DNA from: Amphiscolops sp. MND2022
Lineage: Eukaryota
Assembly (NCBI GenBank): GCA_964187785.1
Contig: OZ076421.1
Location: 7,192,001-7,256,000 of the forward strand
Reading direction: 5' to 3'
DNA length: 64,000 nt
A model generated the notes under the pieces. It did no database searches and was not told the origin of the DNA. It saw only the letters and a list, made by a program, of their open reading frames with translations. A program made the translations under genes and the position numbers. This document shows positions 1 through 64,000 of the stretch, piece by piece; position 1 is the first letter of the stretch, and each line of letters starts with the position of its first letter.

Positions 1-947
1 CATTCCATTTTTCTCTTTTTGTTGCCAAAATTTTAGGAATACACATCGTAGGGCCATATTAATACGTAGCTAGAAATTGTCAATTGGAAATGTTTTGATT
101 CTCGGCATGTGCTCATTCATGTCCATTTGATGTCCATCCGAAGAGCCTAAAACCAAAGAATCAAGCAAAACATCAACATATCTTCCATCTTCTCAAACAA
201 TTCCACGTAGGGGCTTCTTTTGAAGGGATTAGGGAGATCCTTGCAGTTTTTGAACGATGATCTCCCAACTCCTTTTTTCCAAACCGTTTTTCCTTTCTCT
301 TAGTGCAAAATATAGTACCTTATTTACTCCAAGTTTGCCTATCGGTAACATATCGCCTAGTTCTGCCGCAGAAATTGCCCACAAACTGAAGAACCAAAAT
401 TGTGTAGCAGAAGCCAAAGATTAATTGGGTTAAGGTAAGAAGAAAACAAAACCCGAAGTGGAATTGCGATAATTTTGTATATTCGACCAGTTGAGACGTC
501 TTTCGAAGAGAACAAGACACCTTCAGGCGCTAAAGAAATGAGAGAAAATGTAACAGAATCTGTTCATTTAAGCGCAAGTTTGCCTTGATGCACACAAGTT
601 ATTGCACATCAGAATTTAGAGTTCGGGGAAAGAGAATTCGGTATGAAAGTAATTACCTTGCTTTGTGCAAGATCATACGTAAATAATTAGAATAAAGCGC
701 ATTTTTTGCTTAAGGCTTTAACAGAAAACGATAACCTTTATGTTCAAATTGTAAAAAGCACAAAGTTTACCCTTTTTGAGTCAACACTCAAATTCGTCTT
801 AGTTATGTAAAGCGCTTTATATAGCTATTGAAGTATAAAAAAGTTAACATTTTGTTCAAGTTTAGGAGGTCAAAATAGAGCCTCACACTCCTTCTAGCAA
901 AACGAGAAACCATTAGGTTAAAAATCGAAAAAAGCCGGATATAACGT

Positions 948-1142
948 TGTGGCATGACATCACTTCATGCAGTAATGTACATGTATGCTATAAATAGTAG
1001 CTATGACATTTTAGTACCTGTCAAAGATGCTACTGCTAGAAACTATGCTGATCTATTCATTAAACTTTAAAATACGCATACCGATTGGAATAGATTCTTC
1101 AGAATTACCATTGTTTTTATCTTATATTCACAAGATACAACA
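948..1142 (+). repeat. 5' LTR of element 1 (195 bp)
   Basis: TGTGGCATGAC...GATACAACA; matches 6392-6586 with 9 substitutions counted by eye (about 95% identity); contains TATAAATA. Confidence 0.96.
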
Positions 1143-1153
1143 TGGCGCAGTCA
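1143..1153 (+). promoter_or_regulatory. Primer-binding site TGGCGCAGTCA, probably tRNA-Ser
   Basis: Directly follows the LTR end CA; complementary to a tRNA 3' end ...UGACUGCGCCA, similar to the tRNA-Ser PBS (TGGCGCAGTC) of insect Gypsy elements; same 11-mer at 37146. Confidence 0.75.
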
Positions 1154-1158
1154 GCAAG

Positions 1159-4100
1159 ATGGAAAATCAAAAAGCAACTGAGAGTACAGGCTCTTCAACT
1201 GGAGAAATCCAAGAAAGAGCAAACTCAAAAACCGAAAAGACACATCAGAAAATTACCCTACCAACATTCGAAAAACGCGGAATACAGGAGGCGAAGCTAT
1301 GGTGGAGACGATTCAAGCTGTATAATAAAATGACTCAAAACATCGATCTCAACACAATGACCACAGACCGTGAGATACTGGAAAATTACAGGGACGATCT
1401 GGAACACCGGATCAAAGACTTGTTTATTTGGGCATTGGGCGAATCAGCGATACCGGAAATGACAAGAACCGTTAGGGACAATGACCCAAATCGAATGGAC
1501 ATAAATCAACTGTACTCATTTTTCCGGTTACACTTAATACCGGAACAAAACAAATTCCGTAGTAGAGCCGACTTCTTTGGAATAACAAGAGAGAAACACG
1601 AATCAGCGGAAGACGTGTGGACGAGAATCCTTCAAGTGGAAAAGGATTGCGAGTTCGAGAATGTAACGCCAGCCGAACTAATAGCGTCAAAGTTTCTCTC
1701 TGTAATTGGACGATCAACAGGAGACTACGAACTAAAGAAGAAAATTAGAAAAAGTGACATGACGATAGAAACGATAACAGCATTGATACATGAACACATG
1801 TACGACCGACTAAATGACTCGAACAATTCGAACGACGGAAGAGAAATAAAATACGTACAAGAACGGCCACACAAACGAAAATGGACAGAAAGAACCGATG
1901 CAGACAAAATAAAGAAAAGACCAAAATATCAAAATCAAAAACCAAAAGATAATCGATGTGGACAATGCTGAGCACCAAATTGGTCAAGACAACATATCTG
2001 CCCAACAAAATCAGCAGAATGTAGAAAATTGCAAAAGAAGGGGCCACTACGAAAAGATGTGTAGATCGATGAGAAGAGTACAATACGTTGACAAAACAAC
2101 ATCTTCAGCAGAAGAAGATAATTGGGATTATGACAAAATCCAGAGAATAGAAAATACAAAACAAAAGAAAGGCTTTTACAATGCCACACTATTGGTCAAC
2201 AGCGTACCAATCAAATTCATTATTGATAGTGGATCGCCAGTAACACTTATTCCGGAATGCTTTTTGAGCAAAATTACACCAATTGAAACACTCAAGACCA
2301 CTTATAAAGATGTAAACATTCAAAAGATTGACTTTACAGGACAGACGAAAGCAAAAAAATGGTCAAAACAAACAAAGAAACAATGGAACTACCACTATTA
2401 ATTACAAAAGCACAAACCGCCCCGTTAATGGGACTGGACTGGATGCAACGGCTGAAAATCAACTTCAAACAACGACGCAATCCAAATCCACAACATAAAG
2501 TTGGACAACACAGAAAGAAAAATCATAAAACTCCAGAACGACTTCAAAGATTTGTTTTACAACAACAAAGAGATAAAGAATCTCTCAGTGAAAAAGTATT
2601 TGAAAACTGGAGTTCAGATAATACAACAAAAAGGACGACCAATCCCACTACATTTACAATACCAAGTGGCACAGGAGCTGAAACGCCTATTATAACATGG
2701 TTATGTAGAAAAGGCACCAGAAATTACTGAAAACTGCTTCGTAAGTCCTGCGGTAATAACCGTAAAAAAGGACAAATCGATAAAAATCGCACTTGATTTC
2801 AGAAAATTGAACGAAATTACTGTGAAGCGAAAAACACAAATGCCGAATATGGAAGAATTGATATCACGGATCTCAAGAAAGATATCCGAAGGAGAAGACG
2901 GAGAAGTATTAGCAACAAAGCTCGACTTCGATTATGCATACGGACAAATCAAATTAGACGACGATACAAAAAATTTGTGCATATTTACCGTCACAGGAGG
3001 TGATTTCACTGGGTACTACCGTTTCTTGAAAAGTTTCATTGGACCGGCGGACATTCCGACGATTTTCCAAGAACGGATAGACACGACGCTAGAACACAAA
3101 CACCCGGCTTGGTTAGACGATATAATTATTGTCACCAAAGGAAACCTGGAAAAACACGAAGCGCAAGTACGTGAAACAATGACGAAACTGGAAAAAGCAG
3201 GATATAGATTAAATCCAAACAAATGGGAATTCTTCAAAAAAGAAATCGAATTGGTTGGTCACAAAATTGACCAACAAGGGACACGACACCTGCAGGACAA
3301 ATTGGAGGCAATAAAAACGATCAATATTCCAAAAAACGAAAAAGAATTAAAATCATTTCTGGGGGCAATCCAATACTTGTCAAAGTATATTGAAAACCTA
3401 TCAACAAATACGGACATTCTACGAAAACTATTGAAAAAGCAAAACGAGTGGATCTGGACAGAAGAACATACAAGAGTTTTCAATAATTTGAAAGAATGCA
3501 TCACAAAAATCCCGTGCTTAGCTTACTACAACGCCCAGAGCGAAAACATAATTACAACAGACGCCAGTACAAAAGGACTGGGGGCCAGGCTTTGGCAAAA
3601 ACAAAAAACCGGCGAATTAAAGCCAATTGGATTTGCAAGCCAATTTCTATCCGATACAGAAAAGAAGTACGCAATAAACAAATTGGAATTGCTAGTCGTA
3701 GTATGGGGTCTAGAACACTTTGGACTAAATATCTACGGAAAACCAAATGAACTTTTAACAGATCACCAAGCGCTAGAACCATTGATCAAAAGAAACAGGT
3801 CAACTAAAACCTATAGCGCGAGACTAACAAGATGGTTAGATCGCTTGGCTCACTTCGACATTAACATTAAACACATCGCCGGAAAGCACTTAGCACTAGC
3901 GGATTATCTGAGCAGAAATCCAACATCAATGCCAGAACCCATTGAAAACTACGACAAAGAGTACGTAATTAATTGCATAACACCATCACTTGAGTTCATC
4001 AACAATTACGGCTCTATTACCGGTAAGATGAACAAAGAAGCGCGAACGGACGATATCGAGAAGTGTGAACAGAAATTCAACCAATCAGAATCAAGCAAGC

Positions 4101-6136
4101 CGAACGAACCGAAGTCAAAATTGAACAAACAAACAAGCGCAGTTCGTTGCTACCTCAACTCAATACAGTCGATCGCAATACCATTAACAACGTCAAACAC
4201 AATTACGAAACAATAATGGACATTCGCCGCATTGAACAAATTGAAGCAGAATACCCGTCCGAAGAAACATCACAGCTTGTGAACCGCTGGAAAAAATAAG
4301 TAAACCCGGAGAATATAGAACATCTAAAGGAAGCTGGAAAAAGTATAATCCTCCAAGACACCATAGAGCGGAAATAAAACTAATCGAGATGAGTTTAAAC
4401 CAAAGAAGGAATACAATGCTCTGCAACCGCATGGAAGAACAAGACAAAGAACCCGAAGATAACACCACTAAAAGAGAAGAACTCTACCGGGGGATAGAAA
4501 AAATCAGAAACATGCCGACAAATTAAGATGGAGGACAACCGGAAACAAGGGACAACACAACGAAAGTAGAACGCCAACCAGAAACAAACGAGACAGATTC
4601 AACGAGTTCCGCCGACTCATTCGATGTACCAGTCATTAACTTCAAAAGATACCTCGGTACGACCGGAGTTAGATACATCCAAATGGGACAGGCCAGTCAC
4701 ATCCAAGGCGAAAATAAATGGGACTTAGAGGAAACCATCAGACAAACTAACGATGAAAAGCTGTTAAAACATTGGTATGTTTGGAAAGAAGAACGCCGGA
4801 GCAATTACCGGATGATTACAAACCATACCACAAACAGCGGTCAACACGATTCGGCGTGGTATTTTACGATGACCGAATCATAATACCAAAGTCACTGAGA
4901 ACAACAATCATCATGCTCCTACACAAAGGACATGCGGCAATTAACAAAATGACGACGGCGGCAGAACCATTCTGGTGGCCACAAATGACACGAGAAGTAC
5001 AACAAAAATGTGACGAATGTATTCCGTGCAAAATGGCAGGTAAGAACATTAAACCACAAATACCAATGACTGAGATTAACTTTTTACCACCGGTAGAGAA
5101 AACGAATCAAGAAATCCAATTGGATTTCATTGGACCAATAAGATTTAAGCACCGGAGATTCTACATATTACTTTCTATAAACCGGTACAGCAGGTGGCCG
5201 GCTTATGCGAAGCCCCGACAGGAAAAACGAATTTGGAAGAAGGCTACAATATGAACGAAGAATTAAGCCGTTCACTAAACGTAATGAGAACAACGGTCCA
5301 TTCTAGCATAAAAGAAACACCGTTCGAACGCCATTATGGCAGAAAACCACGAACGGAAATTCATAACTAGTTAAATATGTCGCCAAACAAACATTATAAT
5401 GTTTCAGCGAGACCGGAGACACTACAAGTCTACACATTCACCAATGGGAACGGAGCTTACGACCAATTGGTTATGAAAGCCCCAAGAAAGCTAAAAGAAG
5501 ACGTGAGCAACAAATTCCCATACCTATTTCTCGAGAAAAAACAAAACAAAGGAAAATTTGAAAACGCATATGAAAATAAACCACAAACCGCGGTAGCCGG
5601 AACAAAACACACAAAAACAACCGATAAAAACAAAATACTTCATAGAAAACGAATAAGCAAACCATTGAACCCAATATTTCAGAACCCATTATCCCGACGG
5701 GGAGAAAACCCGACGGGAAAGGACGGAAGATTCCTACAACAACGACAACTGGAAGGAGACACAGAGGACCTAGACGTAACGGCAGAACACTCAGAGAGAT
5801 GTAGCACGCCAATTTTAGAGGAGAACATACTGGACAAAACACTGGAAACGGAAAACACAACAATCAGTCCAGTGTATGGCAGAGGCCGAAAAAAAACTGA
5901 TAAGAGACAGAAAACCAAATACAACTCCAACACCAGGATTGGAAATAAACGCAAGACCAACAACAGAAGACGACCCAAACGTGATTACAGTAGTGGACCA
6001 AAACGGTAATAATGATTTAATAAAAACTGAAAACATAGAAGAAATCGAAAACCAAAACGAACAAAGTATACGAAAGTCAACCAGACTAAGATCCACTAAT
6101 CCAATAAAAAGATATGGTAATCCAATCACGTTCTGA
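1159..6136 (+). pseudogene. gag-pol pseudogene of element 1
   Basis: ATG at 1159 after the PBS. Gag with double knuckle CGQC*APNWSRQHIC / CKRRGHYEKMC (TGA at 1969), protease FIIDSGS, RT WLDDII, RNase H TTDAS, integrase HHCC (LHKGH...CDECIPC) and QLDFIGP. Broken into ORF-track pieces 1027, 1958, 2359, 2501, 2807, 4772, 5377, 5876; integrase D/E core deleted near 5230. Confidence 0.92.
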
Positions 6137-6382
6137 CTATTACAGGTAACACCCTTAACAAATGGAGCGCACAGGATAACCAATAAAAGAGGAATGAGGG
6201 AACGACCGGAAGACATAAAGAAAGAAAATTCGGAAAGGAAAGAAGAAGAAGATTATACGGAACAAACCGTATACAAAACAGTCATAAACATTTGGACCAT
6301 TCGGTGCTATCATTACCGTTTGAATTTTGACTTTATTAGTGTATTGTCTATTTACGTTTATACATGTAATTATCTCCTATAC

Positions 6383-6391
6383 AGGGGGGAA
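6383..6391 (+). promoter_or_regulatory. Polypurine tract of element 1
   Basis: AGGGGGGAA immediately before the 3' LTR TG at 6392. Confidence 0.85.
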
Positions 6392-6586
6392 TGTGGCATG
6401 ACGTCACTTCATGCAGTAATGTACATGTATACTATAAATAGTAGCTATGACATTTTAGTACCTGTCAAAGATGCTACTGCTAGAAACTATGCTGATCTAT
6501 TCATTAACCTTCAAAATACGCATACCGATTGGAAAAGATTCTTCAGCATTACCATTGTTCTTATCTTATATTCTTAAGATACAACA
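6392..6586 (+). repeat. 3' LTR of element 1 (195 bp)
   Basis: Direct repeat of 948-1142, followed by TSD AACGT. Confidence 0.96.
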
Positions 6587-7399
6587 AACGTCATCAATTC
6601 AGTTACAGTAGAGTTTCCATCCTCATTTCAAAAAATAGACAAACGCAACAAAGACAACCGTTCAGACTGAAAAACACTTTTTACCGCCTATTTAATTAAA
6701 ACACTGTTCAATTAGGACTAACTTCAATTCTATTCGATCAATTCTGTTCAATCCAAACATTCGGATATCAAGTGAATTGGTCAAAACTTGAAATACAAGT
6801 AACGGCCTTAGTAGTTTCGATATAAACCCAATCAACAATATGATCACGACTGAGGCACTGTGGGATAAAAGTGAGAGTTCTCCTAAACCATGCAGGTATT
6901 TCTATGCAGTGATAACAGCTTTTGTTAAATGTAGCGTTTTCTTTCCAACAATCGAATACGTATCGTTGCAAATTTCTTCACATCAGCTCACTCGCCTGAG
7001 CGTTGGCTCACATTTTGAATCACAGTCTCAGCCGACTTTTTCCTAACTCCAACTTTTTCCCTAATTTCCCTAATTTCCCTAACTTTTTCCTAATTTCAAC
7101 TTTCCAGCAGGATATTGCGTTTGCAGCAGGGTTGAGCATTGGACTGTATGATGTCAGAAACCTTCTAAGTAGTAAACAGTTGATAAATTAGTTTTCGATA
7201 TTTGCATGGGATTTGCCGTGGTCAAAGTTACTTTTTGCATCAGCATTTGATACATCAACACGTGACCCTAGCCCTGGGACTATTTCACTGTATAAAATTT
7301 TGGGAATAAATATTTTGGGTATAAAACTTTGTACATCAAAAAAGTATACCCATTTGATTACCCTGAAGAACGTCTGGTTTCTATATTGCAAACAAATAC

Positions 7400-7900
7400 C
7401 TCTATGAAAAATCGTCTAGTATTGACTGCTTTCCAACTCATTAGCTATATAGCAAATTCAATGCGGGCCTCAATTGTTTGCTTTGGAATTACGGTAGGCT
7501 CATGTGTCTCGCGCTATAGTTATAGTTATAGGGTTATGTCTAAAATCATCCAATGCTTTTGATAAAGCTGATTCTCCATACTCGGGTTTCTGAGAAAATA
7601 TTTTTCTCGTTTCTGCTAGCATTTGTTTTAAAGACAACAATGTATTTTGATTCAATTGCTCAACGACATCTTCCAAAGACTCATAATAAATTTTCCTATT
7701 CCGAGCGCCGTTTTGCGGTGAATTGGTTGTTCTGTTTGCCTGGACATTGGTATAGGCAGTAGAACGGGTAATTTCAAGTGAATGGGCAAATCCATAAGAT
7801 TTTAACCTTCATTTGAGAATGCATGATTTGTCTTCTTCTCAATTTTTACTATAACTTGCGCGTGTCATAATGAAACAAAACTTCTTGTTTTTGAACGTGT
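7400..7900 (-). mobile_element. Possible very old non-LTR retrotransposon (LINE) endonuclease relic
   Basis: Minus-strand translation fragments AYTNV...KIYYESLEDVVEQLN and ANEL...NT.F loosely resemble APE-like LINE endonuclease motifs; heavily interrupted. Confidence 0.25.
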
Positions 7901-9158
7901 TGAAACAAACAATGTGATTGTTCAAATTGAACAGCGTTTCGTCACTCCATCCCTTCATCTGGGCGAAAAAAAACGTTTGGTTTTATTGGACTGAGTTTTG
8001 AATTAAATGTTGATTGTTTGAATTGAAAAGCAATTTTCATCGGTACACATTTGGTAACAGTGAGAGATAATCTTCCTTGATGTGAGAGCAGCATTTCAAA
8101 TTTTATTTTTGTTTCATCCATTGCACGATGTTCTCGATGTTTTTAGTTTTCTAATTCCTTGACAATAGTTGCAACTTTAAAATCTTCAGTGGATTCAATG
8201 AACAAAAATTTCTCGCAACTCAGGTTTCTCAGAAGAAACGCAGTCAGTCGGTGGAGCAGTTGATGTTCTATGGAGTTAATCAATGCTCATCTTTCATATT
8301 TTCTGTCGGTCATATTGTGAAAACCGAAGAAGAATTTTATTCTGGCGCTATTTTTCTGTCTCTTGGGCCTCTAATAAAATCAAACGTGGAGCCACCTTAA
8401 CACCCCCAACAGATAAAAAACAAGTAGGCAACACTGCTTCTCAGAGAAACTCCAGACGTTGTTGTAATTACTTTCAGGGATGGACAGAAAATTGGATTTT
8501 TGTTGGCCAATTCCGCATCTTTGTTATTTTTGTGCTTTCAGCCCCATAATTTTACTTTTACGCACTTTCATAGCGCAATATGACGCCCCTATAATTCTAC
8601 TGAGGGGAGAACATCTGTGTTTATTGTTGTTCTACCCTTTCAAGACTCCCCAAAGTCTGAAGACTTAACTCTATTTTGCCATCAAGCTGCGCACTTTTTG
8701 CGAGTTGATTGGAAATGATTGTTATTTTAAATTGGCATGATGTATGCATGCATTGAAAATTTTCGAAGATCAGCGAAAAATCAGAAATTATTTGATTTTT
8801 TTTTGTTCTTTTTTATTACTTTGTAGAAGTAAGTTTTAGATAGGGTAAAAGCAAAAGTCCTGAAAACTAGCTAAAAGTTTCATGTTTTCTGTAACTTTAG
8901 TTAATCAATTCTTCAAAATAACCCAGGTTTGCCTCCGTCTTTTGCTAATTCTTTCAAATTGATCTCAGATGATCTGCAAATCTCTCCGATTGTAGCCCGG
9001 GTTGAAAGCCCACATTACTAGCATCTCGTATGTCATGGATCCTTTAGCAAAATTCGTACTGAGACCCTACAAAGGTTTATCACTATTCCAAAATAGAATC
9101 TTACCAAGATGAAAAAAATGAAAGATTTCGAAACTTAATATTAGGAGTTCAAAAAGTA

Positions 9159-9821
9159 CAGTACTGCGATTAAGAAAACGGGGCGATTCTAGGTTCGATT
9201 TTCTCGAAATCTGTTCAGAGTTTTGAAAAACATCAGAATTAAAAACTTCTTAGAATTTCATCTAGTTTATATTAGTGTTTTTAAAATTTTTCTGGGACAA
9301 AAAGTGAGAACGTAAATAATAGCTAATTTTGGGCAAAATTGGGACTTTTTTCCGTTTTTCTAATTTTTGACCGTTTTATCCACAGTTTTTTTTCGCCAGT
9401 TTTATGCTCAATTAACTCCCACAGATTTACTGAATCTATGCAAATTTTTCGATTACAAAAATTATCAACCGTTTTCCAAATATCATGCTTGAAAAGTAAA
9501 ATTTCGTCGATAACATGTATTAAGATAGGAAATGAACTCTTCGCAGCGGAGAACAGCGATTATTTTTTCATTTAAAATAATTTTGAAACGAAAAATATAT
9601 CATTGAAATCGATATTATCTGCAGAATTCGACGAATTGAAAAGTTTCAGAAAAATTTTTTAACAACCTGCCTGAAATTGGGAAAATAGCAGAAGTGTTCT
9701 TTCTGCGCCTGTGATTTCACTTGATCGCCAATCAGAAATGAAAGTGAGGGCAAATAAACAATTCTAATTGGTTGAAACCGACACTCAGCGCATAGGGGAC
9801 GATTAACTAATCACTGTACTG
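9159..9821. mobile_element. Non-autonomous Tc1/mariner-like element (TA TSD)
   Basis: TA|CAGTACTGCGATTA ... TAATCACTGTACTG|TA (14-bp TIR, 2 mismatches); internal blocks (TTCTTAGAATTT.ATCTAGTTTA, ACATGTATTAAGATAGG) shared with 45821-46579. Confidence 0.5.
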
Positions 9822-10217
9822 TAGTTGTCGGTACTGCAACCGGGTGTATGGTTGTGTCAACTGCAATCAAGGATTATTCCGAACAAATTTTCAGAAAGCA
9901 GAGAAATAGAACATTGGCTCGTTACAAGTTGTTCTCCAGGAAACAACAGCCGAACGGAACTTTGAGACAATTATGGAACGCATTGACAGGCTTATCCAGC
10001 AAAATGTGACTTCAAAAAACAGTCAGAAAGTCTTATAACGGAAGCTCTAATTCAAAACATTACAAAGAACGATTGTGTATTGTGTACAGAACCGAAGGAA
10101 CAACCCCAAGATGCGCTCGCATCTGCGATAGATTTCGAGGAAGGCATTAGTCAACAGAAAAGTTTGGGGAGCTGTGAAACAAAAAACCAATCGGCACATG
10201 CAATCGACTAAATAATT

Positions 10218-10640
10218 AACAAGCCGGGAACGGCCCAAGTTGGCGCCATATCTAGGGCTCAAAAATAGCAAAAGGACTTCAAATTGTCAAAGTATTGGTG
10301 AATTTAGAACTTTTTATAAAACTTTTTTTTAAAAGTCTCAAACTGCCAAAAAAAATTGGAAGGGAGGACCCTTTGGGGTTTTTCAACATCAATTCTGTTG
10401 CAAAACTCCAAAAAAGTGAAGCGGTGACCCTTTGGTAGAAAAAAAATGAAAAAAGTTGCACAGTGTCGGACAAAGTTTAAAGGGGGACCCTTTGATCTCG
10501 TCCGGTATTGTATGTAACGCGAACGCGCAAACCATTTTGGTTCAGTTCCTGGGGCGAACACCATTTGACGTCTTCTAAAACTTTTGTGAAACATTTGGTA
10601 CAACTATTGTGGTCACTTCAGCTGGTCTTTAAAAAAACAC
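10218..10640 (-). repeat. Copy of the abundant interspersed repeat ending GGCGCC.ACTT.GGCCGTTC.CGGCTTGTT
   Basis: Reverse complement of the terminal motif at 10218-10262; GGACCC(T)n/GGGTCC internal motifs shared with the other copies. Inner boundary approximate. Confidence 0.75.
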
Positions 10641-12519
10641 TGACCAAAAGTCATGACTACAGTCAACTCTTTTCTTAAAATCCATGTACGCGATATGGGT
10701 TGTAAATTTTAGAAAACCATTTGCAGCATGTAAAGCCAAAACTTCAGAAGAACTGGCAGCTCCTCCAACATAGGCAGAATGAGATGAGCATCAGATAGTC
10801 AGACAAAAAACTGACCAATCAGAAGTAAGTTCTGAATGGGATGAAAATAACGTGGTGTTGAGATCATTACTGTCCGTCTGGCTCTTTTGGCTGAGGATTA
10901 ATTGTTTATCCAGCTGGAAAACTAGTGAGAGGGATGGAAAACATCTGTTATTTTTAATTAGAGTTGCAACGGCCAGTATATTGGTTGAACTGGTGAATGA
11001 AAAGGTAGACATTTTTCATAGTCGCTGATTTCCCCAATGAGAGCAATTGCTCGCACCGTGCTTGACTGGCTAGCACATGCATACACGAGGGGCAAAGGAA
11101 ACCAGCTCCGAGCTGGAAGTACTCCCCAAGTGGAGTAGGATGTCAGTCTGTACTCGTGCAGCGATATGACGGAGGGGAGGGATACACCGAAACCTGACCC
11201 AAAAATACGGAGATGCCTACACACAAGTGGAGCGACAAGTAAGCATTATTTGCGTAAATCTCGGGCTCCCGGCAAAGCCGTTAGTGAAGTGTGAGAGTCA
11301 CTGTTAAGTGTCAACTAAACTCTGTAATGGGCTGAGGTTGCTCAGTGAACGACACCCAACAACGAAATCTCCCCCAGTCCTGAAAACTAGTAGGGACTCA
11401 TCAAAAAACTATAACAATAGTCCTCAAATGAGAATCGGGGTACGCTCCCATCTCAACCTCTCCGGAATTGGCAAACGCTGTCAGAACTCACTCTCGAGTC
11501 GCGTTTCTTGACTCTCAAGGCGGTTGGGCATCGCCTCGTTAGTTATAACCTACCTTGGATGACAGACACCCATGCTGCTTCCTGGATCTGATCCATACCC
11601 TCTCTGCTCGGATAAGAGTTCATTGTTAACTCGATGGCCCTGGACATGCGTAGCGGACATTGTGGTATCAGTGAAGGTCAGTTTTAGATAAAACGGTCTA
11701 GAGAAGCTGGGTTCCTCACGCGACTTTAAATTGAACTGAGGTATAGGGGTGTTGTGTATCGTTTCTCCAAAGCGATCTCGATCTCCGAGAAATGTCGTTA
11801 TCCTCACCAGGACCCTGATGTAGTAGCTCATTGGCATAAAAAACAAACTGGATAGCGAATACCTGAGGTAGAAATAGGACAGCAGTGGAACCCTTTAAAA
11901 CGAAGCAACTGGACTCTGCCGAAAGGTCCGCTTTGCACTTAACCCAACCGAGTAGTTCTCTCAGGGACAGTTACATGGTACTACTGAAAGCGCTAAAATC
12001 TCATTGAAAAGATAGATAATGGGGGCGTTAGTAGATAGGCGCATTCTTCAAGAACTGAGTTTGCAAAAGGCAGCTAAGTTGTTTGGTTGCTACCATTAGG
12101 AATAGCGAGTGTGCGCTATTCAAATCACGTAAATGAGCCTAATATGGAAGAGTTCTAGTGCTTGAGAATAAACGGAGCAACACACTAGCTCAAAAATTCG
12201 TTGACGCAAAGAGCACAAAGCTTTTTTTGTCACTAGAACTCCGTAGAGCTGGAGCTCAGCCGTGCCAGAATGAGTTCGCTGGTAGTAGCTAGATACCTGT
12301 CAATGATGAACGAGTTGGACTCAGCACTTGTGCTCGAGGGTTGAAAACTAAGTAATTCCCATGGCTATACTAGCTGTTAACAGAGCACTGCGACACTGTG
12401 CATCTGCGAGCTAAATCGCTACAGGCACAATTCCGTGCGAGTAGGCCCCCGATTCAGCCGACGGAACATGTGCACTATCATTCGTAATGAGAAGACAGAT
12501 AAACAAACAACCATTCTCA

Positions 12520-15500
12520 ACTATGATTGACTCTGGATCAACAATCGCAGTATTAACGAGAGAAGACAAGAGAAGAACTACTGAACATCAGCTTGATCCT
12601 TGCCAGACCATTACAAATCCGAGGAGTATGTTGACTATAATGAAAAACCACTAAATGTACTGGGATTCATCAACGGGGATGTTCAGGTTAGCTAGCGAAC
12701 TATCAAGAAAGCGCGGATAGTAACTGCAAATAACAGAAAGAATTCGTTGGTGGGGCGAGAATGGTTGTCTGAACTCAACTTTTGAGTAGCTTAAGCGAGT
12801 CAAGAAGTGTGTATATCAATACTAAAGCGTAAACGGACAAAATGATGCCAACCAACTTCAAGACTTCTGGTCATTGATGAGAGCAATAAACCAGAAGAAT
12901 CGGTGTAAACCAAAGTTGACTAAGTATTGCGCCCCACTGAGGCCATTGCTGAGAGAAGACAACAAGTGCGAAATAGGGAGAAGAGAGTGAGGAAGCAGTC
13001 AAGAAAAACAAACAGGTAACAGAAGAAATCACAGAAAAAAATTGTTCTAAGCTCGTCTTACCTCTCAGCAAAAGTTGCGACGTCAGCAAAAAGGCTTGGT
13101 GCAGTTGTCCAACAGCAACACATTAGGCTTGGAACGGAGACTGAGAAACTATCCATTACGCATCACGATTCCTCTCACAGTGCTTGCTCAAAACTGAGCC
13201 GGAGCTCTTGGCCGTTGTTTGGGCGATTGACAACTTCAGGAAAAATGTACATGGAACTGAATTTGAGGTCGTGTCCCACCAAATAGCTCTAACTACTATC
13301 CTGAACGATAATCGATCAATTAAGACTTTTTCGTGAAATTTAACGCGATGGTAGATCGACTTTTGCCATTTCAATTTGAAGTAGTGCACGCTCCGGGAAA
13401 AGCAGAATATCTGTGCAGACACATTATCGAGAAAATAATTGAAACGAACAAAAAAATTAAAACAAAAGAATTATGGAATAGCTGGTTTACTGTAAGCGAA
13501 ACAGTAAGAATCGATAAATTTGTGTCAGCAAATCAGAAGTCACAGGCAAAGCAGAACCATCCAATAGGTGCGATGTTGGCCAGTGAGAACACGCTGGCTA
13601 GTGAGAACGAACGGCAAAATAGCGCAGTAACGTCAAGTTACAGCGAAGTAATGAAAACAAACAAACAGCCACTTAAACAAAGAGCATCAAACTCGAGACA
13701 AATCAATTAAGCGAGCAAAGATCACTCGCAAGCAAAAGCATGAACGCGCATGGATGCATGAAAGCATCAGGAAAGCGCAGATAGTAATTGTAAGAGACGG
13801 GAAAAATCGTTGGCGGGGCAAGACAGGCTGTCCCAACTCAACTTTCGAGTAGCTGAGGCAAGTCAAGAAAGTCTGTATGCAAACATTGTGAATAGTATAG
13901 TAAACAAAGTAGAACTTTCACCAACACTTGAAAGAGAAGACAAAAAGGGTCCCTAAGATTTCCAGGAGTCAAGGAAATTCTTTGGGCCACACAATAAAAA
14001 TAAAATTTGAATTTAAAGAAGGAGCAAAATCACCCACTAAAAAAGAAGACGATCCCCACTGCAGTTACAAAACGCAGTGGATGCAGAAATCAAAAATCTA
14101 GTGGAAGCGGGGCATTTCAAAAGAGTTGACAAAATAACAGACGACTTGTTTATTCTGTCACTTGTCATAACTGTAAAAAAGGATCGCAGCGTTAAAATAG
14201 CTCTGGATGCCATTTTGCCAAAAAATTCTATTTTGAAGAAGAAATACCAAATGCCGAACTTGGAAAGCTTGAAGGAGAAGGTCACCGAAGCTGTTAAAGC
14301 AAACAAAGATAGTGAACTATTCTTTACATCACTGGATAAGCAATGTGTATACGGACAAACACTTCTTCACCCTGATACTCCAAACATTGAAATTTCTAGA
14401 TTGTAGCTGACAAATGAAATGGAACAGAAGCTATCAACATAGAGTTACTACGGATTGACTATCATGCCGCTCGAGGTCTTGAACGTTTTGAGAAAACAAA
14501 CATTTTGAACGCGACTTACCTCTCAGAATTTTGCGAGGCCAGCTAAAAATACCTTTCACAGTTCGAGAATAATTACTCAATCAATGAGCTGGAGCTCTTG
14601 CCCGTAGTTTGAGCGATAGAAAAAATCAAGAAAATTGAAGACGGGGCTGAATTTGAGGTCGTGTCCGACCAAATGGCTTTAACTGCTATCTTGAAAGATA
14701 ATCGATCAAAGAAGACAGAATCGACAAGATTAACGCGATGGTAGATAAACTTTTGCCTATTCAATTCAACTTAATGATCTGGGCCGTACTATGGGAATGG
14801 CAGAATATCTCTACCGACATCCATCAAAAATAATGGAAACGAACGAAAGATTAAAGCAGAAGAAATACGGAATAGGTTTACAGTTAAAGAATGAAGTCAG
14901 AATTGTTAATTTTGTTTCAACGAATAAGATGTCACAGGCAAAGTAGAATCAACCGATAGGAGCGACTTTGGCAAGTGAGAACAAGCTGGCTGGTGAGAGC
15001 ACGTGGCAAGATAGTACAGTGACGTTAAGTAACTGCGAAGTGAACAAACAGTCCTCAAAAAAATAGCATCAAAACTTCATACGTTTCAAATAAGCGATGC
15101 AAATTCAGACGCAAGCGAAAGCATGAACGAAGAACTTATGCAAGTGGCGAATCAACCACCAATCTGAATACCGGTTTGTTAATCAAAAAACCATATCGAA
15201 GCAATACAAATCGCTGGAAACGCTACGTTCACCGTTGAGTAGGACACGGACGAATTACTCCAAACAAATATCCAACTGCTGCAGAAGCCCGACAGAACAA
15301 ACAAATTGGCGTGAAAAATTTCGTTGTTTAGGTCTCGACTAAAACTACTCATTATGTACATGTACGTCATTCCAAAACATTACGTCCTATTATAATGCGA
15401 TCTCTTCACTACGGGCACCCAGAGCGCAACAGCATGCTCCCAACTATCTCCAATATCTGTAGTGTAAGAGCATTAAGACAATTCCTAACTTAAAAGGAAG

Positions 15501-16700
15501 TCGGAAAAATACCCGTTTGTAAAGAAAACAACCTAGAAGTAGCCATAGATTTTGCAAACCCCTTCAAAATGCGATGAAAGCGCTAAACCATTAACCAGTT
15601 TCAGTGGACCATTTTTTGGGCTGAGCCAAAGAAAAGTTTCAAGAATGCCATCACCGTGGGAGGTGATCGAATTTCTTAAGATTTACATAGCCAGGCATGG
15701 AACTCCCCAAGCATTACGAACGGATCCAGTATCAATTTTCAGAAGTAAACGTTTCAAGGAGTTTTCTAATATTACGTCGATCAAGCATATTGAGTGTCCA
15801 ATACAAAACCATCGCAGAAACGGGGAAAATAACTCAGGAATTTCAGAAGTTTTATTCGCTCATCGGATGTCCCCATCGTTAAATGGAAATTCGCCATATG
15901 AAAAAAAAATATGTATAGGAACCCAATACAATAACGAAACTGCATATAATCCGTGAACAGTCTATTTCAGAATCACCCGACTTCAAGTTCAGGGAAACAG
16001 ATTCCGAATCAGGCCAAGATTCGACAATTCTGGTACGCGAACGAACGCGGGGTAGCAATTTAGAAGGCGCGTTTCAGAAGAAACAAGGGATCTTCCTGGA
16101 GCAGAAACCATTACAATCTTGCTTACAGGGAAGACAAAACCAACAATCTTGGCAAAGAGGGATATAGGACAAGATAACTCGAACAAACCATGTTGCTGGT
16201 TGACCAACCAAAGAAGCAGACAGGTGACTAATGGCAAGCCGCGGCGAACTACATGAAGAGAGCGACCAACACAAAGCGGAGCTCAAAGGGATTCAAGTGA
16301 TTCGATACAAGAGATTGGCAGTTTCCCGCCAGTTCAAACAACCAATGAAAAGCACGAGAAGAAAAGGCGCAAAACAAAAAGAAGGAAAATCCAGAAGAAA
16401 GACAGCGACAAAAGCAAATGAAGAACAAAAAGCATCACCAAAATAGAATTACAGAGAACATGTCAACAATAGTAGAAGTAGGCAGTGAAGAAGAAGAAGA
16501 AAACATTCAATGCCAGCTGCATCAAAGAAAAGGAAGAGGTGACAGAAGGAGAGGAGCCACCACGGCATGAGGAACTGCATCCAAGGAGTGAATCGGTACA
16601 GGAAAAAATCTTTCGACCCAAAATGAAAAACAACGCCACAAAACGGACCTTTATGGGCAGAATGTCAAGATATAGCTAATTGAGACACAAAAAAAGTTTG
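12520..16700 (+). mobile_element. Highly degenerate Ty3/Gypsy internal region with partial internal duplication
   Basis: Protease MIDSGSTIAVL (~12523), RT piece LVITVKKDRSVKIALD (14077-14406), two RNase H pieces ELELL.VVWAI (~13195 and ~14585), integrase RHGTPQALRTD (~15700). 12700-12790 resembles 13770-13870 and 13190-13760 resembles 14580-15130. No LTR pair identified. Confidence 0.75.
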
Positions 16701-16969
16701 CTCTAAATTTTGCTGATAAATAGCGCTCAAAGGCAACCGCATGCTCATTTTTAGTCGGCGCGTTTTCCTTTTAAGGAAAAATGCCCGACTATAGCAGTGA
16801 CCTTTTTTTTCTTCAGACTACAATCCTCACACTGAAAGGTCCACTTTTCTTACAATTCTTACAGTCTTAAAATCTTACAATTCCTACTTAGCAAATTTAA
16901 ATTACTGGTGCGAAGTAGTATTTTTACATCATCTAAGAATTTCAAAGGGAACGAAGGGTACTGCCTTAG

Positions 16970-17334
16970 AGTATTTTCGGCGCTGTAAGACTTTTTTTCC
17001 GAAAAAAAATTTCCCCAAAGCGTCCCTTTTCATTTTTTTTGGAGTTTTCCGACAGAACGTATGTTGAAAAATCCCAAAGGGTCCCCCCTTTCAGTTTTTT
17101 CGGCATTGTGAGACTTTTTTTCAAAATTTTTTTTTCACCAAAAGTGCCCTTCCTTCAATTTTTTTTTGCGACAGAATGGATGAAAACCCTCAAAGTGTCC
17201 CCTCTGGTGCGCCAATTCGGTTCAACTTTTGGGTTTTTCCGGTACCGTAGAAGAGAATACTTTGACACTTTGAAGTCCTTTTGCTGTTTTTGAGCCTTAG
17301 ATATGGCGCCGACTTGGGCCGTTCCCGGCTTGTT
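16970..17334 (+). repeat. Copy of the abundant interspersed repeat
   Basis: Ends GAGCCTTAGATATGGCGCCGACTTGGGCCGTTCCCGGCTTGTT (17292-17334); same terminus as 10218 and 24874. Left boundary approximate. Confidence 0.75.
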
Positions 17335-17664
17335 TTATATAGCCCTATTCAGCTAACGGTATAATACACCGATAGAATAATGCCATAACATCATAACTTA
17401 CATGGAAAGTCGTTGATTTATTACAATTTTGGTACTGTTTAGTCCCTCAAAAGCTTGTTCAGTTTAGGTTACACAGCAACAACGTTTTCAACAAAAAATA
17501 AAGCCGTACCCGCCTAATAGCCATTCGGATAACAGCCATGTACGACGCGTGGCCTTTTTCCGCTGTTCAATTATTATCAGCACAGAGGCCTAATCAAAGT
17601 GAATGTGTACAACACTGTGCAGTTCGTCCAATTTGCCAGGCAGTCAAACCTTCGAATCCGTTTC

Positions 17665-17872
17665 GAATCTTTTCTGTTAATTACCCCCCCCCCCCACAGT
17701 AAGTGCGGAAATTTTAATTCACCACCGCTATCAGCGATGAGTTTCAGTTGCAGTTAGAGTTATAGAATACTGCAATTTGATTGGTTGTCACTATTAATTG
17801 AATGATAATTACTCTTGGCCGCTTAACTGGGGGGAATTAAATTAGTCGGGGGGGGATTAACAGAAAAGATCC
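17665..17872. mobile_element. MITE with ~24-bp TIRs and 8-bp TSD (Merlin-like or hAT-like)
   Basis: TIRs G(A)ATCTTTTCTGTTAATT... / ...GGATTAACAGAAAAGATCC; perfect TSD TCCGTTTC at 17657-17664 and 17873-17880; second copy at 49744-49943. Confidence 0.88.
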
Positions 17873-18001
17873 TCCGTTTCTTTTGCTTGTAAGTTGTTAC
17901 ACTTGATGTCTATTTAATTCTATTTTAATTGAAGGTATGAACTTAGAAACTTGAGGTCTAATAATCAGGAAAACAGTTTCCGTCTTAGCAATTTTTCAAA
18001 A

Positions 18002-18154
18002 AATTTTTTCAATCGATCAGCCAAACGTACGAGAGAGCCCTATCAGGAAAGGTACGAATGAATCAAAACCCTATAAAGTTTATAGGGTGTTGATTCATTC
18101 GTACCTTTCCTGATAGGGCTCTCTCGTACGTTTGGCTGATCGATTGAAAAAATT
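18002..18154. repeat. 153-bp near-perfect palindrome (76-bp arms, 1-nt loop, 1 mismatch)
   Basis: Centre G18078; arms are reverse complements except A18067/G18089. Confidence 0.95.
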
Positions 18155-18933
18155 CCGGCGCAGGCGGCAGCCTGGGAGAAAGACAAAAGTAGCCTTATCG
18201 AACTATTGACAGCTGCCTTCAAAGTTGTTTTGAAACGTTCGCTGACAAATGTTTGGACGCATCCATGAGGACTCAAATTGACAGGTTCCATTCGAAGTGA
18301 AAGGAAAAAGTCAAAAGGTAAAGCGAAATGACTGGAAGGATTGTCTTGACTTTTTTGATGGTTCAAATCATCTTTAATTGAAGATTCGATTACGCAATAC
18401 GGACTTATTTGACCAGACAGATTTGACTGTTTTATCCTTTTGACATCTCCAAACCTCACATTTGATCCTGGAGTTGAGCAGAATAAACTGAAGAAGTTTC
18501 AATTTCGGAACCTCGATCTAACCACGATACGTCACCAAATTGCCAATAGGAGATCCTGGTAGCAATAGAGGTGGTATGATTTCCTGCAGTGTCCAGCATT
18601 CTCTGGGTTATTCCTGGAAGATACCAAGTACTCCGAAATGTTAGATGGTTTTATGTAAAGAAATCAATGATGCATCAAGAGACCGAGCATTGGAAATCAA
18701 ACGTCACAGGCTACTGCAAGCGATTGCATGCGGTACGAAGTGGCTCCAGAAAACACTGAAACAATATTGACACCTTGAGTACCGCCGCTCTGAGAAAACG
18801 TGGACCAAAGGTACCTATCGCTGTAGCAAAGATTTTGCAGATAAAAATTACCGGTTTAACACTCTACGCCATGTATTACTTTACTATTTCTATTATGTTT
18901 GATCTATCAGTCAAGTAACCATAATAATTCGTT

Positions 18934-20000
18934 TGTTAAATATGAACCAGTATTTAAGAATGTTGAAACATGTAAAATGGCGAAATGTAACTTGCTAATA
19001 GCTTAACAGGAACCGGGCTCAAGAAAAGTCACGTTTTTTTCGGTTGGACGTGTAGTCCTTTGAAGCTATCAGCCAATCATAATGCTTGTTTGTTTAGTCA
19101 CGTGGACCACAAGTCCATGGTTTTAATCACACGCGATGACACCCTCTTATCTTCCACTCCCTCTTTTATTTCCTTGCATATTCCCTTTGATGCACCATCA
19201 ATGTGACATTTTCGTGACACCGTGATAATGACGCCATCTCCTCGGCGACTTTTTTAACACCATGACAATTGAGAGTTTGCTAGTCATGCAAAACTTTGTA
19301 TATAAAGGCTGTCCGACAAGACCAAAGAACATTCAATTCAATATTACAGCTATATACACACTAGTCAATTTTAGCTCTCTGTAAAAACTATTCATTTGAT
19401 TGCACGTTTAAATAACAAGTTTGCTCGCTACTATTTCCTTTGAAGGGAACAAATTTCTTTGAATGCCTTCAACGAGGAAGCAGAAAGCAAAAAAAGCGCT
19501 ATAAGGGACGTGATATTAAGAAATTACTCTAGAAATGAGTACGAAAGTCATCAGATTGAAAGAGAAGTGGAACTGAACCTCCAGTCCAACGGGGCACAGC
19601 AAAATTAAAACTCAATGGATGAAGACTTTACGTTCTTGGTAAGTACTAATAGCAGGGATAGAAGTGAAGTCTGTGTAGAGATTGCAAGACTGATAAATTG
19701 TGAAATTACAAGCCAAGTGGTGGGGAAACTAGATGAGATAAAAGTAGACTAAAGCCTGCGAATGTTACAAGCTATAAACTCTACAATGACAAAGAAAGTC
19801 CTTCCTACTTTTCAAAGTAGTTTTTTGACAAAGGAAACAGGGTTAACCGAAAAAGTGGACATTCAATCCAGTGGGCTACACAGGAGCCAGGAAGTAGAAA
19901 ATTGCCGCAAAACACAGGAAAATCTCCCTAAAGTGAATTCATGTCATAGTAATCGAGGTTGCTACGGAAGGGAGAGCTCAGTAGACGGCCAGGTAAGCGA
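18934..20000 (+). mobile_element. 5'-end relic of the same Gypsy lineage as element 3 (putative LTR/leader plus gag N-terminus)
   Basis: Starts TGTTAAATATGA like 51657; ATGCCTTCAACGAGGAAGCAGAAAGCA (MPSTRKQKAK) at ~19460; translation EITSQV.GKLDEIK...AINS....VLPTFQ.S aligns by eye to ORF 52536; cut off by the abundant repeat near 20000. Confidence 0.75.
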
Positions 20001-20826
20001 TCTAGGTTACGACACAAAGTTTTGTTTTTCAATTCGTATGGAACTGTTTTCACCCCCAAAACCAAAAAATTGGACCGAATTGGCGCGCTAAAAATGCGAC
20101 CTTTTGAGATATTTCAACATTTTTTTTCGAAACAAAAGTCTCGCAATGCCAAAAAACTGAAAAGGGGGCATTTGGTCTCGCCCCGTATTGTATGTTACGC
20201 GGAAAAAAGGAGAACCATTTTGGTTCAGTTCTCTAGGCCAACTGTTTCAGTTTGACACCATAAAATTTGGTGGAAATTTTAAAACTATTCTGGTCAGTTC
20301 GTGTGGGTTGAAAAAAGTCACTAAAAAAGCCGAGTTTCACTTCATGAAGCGTCGATTAAAAATGCCTTGGGTCCAATTAGGCTACATTCAGTTTCCGGAA
20401 AGCAGTTTTTCTAGTTTATCTGAATAATTATGTTAAGAAACAGTTTCAAACAACAAGGTACAGCCTAAAACTAACATAACTAGCGGCATTCTGATACAAA
20501 CACAAGGTCAAGCTTCCTCTATTCTTTCGTTTCGATCTGAGCGGTTATTGCGAGTAGCATGTTGGTTTTAGGTTTGGTAATAATCAGTATTAACAAAATT
20601 TGGATCGGTATAAAAGTTTAAATTTATTACCTCGAAATCGCATAATTTTTTGTTTCCCAAAGCAGAGCAATTTGGTTTGTTTATTTGGAGCTAAAGTAAA
20701 CAGTCTACATCTCATATTTACCCTCTAAGAAAAGAAGCAACATCGTTGTAAACGGAATCATTCTATCAAACGGAATTCATTCATTCAATGTGAATTCAGT
20801 GGTTGAACTGTAGTTTCTCTGGTGTA

Positions 20827-21309
20827 CGGAAAACCCAAAACAAGAAAACTCAGCACAAAACTCAGCACACTGCCAAATACAGAAACTCTACAGAAAACTC
20901 AACATACTTTGGCGCCCAATATTTAATTGAGATCATTCTTTTAGATGAAAAAATACTCAGTATGCCTCATCCAAACAAATCTTTTGTGACTTTCGAATTT
21001 CATGCTGGCACTTGTCCATATCGATGCCTCGTTTAATTATTCTTTCTAAATACGTGAAATGACTAAGTTATACGAGAGATCAAGGAGAATTTCAATGCAG
21101 ATTTGTTGAGTTTTCTGTGTTGAGTTTTCTGTGCTGACTCTAGATTTTCATGCGCGCGCTTGTTTTCAATTATCAAGGCCTCATTTAACTATTCATTCCA
21201 TATTAGTGAAATGACTAAGTTATCTGAAAAGTCAATGAGAATTCGAAGCAAAAGTCTCGTTTTCTGTGTTGAGTTTTTGTGTTGAATTTTCTTGTTTTGG
21301 GTTTTCTTG
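20827..21309. mobile_element. MITE with TA TSD and subterminal GAAAACTCA(G/A)CACA repeats
   Basis: TA|CGGAAAACCCAAAACAAGAAAA ... TTTTCTTGTTTTGGGTTTTCTTG|TA; repeated AAAACTCA.CAC units on both arms. Confidence 0.65.
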
Positions 21310-21659
21310 TAATCAGAATATAAATGCGATGAAAATACTTGCAAATTAGCTTCTAAATTATTAGTTTCATACATTTAACGGAATCGAATTGCAACTTTGT
21401 GAAAGAAACATTTTTCTATTTTCAATCAGGTTAGATTGAGTTTCTTTTGTATTTTTGTTTTTATTTAGTTGCCATTATTCAAATTGGACTAAGGCTGTTA
21501 AAGGATCTCTTTTTCTCTGGTCTTAAGCTTCCTTCCGGGCTAGTTTTCTACATGCTTCATTACTCATCACTTGTCATACAATGCAACCGAGAAAAAAACA
21601 AAAAATTGTAGTTGTTTCAATCACAATCAAGATCCACGTGGAGCTGCGTGCATTCATTC

Positions 21660-22062
21660 GGCTCTTTTCTGTTTTCCCCCTACCACCAAAATTTTTGAAA
21701 ATAAATTTTCTTTGAAATTTCAGACTATTTAAAAGTAAAACCGCCTTTCATAACAGTAAGTTAACGTCTATTGGAATAGTTTTTTGTTTGAACAAAACAT
21801 TTTTCACACCTTTCCACTATAATTATGTTCGTAATGACTGTTTTTTGTGACTCAAAACAGGAAGCTGTTAATTTTTTGATCAAAAACGAGTGACTTCAGA
21901 AGGAAAAACAGTGTGAACAAATTTAGTATCTCAATTGAAAATTGTCACACTGTAAATGAACTAAAATTGGTGGTTTCTGGTTTGTATTCAAGTCTTTTCA
22001 TAAAACTTCCACTGATTTTCCACAAAAATTTTGGTGGTGGCGGGAAAACAGAAGAGAGCCGC
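21660..22062. mobile_element. MITE with 9-bp TSD (Mutator-like)
   Basis: Imperfect ~40-bp TIRs GGCTCTTTTCTGTTTTCCCCCTACCACCAAAATTTTTG / CAAAAATTTTGGTGGTGGCGGGAAAACAGAAGAGAGCC; CATTCATTC at 21651-21659 and 22063-22071. Confidence 0.7.
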
Positions 22063-23569
22063 CATTCATTCTTATTCTATACTGATTCAATCAAAGTTTT
22101 GCTTAGTCATAAAATAAAAATTACGGAAAATAATATGGAATAGCCTCCTTGGATGGTAACTTTGTTTTCCTAAAAGTTGTATTTTATCAAGATATAAAAA
22201 CTGAAGAACAGATGATATCTCGAGTTGACCTTTGTTACTAGCATCTTGGCTGTCATGAAAAGTATGGAGGAGTTGACATAACATTTAGTCCATACAATAT
22301 TTACTTATATGGAAACTAGGTTCTATACACACAAAATTGAACAGTTTTATGACCATGCCATGACATAACCCTAAATAGACCATGGTACGATTTCGTACCA
22401 GTTAAATTCTGCAAACTTCTAAACGCACCAGCTGACCTTATTGCGAAGAAAACTCTTGAATAGAATTTTCAGACGATATTACATAGCATTGCATGCCTTT
22501 TAACGGAATATTGACATGTTGTCTCCAAAATCAAGAAAACGGGACAAAAAAATCAAAAAAAAATCAGCGCAGATTTTCCGTTTTCCAGTTTTCGTGTATG
22601 ACCACTTTATCCCACTGGTATCAACAATGGGTCAAAGTGGCCCCAGCATGTTTTGAAACCTGCTGAAATGCAGTCAGAGACACGAGGCGTGCAAAGTTTT
22701 GGCGCAAAGTCCGGAGCTAGTGCGGCGAAGCTAACAAGCACCCAGCCCAGCAGTTCAAAAAACAAATTTAAAGCCCTGATTGTCTTCTTTCGAACGCGGT
22801 ATAAATCGTTTGTCGGACTTGAATGGTTTAGGAGATATTGCGGTTTAAATTTTAAACACCAGATTTTTGGATGGATCCGGAAATGTCCTGGTCCATTTAG
22901 GGTTAAATGTTGCCATGAATGGTCATTCTATGATTCAATGTTTTCATACAAATCTTTGACCCTTTTTGGTCCGTGTTGTTTTTTTTTCAAAATGGCTTTT
23001 TTATGGAACTTATGATTCTAATATATGGCCCTCTTACGGAACTCATGCTTCTGATGTATGGCCCCTTCTGCAGCTAATGAAACTACACAGGGGCGCTTTT
23101 ATAGATTCCATGTTCTACCGCATACTTTTGTAGTGTTTCTCGAGATGACTAGATTTTCTAAGACGTTTTTCAAGAATTTTTTGATTAGATGAAAATTTCC
23201 ATCGAAGTTTTGTTGAAATCAAAAGAACTTTCACAATGGAAATACTGTTGTTCATTATGGTTGCAACAATTTTATTTAAAAAAAAACACTGAATTCCGAT
23301 TTTTAAAAAAAAATGAAATGAACAAGCACATTCAATCATTTTAAAAAAAAACCAGTAGTGTAAAAGCTCAGTAGTGTACAAAAATAATACGAAATAACAC
23401 GAGATAACAAAGATAATTATTTAAAAGTGTAAACGTGATATTAAAAACGGTAATCTTTCCAACATTTCATTCTATGCTCAGGTTGTTCTACTTCTTTTTT
23501 GATTTGAGAGTTGTAGAAATGTTTCAATTTTGTTTTTATAGTCTCGTAAGAGTATTTGTTTTTTGATAT

Positions 23570-24500
23570 TGACTTCGGCACGTTGTTCCACAGGGCAACT
23601 GCTCTTTTCATAAAGCAGTTCTGTAAAAACTGGTTGTGGCATTTGCATCAAAAATCAGGGAGTCTGTTCGGTCATGAAATTTGATTTTGTCAGTGGATAT
23701 TTTATTCAACCCATTGAAAGCTGGAACTAAATTTTTCTGAAGTTTCCAGAAGTATGTACTTGCTCTGTAGTCAAAGAGTAATCTGACAGGGAAAAGTTCG
23801 TGTTTGAGTTTTAGGTCACTTGAAGATTCGTATTTGTTTCTGTTACAGCAAGCTTTAATGCCCCAGCTTAATTGATTTTCGAGCGTGGTTATTAGATTTT
23901 GTGAAATTCCGTTCAGTAACAGTGCTGGATAGTGTAGGTGACTGATGACCAGAGCGTTACTTATAAGTTCTATTACTTATAGAACAGTTGAAAATGCTGT
24001 TTGTTTGTAACATGGAACTAAAACGTGACTTGTCGTTTCCAGGAGAAAGTTTCCAGAGTGCTTTAGGAGACAGATCCATTAATATTTAAGTACTGGGCTT
24101 TTTGTAGACAGTAGGTTATCCAGTTTTAATTTGTGACAGTCCTAATAAAAGCTGGGCCAATCGTTTTGCTGAATTGCCATGAAAGCAACCTTGAAAATCT
24201 GCCCATGTTGAAATAGAAGATAAGGCGTTCTACTTCTGGTTGTTGCGACAATTTTTAAAATACTTCTACCAAAAAAACTCAAGTACAGACTTGTTGCCGA
24301 CGAACACTTTTTCGACTATTCAAACATTCTTTCGAAAACATCTTGTTGATTTCTTCTTTGCGCAACTTCAGTTCAATAAATGTTTGCTTTGTGTGATGTA
24401 CCGTATAACAAAGATGCTATGTTTTCATTGACTGTAGACGAAGTGTAAGCAGCAATAAACAGTTTATTGTGTTCAAGGGTTTAACTCGATACATCAAATC
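23570..24500 (-). mobile_element. Degenerate LINE (CR1/L2/Jockey-type) 3' fragment
   Basis: Minus-strand CHNQFLQNCFMKRAVALWNNVP matches the conserved LINE ORF2 C-terminal F..R....WN.LP pattern; upstream RT segments are barely recognisable. Confidence 0.5.
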
Positions 24501-24873
24501 GAAGAATTTATTTGTTTTTTAATCAGCGCTTCATGAAGTAGTTCTACTAAATACTCTATTTTTTCAATCCACACGAACTGTCCAAAATAGTTCTGAAAAA
24601 TTCTACGAAATTTTAAGGTGTAAAATTGGACTATTTGGCACAAGAAACTCAATTATAAAAGTTGTTTTTTTCAGCGTAACATAAAACACCGGGCGAGACT
24701 AAAGGGACCCCTTTCAGTTTTTTCTTCGGTGTTTTGGGGCTTTTTTCGAAAACCTTTTAATGTCTCCAGAAAATCCCCTTTCAAATTTTCTGCCATTTTG
24801 AAAAATTCCAAAGGGTGTCGCGGTACGACTAACGCTTAACAATCACCCCAGTGCTACAGTGCGTTTCTATTCA

Positions 24874-25230
24874 AACAAGCCGAGAACGGCCAAAGTCGGC
24901 GCCATATCTAAGGCTCAAAATTGAAAAGGGGGACCCTTCGGGCTTTGTGAAACTCCAGCTGGTTGCAAAAAATGAAAAAAAAATGAAGGGGGACCCTTTG
25001 GGCACATGAAAAAATTTCGTAAAAATTTTTTTAAAATGAGATTTTTGAACAGTGTCACAGTGCCGAAAAATGTAAAAGAGGGGACCCTTTGCAATTTTTT
25101 GACATCCATTGTGTTGCAAAATATCGAAACAAATGAAGGGGGACCCTTTGGTGCAATCCAAAAAGTGTCAAAAAGTCTCATAGTGCCGAAAAAAAGTGGG
25201 GTTATGGGGGATCCTTAGTGTGTTTTTGAG
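24874..25230 (-). repeat. Copy of the abundant interspersed repeat
   Basis: AACAAGCCGAGAACGGCCAAAGTCGGCGCCATATCTAAGGCTC at 24874-24916 is the reverse complement of the shared terminus; gives the spurious ORF ending LSLRYGADFGRSRLV. Confidence 0.75.
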
Positions 25231-28200
25231 GTTCTGGACATCTGTTTTGTTTTTTCTTTTCGTTTTGGACGCGCTTCTGAGGCTGGAGTTGTTAAGGTTT
25301 GAAGTTAATGAGGTTTGACGTTGTCGAACAAATGAACAAAAAAGTGGACCTTACGCGTCTAAAAAAAATTTCCGACGATCAATAAAATTTGAGATATTTA
25401 TGAAGATAATTGAAATTTTTCGAAAAAAAGCCAAGTCGCACTTTAATTTTGAACTTTTTTATTGCAAATTTTCAACTTTTTTGAATGTTTGTTGCTAAAA
25501 AAGTCCAAGACGGGTGATATACCGGTGATAAGCTCTCGTTTTTTCTCGTTTTATTGGAGTGAACCCTTGCTTGAATCGATAGTGGAATTATTTGGTTTGC
25601 AGGGGAAACATTGGCCTAGAGATTACTTACTTTTGGAGCCAGTTTTCTTGAATACCTCCGACTAAAAACATCTGCATGAATAAAACGCCCAAAAATCACC
25701 ATAGTGCTGCTGTGATGTTTGTATTTAAAAAAGACCAGCAAATATAAAACAGGAAATTGAACCAACTTTGAGAGAGAGAGGGAGGGAGACGAAAGTATAT
25801 GAACAAATAATGGCGGTGGTGACGGCCAATTAACAACTGCCGCAGAACAAAAGGAATAATAGGAAATACTTATACTGCGGAATTTTACTAATTAAAATTT
25901 CTATCAATTACCGCGGTGTTTTAAAATCTAAGCAAAATTGTGATTGGTTGCATGCAAAACATGCCAATCAGGCAATCTTGCAGATTTGCTCGACTGTTTT
26001 TATACGTTCTACTTCGACGGAAGATTCATTTTTCTCGACAAACGGCACAGATTTAACTAAGAGCTCTCTTCCCCTCTCATTTTGGTGGAGAATTTTTACT
26101 CTCCTCGTTCGTTTCTGATTTGAGTTCTATATTAGAATTTTTCCGCTCTATTCATTCTGCTCTTACTTATTTCAACTCAGATATTTGGCCAACGATTTCT
26201 CACTGCGTAGAATTAGGATCCTATCGTAGAATAATGTTCGCTAGTTTCATATTCCGGCTGATTTTAAATTTTTAGCTGAGAACATTTTCCTGGTATGAAG
26301 ATGGAAATAACAGGCCGAAGTTACATAAATTTGTCTAAGTAACTTTTGTTGTGTAAACTGATTCACCTAAACGTTCTACTGCTATTCAAATCTAACTGAA
26401 AAGAGACATTAAAATTAAAGCGTGTCTTTCAAAACAAAGCGGATTGTATACTTCTTGTGTTTGACAAGTAAATATCCGAGAACAATTGGAACGTTCTTTT
26501 TTTGTTCTATCGATGTCAACTTCAGCTGTAAATTGCCCAAGATGTAGAGCAGTCAATAACAATCTCTTTTATAAACGCGGTTGTTTTAGGAATCTGCTGT
26601 ATAGCTGATTTAAAGGATTGTGGAATAAGGACTGCTGTGACTCGAAGTATAACTAAGTTCAAAATTTCTACTTCTGTTGACGCCTGTCAATTGCAAGATC
26701 GGAAACTATCATTTGAACGTGACTTATGAAACCTATAATTTAGAACACTTGAGACTGCGTCAAGATTTCACATGAAAATTACCCCTTTTAGCAAAAGTGG
26801 AAGTGTAGCTAAAAAAAGGTCATCCGCCCCCTTTTAAAAAAGCACTTATGCAATCACGTAAGTGACGTAAGTTGATCTCTTCAATGCTCAATTTCGTGAT
26901 AATAGTTATTATGTGATTTTCTCGTATGACCTTGAAGGAAAGGTGGTAATTATATTGGAACTGATGATCATCACAATGTGTAAACACTCTTTCGAACCCA
27001 CCTAGCAAACATGCCAAACCACCACCAAGATTCTATACCTAGCCAATATCATTAAATTATGCTTCAACTGACTTATATTTATACCACATTTTCGCCTTAT
27101 ATTTACTGGAAAGATTGATGATACAGTTACATACCATTACTAAATGGAAAGTAAAACGACTGAATAGCTGAAGTCAAGTTGGGTCTGAAGACCAAGAGAA
27201 TATTTAACTTTCCATGCTCTTAAAACGTTTCTCTAAAACTCAGAGCGAATGAGTAATTGGAGAGTCGGAGCGCGTGAAGATGAAGAGCGGAAAGTTTGTG
27301 ACGGACCTCAGAAGATTCACCCTAGTATAAAGCAAGATCGCAGGAGATTCTACAAGTCCAATCGGACCAACCAGCTAAAAGATGCAATCCTTCAGAACTC
27401 GAAAACAAGGATTGTTTAGTAAATCTCCACAGTACTAAACAACTGATTAGGGCGGCAGTAAAGCTTGTGAAGATTCAGCGCAACATAAGGGCAAGCAGTC
27501 GTTGCGACTTCCTTTCAATAATTCAACATATTTGTTTCGTATACGTTTTCTGAACACAGAAAACTCATTTACAGACACTGCTTTGCACTTCTTCGCGCAA
27601 AGTCTTTTGTTCTCACGTACACGACAGGCATTTCTCCTTCAGCATTACGCAGAGTAAGCTATTGAGGGTCTCTTATTCACGGTTATTCAATAATGGAACA
27701 GCCTCCTTTCAGTTTTTTTCGGCATTGTGAGAGTTTTTCGAAAAATTGCAATGTCTTCAAAAGGTCCCCTTCAAATGTTCACAGGTGGATGTGTAAAAAT
27801 GGATGTTAAAAATATTTCATTTATTAGTCCTTTATTAATAACAAAGTTTAGTCGACAATACACTTCGATTATCAGGTTTGCGAAACCTAAAAACAACCTG
27901 GCATTTCCCAGAACGAGTTAATGTTTTTTCCTTAACTTTGAATAAATTGCGATTTTCATTAAGCCCATTGAAGCCCTTGAAGGTGTTTGTTAGTCCGTAG
28001 GTCTTCAGTTAGAGGGTTTAAATACTACTGCTGCCAAAGTAGATATACTATTTTTCGAAAAAAAAAACAAAATGCTACTGATAATACGCAGTTTTACACG
28101 GAAAAGCAACTAGCTTTTCTCAAATTGCAGATACTGAATCAAAATCAAATTGCGAGTTGGTTCGTCTCAGCTTTTACAGACAAAAATCTATAAAAATTGA

Positions 28201-28329
28201 GCGATATTGCCGGTATTTATATGTAGTTTTCAGTTGACAATTTTTTCGTCACTTTCCAGGTATTTCTCATGGTATGTTTTCTATCAATTCTTTTTCTGTT
28301 TAAGCAGTCTTCACTGAGATCCCTCGAAC

Positions 28330-29318
28330 ATGGTTTCAAGTAGTCCTAAAACTGGGATCCATAGATTCTTTCTGGCAATCTACTCTGCCGCTGTCGTTGC
28401 GAGTTTGGATGAACATGTTATAGACGGCCATACCCGGCATTATCACAACATGGATAAGGACATCCCATCAATCGAGCACTGGAATCATTTGTTTGTTAAA
28501 TGGTCAATCCAAACAAAATCTTTACTTGATCAAGGCCGCTTGAGAAGAAACACAAAAGATCTTCCAAGCATTGATGAGATCGAAAAGTACATCGCTACTT
28601 TCAAACCTGCTTTCACGGAAGCCACTGATGTACTGAAGAAACTTGTGAACCATTCGGCAGTTTTGTCGGGGAGGCTGAAATCTGCATCGAGTGTGCATGA
28701 GAAATTGGAACGCAAGGGGTACGATTTGAAGGATCTGACCGATATAATTGGTATGAGATTGACTTGCCAAACAGTGGACGAGACTCTGAGAATCAAGGAC
28801 TTGATCAGCAACACTTCGAAGTGATGGAGACCACATGTTACGGAATGTGTCCTGGAGCTGGGAAATACAAGGAATCGGGATATCGGCGCATCCACCTGAT
28901 ATTGCTCATCAAGTCAGAGAACAAAACAATGGAGCTGCAAGTCGGGACCCCCTACACCAATATGTGGGCAGACTGGGACCACGATTTGGTCTATAAAGGT
29001 CCCAAAGAGTTCGCAGACGATGAAAGTGTGAAAACTTACTCTATTGCGATGGCTGATTACTTCCTGAAACTGGATCAAGAGAGAAACCAACTTCCCGACT
29101 GTCCTGCAATTATGGAGGAGGTCAGCGCGTTGGATATTCTGAGAGACAATGCTGGTGGAGCAGATGCATATGCACTGTATGAAAAACTTGGGTTCCCGCC
29201 CAATGCCTGTTTTTGGTGGAACGACATGAAGTTGGCACTGCCATCTAATGCACATGGCGCCGCTTCAAGTATCCCATTGGGTATTTTAAGTCTGTCTATC
29301 GGGGTTTTGATAAACTAA
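28330..29318 (+). CDS. RelA/SpoT-family small alarmone synthetase-like protein with signal peptide and putative GPI-anchor signal (one-base frameshift near 28806)
   Basis: ORF 28330-28824 has RLKSASSVHEKLERK and DIIGMR; overlapping ORF 28764-29318 has SGYRRIH, ELQVGT and WADWDHDLVYK. Adding one C after 28806 (ATC CAG CAA CAC) joins them into a 329-aa ORF. N-terminus FFLAIYSAAVVAS; C-terminus SNAHGAASSIPLGILSLSIGVLIN. Confidence 0.88.
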
Positions 29319-29455
29319 ACCAGATTGATAAACTAGTACATATTGGCTGATGAAAAAGATTAAACTTTGCCTGATGAACTTTATAAATCTCATTATCTCA
29401 TGCACCCTTTCTTCCTGATCACGTTTTAATTCTCATAATATGCCTATATCTGTTC

Positions 29456-29461
29456 AATAAA
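29456..29461 (+). terminator. Candidate polyadenylation signal AATAAA of the RelA/SpoT-like gene
   Basis: AATAAA 138 nt after the stop codon; the AT-rich context makes a chance match possible. Confidence 0.45.
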
Positions 29462-31303
29462 TTCAGTAACAATCAATTGTGAACTTGATTCAACCGTCTA
29501 AGCAAGTTTTGTCAGAATCAATTTCAAGCACATCGTGGTAGCAAAAAACTAAATGCTTTTTTGAAAAACCTTCAGAAAATGCATCCAGGCGTGAAAAATC
29601 TCCTGGTTATGAAAAAATCTGCATGGATTCATTCTACAATTTCCTTAACAGGATGCTTTCCCCGCCTTGTTTTGGACAGCCAAAATGGACAGCCAGTTGA
29701 GATGCTTAGATGACAGATTAGTGATCCTGTGGGTTGGTTCCATTGGTTCCCATGCAAACGAACCTTAAGTTGAAAGATATCAATATCCAAACTAGCTTAA
29801 TACATCTTTACAGAATACATCCTTACTGGGCCTAGTATTTTCTTGAGTACTCAACTTTTTACCCAATTATTCAATGTTTACCTTTTTACTCAATCCACAA
29901 ACTGTCTGACACGGTACGGTGTAGGAAAAAATATTGGCTAAGATGTGATCTACTATGTTGTCAGCTTGTCCGCGCAGCCTAGACATTTGCTGCACGTGGT
30001 TCGCGAATGGATTGGTGGAGTGAAAGTTGTTTGGCTCTGTTGTTGACTCGTCTAAGGATCTGATGGATTTTCTAGTGTACTAACGCATTATCTGTTTCGA
30101 ACTCGATCCTTACTTTCACAAACTTAATGAATTTTTGTCTGCCGCTATTTTTCTTCTGTGAAAAATGGACAAGGAGGGGGGTGCTGAACGATATGGGTTC
30201 TCGACTTTGTTTGATTATCTCAAAGACTCAATCAAAGTATTGTCTAATAGAGCTATCAGCTCCGTTCAGATAACTACCGATGATGAAGAGGAGTACTTGA
30301 CTCTTGAGTCGTTACTCTTGAAACACTATGGCTAGCGTGGAAAACCAGGGATTTTCTCAGAACAAAACATTTCCATTTGCTAGTCGGAGAACTTTTCTAA
30401 AGCTTTCTAAAAAGAAAAACTTCGAGAAACTCTAAACGATACTACACTCTAGACTACTGTTAGGTTAACCGCTGAGCTTACGGGTGAATGAAATAAAAAT
30501 ATTTTGGCGCTTTGAATAAGTTTTGATGATCAGCAAAGCGATCACGACGTTTCACGCCCTAACCGTACTTTGGTCACTCGCACTGTTCTTTGGTTAGAGC
30601 GAACGAGTGAGGTTGCAACGGACACGCGAGGACTGGTGATAGACCTTGGGGGTGAGTAGATACTATGACACTTGTTATGGGGCGATTGCTGCTACTGTGA
30701 TTGTAAAACGATCAGAAGAGAAAGCGCAATCTTTCACTCAAATAGACCCTACTGTACTTGTTGTTCTGTTAAGACGCACTGCGTACTAAGTCAACATCTT
30801 CAGAAGTGTCCTCAAACACTTGCTAGCTCTTGCACAGCGCTTCTAGGTTGAAGTATACGTGATCTCAACTAGAAGTTTGCAAATAGCTGACTTTGAAAGC
30901 TGTTGATAGAGAAAACACGCTTTTTGTGTTTTTCAATACTACGTCTCGTAGACAGTTTTTCGGCAGACCACGATTGTTAAAATGGTCTAATCACTGCGCA
31001 AAACGCTTCGGCAAAACAATACACGTGCGTCCAGTGTAGAAATGAGGTGATTAGAGCACTTACTTTAAGCTCAGACGGCGACTATCGAGCGATTTTTGTG
31101 GGAAATCTGTCAAAATCAGATAACTTTTTTCGACAAAACGCACGTCTGAGGAAAGTGAATATCACTTCTAGTGATGCTAGCGACCTGGAAATTTCACAAG
31201 GTGTACTATGTTAGGTGAATTGTGGGAAAGGGACCGCCCATTGCGCTAAAATGTACTATACGTGAAGTATGGGGCCTTTACACTGTTGTTTCAAAAATGC
31301 TTA

Positions 31304-34300
31304 CCCTAGTTGAGACTGCTGGAACTTTTTACATGCTGCAGGCCTGCATGCAGGGTAATTTTTTATAAAACCTAGAAAAGTCATTAAGGTTCCGGTGGTA
31401 AATCTTGTAGAATTACACTGGATTTTCCGCTACTGCAATTAAATTTGAAAATATTTCCCCCTTCTTTTACAGACATGATCACGTTGTCTTCACACATTGA
31501 TTTTGCAAATACTCATCTGATTTAATCACCGCGTCTCAAATAGAACGCTGAAGATGACGCTAGTTTGCTGTTTACATTGTGAATGAAGTTAGTTTGCATT
31601 AAAATGGCGGCAAAATTGTAGGGGTCTCAGCTGCACTTAAAATTAGAACTGATGCATATTAAAACTTGCAGAACTTCATGGCTTGGAATTGCCGCCAAAA
31701 CTTTGATGATTCTTTAAAGCAGCTTGATAAAAGTTGGTGACAACAGGGAAATATTAACGCATTAAAGTTTCCGTAAGGTATTTCGATTATCATAATAAAA
31801 GTTGCTGGCAACATTAAAGTACACATAAAAAGTTGAAGCATGTTCAACAAAGGCAGCGGGCGTCTTGTATTATATAGATTACGTTGTCGTTGCTAACCTT
31901 ATCTACGAGTACTGATATACTTAATTGTACAAGGAGTATACTCAATCCTCAATTGAGGGGATGTCAGAGAGTGACCTTTACTCTCGAACAGAAAATTAAG
32001 AACATTAAATTGAGCAAGTTGTTCATAAATGTTTCCATGCATAGTCTGATATTATTTACAAACACATATGTATCAAAGAACCAAAAGAACTGGGCCATTC
32101 ACCAAATGGTCTTATACAATACAGTCTTTCTCAAGATTCTCTCTCAACAAGCAGTCTGCGACCATCGTTGATATTATTACAGGTACTTTCTCCAGCGTTT
32201 TTGAATTCTCTTCATTTGAACACTCATATTTTACAAAAAGTGGTTACTTTTTATAGTAGTTAGCATGCGTGGCTGGGGAGCAGCCGTTCATGTGTTCGAA
32301 TTCCGCACTGGTCCAAAATTATTTCACATTTGCTAAGGTACACGAAACCAAAAGGCCCCCTTTGGGGTTTTTCTTCACACTGAGATTTTTTTCAAAAACT
32401 GTCCTATTTCACCAAAAAGTTTCTTTTGGATTCATTGATTTTTTTTCCGTAAAGAAAAGGCGTTTTCCGAGCTGTTTCGGTTTTTCGCTTGGTGCAATTT
32501 TCTGAGAAACCATTTTTCGAGAAATTCATCCCAATATTTTGGATTTTAGTTGCTCAGCGTTAAGTACAATTGTTTACAGAGCCTGAATGACCCTTTCATT
32601 TTTCTACTGCTTTTTTAAAAAATCACCACTGAGCTTTTTGACCTCAAGCAAAGCACCGACTTAGACGGTTCCTTTTTGCTGAACTAAGTAGGCACTTCCG
32701 AAAAAAAAAGTATTGAAGAAATTCACAACTACGCGAATTTTCGGTGATCTAGTTAATTCGTACAACGCTAAACTTGATTCGATTTTAAACACTTATCAAA
32801 TTTCCTCTTTTACCGATAATTCGATATCTCTTTTCCTCTCAGATAAATTATTCACACAAGGGTCCCATTTTGTTATACTTACATAACTCATGTAATCGCT
32901 CCAAATTTAGCTTCTATCTACATTTTAAGCATTGAAAAATTGAACTCTCCGAGATATATGCTGCAATTATATTCTGTAACTAATTTGAGCGGAAACTGAA
33001 TTTCGAAACTTCCTAAAGTGAAAATAATGAAAAGCGCCCGCTGAGCTGCAGTTTTTTTCCACCATGAACTACTTTAGCAACAGAGAATCAAAAATTGTTT
33101 AAAACTTGCACAAAATTCCACAAGTATATTTTTGGAGAAAATATACGTTTCTAGCTTTTTAAGAACATTTGAGCGTGACCACTAATCTTGTACCAGTTCA
33201 AAACTTGTACAGAAAGATCAAGAGACTGAATAAATATAACTTTTGAAAATTTTGATATTCAGGAATTTTTTCAATAAACAAGGTTTTTTTTCAATGCAAT
33301 GAAACTGTTTTTGTCTGTGAAAGTCTATGAAAAGGGCTCTTGTCTTTTGAGTATAGACTTACAGAGAAAATTGAAAAAATGCTGAGCGATTATTTTCATG
33401 AAGGAAAATTCAAAGTCAATGTCTTTCAGCAATATTTCTTGTAACAGCCTTTCAAACTGCGAGAGATTTTATTCAAAAAAAGTCTTTGCCATTTAAATAT
33501 AATACAGATGCTATCTCGTTATACTAATAATGAGTAGTTAAAGTTTTCAAGTAACTCAACTCAAAACTTTATACACAACCTCAGTCTAATATTTCATAAA
33601 CAAAAAAAAAGACATTTAATTGTGAAGTGAAACTATAAAAATATTTCTAATTACAATTTCTGGCTCTTCTACCTAATTTTATTCTGCCAGTGGTCACTCG
33701 ATTAAGAAACCTATTTTTAGGGCCAGTTCTTGAAACATTATACTTGGGATCAATTGCGAAATGGAAAGCAGAGCCATTTAGCCACGTTAAATCTAATCGG
33801 TGCCTTTTGAATTTTTTCTGCCAAACACTGCTCGGGGTAACTATTCTAATTTATGTGATAACAACAATAATCCATCATTAGACCAAGCCAAAATTGCAAC
33901 CTTTGGCGCTATATTCCGGAGATAGCTCCCGGCAAATTCGCATGGGAAACAAAGGATGTGAATTTCGAAGGGAAGCTAGCGCTAATTTAATTTTACACAG
34001 TCAAGCCTTTAAATTAAGGCTCTATTTAGCAAATGGGGAAGTCTTTATTTCACAACACTCATGCAAGCGGCGTGAAATAAATTGGTGGCACAAAAAATGC
34101 GACCTTTTTCTCCGCAGGTTGTAATTAGTGAACATTTTGAGCTCGCTTTCAAACAAATAGACCAACATATATTTCGCAATTCTTGGAACCGCCGGCTTCA
34201 AAATAAAAATTGCAGGCTGATTTATTTCAAATTGCAATCCATTTTGATTTCAACATGAAAGTTCAACCCAGTCGTATTGCGCTACGAGCATATACAGACC

Positions 34301-35027
34301 CATTTCTTCTGTTCAAGGAGCTTGTTTTAAAACAGTTTTTTTCTTCTCGATTAGAGTGATTTTATCAGTTTTAGAGCTCCGAAAAGCAACAGAATTGGGA
34401 CTCTATATTTTCAATCTGAAAAACTCTTTCTTGAAATAACAAGCAGAGAACGGCGCAGAGAACGGCCAAAGTCGGCGCCCGGCTCAAGGTATAAAAAAAG
34501 CAAAATATTTCAGGTATGCCAAGAGACACTCTTGCGAAAATTTTAATCAAATTTACAGTGCCCTTGTTCAACTTGCTTGAACTTTTTATAAATTTTTTAA
34601 AAGTTGCCAGAAACTTTTAAAATGATTTTCCAAAAACAAAAACACTTACAGAAACTTTAATGCGTTAACACTTCCCTGTTGTCATCAACTTTTATCAAAC
34701 TGCTTAAAAGAAGCATCAAAGTTTGGGCGGCAATTTCAAGCTGTGAATTTCTGCAAGTTTTATTATGCATCAGCTCTAATTTTAAATGCAGCTGAGACGT
34801 CAACACGTTTGCCGCCATTTTAATGGAAATTAACTTCAATCACAATGTAAACAACAAACTAGTGTCATCTTCAGCGTCCCGTTTGAGAAGCGGTGATTAA
34901 ATCGGATGAGTAGTTGAGAAATTAATGCGTGAATACAACGTGATTGTGTCCGTGAAGGTGGAGGAAATACTTTCAAATTTAACTGCAAAAGTAGAAAATG
35001 CAGCGTAATCTACAAAATTGACCACCG
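31304..35027. mobile_element. Non-autonomous foldback-like DNA element with ~470-bp imperfect TIRs and a CCCTAG terminus
   Basis: 31304-31777 is the reverse complement of 34645-35027 (truncated) and of 43851-44280; the left end CCCTAGTTGAGACTGC matches termini at 47819 and 48829. No transposase inside. Confidence 0.7.
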
Positions 35028-35049
35028 AAAACCTCTTTTACACTGAATC
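31679..35049 (+). repeat. Tandem segmental duplication, copy A (empty insertion site TCTAA at 33585-33589)
   Basis: Colinear with 35052-36964 plus 42812-44324; the ORF track repeats the same short ORFs in both copies. Confidence 0.93.
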
Positions 35050-36964
35050 TTTGGCTTGGAATTGCCGCACAAACTTTGATGATTCTTTAAAGCAGCTTGA
35101 TAAAAGTTGGTGACAACAGGGAAATATTAACGCAATAAAGTTTCCGTAAGGTATTTCGATTATCATAATAAAAGTTGCTGGCAACATTAAAGTACATATA
35201 AAAAGTTGAAGCATGTTCAACAAAAGTAGCGGGCGTCTTGTATTATATAGATTACGTTGTCGTTGCTAACCTTATCTACGAGTACTGATATACTTAATTG
35301 TACAAGGAGTATACTCAATCCTCAATTGAGGGGATGTCAGAGAGTGACCTTTACTCTCGAACAGAAAATTAAGAAGAACATTAAATTGAGCAAGTTGTAC
35401 ATAATTGTTTCCATGCATAGTCTGATATTATTTACAAACACATATGTATCAAAGAACCAAAAGAACTGGGCCATTCACCAAATGGTCTTATACAATACAG
35501 TATTTCTCAAGATTCTCTCTCAACAAGCAGTCTTCGACCATCGTTGATATTATTACAGGTACTTTCTCCAGCGTTTTTGAATTCTCTTCATTTGAACACT
35601 CATATTTTACAAAAAGTGGTTACTTTTTATAGTAGTTAGCATGCGTGGCTGGGGAGCAGCCGTTCATGTGTTCGAATTCCGCACTGGTCCAAAATTATTT
35701 CACATTTGCTAAGGTACACGAAACCAAAAGGCCCCCTTTGGGGTTTTTCTTCACACTGAGATTTTTTTCAAAAACTGTCCTATTTTACCAAAAAGTTTCT
35801 TTTGGATTCATTGATTTTTTTTCCGTAAAGAAAAGGCGTTTTCCGAGCTGTTTCGGTTTTTCGCTTGGTGCAATTTTCTGAGAAACCATTTTTCGAGAAA
35901 TTCATCCCAATATTTTGGATTTTAGTTGCTCAGCGTTAAGTACAATTGTTTACAGAGCCTGAATGACCCTTTCATTTTTCTACTGCTTTTTTAAAAAATC
36001 ACCACTGAGCTTTTTGACCTCAAGCAAAGCACCGACTTAGACGGTTCCTTTTTGCTGAACTAAGTAGGCACTTCCGAAAAAAAAGTATTGAAGAAATTCA
36101 CAACTACGCGAATTTTCGGTGATCTAGTTAATTCGTACAACGCTAAACTTGATTCGATTTTAAACACTTATCAAATTTCCTCTTTTACCGATAATTCGAT
36201 ATCTCTTTTCCTCTCAGATAAATTATTCACACAAGGGTCCCATTTTGTTATACTTACATAACTCATGTAATCGCTCCAAATTTAGCTTCTATCTACATTT
36301 TAAGCATTGAAAAATTGAACTCTCCGAGATATATGCTGCAATTATATTCTGTAACTAATTTGAGCGGAAACTGAATTTCGAAACTTCCTAAAGTGAAAAT
36401 AATGAAAAGCGCCCGCTGAGCTGCAGTTTTTTTCCACCATGAACTACTTTAGCAACAGAGAATCAAAAATTGTTTAAAACTTGCACAAAATTCCACAAGT
36501 ATATTTTTGGAGAAAATATACGTTTCTAGCTTTTTAAGAATATTTGAGCGTGACCACTAATCTTGTACCAGTTCAAAACTTGTACAGAAAGATCAAGAGA
36601 CTGAATAAATATAACTTTTGAAAATTTTGATATTCAGGAATTTTTTCAATAAACAAGGTTTTTTTCAATGCAATGAAACTGTTTTTGTCTGTGAAAGTCT
36701 ATGAAAAGGGCTCTTGTCTTTTGAGTATAGACTTACAGAGAAAATTGAAAAAATGCTGAGCGATTATTTTCATGAAGGAAAATTCAAAGTCAATGTCTTT
36801 CAGCAATATTTCTTGTAACAGCCTTTCAAACTGCGAGAGATTTTATTCAAAAAAAAGTCTTTGCCATTTAAATATAATACAGATGCTATCTCGTTATACT
36901 AATAATGAGTAGTTAAAGTTTTCAAGTAACTCAACTCAAAACTTTATACACAACTTCAGTCTAA

Positions 36965-37145
36965 TGAAGAGAGAATAGTCTAGACAACAGTAATTAGATA
37001 CCTGCCAATGAACTTACATTGTCCTCTAGACTATATTCATTTGATGCAAACTTTACGTTGAGTACAGTGATACTTTGTATGTTACATTACCTACACATTC
37101 TTAACTTGAACATCTTACTTCAAACTTTTTATCGAGTCTATAACA
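36965..37145 (+). repeat. 5' LTR of element 2
   Basis: TGAAGAGAGAA...CTATAACA. Confidence 0.97.
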
Positions 37146-37156
37146 TGGCGCAGTCA
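37146..37156 (+). promoter_or_regulatory. Primer-binding site TGGCGCAGTCA, probably tRNA-Ser
   Basis: Abuts the LTR end; identical to 1143-1153. Confidence 0.78.
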
Positions 37157-37184
37157 TAGAAGTACGAACAAGAGAAGAAAACCG

Positions 37185-40100
37185 ATGGAAAATACGAACA
37201 ACAACAACGAAACCGACCCAACGGCGGTCAACCAAACAACAGTCGAAAGGACTGAAAGAAACAAGTACAAGATCCCGATCTTATCGGATAGAGAAACTGA
37301 CCTATCAAAAGCCAATCCCAAAATGTGGTGGGAACAAATATCCGAATACATAGATTTGACATACCAAAAGAAACTGGACGAGCTGATGGAACAAGGGACG
37401 GACTCCATGGACCCTCATACAACCTATCACATCAAAGGTGATGTTATATGGGCACTGGGCCCAAAAGCAAAGCACGAAATCATGAGAGGTCAATGGGGAA
37501 AGGAACTTAAAGATATTAGTCTCCAAGAGTTGTTGAAACTATTCAAAAAGACCTTCCTACCAACCAGGAATGTATTCCACAGCCGGGCCCAATTCTTTAA
37601 TATCAAGCAAGAAGATGGCGAAACCCTAGACGAGTACTGGAAGAGGCTGGTAGACATCGAAAGAAAGTGCGAATTTAACACCATCACACCCGAAGACATC
37701 ATTTCATACAAATTCGCAGCAACCATAAACGATAAAAAAGCCCGAGATAAATTCATCAAAGGCCCACTGAAATTATCACTGATATTGGAGACCATTGAGC
37801 TGGACAACTATAACCGTAAATATGGAGACAAACAAACAACCTACAAGAGACAGCGGAAAAACTCATCCGAAAGCACATCAGACGAGGAACAGGTCGGATA
37901 CACAAAACCCGCAACGAGGAAGAAGGCCACGTTCACGGCTAAAAAGAGAAACACGGAGCGGAACTGCCACTTCTGCGGAAAATCCAACTGGACACCCGAC
38001 CACACTTGCCCAGCACGGAAGGCAAAATGTAACAACTGTAAGAAGTCCGGTCATTTTGCAAAGGTCTGCCGATCAAGAACCGTAAACCGGATACAAGAGG
38101 AAGATACCGGTAGCAACACGGAATCATGGCCAGAAATTGACCATATTCAGTCCGTCAACGGCATAAATCGAGTAGACTTCTACAAAGCCATCCTATTGGT
38201 GGACGGACAACCAATTGAATTCATAATTGACACCGGCTCTCCAGTAACGATTATCCCACCAATTATCACTCCAAAACAAATGAAAGCGACTTCAAAGTGT
38301 TTCGTGGACGTAAACAAAAACCCGATAGAATTCAAAGGCGAAGCAATAGTTGAGGTCAAAACAGAGAAAACAAAAGTGATGTTGCCAATCTTAATAACCG
38401 AGAAAAAGAATACACAACCCTTGCTGGGATTGGATTGGCTAGATAAATTGGAAATCGGTTTGCAAGGAAGCCACGAAACAAACATCATCAGGAGCATAAC
38501 CACAAACGAAAAAGGTGAGAAAATTTTTAAAGAATTCGAGGACCTTTTTAAAAACAATCACACCATAAAAAACTTAACCATAGACATTCAATTGAAAAAA
38601 GACGCAAAACCGATACAACAAAAGGGGAGACCAGTACCAATACACTTTCAAAAAATCGTGAAAAAAGAATTAGAAAAATTAATCGAAAAAGGACATTTGG
38701 AAAAAGCTGATAAAACAACTGAAAACTGCTTTGTCTCACCAGCCGTTATAACAATCAAAAAAGACAAATCAGTAAAAATTGCACTAGACTCCCGGAAACT
38801 AAACGAATCTTGCATAAAAAGAAAAGCAACAATGCCAAATATGGAGGAACTAATCAGTCAAATTTCCGCAAAAATTACACAAAATAACGGCGAAATTTGG
38901 ATGTCCAAAATTGATTTAGATTATGCATATGGACAGGCCAAACTATCCGCAGAAGCATCAAGACATTGCGTGTTCTCCATCATTGGCGGCGATTTCACGG
39001 GACACTACCGGTTCAAGAAGGGATTCTACGGCCTATCTGACATACCAACGGTATTTCAAGAACATATAGATAAGGTCCTAGAATTCAAAACGCCGGTATG
39101 GTTAGATGACATCATTTGCGTCACAAACGGAACGATAGAAGAACACGATCGGGAACTACGCGAAGTTCTAATAAAATTGCAAGAAGCCGGTTACCGAGCG
39201 AGTGAAAGAAAAACAGAACTGTTCAAAAAAGAGCTAACCTGGTTAGGGTACTTGATAAACCAAGAAGGGGTAAAGCCAATTAAAGATAAAACCGAGGCTA
39301 TAACAAAATTAAAAGCCCCCACAAACACAAAAGAGCTAAAATCTTTTCTGGGCTCAATACAACATTTATCAAAATTTTTGAACAACTTGTCTAAAAAGAC
39401 AGACAGAATGAGAAAATTACTCAAGAAAGACGTAAAATGGGAATGGACGAAAGAAATAAACGATGATTTTGAACAACTAAAAAAGGAAATAACCGAAACA
39501 CCATGTCTAGCACACTTCGACCCGAAGAAAGATAATTTCATAACCACCGACGCCTGTAATACTGGATTAGGGGCAACCCTATGGCAGAAAGAAAATGAAA
39601 CATTCAGACCGGTGGCGTTTGCCAGCCGATTTCTCACCGAATGTGAACGAAAATATGCTATAAATGAACTAGAATTGCTAGGCGTCTTGTGGGGCCTCGA
39701 ATATTTCAGATATTACGTTTACGGAAAAAAAGTAAACCTTTTGACCGACCACCAGGCACTACAACCACTGCTAAAGCGAAACAGGGCCCACAAACAATAC
39801 AGCGCAAGATTAACACGGTGGCTTGACCGATTGAGCCATTTCGATGTCAACGTGCAATACACCGCTGGTAAAAACATTCCGTTAACAGATTACTTAAGCC
39901 GTCATCCGATCATACACGAACACGAAACGGAAACGCCACACGAAGGCGATGAAAGCGAAGCCGAAGAGGAATTCGTAATCAATCAGATATACGGCTTATT
40001 CGAGTTCAATCGTACGAACGGCAGTATTACGCAACACATGCGACGACCACCACCGGTAAAGAATTCCGACCAATCAGAACGCAGAACGCAAATACGCAAA

Positions 40101-42479
40101 CAAAACGACCGCGAACATTCAATCCAAACTTTCTCACCGCAAAAAGATATTGACTCACCAAACAATTCAAACCTTGATTCGCAAGCACCGAAAATGTCAA
40201 AGATGGATAAAGTAAACGGAATCGATTTACAGTTTATATTCAAAAAACGGGGACATTCCCCAGAAACTAGCCGTCTACGGACCGAACGATTTAAACTTCT
40301 TCAACCAAATCGAACCAGAATTGTGGGAAAAGGCAAGGACAACGAGCGGATATTGGAATATCGTCCTTCACAACAAGACCGAAAAGAAATTGAGAAATTA
40401 AACATCTTGATTTACAATAGATTCTTTTACCATTGTGAGAAACTCGGGACCACCCCACTCAGGGAATTTAACGAAAACCAACACGAGTCTTGGATAAACA
40501 CCTCGTCAGACAATGAAAGCCAGATTAGCCACGTAAAAACCGAAAAGTGCCCAACAAATATCCTCAAAAAGTTCAAAAAACATGAGAGCATCAATCTTAT
40601 CAGATTGAAACAAACAGCGAAGCGAAATGTCCTGCCAGAAGAACGAAACGAGAAAACAGCCGAAACGATCAGAAGAGCCGAAAGAGACTTTTCCATGGAT
40701 TTACCTCTACTAGTTGAGGAAACTGCACAGGACACTAAAATACTTGACGCAATTATCGCGCTAGAAGCTGGAAAAAGAGACGGTATCTTCTACCCATACC
40801 GACCACACCGTGAACATCTGGAGACCAGATTTGGACTATTATTCTACAATGATAGAATAGTCATTCCAGAAGCAATGCGGTCAACCATAATTGCCATGCT
40901 ACACAGCGGCCATGTCTCGATCAACAAAATGGACAAATCAGCAGAAGCATTTTGGTGGCCGGGACTACATCGGGACATTAGAGAAAAGGCAGAAAACTGC
41001 CCCAGTTGCCGAGTAGCAGGTAAGAATCTAAAAACACAATTACCGCAAACGGAAATAAATAGGCTCGAACTTTTAACCGAACCCGGCCAAGAAATTCAAT
41101 TGGACTTCGCCGGTCCAATCAAATCAAAATCGCGCGGAGACATTTACATTTTAGTAGCCATCGACCGTTTTAGCAAATGGCCAACCGCACAAATTTGCAA
41201 AAATACGGACTCTCGGACCGTAATAAAGTTTTTAACAAAATACTGCACCGACAACGGAACACCGAAAACGATACGCACCGACAACGGTAGCTGTTTTAAA
41301 AGCAACGAGTTTAAAGATTACTGCAACGGTGAAAACATTAAACGAATTAGGTGTACCCCGAATTTACATACGGGAAACGGATTGGTCGAGAGAACGATAC
41401 GCACAATTAAGTCATTAACAAGAGCCAATTTAGAAGACGGCCTAACTTTTGAAGAAAGCGTCGCAAGGGCAATTAAAACAATTAGACAAACACCACACAA
41501 CATACTGAAAATGACTCCCTTTCAATTACACCACGGACGAAAACCACGCACACCGATCACCAATCTGATTGGACAACCCACCTGCCTATTAGCGGACTGG
41601 AAGAAAACATTAACCAATTATTTTTTAGCACAACCGGCGGAGCTACAAGTTTTTACAGTCCACGATTCCGACGGGGAACTCGCAGATTATTTGGTCCTCA
41701 ACGAGTCAAGGAAGAGGGGTAGATCGGTAAGAGACAATTTTAAAAGTTACCAATTTTTTGAAAAGGATACCAAGCCCAATGCAATGAAATGCAGGTTCAA
41801 AACCAATAAAATTTTAACCGCAGCTAATGAGACTAAACATACGATAACCACAACCGATGGAAAGGTTATCCACAAAAAACTAGCATCTAACCCCTTTAAA
41901 TTTCAGCCAGCAAAGAAAACAGAAGAGCCGAGGAAACCCACCAACAGATGCACCAGATGCGGCCGATTCAGTCACGATGATCTATGTGACACCCACAAAA
42001 GAATCCGTTCCGAACAACAGGGACAATCAACGAGCGCAGATAAAACCATCCCCACAATGCCAATTGAAAGGTCCGAAGCACGACCGGATATCACGGTAAT
42101 ATCCGACAGCCAGTCATCACACGCGGATGAATTACCGAGCACGGCAAACATTGATCCGGAACTAACCATTACAGCCGAAATTAAATACGACGATGCCGTG
42201 AAACCAATAGAAGAGACTCGAGAGAACGAAACTCCCGCCATATCTCCACCAGTGGACTGCAGCACGGAGAAAACAAAGCGTACTGCTAAGGACTTCGACA
42301 ACACCCCTACTGGGTCGCCACAAAAAATACACACGTCCCCAAATAGAGGTGTAGTAGAACTTAATTTAGACGGGGGGGAAAATATAGAAAACAAGGTGGT
42401 AGAAAAAGGGATCCGCAGATCAGACAGAATAAAATCTGCAAAAAGAGTAGTAAAAATGGGAGGAATAGAATATTTCTAA
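37185..42479 (+). CDS. Gag-Pol polyprotein, 1764 aa (Gag with two zinc knuckles, aspartic protease, RT, RNase H, DDE integrase)
   Basis: CHFCGKSNWTPDHTC and CNNCKKSGHFAKVC; FIIDTGS; WLDDII; TTDAC, ELELLG, TDHQAL; LHSGH...CPSC; QLDFAGP, RTDNG, GLVER. Confidence 0.98.
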   Translation: MENTNNNNETDPTAVNQTTVERTERNKYKIPILSDRETDLSKANPKMWWEQISEYIDLTYQKKLDELMEQGTDSMDPHTTYHIKGDVIWALGPKAKHEIMRGQWGKELKDISLQELLKLFKKTFLPTRNVFHSRAQFFNIKQEDGETLDEYWKRLVDIERKCEFNTITPEDIISYKFAATINDKKARDKFIKGPLKLSLILETIELDNYNRKYGDKQTTYKRQRKNSSESTSDEEQVGYTKPATRKKATFTAKKRNTERNCHFCGKSNWTPDHTCPARKAKCNNCKKSGHFAKVCRSRTVNRIQEEDTGSNTESWPEIDHIQSVNGINRVDFYKAILLVDGQPIEFIIDTGSPVTIIPPIITPKQMKATSKCFVDVNKNPIEFKGEAIVEVKTEKTKVMLPILITEKKNTQPLLGLDWLDKLEIGLQGSHETNIIRSITTNEKGEKIFKEFEDLFKNNHTIKNLTIDIQLKKDAKPIQQKGRPVPIHFQKIVKKELEKLIEKGHLEKADKTTENCFVSPAVITIKKDKSVKIALDSRKLNESCIKRKATMPNMEELISQISAKITQNNGEIWMSKIDLDYAYGQAKLSAEASRHCVFSIIGGDFTGHYRFKKGFYGLSDIPTVFQEHIDKVLEFKTPVWLDDIICVTNGTIEEHDRELREVLIKLQEAGYRASERKTELFKKELTWLGYLINQEGVKPIKDKTEAITKLKAPTNTKELKSFLGSIQHLSKFLNNLSKKTDRMRKLLKKDVKWEWTKEINDDFEQLKKEITETPCLAHFDPKKDNFITTDACNTGLGATLWQKENETFRPVAFASRFLTECERKYAINELELLGVLWGLEYFRYYVYGKKVNLLTDHQALQPLLKRNRAHKQYSARLTRWLDRLSHFDVNVQYTAGKNIPLTDYLSRHPIIHEHETETPHEGDESEAEEEFVINQIYGLFEFNRTNGSITQHMRRPPPVKNSDQSERRTQIRKQNDREHSIQTFSPQKDIDSPNNSNLDSQAPKMSKMDKVNGIDLQFIFKKRGHSPETSRLRTERFKLLQPNRTRIVGKGKDNERILEYRPSQQDRKEIEKLNILIYNRFFYHCEKLGTTPLREFNENQHESWINTSSDNESQISHVKTEKCPTNILKKFKKHESINLIRLKQTAKRNVLPEERNEKTAETIRRAERDFSMDLPLLVEETAQDTKILDAIIALEAGKRDGIFYPYRPHREHLETRFGLLFYNDRIVIPEAMRSTIIAMLHSGHVSINKMDKSAEAFWWPGLHRDIREKAENCPSCRVAGKNLKTQLPQTEINRLELLTEPGQEIQLDFAGPIKSKSRGDIYILVAIDRFSKWPTAQICKNTDSRTVIKFLTKYCTDNGTPKTIRTDNGSCFKSNEFKDYCNGENIKRIRCTPNLHTGNGLVERTIRTIKSLTRANLEDGLTFEESVARAIKTIRQTPHNILKMTPFQLHHGRKPRTPITNLIGQPTCLLADWKKTLTNYFLAQPAELQVFTVHDSDGELADYLVLNESRKRGRSVRDNFKSYQFFEKDTKPNAMKCRFKTNKILTAANETKHTITTTDGKVIHKKLASNPFKFQPAKKTEEPRKPTNRCTRCGRFSHDDLCDTHKRIRSEQQGQSTSADKTIPTMPIERSEARPDITVISDSQSSHADELPSTANIDPELTITAEIKYDDAVKPIEETRENETPAISPPVDCSTEKTKRTAKDFDNTPTGSPQKIHTSPNRGVVELNLDGGENIENKVVEKGIRRSDRIKSAKRVVKMGGIEYF

Positions 42480-42612
42480 CAAAATCTGAATTTAGATCCA
42501 AAGTCAAAGAACATTGGAAAAGCCAACGTCTCCCGCCGCAGCCCAAAGAACACAACAAAGACGGGAACTAACAAGAAACCCGGCGAGAATTGAGGTCGCT
42601 CTCACCAATCCC

Positions 42613-42625
42613 GAGGAGGGGGGAA
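42613..42625 (+). promoter_or_regulatory. Polypurine tract of element 2
   Basis: GAGGAGGGGGGAA directly before the 3' LTR. Confidence 0.88.
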
Positions 42626-42806
42626 TGAAGAGAGAATAGTCTAGACAACAGTAATTAGATACCTGCCAATGAACTTACATTGTCCTCTAGACTATATTCA
42701 TTTGATGCAAACTTTACGTTGAGTACAGTGATACTTTGTATGTTACATTACCTACACATTCTTAACTTGAACATCTTACTTCAAACTTTTTATCGAGTCT
42801 ATAACA
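42626..42806 (+). repeat. 3' LTR of element 2
   Basis: Identical by eye to 36965-37145. Confidence 0.97.
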
Positions 42807-45800
42807 TCTAATATTTCATAATCGAAAAAAAAGACATTCAATTGTGAAGTGAAACTATAAAAATATTTCTAATTACAATTTCTGGCTCTTCTACCTAATT
42901 TTATTCTGCCAGTGGTCACTCGATTAAGAAACCTATTTTTAGGGCCAGTTCTTGAAACAATATACTTGGGATCAATTGCGAAATGGAAAGCAGAGCCATT
43001 TAGCCACGTTAAATCTAATCAGTGCCTTTTGAACTTTTTCTGCCAAACACTGCTCGGGGTAACTATTTTAATTTATGTGATAACAACAATAATCCATCAT
43101 TAGACCAAGCCAAAATTGCAACCTTTGGCGCTATATTCCGGAGATAGCTCCCGGCAAATTCGCATGGGAAACAAAGGATGTGAATTTCGAAGGGAAGCTA
43201 GCGCTAATTTAATTTTACACAGTCAAGCCTTTAAATTAAGGCTCTATTTAGCAAATGGGGAAGTCTTTATTTCACAACACTCGTGCAAGCGGCGTGAAAT
43301 AAATTGGTGACACAAAAAATGCGACTTTTTTCCCCGCAGGTTGTAATTAGTGAACATTTTGAGTTCGCTTTCAAACAAATAGACCAACATATATTTCGCA
43401 ATTCATGGAACCGCCGGCTTCAAAATAAAAATTGCAGGCTGATTTATTTCAAATTGCAATCCATTTTGATTTCAACATGAAAGTTCCACCCAGTCGTATT
43501 GCGCTACGAGCATATAGAGACCCATTTCTTCTGTTCAAGGAGCTTGTTTTAAAAACAGTTTTTTTCTTCTCGGTTAGAGTGATTTTATCAGTTTTAGAGC
43601 TCCGAAAAGCAACAGAATTGGGACACTATATTTTCGATGTGAAAAACTCTTTCTTGAAACTAGCAAGCAGAGAACGGCTCAAGTCGGCGCCCCGCTCAAG
43701 GTATTAAAAAAAGCAAAATATTTCAAGTATGTCAAGAGACACTTTTGTGAAAATTTTCATCAAATTTACAGTGCCCTTGTTCAACTTGCTTGAACTTTTT
43801 ATATGTTTTTTAAAAGTTGCCAGAAACTTTTCAAATGATTTTCTAAAACTCTTACAGAAACTTTAATGCCTTAATATTTCCCTTTTGTCATCAATTCTAT
43901 CAAACTGCTTGAAAGAATCATCAAAGTTTTGGCGGCAATTTCAAGCCGCGAAGTTCTGCAAGTATCAATATGCATCAGCTCTAATTTTAAATGAAGCTGA
44001 GACGTCAACACGTTTGCCGCCCCTTTAATGCAAATTAACTTCAATCACAATGTAAACAACAAACTAGCGTCATCTTCAGGGTTCTGTTTGAGAAGCGGTG
44101 ATTAAATTGGATGAGTAGTTGAGAAATTAATGCGTGAATACAACGTGATTGTGTCCGTAAAGGTGGGGGAAATAGTTTCAAATTTAACTGCAAAAGTGGA
44201 GAATGCAGTGTAATCTACAAAGTTTACCACCGGATGCTTACTGAAATTTCTCGAATTTATGAAAAATTACCCTGTATGCCGAAGAGATACCAATAAGACC
44301 CGAAAACCTTTTTTACACTGAATCATAGTGCTGAAAACTCAAAAAAGACCCTCTAGGTTTGCAAAACGCTTTTTTCGAGCCGAAAGTTTGTTAAGGCAGT
44401 ACACTTTGATCACACTACTGTTTTCTGAAAAAACTTGCAAAGTACGTGGGTCTTTTCCATAATATTTGAGAAAACTCTCATCAGTCCCATATGACAAAAA
44501 CATGATAAAAAAGATCACACTTAACACCCGGAAAATGGTTTTCGTTGAAAAAAACTCCGAAAACAAAAAAATTATGAAACTTTTTCGGTAAACTGCATTG
44601 TGCCGAGAAACCTAAGATGGTCCTATATGCTCGCAAAACGCTTTGTATCTGCTTAAAATCAAGGAAACACTTCAGTTTTAAAATCTTATGCATTAAAAAC
44701 GTTGTATAGTGCCGGAAAAAAACAAAGGGGGACCCTTTGGTCTCTCCTCTACTTTTGCAAGCATTAAAATTTTTTAGATTAGTGCGAGACTCAAACAAAC
44801 CGGACCCCTTCTGCTTCTCAGACCTCTCAGTCCTCAAATCCTAGTTAACCCCTAGGCCCAGTGGCAGAGTATATAAACTTATAGAAATATGCCTATAGAA
44901 TTATGTCAGTTCGCTGGTCTTAAAAAAGCCACTGCATAGACATTCCTTTTCTTCGAAAAGCGCCTACTAAAAATCACAGGGAAAGACTTTTAAAAAACGT
45001 TGACAATTTCCACAGTGTCATTCAACTTTCAAAAGATGTACCTATGTTACAAAAAAGCTAAATTTTCATTTATTTTGTAAAACACATATGAAGTGCACTT
45101 TTCCACACGATATGCTCTCGGACTGGTAGGGGGGTTGAGTCAAACTGTACAACTAAAGTGATCCATGAATTTTTGCATATTAAGGTTTCACCCAAAATAA
45201 AAGTTCGATAGCATACCTTCTACCAAAAGTCTTTGATTCATATTTATCATTACTAAACACTGAGTTCATTCATTCGACACCTTTCTGGCTATCTAACAAC
45301 TTCAAATGAAATATAGAACAAATTTGACGCTCAAAGATGTGCATTCCGCAAAAATCGCTTTTGCATAATCTCTCATTTAAGTCATTCATGTGGTAAACAT
45401 CATTTTCACAAAATATGGAATCCAAAATGTCCTAAGACTGACCTTCGAAATGCACCTGTTTCTCTTTTTGATTATGCGCTGTTTGTTCCAACGTGGCAAA
45501 CTATTGCTTTCCATAGGAGCGACAAAATCCCATGTAACTTTGCAGATTTCTCCTGAAGCCATTACTAGAGTGTGACTCCATGGTCTAGAGAAATAAACTG
45601 TATCGGAAAACTGTAAGTTGACGGGAATAGATATCATTATACACTACTGAAATCCAACCTTGTCATTCGAAATCACTTCTGAATCTTTTTCTCAATCAGT
45701 TTAGATGACTTATTGTATTAATCAATAAATGTTTGGGTGATTCTCGTTTCCTTTCCTGTAAAGAGAAACTGTTTTGACCGTTTGAGACTATAACGGCAAC

Positions 45801-45820
45801 AAGGCATTTCTAGAAAAATA

Positions 45821-46579
45821 CAGTAGCGTTCTAAAATATCGCAACCTCATAGCATAAAATGGCAAAATTCAAAACCAAATATCTCATAAACTGTCACGAA
45901 TACAAAGTTTTGCCAGCTAGGAAAGTTTCTTAGAATTTTATCTAGTTTACAAAAATGTTTGTTTGAAATTTCTACGACCGTTACCAAAAAAGTTAGAAAT
46001 TGCAAATTTTAGTAAATTTTAATTGAAATTTGAGTTTTTTTCGAAAATTGTGTAACTTCGAATAATTTTTTTGGATTTTTTTTTCATTGGGAAACTTCCT
46101 ATAATCTCCCGAACCTAAGGAATTGTTTTGATCGACATTTTTTTTCGAATCAGAAAAAATACACTATATTTTGTGTCTATGAGCACTGAAGTACATGTAT
46201 TAAGATAGGCTATAAGAATTGTATTTAGAAAATTGATGATTTTTATTTGAAATCGAAAAAGTTTTCCGATCAAATTATATCAGCATCCCCAGGAGATTTA
46301 GGGGCAAATGATGGACTGAAAATTTTTCAAAAATATATTTTCAACTTTGTGAAAATCCAGAAAAAGTACAAATTTGATTAAATTTTGTCAAAATTTTCAC
46401 TTTCTAACTTTTGTAATTTTTGCCGCAGAAATTTCAAACAAACATTTTTGTAAACTAGATAAAAGTCTAAGAAACTTTCCTAGCTGACACTTTTTCGTAT
46501 TTGTGACAATTTTCAAGAAATTTGGATTTGAAATTTGCAATTTTAAGCATTGGAGTTGCGATATTTTAGAACGCTACTG
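45821..46579. mobile_element. Tc1/mariner-type MITE with ~190-bp TIRs and TA TSD
   Basis: TA|CAGTAGCGTTCTAAAATATCGCAAC ... GTTGCGATATTTTAGAACGCTACTG|TA; arms stay similar for about 190 bp. Confidence 0.88.
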
Positions 46580-46800
46580 TAGGCCGCAGCGGCGCACAGT
46601 ATTATTTCTGCTTTTAGCCTTTTATGTTCAATAGTAGAAGGAAATCTTAATCATTTATAAAGCGCACTAAATCGTTCTACCAGTTTGCACCGCCTTTAAT
46701 TCTTCTCGGACTGAAGAAAATATAACTACGAAGCGTAGACGACGTTTTGCATTCGCATTTGAATGAAGGCGAAGCTCTCAACGAACGAATAATTAACACT

Positions 46801-46900
46801 CATTCGCTTCATCTCAATAACTCGGCGTACGGAAGCATAATTACGAACATTCACTCGCTTCATCTCAATGAATTCGGCGTACGAATGCATAATTACCGCT
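46801..46900. repeat. Short tandem repeat, 51-bp period, about 2 copies plus degenerate flanks
   Basis: CA(T/C)TCGCTTCATCTCAAT...TCGGCGTACG..GCATAATTAC at 46801 and 46852. Confidence 0.75.
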
Positions 46901-47818
46901 CGCTCGTTCTATCTCACGAGAAACGAATTGCTGTCGGCAGCTTGAGAGATTCAAATCTCACGCTTATGCTCACTGCCGTGTTTTGAAGGTAAATTATCGA
47001 TAAATCAATTAAAGACTAGGAATGCATAAACTTTTGGTACCCTACTGTAGTTTTGTTGAAAGGAATGGCAGCGTTTTATTCGACTTCTATAGCCACTTGG
47101 TTGAGAGGGACCGATTGCTATTGTTTTCATTTCAATCTATTAGTTCCGGTTGTCCTTTTTGGAAGGTATGCGTTTTTAATGTCCGGCAAATTTTTTCCGA
47201 CTAATTTTGGAACCAGTTACCAAGTTTTCACATCTTCTTGGGTTCAAGTCTCATTGGGTACATGTGGTTGCTGAAAGTTTTGTATTTATTTGAAGCCGCT
47301 GGAATTGAAGAACTGGGTTCTCCATCCAATTTTAGAATACCCAATCAGGCGCTCATACTTCAGTTTTCTCAAAATTTTCGAAAAAGTTTTTTTTTAAAAC
47401 TGAGACTTCGCGAAAAAGCCACAATTGCCCACGATTCTCGCGTGAAACTAAAATTACTTGGAAAAGGTTCCATGATACAGAATTAAGTTCAACGAACGAA
47501 GCATGGCTGACATCCTGTATAGTTGTTAGCTGGACGTTTTGATTTTTTTTTCAAAAAACATCGGTTGGCCATTCTCACAGCAACCATTCGCAAATAGCTA
47601 TACGTATGTTAAAGATAATTGCCGATTCCTAAAGACAACTAAAATTATTTCCCCATTATTGCCTTATTACTGAAACCGCATTGTGTTTGTTTTTGCATAC
47701 GGACTGTCTTCTTTGCTGCTCTGGTTGTAACGCAAACACGATTTTTATGTTTCTGAAAGGGCCATGAAACCAACTTCTTCGAAATTCTGAACCAGTGGCA
47801 TTTCGATGTTTTTGTATG

Positions 47819-48829
47819 CCCTAGTTAAATCTGCTGGGAAGTTTTACATGTTAATTAAGGTTGCCAAGCACTTTTAGTATGATTTTGGGAGTTCCTTGGT
47901 GAATCATTCATGCTAAATATTTCCCTGATGCAATGCTATTTCTTCAAGTATTTATTAGGATTTCTATACAAATTGGTGGGTGTTCAGAGCAACATCGAGG
48001 AAATTCAAGAAATATTCCCCGCAAAATCTTCCAAGTTTTTGCGGGCAAAACGTCAATTTTTGTAAGTACACACGCTACAATGTGACGTAAACAAATAATC
48101 TTAGTGTGCCGGTGTGGCAAACAAATTCGTATCACTGGAATTTTTTGAAGGAAAATTTTTTGTTAAGGCAAATGTTGTAAAAACCTGATATTCATCACAT
48201 TCTGGTTTTGGAAAATCAAAAAAATGATTCCAGAGTTCTACAGGCGATTCATGAGGGACTACTTTGAGAGCGGAAAATTGAAATTTAGCTGTTTTGATTG
48301 GGTAAAATTTCAACCTTAAAAAACTTTTTCCAACTTTTTTGAGATGTTTTTGATATTGGAGGAGTTCAGGATTTGTTGCTTCCCAATTGCTAAACATTGT
48401 TTGCCATGCCTTTGAATTGCTTCTTTTCTCAATTTTGAAGTATTTCCTTAATATTCATCCTAATTCAGATTCACTTTTCAATATTTCTTCAAATCGCCAT
48501 TAGTTGAGGTTTCAGCTTTCTAGACAATCGTAGAGGAAAATCATTATTCTTAGCCTGGTTACAGTGTTGAGAAAGTATTTAACGGGTTTTTACGCGTGCG
48601 CTGACGTTCGCGAAAAAACTAATAATGTAGGGACTTTTTTTCAAAAATTTTGCAAGTTGCAGGGACTTTTTTTCAATGCGCAGTAAAATGCTGCCAGGAT
48701 TTTCCATGCTGCAGTGTAATTTTACAAGTTTTTTTCCCTGCGCGCAGTATGAATTTTTTATGTTTTTTAAAAAATTACCCTGCGTGCATGCCTGCAACGT
48801 GTACAAAGTCACGGCAGTTTCAACTAGGG
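47819..48829. mobile_element. Degenerate ~1-kb element with CCCTAG...CTAGGG termini
   Basis: Left CCCTAGTTAAATCTGCTGGG, right GCAGTTTCAACTAGGG; the right arm (AAAAATTACCCTGCGTGCATGCCTGCA) matches the reverse complement of 31304-31365. No clean TSD. Confidence 0.5.
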
Positions 48830-49743
48830 TTGTTACAAGATACTCTTTGTGAAAAATGAGCACTTCAAACCGAAAAGAAAATGTTACGGGGTAGTCTCAA
48901 CTGAACAGTCCTCTACAGATCTAAAAACTAATTCACGCATAAAAGCAAAAAAGGTGCAAGAAAGCAAGTTTGAATAATTACTGTTTCCACTCCCTTCTGA
49001 CTTTCTTCGGAGTGTCAATGATTTGGATTTACAGCATTTTTCAGCGTTTTATGTGGTATATCAGAAACGATATGCATAAGAATTCAATTAGAAAGCAAAC
49101 GAAAACTTTCCGCTGCACTGAAGCGAACGCCGAACTACCTCAAAGTGTTTCTGGCTTTTTTGACACAGTGCAATTTTGGTGAGAAAAAATTGGCTAAGAG
49201 ACTTGGGATTTTTATGTTTTCAGTGAGGAAAATCAATTTGTCGGTCTGAAGAATTTCTTTGCCAGATTTTTTAAATCTCTCTCAATACTTGATCTCGGGC
49301 ATATTTCAAGGACTCCGCTTTTTCAGCTTGAAGTGGGGTGATGATTTTTACAGTTAGGGCTTGTGGTCTATTAGCAGCTGCGACTATAGTGCTAAGCGCA
49401 AATAAGTAGTAGTTCTTGAATGAGTCTTTGAAGCACGAGTGAAAGAACTGATTTAGTCAACGTGAATTCTTTTTCACCGCGTTACTACTTTCGCTGTTTC
49501 AACGTTTTCACATTTCAACAATGTCAATTCAAGGTTATTCCATGCTAGCTGATTCGAGTATTGAAAATGCGATGCTTGAACTGGCAGATGAACATGAAAG
49601 ACAAATGTAACATTTGAATTCGTTCAAATTGGAGAATTGTAATTTTACAATTTCATTCAAATGAAGTCTTTTCTGAAGTTTTCATGTTTTTCTAATTTCA
49701 TTGATGCACGCAGTAACATTAATCCGTGCTTCAAAGGAAAGCT

Positions 49744-49943
49744 GGATCTTTTCTGTTAATTCCCCCCCACAGTAAGCGCGGAAATTTTAATTCCCCACCA
49801 CTATCAGCGATGAGTTTCAGTTGCAGTTAGAGTTATAAAATACTGCAATTTGATTGGTTGTTACTATTAATTCAATGATAATTTCTCTTGGCCGCCTAAC
49901 TGGGGGGGATTAAATTGGTGGGGGGAATTAACAGAAAAGATCC
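49744..49943. mobile_element. Second copy of the 8-bp-TSD MITE
   Basis: 24-bp TIRs GGATCTTTTCTGTTAATTCCCCCC / GGGGGGAATTAACAGAAAAGATCC; flanks GGAAAGCT and GGAAAGGT (7 of 8 match). Confidence 0.88.
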
Positions 49944-49990
49944 GGAAAGGTTTCACATGTTTCGTTTGTTCAAGCATTGTCACGATTTCG

Positions 49991-50964
49991 GGGAGACAAG
50001 AATTCGGACTAATGAAATAGGACTAATAATCAAAACTGAAATAGGACTAATGGAAATAGGACTAATTCTTTTTTAGTGCCGCCTTAGAACTAATGGAAAT
50101 AGGACTAATTGAAATAGGACTAAAACAACTTTTGGCACGGAAAATTTGCAATTACGTAGATCAAATTAACAAAATCACGACATGTTCAAATGTAAACATC
50201 CAACATAAAAGTGGTACAACAAAAAAAAACGCAGAAGCGGATAAAAAAACATGGCAAAAATTCAAATTTTGTAGTAGTACAATGAAAGTAGTACAAAAGT
50301 AACGTAATACAATGAAAGTAGTACAAAAGTAACGTAATAAAATTGATCAACATAAAATTATTACAATCATTATTTTTTCCTTCCATTGATTCTATAAAAG
50401 TGTCAGATCTCAAATCATTTCATTCAAGATTACAATTTTACCTTCCGTAATTGTCTCACAAAATTTTCAGTACTCTCCCCTTCTAAATTTGGGGCATATT
50501 CGGTGTATGCACGCTCGCCCTCACCGTCGCAAAGACCAGCTCCCACTACGATCGCTTCGCGATCTCCGTTCCCGCTAGGTCTTTGCTCCTGTTCGACCTC
50601 GCTTAGCAAGATGGAAACATAAACGGCCCCAAGGGGCCGCGGGGCACTAGAGGAAATGGGGAAATATCAAAAGCACGTTTTATACTTTGAAAAACTTTAG
50701 ATTTTATTCCTTTAGATACTCTTCCGTTCTCCCCTTGGGTCTCATTCCGCATTTTAGGTCTTATTCTCACTTTTTTAGTTCCAATTCCCGTAACAAATTA
50801 GTTCTAATTCCTGTTTTTAGTTCCATTTCCCGTAACAAATTAGTTCTAATTCCTGTTTGAGAAAATACGAAATTAGTTCTATTTCACATGAACGTTCCAG
50901 AAATTTTGAGCATGTTAGTCCTAATTCCATTAGTTCAATTTCTTTAGTCCGATTTCCGTTTCCC
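49991..50964. mobile_element. Mutator-like non-autonomous element with subterminal GGACTAAT arrays and 9-10-bp TSD
   Basis: TSD CACGATTTCG at 49981-49990 and 50965-50974; TIRs GGGAGACAAGAATTCGGACTAA / TTAGTCCGATTTCCGTTTCCC; repeated AATAGGACTAAT and ATTAG(T/C)(T/C)CTAATTCC units. Confidence 0.8.
50624..50650 (+). mobile_element. Helitron-like 3' terminus (GC hairpin followed by CTAG)
   Basis: CGGCCCC-AA-GGGGCCG hairpin (50624-50639), 7-nt spacer, CTAG (50647-50650), at the end of a GC-rich island starting near 50505. Confidence 0.45.
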
Positions 50965-51394
50965 CACGATTTCGTTCATGCATATGTCAAGCATTGAAGT
51001 TTAGCAGTTGATTATTCAACGTTGAATACTACGTCGAAAAATTGTTCATTGCTTCACTAACTTCGATTGTGACCGCTGCGGAAAAGTAAAGCTAAGACTA
51101 AGAAGCCGGTATATTGGGGAGTTAATTCAGGGAAAATCAAACCATCTAAAATCTTCGAGAGTGGCAATTGAAAAAATCTAAAAAGTCTCGCAGTGCGGAA
51201 CTGGAGATGCTTTTCTTCAAGTAGAACAAACAACCAAAAAAATGAAAACAGTTTAGGGAAAGAAAAAATCGCTATCAAAAACCCAAGTTTTGCTGAAAAA
51301 AAACTTTTTATAAGAAAGACAGGAAAGAAATTTCACAGTGTCAAAAATTAAAAAAGGACCCTTTGGCCTGGTCTACGTTTAATGATGCAAAATA

Positions 51395-51465
51395 GGGTTG
51401 GACCAGCGCGGGATTTGAAACCACCAACACCTGCGTCCAAGCTTCGAATGCTATCTACCAGTTTT
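51395..51465 (-). repeat. Degenerate tRNA-derived (SINE-like) segment
   Basis: B-box-like GGTTTCAAATCC on the minus strand (plus 51411-51422); no complete cloverleaf. Confidence 0.35.
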
Positions 51466-52535
51466 TGTTAAATACGCATGAGTTCAAGACCTAAGTTAAA
51501 TGCGAACAAGTATCAAAGATGCTAGAGTGTCGCAGTCTGCCGCCTGCGATGGCAACAGCTACCAGATTGTCCCCAACGAGATAAGCGATATAAATTTGCC
51601 CACTGGGGTGCTACCTCTGTAGAAGGAAGAAACTACAGGTCCGCACAAAACTGCTCTGTTAAATATGATGCCGATATAAACTATTTTAGTTAGTATTTAG
51701 GTTATTTTATGGACCATCGGTCCACCTGTCCTAAGTAGACATACTGTCAAATTAGTATCCTAGAGCTGATCATTTATACCAATTACTTGCGTACTCATTT
51801 GTTTTTATGTCCTTTGTCATGTAAACCAAATTACCGTTGAATTTCATTAAAAATTTCAATCTGTAAAACAACTAAGAGGCAGTAACGAAACGCGCTTGAA
51901 CTACGTCACAGTTATTCTAATCAACGCGTAGTCATTTCTGGCCTCAGCCAATCAGCTTTCAGTAAGCTTCTCATTCGCTTGTGCTACACTGTGCTAATTC
52001 TTTTAGTTGCCATTAGCTAGACGGACTACCAGTCCGTCACATATGAAATACATGTAAAGTTCATGTTAAATATCATTTGTGCAAACAAATAATTTGACTG
52101 TCACAAACCGCTGGTAGTTAGACTTAAAAGGCGTGACGCCTTCCCCCCCCCCCCCCGAGCTATTTTAATCCTAGTTCTATGAAATGTAGCTAAATATAAA
52201 TGTGACGTAACCGTGACGTCATCCCTCAAGGGCTTTTGCCCAGATTTGTTGCTATTTTTAAATACATGACACTAATAAATATGCGTGTCATGCTTTTCCA
52301 ACTATATTTTGGGAGACCGTTAGTCCCCAACAACACAATCTGACGCTACTTGACTCAATTCGCTCATCTTTTACTCTATAACCACATTCACTCTGAATAC
52401 AAATTTGGGCTTAAGGTCCACAGATACTTTGCTAGACCCAATTGAATAAATATTTTGCTTTGTTTCTGTTATACCCAGTTCAGTTGAAATACCTTGATAC
52501 AAACAATAAATTATTGTTTGAAAGGAGACTTTTAA

Positions 52536-54242
52536 ATGCCTTCCACAAGAAAGCAGAAAGCAAAGGAAAAGCGGTCAAGGCAATCAGACGTAATGACTGA
52601 TCTTGAAAAAATGAATGACATGTTGGGAAATTACCCGGAAAATCAATCAGACGTTGATCTGAATGAAAATGTAGAAGTGGACTCAAGGTCCAATGGGACA
52701 AGGACCGACATGATCAAGAATTGTGAGGATTTTAGGACGTTATTAATTTCAGAAGATAGAAATAGATGTGAAACGACAATGGAAACTAATAGACTCATTT
52801 CTGAGGAAATATCTTACCACTTGAATAGGAAAATAGATGAACTGAAAAGGAATTTTGACACACAAATTACAGAGTCTATTAACTCTGCAATTCATGATTC
52901 AATCCTTCCTTCAATCCAAAATTCGTTGTCAGGACAAAATAGCGGGGTAGGGACAAATGTGGACTCAAGGTCCAGTAGACTAAGCAGGAACACCGAAGGC
53001 AAAAAGCACCAAAGTGCTTGGGAAAATACACAAAATAGAGTACAGTCAAACTTAGACAATCATCACCGTTCTAGAGATAGCTCAATAAGCTCATTGGACT
53101 GTAGGGATGATCATGCTATGGTGACAGGAGCCAACCCTACCCCTCGTATGGTTCCTGAATTTCTTACTGGGCGACCCACACAATCCCGAGATAACCCGCA
53201 AAACCAAGGCCCCGTAGATCCTATGTCTCCTACCACGTCACCCCAAGACAAGGAGACTATGGTTCCCAATCCGGCTATAGACCCTCTCACATGCCTTGCT
53301 GATGTTTTAACGGGTATGACCAATAAGCAAACCCCACAAACACTCATGGTACGACCCGTCAGCACAACTACACAAACTTTTGACGGGAAATCTGAAAAAT
53401 TCGAACTCTTTGAAGATCTTTTTCATACAATGATAAAAATGTAACCAGAAATGACTGAAACAATGAAGATTAACCACTTCCAATCCCTCTTACGTAAAAA
53501 TGCACTACAAACCTTTCGTAATATCAACTCCGCCAATAGGCAGACACTGGAAGTCGTCCTTGCGGTCTTCCGACGAAAGTACGTCAAGCGGGAATCTCAA
53601 GCCACTGCCAAACACAAATGGCATAAATTAGTGTTCGACCCCAACACTATGAAACTTCCAGATTTCCTTGAGGAACTCAACCAGGGAGCAGAAAAAGCGT
53701 TTGGCGAAAAAGCCCAAGCAATGATCGACAGCTTCTTATACGCCAAACTGCCCCCCAAACTCAAGAGATCGGTAAATATGACACGGCTTGAGAACGCCTC
53801 ATATGAAGAGATCGTTACCCATTTGGAACGCGAACTAGAACTCAACGGACTTGAGGGAGGTGACGACATTACTGTACCTACAATGTCTACTGCCCCTACA
53901 GCGACACGACCGGGAACTGGCCTCCTTTCTTCCAGCATTGATCCCAATGTCACCTGCAACTACTGCAAAAAACCTGGCCACGTCAAAGATGACTGCCGAA
54001 AACTCAAACGAAAAGAGGAACAAAGACGCAACGACGGACAGGATAACAAAAAAGAATATCCAAAATGTCCAACTTGCGACAAAACAAACCACCCGGCGGA
54101 ACGATGTTGGAAAGGCGCTGGAGCCCACCTCAAGCCCAAAAACCTCAAATTGGAGGACGCAAAACAAGATGATGCGCCCACCATCTCATATGATACTAAC
54201 AACAAGCAACCCTCTTCTATCTTAAAAAACTCAAAAAACTAG
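52536..54242 (+). pseudogene. gag of element 3 (long N-terminal extension, capsid-like region, two Cys/His knuckles), one in-frame stop
   Basis: MPSTRKQKAK...; TAA at 53442-53444 in frame with 53451; FDGKSEKFELFEDLF; CNYCKKPGHVKDDC and CPTCDKTNHPAERC. Confidence 0.9.
54233..54239 (+). promoter_or_regulatory. Candidate -1 ribosomal frameshift heptamer A AAA AAC at the gag end
   Basis: TCA AAA AAC TAG puts AAAAAAC in the correct X XXY YYZ phase right before the gag stop; pol starts downstream in another frame. Confidence 0.55.
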
Positions 54243-54606
54243 ATTTGCCACGACTCCAATTTAATGAAAAACTACGTGTCAGACAGTATATAATTTCTGA
54301 CTCTGCTACTATATTCTACACTGAATATTATTCAACACTTAGGGGCATCTCATCGGCTGACTGGCAGCAGCAAATGAGAGTCACCCCTACTCAATTTTGT
54401 ACTTCGGACCTTAGGTCCAACTGACTTGACTCGACTTCATACTCCATCCGTCCTCTCCCGGAGATACTAGACTAAAACCCCTATTATCAAGACCCGGATT
54501 ACGGCACTGACCCCTACTGGGACGATCGCCTCTACAATCAACATCATCTATATTTTTATACCAACTTCAACAAATCCCGCTAGAAATCGAACCTGATTGT
54601 CTCGCC

Positions 54607-57600
54607 ATGGACGAGGTTCTCAATGGAACCTTGACCAATGCGTCAGTTGATCCCTGGCAAACAACACCCAGTCCCTGTGCCTTTCCAGCACCACTTCGCC
54701 AGGACAATCCGTTAACCAATTTCGACCAACAGGTCTCTTTGACGACGGCCGTCGAGGCGCGATTCGCGAATACACTGGTCACCAGACTAGGCGAACCAGA
54801 ATATGTGCCGCTGACTACCAATCTGGGACTCAAATACAAACGACGAATGCTCCAATTTCCAATGGATTTTGGCGAACTTACATTAGATGGCCTTGTAGAC
54901 ACGGGAGCCCTATCTAGCGCAATCCCCGAATCTGATCTACGTAAAATTCGATTATTAGCCCCTCAGTCAATTGTCAAAGAGGGCCCAGCACCAAATTGCC
55001 AAATAATGGTAGCCAACGAGCAGCTAGAGACTCCAAAGAGCACTGTCGAATTGAAGTTTGAGGTCGGCGACATAGAATTTCACGAAATCTTCATTGTCAT
55101 GGAAAAACTCACAAGTCCATTGATTGGCCTTTCGTTCCTACAACGAAACAATACCATACTGGACATGCGTCAGGGAGTCCTAAATTTCCCGTTTTTCTCC
55201 ATGGAATTAAAAACGGCGGATCACAAGTACACCAACGTCATGGAGCCTATATGTACTCAGGAGGATATCACAATTCCTCCCAATGATAGACAGATATTCT
55301 TACTGACATCCCAGATGTATGATGATACCACGGTAACTGGTATCCTTCAACCGAGCAATGCACTCACTGAGAATGGTGACGTCGCCTTTTGTGCGGCGTT
55401 GGTCACATTGACCGCAGGTTAAGTTGAGATTCCTCTGAATAATTTCACTGACCACCCTTATACTCTCAAGAGAGGTTCGCAAATCGCTAATTTCTCTGTC
55501 ATGACTCCAGGGCAGATGAAATACGTTAAACCAATTGACCCAGTGACCACATGGCACCTCTTACAGGACGACCCTGAAAATGCTGCTATCTATGTCAGCA
55601 GCTTGATTAAATCTTTTAAACCCGAGAATTTCCCAGACAATTACTGGTTCCCCACTCCAGAAGACCCAGGGGACCCGCAACAACATACGCCTATTCAAAG
55701 ACGCATTCTGGAGGAATTACTCAATCTCCAGGAACTTGAACAATTAAACTCTCAGGACGACCCTGAGTCCAGACGACGATTCCTGACTAACTTTGACTGG
55801 ACAGACTCAATGCTCCAACCACATGAAATTACACACATTGAAGACTTACTTGTCGAATTTCACGACATATTTGCACGACACTGCTTTGACATTAGCATGA
55901 ACGAGGAATTTACGGTTAAACTTACGCCGAAAGACGATTCCCCGGCCTATAGCCAAAGCTTACCAACACCCATCAATCTCAAGGAAGACATCCTCGTTGA
56001 ACTACCTTTACTACAACGCTATAGGATTATCACAACACTCCCATTTTCCAAATATGCCAGTCCCATTTTTGCACAAGAGAAACCAAATGGCAAATTGCGA
56101 CTATCAGTCGACCTTCGGAAAATAAACAACCTCATTTCGGATGACTATATCAACAATAATCATCCTGTCAGTACGCTAAGTGATTCAGCTCAACACATGG
56201 CAGGCAAAAAATTCTTTTGCAAACTAGACTGTTCACAAGCATACCATTGCCTGCCAATGGCAGACCAACGGTCCATTGAGATGTTGGCGTTCAATTTCGC
56301 TAGCAGAACTTTCGACTACCGCAGATTAGCCCAAGGCCTCAGCCGTGCATTATCAGCCTTTTCCAGCTTCATGCGAGAATACCTCGACAAAGATATTAAA
56401 GCCGATCAATGCGCGCAATACGTCGATGATATTGGCATTGCCGCCAATGATGCAGAACAACTTATCAAAAACCTCCGGGCCACTTTCCAATGCATTAGAC
56501 ATGCCGGCCTGAAGCTCACTATGCACAAGTGCCATTTCGGAGCAACGGAAATCGACTTCCTGGGTCGAACCATCAATCCGGACGGCGTACGTCCACAACG
56601 ACCACGAGTCCAAAATTTCCTGGAAAAAAAAACAAAATTCCCAAAATCAAAGAAGGCATTACAGCGCTACCTGGGACTCTTCAACTATCATCGAAATTAC
56701 ATTCCTAGATTATCCGAAAAACTAACATCATTTTTCAAGTTGCTCACTAAAGACGAGAAGGTCATGGTAACCCCGGACCTATTGGACAAATTCTCCGAAA
56801 TTAACAAAGCTCTCGATCGATGTTGTGAACTAGCACTTAAACAACCTCTGCCCAACAAGCAAATCTCCTTGATGACTGATGCGAGCTTTACAGCAGCCGG
56901 ATACGCAGTTCTCATTGAGGACGGTCCGCTTGAGAAATTTACATCAACAAGGAAGGCATACGCACCGGTTGCCTACGGCTCCAAGACCTTCAGTCCCGCA
57001 CAACTCAAGATGTCCATTTACGCCAAAGAATTCCTAGCAATTTTCTTCGCATTCAAAGAATTTGGACACTTTTTCTGGGGAACTCCAAAACCGGTGATCA
57101 TACTAACGGACAATAAGTCAGTCACAAGATTTTTTCAAACAAAAATCATTCCACCGTCCTTAAGGAACGCGTGTGACTATGTTATACAATTCAATTTCAC
57201 TATTGCCCACATTCCTGGCAAGAATAACAGCCGCGGACTACCTGTCCCGCCTGGAAATCTCTCCTAAAGAGAAGCTGATCCTTAGAATTCGTGAAGATAT
57301 ACCAACAACACCAATTGAACTCCATGTCCAATCGGCCGGTGCCGCCGAGGAAGAACAAATATACTACACCGACGATGACGATGAAACTGAAGAACAAATC
57401 TGGCAACGAAAGCAACTGGCAAGAGAAAACCCCTCCCATCAGTCACCAGATATATCGTTTGAAAAATTTAGCATCCATCACAGCAACGTGCAAAGACTTT
57501 CAATCTGCCAAAAATTGACTAACATCAACACTGTAGCCATAGAACAAAATTACGACGTCATCTTACAGCAACTTAAACTCAAATTACAAAAAGAAGAGTA

Positions 57601-59278
57601 CTCTGAAACAATCCTCATACAAGATATTAGATACCAACACTACATACGTCAGTTGGACCGCCTGTCCATTCAGAACGACATCATCACCAGACAAAATTAT
57701 GATAAAACAGGAAACGTCAAATACAACCAAATACTCTTACCTAAACACCTAGTAAATGAACTACTCGAATCACTCCACGGAAAAACAAATCGACATCCAG
57801 GCATTGCCAAGATGCTCCAAGAAATACGATGTAAATATTACTACCCGGGGATAGCAAAACTAGTCCGCAAATGGGTAAATGGATGCGAAACATGCATTAA
57901 AGACAAGAGAATCAGCAATGAATTGATAACTCCTGAGCTACTAAATCTACCGGAATGGACCTTAGGTCCAGAAGACGCAATGCAAATAGACCTCTTACCG
58001 AACCTCCCGCCAAGTGACGGATACGAGAATATTATTACCGCTATGGACGTCTTCTCGCGATATCTTTTTGCCTACCCGGTCACTGACGCATCAGCAGCAA
58101 ATACGGCCAAGGTTATTTTTGACATAATGACCAAACACACCTATTTACCGACAACTTTGATAACCGACAAAGGATCTGCATTCACTTCGAAATTGGTAGC
58201 TGAAATTGCGCAAATACTGGGAATTCAGATTCGTTGTGCGACGACAAAACACCCGCAGACCATAGGGAAATTGGAGAGAACTCATGCCAGTCTCAAAACA
58301 AATCTCAAAATGGCCTCAGGGGAGTATAGACGTCAGTGGCATAATTATTTACCCTTAGCGGTACTAAACTACAATACATCATACCATTCGACATTGGGCT
58401 GTGAGCCTTCAAGGATTTTTCATGGCAGAATACCATACAACATTCTCGATCACAAATTAGGACTCAATCCAAATCCTACCATCTTACCAACGACTGACTT
58501 TGCAGAAGAATTTCAACGTCGAACGCAAATTTTACTTGATAATACGAAGAAAAACATCATGCAATCCTACTTAAAATATAAGGAATATTATGACCGGAAG
58601 GCTAAAGCCTCACTTTTAATGCAAAACGATTATTGTTTTATACTGCAACCTAGAGCTGATCATCAAGGATCAAAAATCCCATTTAGAAAATTTAGATGGA
58701 TAGGCCCCTATGTCATCGAACAAGTCCTGCCTAACGAGAACTATATTGTGCGCAAACTCAACTCTAACAAAACACATATTTTACATCGCATTCGCCTCCG
58801 AAAATATGAACCCAACGTCCCGTTACGTGATGAACGACCCGAAGGCAACTTACAGCCGGATGAAGAAATTGTTATTCCTCAAGATGATCTATACGTTATC
58901 ACATGGGAAACCAATTTTAACGACCTACAGGCTGATCATCGTAATGAGACCTACGATCAAAACAATGAACGAACTACTAATAGTAGTGATGCCAGTGAAG
59001 CTGTAGAGCAGCCTGACCAAATTTTAACAGATGTGGACCCTCGGTCCACTGGACGTACGATGACTGACGAAGTTTTCCCCAACCCCATATCACAAGAAGG
59101 TGATGCTCAATCTTTTCATGATGATAAAACTCCTTCAGGGGGGAGCGATACTATCGTGCCCGAAGTATTAGAAAGCGAAGATGATGATATGATTGTAGAA
59201 AATGAACGCCCTAGGGGAGGAAAATACAACCTACGACCAAACCCCACCCCCAACTTCACTGATGAATACAGATATTAG
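54607..59278 (+). pseudogene. pol of element 3 (PR, dUTPase-like domain, RT, RNase H, integrase with GPY/F motif)
   Basis: LVDTGA; YVDD; MTDAS, YAKEFLA, TDNKS; HGKTNRH...CETC; QIDLL, ITDKG, KLER; WIGPY. One in-frame TAA (55420-55422) and one frameshift (~57225). Confidence 0.93.
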
Positions 59279-61085
59279 CCAGATACATTTATTGCTGGTC
59301 CCCATTTACTATTTTGACTCTGAAACCAATCTGACTTTAGACTCAACTACAACACAAATACAATAATGAAAGACAAACAAAATATACAAATAACTACAAC
59401 AAAGTCAAAAGTTTAGAAGTGTACATATGTACGCTATATACAATTAGTCCTTACTACCACTCTGACGTAGACTCTTTGCAGACTGATCAACTTCAGCATC
59501 GCATAATAGCTGAGTGGGACGTGCAGTTTTAGCTGAAAAGCGAAGGGACTTAGGGGGCGACTGGAATTGGGAAGTACTTGCAGACTTCTCCTTGCTGCCC
59601 CTAGCGTGGAATCTATCATCAGGATCAAGTTTTGATAAAATATCAGCTCGCCCGAACTGATCCATTCCCAGCCAAGGGTCATAAGTATCACTGAGGGCCC
59701 CCCGACCGAAAGTAGATTCTAATTCAAGAAATTCAGAAATTGAAGACTCTGAAGTAACAGCTTCCATGTAAACAGGTACGAAACTAAAATACGATTGGAC
59801 TGGCAGGATTACATCAATCAGTTTGCTGGCGTAATTATCCGTATTGACTGATCCAAATTTAACTGTCGGTAAAAAGCGGAATGGTTCATCGAGGCAAAGA
59901 CAAGCCAACTTGAAACAACGTAACAATAATGGACGGGTTTGAATGGAAGTTTGTCCCATAATGAAGGTAATGGTATCCGGAATAAGTAAAGTGGGCTAGT
60001 CGAACTCGGAAAATTTGACCCTGAGTTCGTCAACGTAAGACAGATACTCCTCTTGTGCTTGAGTCTTTTCAGTGGCGACAAAGTAACCACGAAATCTAAA
60101 TGACATGAACAATTTGCTAAAACACTTGTTAGCTAAAGCAAGAGGAGAATGCAGCAGAATCTCCAGGTCGAAGCATCCCAATCCTTGCGCGATAATAGTA
60201 GTAAAATCAAAGTGACTACGGGTCTCTTTGAACAAATGCGTAACGTAACTGCGCGGTATTCTGCCATAATCTTCACGCGCTTTAGCAGTCAACTCTTCAA
60301 GTGTCTTCTTTTTCTCGCCCTTCTGGTCATGAAAATCTACTTCCGCTTTCATTTTACAAGCATGGTCCAACTTGGCTCCGAACTTCAGGCGATTGAGGAA
60401 AACAGTGACGCTCAAGGCAGGGGCAACGTTTATATCTAGGTCTGGGATGTCTGCGGGATCGTTCTCCTCAGGAAGGGCGCTCGGCAATACAATCCGTTTC
60501 GCAAGCTTGCGAAGGTACAGACACAGTTGTCTGAAAGAGTAGAATGCCCTGTCGCGTTGTCCATTGAGGCTGAGTGAGAAATTGGTTGTGTCTAAACAAA
60601 AAGGATTAGTCATGCATTGAATGCTTAATCTCAAAGTAAGAGAACAGTCTGGTACAAGCTCAAGTCCCTTCGGTCTTATATCCCAAAGTAACCCTAAAGA
60701 ACATTTACACGAAGGGAAACCAAAACTACTGCATTGCAAATAACCCCATTACTGTCATTAAGATTCACTAATAAAGGAAGAAAATCTCAAAGCACTAACA
60801 ATCACGGACTAGTTTGTGGAATAACTCGAGATGGCAGGTGAAGAAATCATCGTGAATGATTGACCATTCAAGGCTCTGGGGCTGAAATGAAAAGAACTGT
60901 TCACAAGACGTACTATGGACCAGAAGGCTGATAGGGAAAGGACTCCCAACCTGGCTACGAACTCCTTGCATTTGTTGTTGTACGGCATGTGCTGTGAGGT
61001 ATGTTGTGACAGCCTTCCAGTTCGCAATTAATTCCTGGTAGAGGGCTGGCACAGTTACGACGTCAAGTCGACTTGACTTTATGGC

Positions 61086-61125
61086 CTAAATCGAAAGTAA
61101 CAAATTGTAGGTGTAATTAACTTAC
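61086..61125 (-). other. Predicted 40-nt GT-AG intron in the antisense gene
   Basis: GAC|GTAAGTTAAT...TTCGATTTAG|GCC joins NNPVVD to AIKSSRL...NW in frame. Confidence 0.58.
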
Positions 61126-61640
61126 GTCGACAACTGGATTGTTAAAGGTCCTAACCTTGACTATTTCAGGGGTGAGTAAGATCCACTCCAAATATAAACT
61201 TCCCCCAGGCTGATAACTAGATAATGAAGTACAGAGAAAAAGTCTATACGACCAAACACACTGTAGCTGTCCCGATGCATTAGGCGTTTGATCGCAATAT
61301 CATCAAAGGTGGTTGGTCTTTGTACTCCGTGGTTGGTAAGAGGAGAGTCGTCAACTAGCTGAACGAAGTTCTGGGTGGCACCGGAGCAACACACTAAATC
61401 TGCTTCTGATGATATAGCAGCGAGCAAGGTAGACAGCAGACGCAACTCAGCTGCACAACGTCTGGTGGTACGCCCGGTCCTTTGTAGGTACACTCGACAG
61501 AGCCTGTCCTTCTTCCAGAACCGAACGTGTAGAAGGAGGAACACGCCCTGGACTTCGAATTCAATTGAATATTGACCATCAGTGAGGATGTCATTGCCAA
61601 GTTTTGGGACGACTTGTTGAAATAGATGATGAAACAACAC

Positions 61641-61825
61641 CTAGAACAAATACAATCCGGTGACCACATTGTAGTACTTGACTTGGCAACCCTAAACTTT
61701 GAGGTAGTGCCAACTGATCCTTGACTCCAAGTCTGCTTTACCTATGGTGACCTAACTACTATTCAATGGTAGTATTGAGTACCCAACTAGACAATGAGTA
61801 TATAAGCCAGATGGAGACCACTCAC
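61641..61825 (-). other. Predicted GT-AG intron (185 nt) in the antisense gene
   Basis: Donor TCG|GTGAGT at 61825 and acceptor TTGTATTTGTTCTAG|GTG at 61641 join AKLS to VLFHHLFQQ in phase 0 and remove stop codons. Confidence 0.72.
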
Positions 61826-64000
61826 CGATAATTTTGCCGTGCTCCAGTCAATGTCTGCGAAAAGAACCTGGTGATTAACAACAGTACCAGTGTGTTGCCA
61901 AAAGGTTCGGAGGACAGAAATGTCACCAGACAGTGGGAGATAGTGCCCCAAGATTGAAATTTGTATACGCTCGATTTTGGGGGGATGAGGCCATGTGGTC
62001 AGCTCCAGACATAGCTTCCTCATAGAATGGAAGCTTCTTCCCTATGTCTACCAATTCGGCATTGATAAACAGGGGCAGTTCCAGTCGCAATTGGTAATGG
62101 GAAAGAATTTTCTGATCTTTCCCTTTCACCTGATGGCGAAGTTTTTTGGTGATAGGGTCCTCGATGGGCAGGTACTCGTATCTCCAACGTTGATCTTTTC
62201 GAAGATGCCTCTCAGCCGCGTAGTGCCTCAAGATCTCTTTTGGGCCTTTAGCCTTAATGGACACGTTACATTTACAAATTTGACAGTAGATTTTATTGGG
62301 GTTCCATTTGGGGTCTAATGGTCCTGAAACAAAAACACGTGTCCATGGCATGCTGTCAAAGTACTCTTCCTTCATAATCCTCCCAATTCTTCTCCTGGGA
62401 CTTGATGGTCTCTTAGGCTTTGGTTGGACTTGTGGTGGCAATCTCCCCTTTTCTTTTTCCTTAATGGCTTCTTGCCTTAGCGCTGCCAAAGTTTCGGTCC
62501 CAGGACTGGAACAGTCAAAAGAGACGGGGGAATTCTCTTGCACCAATTGATTTTCTCGAGGACAAATGGGGGGGGGGACTGGAAGAACAACTGAGGACTG
62601 AAAGTCCCGATTGGTCTCCGGGTCGCTAGTAAATCCGGGACTGCTGTCACCACCTCTCGTATCGTAGGTCATGACGGAATCACTTCCCACATCTGTATCA
62701 GTGCCAGGGTGGGGCCCTTCTTGCGTATGTTTTCGGGAAGTAGTACCACGGGGACTGTGTAAGCTCAGTCGACTAGCGCGGACGAACACGCTGTTTAACA
62801 TCTCGTATGATGCACGAGCACTCTCATCAGCTACAATGCGTAATATGCTGCTGATTTGATCCTGGTTGAACGCAACAGTCATATGCCCAGGAGAGAGGTA
62901 TGTAGGATTTGTCTCCTCAAAACACTGCTTGATTATCAGCCTACTGGTACTGGAAAGAGGGTTAGGTCCCCTAGGCTCAGGTGGTAATGGATCACTCGTG
63001 TCCTGGCTTGACGTTTGGGGAAGAGAGACGTTGCCGGGCTTGGAAGGACTGTAGAGAGCTTGGGCTAATGTGGATCTAGCCATAGACCCAGTACCGGTGT
63101 CCATTCCAGGACAAGACTCGTCTTCTGTCTGAGACCTGTAGTCCATTTGTCCTTGAACATCCCCATACTCGTCCGTCGGATTAGTTGCTGGGGTAACCTC
63201 ACTTTGCTAGACGGCCTGGCTCTCTGGTGCAGTTGTCTGAGTGGTCTGAGACTCAAGCACTGGTGTTTCAACGATAGCAGAATTTGATTCAACAGCCCCA
63301 GAAATTGCTGTTTGGGCAGTAGCCTTATCCAGAAAAACAACGTCGGGAACATCAACAGGACGGCTTGTGTCTGGCATCATCTCATTGAGACCTGGAGTAA
63401 CAGCGACAGGTTCACTCTCACTAGCTCTCACCAAATTAGAGGTTGTAACAGTGGCAGCAGTAACATCCTCTTCTGAATTTGTAAGACACTTGATCTTTCT
63501 GGTGAAATATGCCTCACAGCTTTCAGAATCTGTGGTAGAAGAAAGTTCGATAATGGACCTTAGGTCTGTCCGCAATTCAATGACCTCAAGTTCTTGCGGT
63601 TGCTCCAACTGCGGCTGGTCAGTTTCCATTGCTTCGACGTTGTCTTGAGTTGGTTGGCCACTCATTTCGTTGTCTAAACGAAAAGAAATGAATTTTCGCG
63701 ATCCACTTACGCTATAAAAATCCATTCTATCGCGTTTGATAGTTTTTCGAAAGCAAGTTAGTTATTTGTTCAAACCTATGGTTGAATATTTCACGATGGA
63801 GGAAGTGACTACTTAGTCAATGGGAAGCCCTGATCAAGCTCAATATTGACAAAATACTTTGAAAAAGAACCAACCTGATGTCTGTCTATCTTGACAGGCA
63901 GAATTTTCTTCAGGCTACAACTGTCGGTATGAGAGATTTGACTGTAAGTCGTAATAAATGCTGTAGAAGTCAACAAAAGGACACAATGATGTACTGAACT

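Follow-up and report, generated by a model that had tools for sequence, protein, structure and literature searches.

The 64,000-nucleotide stretch of Amphiscolops sp. MND2022 DNA analysed here (hereafter the window) carries on its plus strand, at 28330-29318, a RelA/SpoT-like gene that is split over two reading frames. Probably, it represents an allele of an animal gene with a single exon, whose product would be an enzyme of the secretory pathway resembling the small alarmone synthetases (SAS); the family would derive from a phage or a bacterium and have been kept in hydrozoans. The window copy itself is presumably a frameshifted null allele. Atkinson et al. (2011) reported no SAS in animals (PMC3153485), Ito et al., working on flies and human cells, stated that no metazoan ppGpp synthase was known (PMC7666150), and the 2019/2020 RSH census scanned eukaryotes without discussing animals. 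Our search of the literature, including by database accession, found no published description of the animal family. The public entries for the Hydra, Clytia and Strigamia orthologues are named only 'uncharacterized' or 'RelA/SpoT domain-containing protein'.

Two probable alleles and a difference of ten base pairs

The listing of open reading frames (ORFs) contained no single continuous ORF across 28330-29318. The gene is covered instead by two ORFs in differing frames, 28330-28824 (164 aa) and 28764-29318 (184 aa), the latter being meaningful only from 28803 on. A protein search with the 3' frame retrieved P0001, an uninterrupted protein of 332 aa that is 98-99% identical and is encoded on a 374-kb contig of a second public assembly (L001, ENA ERZ25074608). 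This contig is collinear with the window at 99.07% identity over 16.9 kb, which indicates that both represent one locus, in different haplotypes or individuals. Comparison with P0001 defined the two pieces of the window gene. The 5' piece (28330-28824, plus strand), delimited by the ORF listing, Pfam and alignment, comprises the authentic codons 1-159 (Met1-Ile159) followed by SNTSK out of frame and a TGA at 28822-28824; it is identical to the intact allele at 159 of 160 residues. The 3' piece (28803-29318, plus strand), delimited by tblastn, corresponds to Asp162-Asn332 plus the stop codon, with 168 of 171 residues identical.

Alignment of the window with L001 placed the junction at 28802-28806 (plus strand), where the window has one TGATC and L001 reads TGATC-TCCGC-TGATC. 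The window thus lacks 10 bp (TGATCTCCGC), as expected of a deletion between 5-bp direct repeats, and this is the sole length difference between the alleles inside the gene. In the protein, the site corresponds to a variable loop that connects a helix with strand beta3. Since 10 bp are missing, the frame shifts past Ile159, and five wrong codons lead to the stop at 28822. The residues R115, K117, S121, K125, R128, D138 and R143 (see later in the text for their roles) lie upstream of the break, and the G-loop residue Y188, the catalytic or Mg-binding E205 and H221 lie downstream of it in the other frame; the full catalytic set is absent from any one polypeptide of the window copy and present in P0001 and across the family. 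As predicted from its sequence, the product of the window copy ends at residue 164 and includes neither the G-loop nor the catalytic Glu, and with the frameshift ahead of Tyr188, Glu205 and His221 the copy as written cannot make an active enzyme. The preliminary description of this DNA had assumed a restored protein of 329 aa carrying both Mg-binding acids. The two acids, D138 and E205, do occur in the sequence, but in separate frames; the natural intact product has 332 aa, and what breaks the frame is the loss of 10 bp with respect to the intact allele, not a slip of one base.

Synthetase domain and predicted secretory features

Each half of the window gene matched the Pfam RelA_SpoT profile (PF04607) by itself: the 5' piece (28330-28821) at profile positions 1-50 with 36 bits (E 9.4e-9), and the 3' piece at positions 63-111 with 29 bits (E 1.3e-6). 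Both exceed the curated gathering score of 27 bits, and the intact allele reaches 72 bits (E 6e-20). The motifs quoted in the preliminary description were all located, RLKSASSVHEKLERK at 28672-28716, DIIGMR at 28741-28758, SGYRRIH at 28875-28895, ELQVGT at 28932-28949 and WADWDHDLVYK at 28965-28997. With all motifs present and each half alone above the PF04607 threshold, the RelA/SpoT synthetase (SYNTH) domain is real, far beyond chance. It spans 28669-29003 (plus strand, Pfam), where it is interrupted by the frameshift, and approximately residues 80-230 of the intact protein. Pfam detected no HD, TGS or ACT domain (RelA_SpoT was the only domain found in P0001 and six relatives), in agreement with the SYNTH-only SAS architecture proposed earlier, and the coding sequence is indeed free of introns.

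Among solved structures, the best sequence match was B. subtilis RelQ/YjbM (5dec, E 2.8e-13). The AlphaFold model of the intact allele (pLDDT 87, pTM 0.80) gave RelP (6ex0) and RelQ (5dec/5ded) as top Foldseek matches, with E ~3e-10 and target TM 0.73-0.78, and also matched CapRel and the exported Streptomyces SAS 8vx3. These best matches by sequence and by fold are RSH synthetases, and not a nucleotidyltransferase outside the RSH superfamily, the alternative that the preliminary description had named. The more specific profiles stayed far under their cut-offs: the NCBIfam RelQ/YjbM equivalog NF053588 scored 24-25 bits per half vs 320, and TIGR00691 (spoT_relA) 20 bits vs 499, with no long-RSH architecture.

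The residues needed for catalysis were compared with those of SaRelP, in which two arginines (Arg78 and Arg112) stack on the adenine, the phosphates are bound by Lys80, Ser84, Lys88 and Arg91, Mg by Asp107 and Glu174 and the ribose by His190, and Tyr151 is the G-loop residue (PMC5794853). By motif spacing and by the RelQ and family alignments, SaRelP R78, K80, S84, K88 and R91 correspond to R115, K117, S121, K125 and R128 of the animal protein, and D107, R112, Y151, E174 and H190 to D138, R143, Y188, E205 and H221. Across the family, these ten ATP, Mg and acceptor residues are either invariant or conserved to 90% or more. In the E-x-Q-x-R-T motif, Arg is replaced by Gly in all animal-type members examined except P0014. 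On balance, we consider it rather likely that the intact protein is catalytically active.

The regions on either side of the SYNTH domain suggest export. The signal-peptide and GPI calls given here are hydropathy heuristics (Kyte-Doolittle). The N-terminus (MVSSSPKTGIHRFFLAIYSAAVVA; 28330-28401, plus strand) resembles a signal peptide, with small residues at -3/-1 before Ser25 and a Kyte-Doolittle 12-residue maximum of 2.28. Among the proteins scored, all 17 from eukaryotes have a signal-like hydrophobic N-terminal segment, and the six non-eukaryotic relatives lack one (maxima <=1.14). It is followed by a conserved segment, GHSRDYHLLD...W..W, which the model predicts to be ordered, and by a dibasic RLRR at residues 70-73 (28537-28548, plus strand), which the alignment marks as a candidate proprotein-convertase site. 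RxK/RR occupies the aligned position in P0001-3, P0006-9, P0013 and P0024, and SRRD in P0010 and P0011; we infer that cleavage could take place at the RxRR site.

Past the domain, a C-terminal extension (29004-29234, plus strand) was delineated by alignments. It contains a long helix, a P-x-C-P motif (C261) and PPNACFWWND (C297), is modelled by AlphaFold with pLDDT >90, and shares its first part (PDCP...LCLE) with phage relatives. A CYGxC insert, C261 and C297 are conserved across the hydrozoan, centipede and metagenome clades, and such cysteine pairs would be expected for an oxidising, extracytoplasmic location. The protein ends in a small-residue GAASS tail and a terminal hydrophobic stretch (IPLGILSLSIGVLIN; 29235-29315, plus strand; Kyte-Doolittle maximum 2.54), which by eye and hydropathy looks like a signal for GPI attachment or an anchor in the membrane. 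Hydrophobic C-tails occur in most hydrozoan members and are absent in P0015, P0026 and P0029; P0005 and P0027 end in a transmembrane segment and a cytoplasmic tail. The RxRR site, the four conserved cysteines and the hydrophobic C-tail are together present in most family members. From these features we consider it quite probable that the protein is extracytoplasmic. Finally, an AATAAA motif located by pattern search at 29456-29461 (plus strand), starting 138 nt past the stop codon and the same in the other haplotype (L001), may be used as polyadenylation signal.

Relatives, genomic setting and origin

An initial protein search returned 19 proteins, and most of the full-length ones have 320-346 aa. 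An exhaustive profile search gave 2375 matches at E<=1e-3, with only 22 representatives at E<=1e-30. The search for relatives suggested in the preliminary description thus revealed a family with members in Clytia hemisphaerica (P0007; in one exon on a scaffold of 1.96 Mb, with a 7tm_1 GPCR gene ~3 kb away), Hydra vulgaris (P0020, XP_065674469; a tandem two-domain protein encoded by one 1884-nt exon on a 44.7-Mb chromosome), the centipede Strigamia maritima (P0026, UniRef record T1IUF0), a protist transcript from EukProt (P0027; a two-domain protein with a transmembrane segment and a cytoplasmic tail) and marine metagenomes (the P0029 cluster and P0013/P0021). The family was not found in insects or mammals, and it leaves their ppGpp unexplained.

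In the sister assembly, the window species itself holds further copies of the gene. One paralogue, P0022, has an open frame and has lost catalytic residues (K117I, G141E, E205K, H221R); another, ~90% identical and represented by P0028 and P0004, is frameshifted too. The gene is therefore one of several paralogues in this genome, some of them broken or catalytically degraded, and with other copies looking unstable the family may be decaying in the window species. Selection could be estimated for two pairs only, because synonymous sites are saturated in the remaining ones (dN <= about 0.8): dN/dS was 0.07 for Clytia against a close relative (dS 0.95) and 0.28 for P0002 against P0003 (dS 0.50). 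Where measurable, in these two pairs, the sequences point to purifying selection on the family.

When the 150 best relatives were placed in an unrooted tree, the eukaryotic members grouped in a single clade (SH-aLRT 90) lying among sequences of phages and bacteria. The nearest non-eukaryotic protein, P0038 (36% identity over 181 residues, E 2e-30), is encoded on a phage contig of 48.7 kb, directly downstream of a portal gene and close to an Acb5 gene, and it shares the extension after the domain, including P-D-C-P. P0041 lies on a phage-like contig with an integrase. Many next-tier matches are C-terminal modules of polyvalent proteins with LPD1, Portal_Mu, RadC or InPase domains. A Nucleocytoviricota origin, to which a protein-atlas lead had pointed, was rejected, the IMG/VR relatives being placed instead between two giant polyvalent proteins of the phage or conjugative-element type. 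Searching genome contigs for a bacterial donor with P0038 found no related locus, and the same search with alignment A5 found one weak match in a Christensenellaceae MAG, so that these genome-contig searches name no donor species. Given the huge prokaryotic diversity vs the patchy eukaryotic range, eukaryotes would have acquired the family from an SAS lineage of phages or bacteria. The earlier view of a horizontally acquired and domesticated synthetase fits the family, which forms one clade among phage and bacterial sequences and is under purifying selection; it does not extend to the window copy, which is frameshifted and presumably null.

The gene stands alone in AT-rich DNA. The nearest ORFs of at least 90 aa, besides those overlapping it, are at 24871-25161 and 31884-32171, and no other ORF of this size occurs within ~2.5 kb on either side. 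Ty3/gypsy elements flank the gene, one with an intact 1764-aa gag-pol ORF at 37185-42479, which bears out the earlier remark that it lies among host-type repeats. No terminal or direct repeats bracketing the gene were found, and capture by a transposon is therefore not indicated. The coding sequence was also said to be more GC-balanced than its flanks, and its GC content is indeed 45% vs 36-37% in the 5-kb flanks; this is the ordinary contrast between exon and intergenic DNA and gives no evidence of recent transfer. In the Logan unitigs of four runs from one sample, all that a search for sequencing runs returned, the depth was even over the gene and its flanks, indicating that these runs behave as DNA.

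Two explanations would deny the locus the status given to it here. If the gene were a contaminant from bacteria or phages, or had been inserted very recently and were not expressed, its lack of introns and the phage origin of its closest non-eukaryotic relatives would be accounted for. This is effectively refuted, and we give it a negligible probability: kilobases of AT-rich animal DNA with gypsy elements flank the gene in two assemblies at equal read depth over gene and flanks, the Hydra and Clytia orthologues sit on chromosomal scaffolds, dN/dS is well below 1, and the gene has a predicted signal peptide of eukaryotic type, a dibasic site and an AATAAA signal. The other explanation accepts a host gene and attributes the 10-bp gap to an assembly or consensus error, in which case the animal would carry intact copies only and the window gene would be functional. 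The second assembly of the locus is intact, as this requires, and the Logan unitigs leave the site unresolved, since they break inside the gene at heterozygous sites and paralogue contigs swamp their mapping at 28614-29066. However, a loss of 10 bp between 5-bp repeats, outside any homopolymer, is of the replication-slippage type and unlike a long-read consensus error. Moreover, the two alleles differ within the gene by 10 base substitutions over 8 codons (4 synonymous, 4 nonsynonymous), i.e. by ~1% at the base level, like the flanks (~0.9% across 17 kb), and this fits separate haplotypes; a second close paralogue has been frameshifted independently. An artefact is thus unlikely, and we retain the reading of a genuine null allele.

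Comparison with known synthetases and proposed function

By profile, fold and residues, the intact protein is an RSH synthetase-domain protein; it is not a RelQ/RelP equivalog, a toxSAS of the toxin-antitoxin type or a long RSH. It shares with RelQ/SAS1 (YjbM) and RelP/SAS2 (YwaC) (5dec, 5ded, 6ex0, 6ewz) the lone SYNTH domain without HD, TGS or ACT, the fold and the ATP, Mg and G-loop residues. However, these proteins are only ~22-29% identical to the animal protein, which remains far under the YjbM equivalog cut-off and, unlike them, has a predicted signal peptide, an animal-specific N-terminal segment, the CYGxC insert, a Cys-bearing extension, a hydrophobic tail and the Gly for Arg in E-x-Q-x-R-T. 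The closest proteins outside eukaryotes, SAS-like proteins encoded beside phage portal or polyvalent-protein genes (P0038, P0040, P0042 and locus L014), have the extension past the Pfam domain with P-D-C-P and the following Cys, but they lack the signal peptide, the CYGxC insert and the PPNxCFxWxD end and keep the Arg. With the toxSAS proteins (FaRel, FaRel2, CapRel, Tas1), the animal protein has in common the SYNTH fold and weak matches to FaRel2, CapRel and PDC-S33, weaker than those to RelQ/RelP; it has no pseudo-ZFD or secretion-system carrier domain, and no antitoxin or immunity neighbour of the toxSAS type was found among ORFs of at least 90 aa in ~2.5 kb on each side. Mesh1 and the plant and algal RSHs, the eukaryotic RSH proteins described earlier, belong to the same RSH superfamily, but Mesh1 is hydrolase-only (HD) and the plant RSHs are long and plastid-targeted, whereas the animal family is synthetase-only and predicted to be secretory-targeted.

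By analogy, the best counterpart of the animal family is the class of bacterial exported alarmone synthetases (EAS). SaEAS and VpEAS (8vx3) are active SYNTH-only proteins with an N-terminal export signal; no immunity gene lies next to theirs, their place of action or storage is outside the cytoplasm, and they are lethal inside it and active at low ATP (PMC12691689). The animal protein likewise has the SYNTH domain only, a predicted N-terminal export signal and no immunity neighbour, and its model matches 8vx3 (E 6e-6, target TM 0.67). With only 14% identity in the structural alignment, the EAS class appears as an analogous solution and not as an orthologue. It also differs in that the host is here an animal and the predicted export signals are eukaryotic (ER signal, dibasic site, GPI-like tail).

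Most likely, the product of the intact allele is a nucleotide pyrophosphokinase of the secretory pathway, an activity proposed from sequence. Its 332-aa pre-pro-protein would consist of a signal peptide, an animal-specific segment up to RxRR, the SYNTH domain, the Cys-containing extension and a GPI-signal-like tail. It would be translocated into the ER, possibly cleaved at RxRR, and then displayed or released. At the cell surface or in a secretory compartment, the enzyme would move the beta,gamma-pyrophosphate of ATP onto the 3'-OH of purine nucleotides and make (p)ppGpp, (p)ppApp or both. Once acquired from phages or bacteria, the family would have been kept by selection in hydrozoans, and in the window copy the 10-bp microhomology deletion would have removed the activity. 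The segment upstream of RxRR could be a built-in inhibitor that is freed by convertase cleavage. Nucleotide substrates are scarce outside cells, which counts against a secretory enzyme.

Two other roles were weighed against this proposal. A non-catalytic, nucleotide-binding or structural pseudoenzyme that keeps the SAS fold would agree with the change from Arg to Gly in E-x-Q-x-R-T, with the paralogue P0022, which keeps an open frame without K117, E205 and H221, and with the little ATP available at an extracellular location. We hold it very unlikely, since the ten ATP, Mg and acceptor residues are near-invariant across the hydrozoan, centipede and metagenome clades and purifying selection is strong; as for the supply of ATP, the exported bacterial SaEAS works at low concentrations, with a Km of 80 uM (PMC12691689). 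More credence, though still well short of an even chance, is due to a delivered toxin, activated by a convertase and entering prey or bacterial cells, where it would deplete ATP as (p)ppApp or pyrophosphorylate the CCA ends of tRNA. Tas1 and FaRel-like enzymes offer precedents for the former and FaRel2 and CapRel-like enzymes for the latter. A signal peptide, a pro-region and a dibasic site form a layout common among cnidarian secreted toxins, and the family is predicted to have the same layout; it is present in two venomous lineages, the hydrozoans and a centipede. Its nearest relatives are phage-borne effector-type SAS proteins, and there are weaker matches to FaRel2 (E 2.4e-6), CapRel and PADLOC PDC-S33. 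Moreover, an exported bacterial SAS is lethal when put in the cytoplasm (PMC12691689). Against delivery, the terminal hydrophobic tail of most hydrozoan members suggests retention on the membrane of the producer, no translocation domain is present, sequence and fold are nearer to RelQ/RelP than to the tRNA-modifying toxSAS, and the literature search linked no RelA/SpoT protein to cnidarians, Hydra, centipedes or venom. A surface or secretory enzyme is thus the reading that we keep, and for such an enzyme we lean towards a role aimed at microbes or prey over a stringent-type signalling of the animal's own.

These data indicate that some animals encode a conserved SAS homologue in which every listed ATP, Mg and acceptor residue is kept, and its predicted eukaryotic secretion signals point to alarmone chemistry outside the cell. 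Within one species, the gene is intact in one allele and null in another, one paralogue is frameshifted and another has been catalytically degraded, a picture of ongoing birth-and-death. Tentatively, and with somewhat less than even confidence, we extend the proposal to hydrozoans, at least one centipede and a protist: they would possess a domesticated, phage-derived and secretory-routed synthetase whose product, (p)ppGpp or (p)ppApp, is made at the animal's surface or inside a secretory organelle. Such an enzyme might let the animal communicate with associated bacteria or prey, curb them or poison them. If true, this would be the first alarmone synthetase of animals, for which Hydra and Clytia are tractable models that allow a direct test, and the family is a clear example of how animal genomes recruit a gene of phage type.

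Paralogues in the same species

Besides its intact allele, the RelA/SpoT synthetase gene has paralogues in the sister assembly of the same species (ENA ERZ25074608, ctg184404). One of them, located at L006:10001-10990, has an open frame of 329 aa, and the predicted protein (P0022) keeps both the signal peptide and the hydrophobic tail. Catalytic residues have been lost, however (GRLKS to TRLID, DIIGMR to DIMEMR, ELQIGT to KLEIGT, and H221R, numbered on the intact allele). P0022 is either a candidate pseudoenzyme or a copy in decay. The second paralogue (P0028 and P0004, ∼86–90% identical) consists of two ORFs, an N-terminal one of 194 aa and a C-terminal one of 136 aa. The last in-frame residues of the N-terminal ORF are HFEVKE, beyond which the sequence is out of frame. 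This break is a frameshift independent of that in the window gene, which belongs to the same family.

Sequence context of the window gene

Immediately 5' of the ATG, at 28258-28308, a donor-like CAG/GTATTT is present together with an acceptor-like, pyrimidine-rich TTTCTGTTTAAG/CAG, and the sequence of these sites is the same in both haplotypes. They could correspond to a small 5'-UTR intron or to a trans-splice acceptor. Further upstream, ∼0.5–1.5 kb 5' of the gene, two short stretches (27557-27858 and 26802-26952) reach word depths of 3x10^5 and 2.5x10^4 in Logan, respectively, whereas the depth of the flanks is ∼75. Both are repeats of very high copy number and show many alternative junctions. 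On the 3' side lies a tandem duplication of ∼3.4 kb (31412-35673), to which inverted arms of 347 nt belong and whose copies at 31679-32297 and 35052-35673 are 98–99% identical.

A plus-strand Ty3/gypsy ORF of 1764 aa (gag-protease-RT-RNaseH-integrase) occupies 37185-42479; its reading frame is unbroken, and the element is therefore possibly young and active. Degraded or split gypsy copies are found at 2807-6009 and 52536-59278. The minus strand at 59279-63725 contains several ORFs (407, 247, 172, 171 and 159 aa), and the two that were scanned, of 407 and 247 aa, gave no Pfam match.

Two-domain and phage relatives of the family

In the Hydra vulgaris orthologue, a single-exon ORF of 627 aa (L012:3001-4884, CP147951.1), two complete SYNTH units are fused head-to-tail. 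The protist transcript P0027 likewise encodes a two-domain protein, but one with a transmembrane segment followed by a tail on the cytoplasmic side. Relatives of the family are also carried by phages. On one contig (L015:7454-10741), the relative is directly 3' of a portal gene; on another (L014:28-15306), it is flanked by two polyvalent proteins of 2556 and 2172 aa, which carry methylase, SNF2, Zeta-toxin and ART domains. These portal and polyvalent-protein neighbours suggest that the phage relatives are virion-delivered effectors.

Follow-up and report, generated by a model that had tools for sequence, protein, structure and literature searches.

A probable frameshifted allele of a cnidarian gene encoding a small-alarmone-synthetase-type protein with predicted secretory-pathway signals

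The window analysed here, a stretch of 64,000 nt, belongs to a chromosome-scale contig and contains, between Ty3/gypsy elements, a gene with the motifs of a RelA_SpoT (small alarmone synthetase, SAS) domain. The ATG at 28330 is the first start codon downstream of an in-frame stop, and the frame that it opens ends at a TGA (28822-28824) after 164 aa. On direct reading and translation, the motif-bearing ends of the gene fall into different frames of the + strand, 28330-28824 and 28803-29318, and the five synthetase motifs are divided between the two (Table 1). Each piece scores above the curated Pfam cut-off of 27 bits for PF04607 (RelA_SpoT), the first over profile positions 1-50 (36 bits) and the second over positions 63-111 (29.1 bits).

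Table 1. Features of the SAS-type gene and its surroundings; positions are those of the window.
Feature	Position	Strand	Remarks
TATA-like motif, putative	28214..28223	+	about 107 nt upstream of the ATG; read from sequence
Predicted ER signal peptide, aa 1-24	28330..28401	+	K7/H11/R12 n-region, 12-aa hydrophobic core, V-V-A before the cut
N-terminal order: MVSSSPKTGIHR, then FFLAIYSAAVVA, then SLDEH	from ATG 28330	+
Pro-region, aa 25-73	28402..28548	+	family motif G-H-[ST]-R-x-[YF]-H; alignment A1
Furin-type site RLRR, closing the pro-region	28537..28548	+	putative cleavage
N-glycosylation sequon NHS	28648..28656	+	sequon at this column in 10/15 aligned sequences
Synthetase motif 1, R-x-K-x3-S-x3-K	28672..28704	+	ATP phosphate binding in SAS enzymes; aligned to YjbM/RelQ 5dec
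Synthetase motif 2, D-I-I-G-M-R	28741..28758	+	Mg-binding Asp of SAS enzymes; D138 and R143 invariant in A1
Frameshift point, 10-bp deletion relative to the intact allele	28801..28806	+	exact place ambiguous within the 5-bp direct repeat
Premature TGA	28822..28824	+	closes the 5' frame after 164 codons
3' frame including stop: remainder of enzyme, C-terminal module, tail	28803..29318	+	97% identity to P0001 residues 160-332
Synthetase motif 3, G-Y-R-R-I-H	28878..28895	+	G187, Y188, R189, H192 invariant; family-specific C-Y-G-x-C loop just before
N-glycosylation sequon NKT	28920..28928	+	sequon at this column in 6/15 aligned sequences
Synthetase motif 4, E-L-Q-V-G-T	28932..28949	+	catalytic Glu; Gly where bacterial/phage E-x-Q-x-R-T has Arg
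H-D-L-V-Y-K motif, end of synthetase core	28980..28997	+	A1, 5dec alignment
S-N-A-H-G-A-A-S-S small-residue stretch	29244..29270	+	candidate omega sites (18-24 aa from the C-terminus) and spacer; S-N-A at 29244-29252
Candidate omega triplets SNA, AHG, GAA, AAS, ASS	within 29244..29270	+
C-terminal hydrophobic tail IPLGILSLSIGVLIN, 15 aa, reaching the stop codon	29271..29315	+	read as a GPI-attachment-type signal
AATAAA polyadenylation-type signal, putative	29456..29461	+	about 140 nt downstream of the stop; read from sequence

The locus is also present in a second assembly (L008), with 99.19% identity across 7,000 bp. Relative to L008, 10 bp are missing from the window at 28801/28802, where 5-bp direct repeats flank the loss, and the coding sequences differ by 10 substitutions. 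The product of L008 is an unbroken protein of 332 aa, P0001, which carries PF04607. An intron across the frameshift is ruled out, as the L008 allele is colinear with the window and merely 10 bp longer. The original prediction had placed a signal peptide and a GPI-type signal on one alarmone synthetase; the two predicted signals do lie on one polypeptide in the intact P0001 but not in the window, where the deletion splits the frames. As L008 encodes P0001 without interruption, the “restored protein” mentioned in that prediction occurs naturally. The elements that it had listed are also found in the letters, namely the basic n-region, hydrophobic stretch and small-residue cleavage site downstream of ATG 28330, the S-N-A, HGAASS spacer and hydrophobic tail at 29244-29315, the NHS and NKT sequons, and five Cys, counted in the joined protein. 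Our main reading, to which we give a probability of roughly 0.6 for its two parts taken jointly, is that positions 28330-29318 are one allele of a single-exon cnidarian gene, frameshifted by the 10-bp deletion, and that P0001 is a secretory-pathway pyrophosphokinase of the small-alarmone-synthetase type. The window allele would yield only a truncated, inactive product of 164 aa that lacks the catalytic Glu.

The deletion could also be an assembly error, in which case both haplotypes of the sequenced individual would be intact. L008 does carry the intact sequence, and in 4/4 of the runs in which the locus was found (all of one sample, all Logan contigs, none recorded as RNA) the contigs at the site follow the undeleted sequence, with the depth in that bin being fully explained without a contig that spans the junction. 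However, Logan contigs keep a single allele at bubbles, and the undeleted 38-mer is identical in the paralogue at C6:37.02M, which confounds the loose end observed at 28802 and would favour the undeleted path in such contigs. Additionally, other variants of both haplotypes are found among the four runs, and thus the sample is heterozygous at the locus, while a loss of 10 bp between 5-bp direct repeats would resemble replication slippage and not a typical consensus error. We regard an assembly error as rather unlikely. The junction sequence itself occurs a single time in the genome.

P0001 has the RelA_SpoT/SAS fold, with its nucleotidyltransferase-like alpha/beta core, and all five synthetase motifs. 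The profile of the family alignment (A1) matches B. subtilis YjbM/RelQ (5dec) with an E-value of 2.8e-13, the AF2 model has a confident core (pLDDT 80-96), and Foldseek matches RelP/RelQ with E-values of 4e-11 to 1e-9 (about 1e-10), TM-scores of 0.6-0.77 on the target and an rmsd of 2.7 Å. A look-up in the ESM Atlas gave scores of only 0.80-0.81, with bacterial RelA_SpoT clusters. RelQ/RelP (SAS1/SAS2; 5dec, 5ded, 6ewz, 6ex0) have the fold and the five motifs in common with the animal proteins, the Mg-binding Asp and the catalytic Glu among them, but are just 21-28% identical to them. In the animal proteins, there are in addition a signal peptide, a pro-region, a C-Y-G-x-C insert in the acceptor loop and a C-terminal module of about 90 aa (P-x-C-P ... 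N-A-C-F-W-W-N-D-M), and hydrozoan members also add the hydrophobic tail. The motifs, of the general forms R-x-K-x3-S-x3-K, D-x-x-G-x-R, G-Y-R-x-x-H, E-x-Q-x-R-T and H-x3-Y-K, are invariant or nearly so and are kept in the members from Clytia, Hydra, Dendronephthya, Oculina and Strigamia, and the single systematic change is found in the fourth, where the Arg of E-x-Q-x-R-T is replaced by Gly. This replacement and the remodelled acceptor loop suggest that the acceptor may not be GDP/GTP. Three motifs of A1 contain family-specific invariant cysteines (C-Y-G-x-C, P-x-C-P and N-A-C-F); as two of the conserved cysteines are also present in cytoplasmic phage relatives, they are weak evidence for disulfides. 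From the sequences, we infer that the P0001 family would have alarmone-synthetase activity.

The topology of the family was called from hydropathy, the n-region, the -3/-1 rules and conservation across its members. The signal segment reaches a Kyte-Doolittle value of 2.28 (10-aa window at residue 14) and the tail one of 2.54 (12-aa window, followed by a single residue), and no internal hydrophobic segment was detected by the hydropathy scan. A signal-peptide-like N-terminus is present in all of the complete family members examined, and the usual next segment is a pro-region of about 40-60 aa closed by a basic site of the R-x-[KR]-R type. Such a site is located at aa 52-77 in 9 of the 12 hydrozoan-clade members, and anthozoan members have basic sites at the equivalent boundary. 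In the C-terminal region, a short GPI-like hydrophobic tail is present in every full-length close relative within the hydrozoan (Hydra/Clytia) clade (12/12), including P0001 and its own-genome paralogue P0013. Although the sequences diverge, the combination of signal and tail recurs in these same 12 proteins. Beyond this clade, a tail is found only in P0030. The anthozoan P0190 has a weakly tail-like C-terminus, and no tail was seen in any other member examined from Anthozoa, Hydra or Strigamia.

When the same crude criteria were applied to 121 phage and bacterial relatives from outside the family, 9 had an N-terminal signal-like segment and 5 a C-terminal tail-like one, but none had both. The predicted N- and C-terminal signals of the family are thus beyond chance, and by heuristic rules the family of the window gene and P0001 combines a SYNTH domain with an export signal. 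A secretory-pathway topology, with the enzyme predicted to face outwards or towards a lumen, is strongly supported by these comparisons, which agree with the cell-surface location that had originally been proposed. A cytosolic tail-anchored protein was also considered and is ruled out by the N-terminal signal segment of every complete member.

The nature of the C-terminal segment requires closer consideration. Small residues at omega and omega+2, then a polar spacer and a terminal hydrophobic tail of 12-20 aa with no cytosolic part, are the classical layout of a GPI signal. P0001 has this layout, with SNA or GAA as candidate sites, an HGAASS-type spacer and a tail of 15 aa, and small-residue omega candidates are found 17-32 aa from the end in 12/12 hydrozoan-clade tails. 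Gaa1 (PF04114), a subunit of the GPI transamidase, is encoded at C13:23790611 (E 3.3e-116). Instead of a GPI signal, the segment could be a short transmembrane anchor, or a signal for ER retention or degradation, which would make the product a type I membrane protein devoid of a lipid anchor. In fact, at the position of the short tail, both the paralogue P0010 and P0028, a EukProt member, carry a bona fide transmembrane helix followed by a basic cytosolic tail, and several of the short tails pass a 19-aa transmembrane threshold. Against this, the tails measure 12-18 aa and end at the C-terminus or up to 10 residues before it, frequently with Gly, Ser or Pro among their residues, and small-residue runs with omega-type triplets precede them in 13/13 tailed members. 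A non-GPI segment is, in our opinion, unlikely, and we infer that the hydrozoan-clade members are probably GPI-anchored. The helix and cytosolic tail of P0010 and P0028 would give these proteins the same orientation as the tailed members.

The window gene is a member of a family of animal RelA_SpoT (SAS) domain proteins, with named representatives in Hydra, Clytia, two anthozoans and a centipede. Homologues are located on large contigs of Hydra, Clytia, Dendronephthya and Oculina, and the genome itself contains at least eight loci of the family, two of them spliced. Both spliced paralogues (C6:37.02M and C4) have an uninterrupted frame and include an exon for the signal peptide as well as an anchor, and in L001 the signal peptide is encoded by a separate upstream exon, outside the main ORF. 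The dN/dS values obtained against the intact allele are 0.18-0.45, broken copies included, which indicates purifying selection; together with the intron-bearing paralogues, these values support domestication. The chromosomal contig with its flanking Ty3/gypsy elements, the spliced paralogues, the dN/dS values and the cnidarian homologues likewise support the earlier view that the window holds a real eukaryotic gene. Bacterial contamination was considered separately and is ruled out by the chromosomal context, the intron-bearing paralogues and the cnidarian orthologues.

Several of these copies are damaged, and the family might be seen as the decaying remains of a horizontally transferred gene that no longer function in the source species. 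Four of the at least eight loci are broken (the window; C6:36.80M, with a 5-bp insertion; C6:36.92M, with two stops; and C9, with one stop), and the open paralogue P0013 has lost catalytic residues. Nevertheless, dN/dS stays low when the broken copies are compared, the window locus has an intact allele, the two spliced paralogues are open, with signal-peptide exons and anchors, and the family persists in both Hydrozoa and Anthozoa, its catalytic residues invariant. We find it very improbable that the family is only a relic.

In sequence, the family is closest to SAS domains carried by phages and mobile elements, in toxSAS-like and polyvalent proteins (E 1e-29 to 1e-18), the phage nature of the nearest non-animal ones being assigned from contig gene content alone. 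In the tree, the animal family forms one group (SH-aLRT 86, core 97) among these domains and outside the RelQ/RelP clade. The phage/mobile-element proteins share with it an extension after the core (Y-x3-M-x-x-Y-F-x-x-L-D ... P-D-C-P ... C), but they are cytoplasmic, have neither signal peptide nor tail, and retain E-x-Q-x-R-T. Two phage-like relatives are followed by a small ORF of 66-67 aa, an arrangement like that of toxin-antitoxin pairs; others are part of polyvalent proteins, with fusions to NUDIX, InPase, RadC or ART-type domains.

Bacteria also export enzymes of this kind. The original prediction had cited a secreted enzyme of Streptomyces, and that example stands, but exported alarmone synthetases (EAS) are not confined to this genus and are widespread in bacteria, where they act outside the cytoplasm and export prevents self-intoxication of the producer (PMC12691689). 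EAS such as SaEAS of Streptomyces albidoflavus (8vx3) and VpEAS/RelV of Vibrio, in which a SYNTH domain follows a cleavable secretion signal, are functional analogues of the animal family (PMC12691689). However, their export runs through the bacterial Sec pathway, they are soluble, without pro-region or lipid anchor, and their relation to the animal proteins is weak (8vx3: Foldseek E 7.6e-6, 14% identity, no HMM match). The export signals of the animal family may have arisen separately from those of bacterial EAS, after the transfer; the tree that places the family near phage/mobile-element domains contained no EAS sequence, and the structural match to 8vx3 is a weak one.

In the mechanism that we propose, the N-terminal signal peptide would direct the protein into the ER, and the pro-region of about 50 aa, which may hold the enzyme inactive within the cell, would be removed late in the pathway by a furin-type convertase acting at the conserved R-x-[KR]-R. 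In hydrozoans, the short hydrophobic tail would be exchanged for a GPI anchor, and in one paralogue a true transmembrane helix would serve as the anchor instead. As a result of the signal peptide and either anchor, the catalytic domain would face the exterior of the cell or the lumen of a secretory organelle. There, it would transfer pyrophosphate from ATP to the 3'-OH of a purine nucleotide, giving (p)ppGpp/(p)ppApp-type products, as bacterial exported synthetases do. Symbiont control, antimicrobial action and purinergic signalling, as suggested originally, would be candidate roles. The ATP supply at a cell surface in sea water is uncertain.

Alternatively, the family could be a delivered toxin, that is, a venom, nematocyst or antimicrobial effector. 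Once secreted and freed of its pro-peptide, such a protein would enter prey or microbial cells and, in the manner of toxSAS and Apk1/Tas1-type enzymes, deplete ATP/GTP or pyrophosphorylate tRNA. A signal peptide, a pro-region and a dibasic site are the usual layout of cnidarian secreted toxins, and the layout of the family matches it; most anthozoan members and those of Hydra and Strigamia are soluble and tail-less; the named carriers (cnidarians and a centipede) are all venomous; FaRel2 and CapRel are among the structural matches; and the phage/mobile-element relatives described above, with their small following ORFs or polyvalent proteins, are the closest ones. By contrast, the hydrozoan-clade members, including the window gene, have a membrane-anchoring tail that is a better fit to a resident surface enzyme, and a translocation or pore-forming domain is absent. 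A literature search gave no proteomic or expression link to nematocysts, although “RelA/SpoT” wording may have been missed. Unlike toxSAS toxin-antitoxin systems, the gene in the window has no antitoxin gene next to it; it is a monocistronic eukaryotic gene flanked by retrotransposons, and a small ORF downstream is a feature of the phage relatives only. A delivered toxin is, on balance, improbable, and a resident ecto-enzyme is our preferred reading.

A broader proposal, which we make tentatively and hold at somewhat less than even odds, is that the family represents a domesticated magic-spot synthetase of cnidarians whose donor was a phage or mobile element and whose acquisition predates the split of Hydrozoa and Anthozoa. 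Its additions would be a signal peptide for the ER, a pro-region cleaved by a convertase and, in the hydrozoans, a GPI anchor, and it would make (p)ppGpp/(p)ppApp-type products outside the cell or in a secretory organelle, with a role in host-microbe, defence or venom biology. If true, this would be the first alarmone synthetase from an animal and also the first RSH enzyme with a lipid anchor. It would equally be a clean example of how an enzyme transferred from a prokaryote or phage gains eukaryotic targeting signals, introns and paralogues. The parallel between its secretory topology and the newly described bacterial EAS (PMC12691689) means that the two lines of research could inform each other. 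Hydra, Clytia and Hydractinia-type hydrozoans would be tractable models in which to seek magic-spot nucleotides made by animals. As the family has been found only in cnidarians and one centipede, the reports of ppGpp in flies and human cells are left unexplained by it.

The position stated in the field is that animals have the hydrolase MESH1 and no RSH synthetase. A conserved animal family with intact synthetase motifs means that this position needs to be qualified. In the literature on ppGpp and alarmone synthetases in cnidarians or hydrozoans, we found no account of an animal SAS family, although articles using the wording RelA/SpoT may have been missed. MESH1 (HDDC3), the only RSH protein described in animals, belongs to the same superfamily as the animal SAS proteins, but it is cytosolic and hydrolase-only, whereas they are synthetase-only and predicted to be secretory; consequently, the two would occupy separate compartments. 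A MESH1-like HD_4 exon is present in the same genome, at C5:51867492.

The alarmone-synthetase observation is real, and the window copy of the gene is frameshifted. Its RelA_SpoT domain is spread over two reading frames, with profile positions 1-50 of the Pfam model matched in the 5′ ORF (36 bits) and positions 63-111 in the 3′ ORF (29.1 bits; the cut-off is 27 bits). The original prediction was that of a cell-surface ecto-enzyme carrying a signal peptide and a GPI-anchor signal, and every feature on which it relied is found in the sequence: an n-region with K/H/R, the core FFLAIYSAAVVA and V-V-A ahead of SLDEH at the N-terminal end; S-N-A 24 residues before the end, the spacer HGAASS and a 15-aa tail at the C-terminal end; and the NHS and NKT sequons and five Cys. 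However, in this assembly the N- and C-terminal signals belong to separate polypeptides, as they lie in different frames. An AATAAA is present 140 nt 3′ of the stop.

Coordinates of the small alarmone synthetase (SAS) loci and of other features; bare positions refer to the window
Feature	Location	Strand	State or content
SAS gene, window copy (contig C13)	28330-29318	+	10-bp deletion, frameshift
5′ ORF, ATG start	28330-28824	+	164 codons
3′ ORF, other frame	stop 29316-29318	+	overlaps 5′ ORF
10-bp deletion	28801/28802		between 5-bp direct repeats
TGA	28822		seven codons after the frame shift
SAS paralogue	C6:36.80M		5-bp insertion, frameshift
SAS paralogue	C6:36.92M		two in-frame TGA
SAS paralogue	C9:5.15M		one TGA
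SAS paralogue P0013	C6:36.997M		open, signal and tail; catalytic Glu to Lys, motif-1 Lys to Ile
SAS paralogue	C6:36.02M		open, divergent
SAS paralogue	C6:37.02M		open; separate exon ~400 bp upstream holds signal peptide and pro-region
SAS paralogue P0010 (L004, L016)	C4:16676247-16684980 (16.68M)		three or more exons, a ~7-kb intron; true transmembrane helix, basic cytosolic tail
MESH1-like HD_4 exon (L011)	C5:51867492-51867719
Ty3/gypsy polyprotein ORF	37185-42479	+	unbroken, 1,764 aa; gag, RT, RNase H, integrase zinc-binding and core domains
Retrotransposon pol fragments	1027-6577	+	RT/RNase H 2807-4216
Retrotransposon pol fragments	52536-59278	+	RT/RNase H 55501-57267, integrase 57173-59278
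Phage-like relative	L012 8001-8949
Phage-like relative	L014 8001-8923

A protein search returned P0001, an uninterrupted, 332-aa version of the window gene, encoded on a 374,739-bp contig of an ENA assembly (L008). Over 7,000 bp, this contig is 99.19% identical to window positions 25330-32318, and the match includes the unique flanks; it therefore represents a different assembly or haplotype of this locus. The two coding sequences differ by 10 substitutions and the 10-bp deletion; because of the resulting frameshift, the window allele could encode no more than the signal peptide, the putative pro-region and synthetase motifs 1 and 2, and its product would be without acceptor loop or catalytic Glu. 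We consider, with a probability of about 70%, that the deletion is a real null allele, an assembly error being the less likely explanation. The four public runs with the locus, all of them Logan contigs from one sample, contain SNP alleles of both haplotypes, and the sample is thus heterozygous here; the deletion junction occurs once in the assembly. An undeleted path was recovered in all four runs. This is not decisive: a C6 paralogue contains exactly the undeleted 38-mer, so the loose end is confounded and bubble-popping would be biased.

The evidence on topology comes from comparison, using hydropathy rules (Kyte-Doolittle) and conservation. All 12 full-length relatives in the hydrozoan clade have an N-terminal signal (10-aa window of 2.05-3.08 inside the first 25 residues) and a hydrophobic C-terminal tail (12-aa window of 1.64-3.07 at 0-10 residues from the C-terminus), and hydropathy windows revealed no internal hydrophobic segment in any of them. 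By the same criteria, 121 non-family relatives gave nine N-signals, five C-tails and no protein with both. The predicted secretory, outward topology is therefore well supported. Tail sequences diverge while their character is constant, and small-residue omega-type triplets lie 17-32 aa before the end in all tailed members. The anchor is likely to be GPI specifically, and the genome encodes the GPI transamidase subunit Gaa1.

The signal peptide is also retained in the anthozoan, Hydra and Strigamia members examined and, consequently, entry into the secretory pathway is a family-wide property. These members end without a tail shortly past a conserved C-x-x-W-N-D motif, with the exception of the anthozoan P0190, which has a weak tail-like stretch. 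Membrane anchoring would thus be largely a hydrozoan elaboration, achieved by a GPI-type tail or, in P0010, by a transmembrane helix, both of which are predicted to leave the enzyme facing outwards or into the lumen. For the anchored hydrozoan members, a resident ecto- or luminal enzyme ranks above a delivered toxin; for the soluble anthozoan members, a delivered toxin is plausible. An R-x-[KR]-R or dibasic site separates the enzyme from an N-terminal region of ~40-60 aa with the motif G-H-[ST]-R-x-[YF]-H in 9/12 hydrozoan-clade members, and similar basic sites occur in anthozoan members, which suggests a convertase-cleaved pro-region. Additionally, one sequon is conserved in 10 of 15 sequences, and four family-specific cysteines vary little or not at all, two of them occurring also in cytoplasmic phage relatives.

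Regarding activity, the family profile matched B. subtilis YjbM/RelQ (E 2.8e-13), followed by RelP and FaRel2. The AlphaFold model has a mean pLDDT of 71, with values of mostly 83-96 in core residues 80-260. It matched RelP/RelQ with E values near 1e-10, a TM score of at most 0.77 and an rmsd of 2.7 Å; weaker matches were to CapRel and to 8vx3, the SAS exported by Streptomyces albidoflavus. The five synthetase motif blocks are kept from hydrozoans to corals, with two systematic differences: the Arg of E-x-Q-x-R-T is Gly in the animal family, and the loop ahead of G-Y-R is longer and contains C-Y-G-x-C. Given these matches and motifs, ATP-dependent pyrophosphokinase activity would be expected; both changes may affect the acceptor.

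SAS were not found in animals by Atkinson et al. (PMC3153485), and a 2022 review describes synthetase homologues as absent from metazoan genomes (PMC9166373). Named homologues nevertheless lie on large contigs of Hydra vulgaris (XP_065674469), Clytia hemisphaerica, Dendronephthya gigantea (two loci), Oculina patagonica and the centipede Strigamia maritima (T1IUF0). The Hydra protein is a fusion of two complete units in tandem. As the second unit has a pro-region motif and a basic site of its own in front of it, one precursor could be cleaved into two enzymes; a transcriptome-derived EukProt member (P0028) likewise has two domains, together with a signal peptide and transmembrane anchor. The Strigamia protein is a signal-peptide-bearing member of this family and groups with a Logan sequence, P0030 (SH-aLRT 99); it may represent a real arthropod gene, a separate transfer or contamination. 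Databases label family members only as uncharacterised or "RelA/SpoT domain-containing", and no published description of the cnidarian family was found in the literature searched. Ahmad et al. (2025) described alarmone synthetases exported by bacteria, which combine a low Km with very high turnover and avoid self-intoxication through export (PMC12691689). The cnidarian family is their eukaryotic counterpart in layout, although common descent is not demonstrable, and has in addition a putative pro-region and a predicted lipid or transmembrane anchor.

An exhaustive profile search returned 22 representatives at E < 1e-30, which are the family itself; weaker matches form a continuum of shorter proteins together with long multidomain proteins that carry the domain towards their C-terminal end. 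The closest non-animal relatives, L012 and L014, are encoded on phage-like contigs of ~45 kb that also carry a portal gene and an SNF2 helicase; a 66-67-aa ORF follows each of them directly or with an overlap, an arrangement resembling a toxSAS-antitoxin pair. Other relatives carry NUDIX, InPase, RadC, ART-like or SAM-lyase domains. After the core, animal proteins and phage/mobile-element relatives have in common a segment that ends in P-D-C-P ... C. A quick maximum-likelihood tree built from 138 domains places all 23 eukaryote-type rows in a single group (SH-aLRT 86; 97 for 21 of them), which falls within an unresolved set of phage/mobile-element clades, apart from RelQ/RelP-like sequences. 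This is consistent with, and does not prove, a single ancient transfer.

Within the 1.07-Gb assembly, where the window lies on C13 at 7.19 Mb, the SAS gene belongs to a resident animal gene family of at least eight loci. Values of dN/dS against the intact allele (0.27 for the window copy; 0.28, 0.45 and 0.18-0.32) indicate that the copies evolved under constraint and that their breaks are recent. Five paralogues (L001, L002, L003, L005, L015) are clustered within 1 Mb at C6:36.02-37.02 Mb, two recently broken, one open and catalytically degenerate (P0013), one divergent and one spliced and open, a pattern of birth-and-death evolution. In the C4 paralogue, a full transmembrane helix replaces the short GPI-like tail. 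As the HD_4 exon indicates, the genome has an RSH hydrolase as well as synthetase-type genes, their products being predicted to occupy different compartments. The surroundings of the window SAS gene are transposon-rich; Ty3/gypsy elements flank it, and the unbroken polyprotein ORF looks like a young retrotransposon copy.
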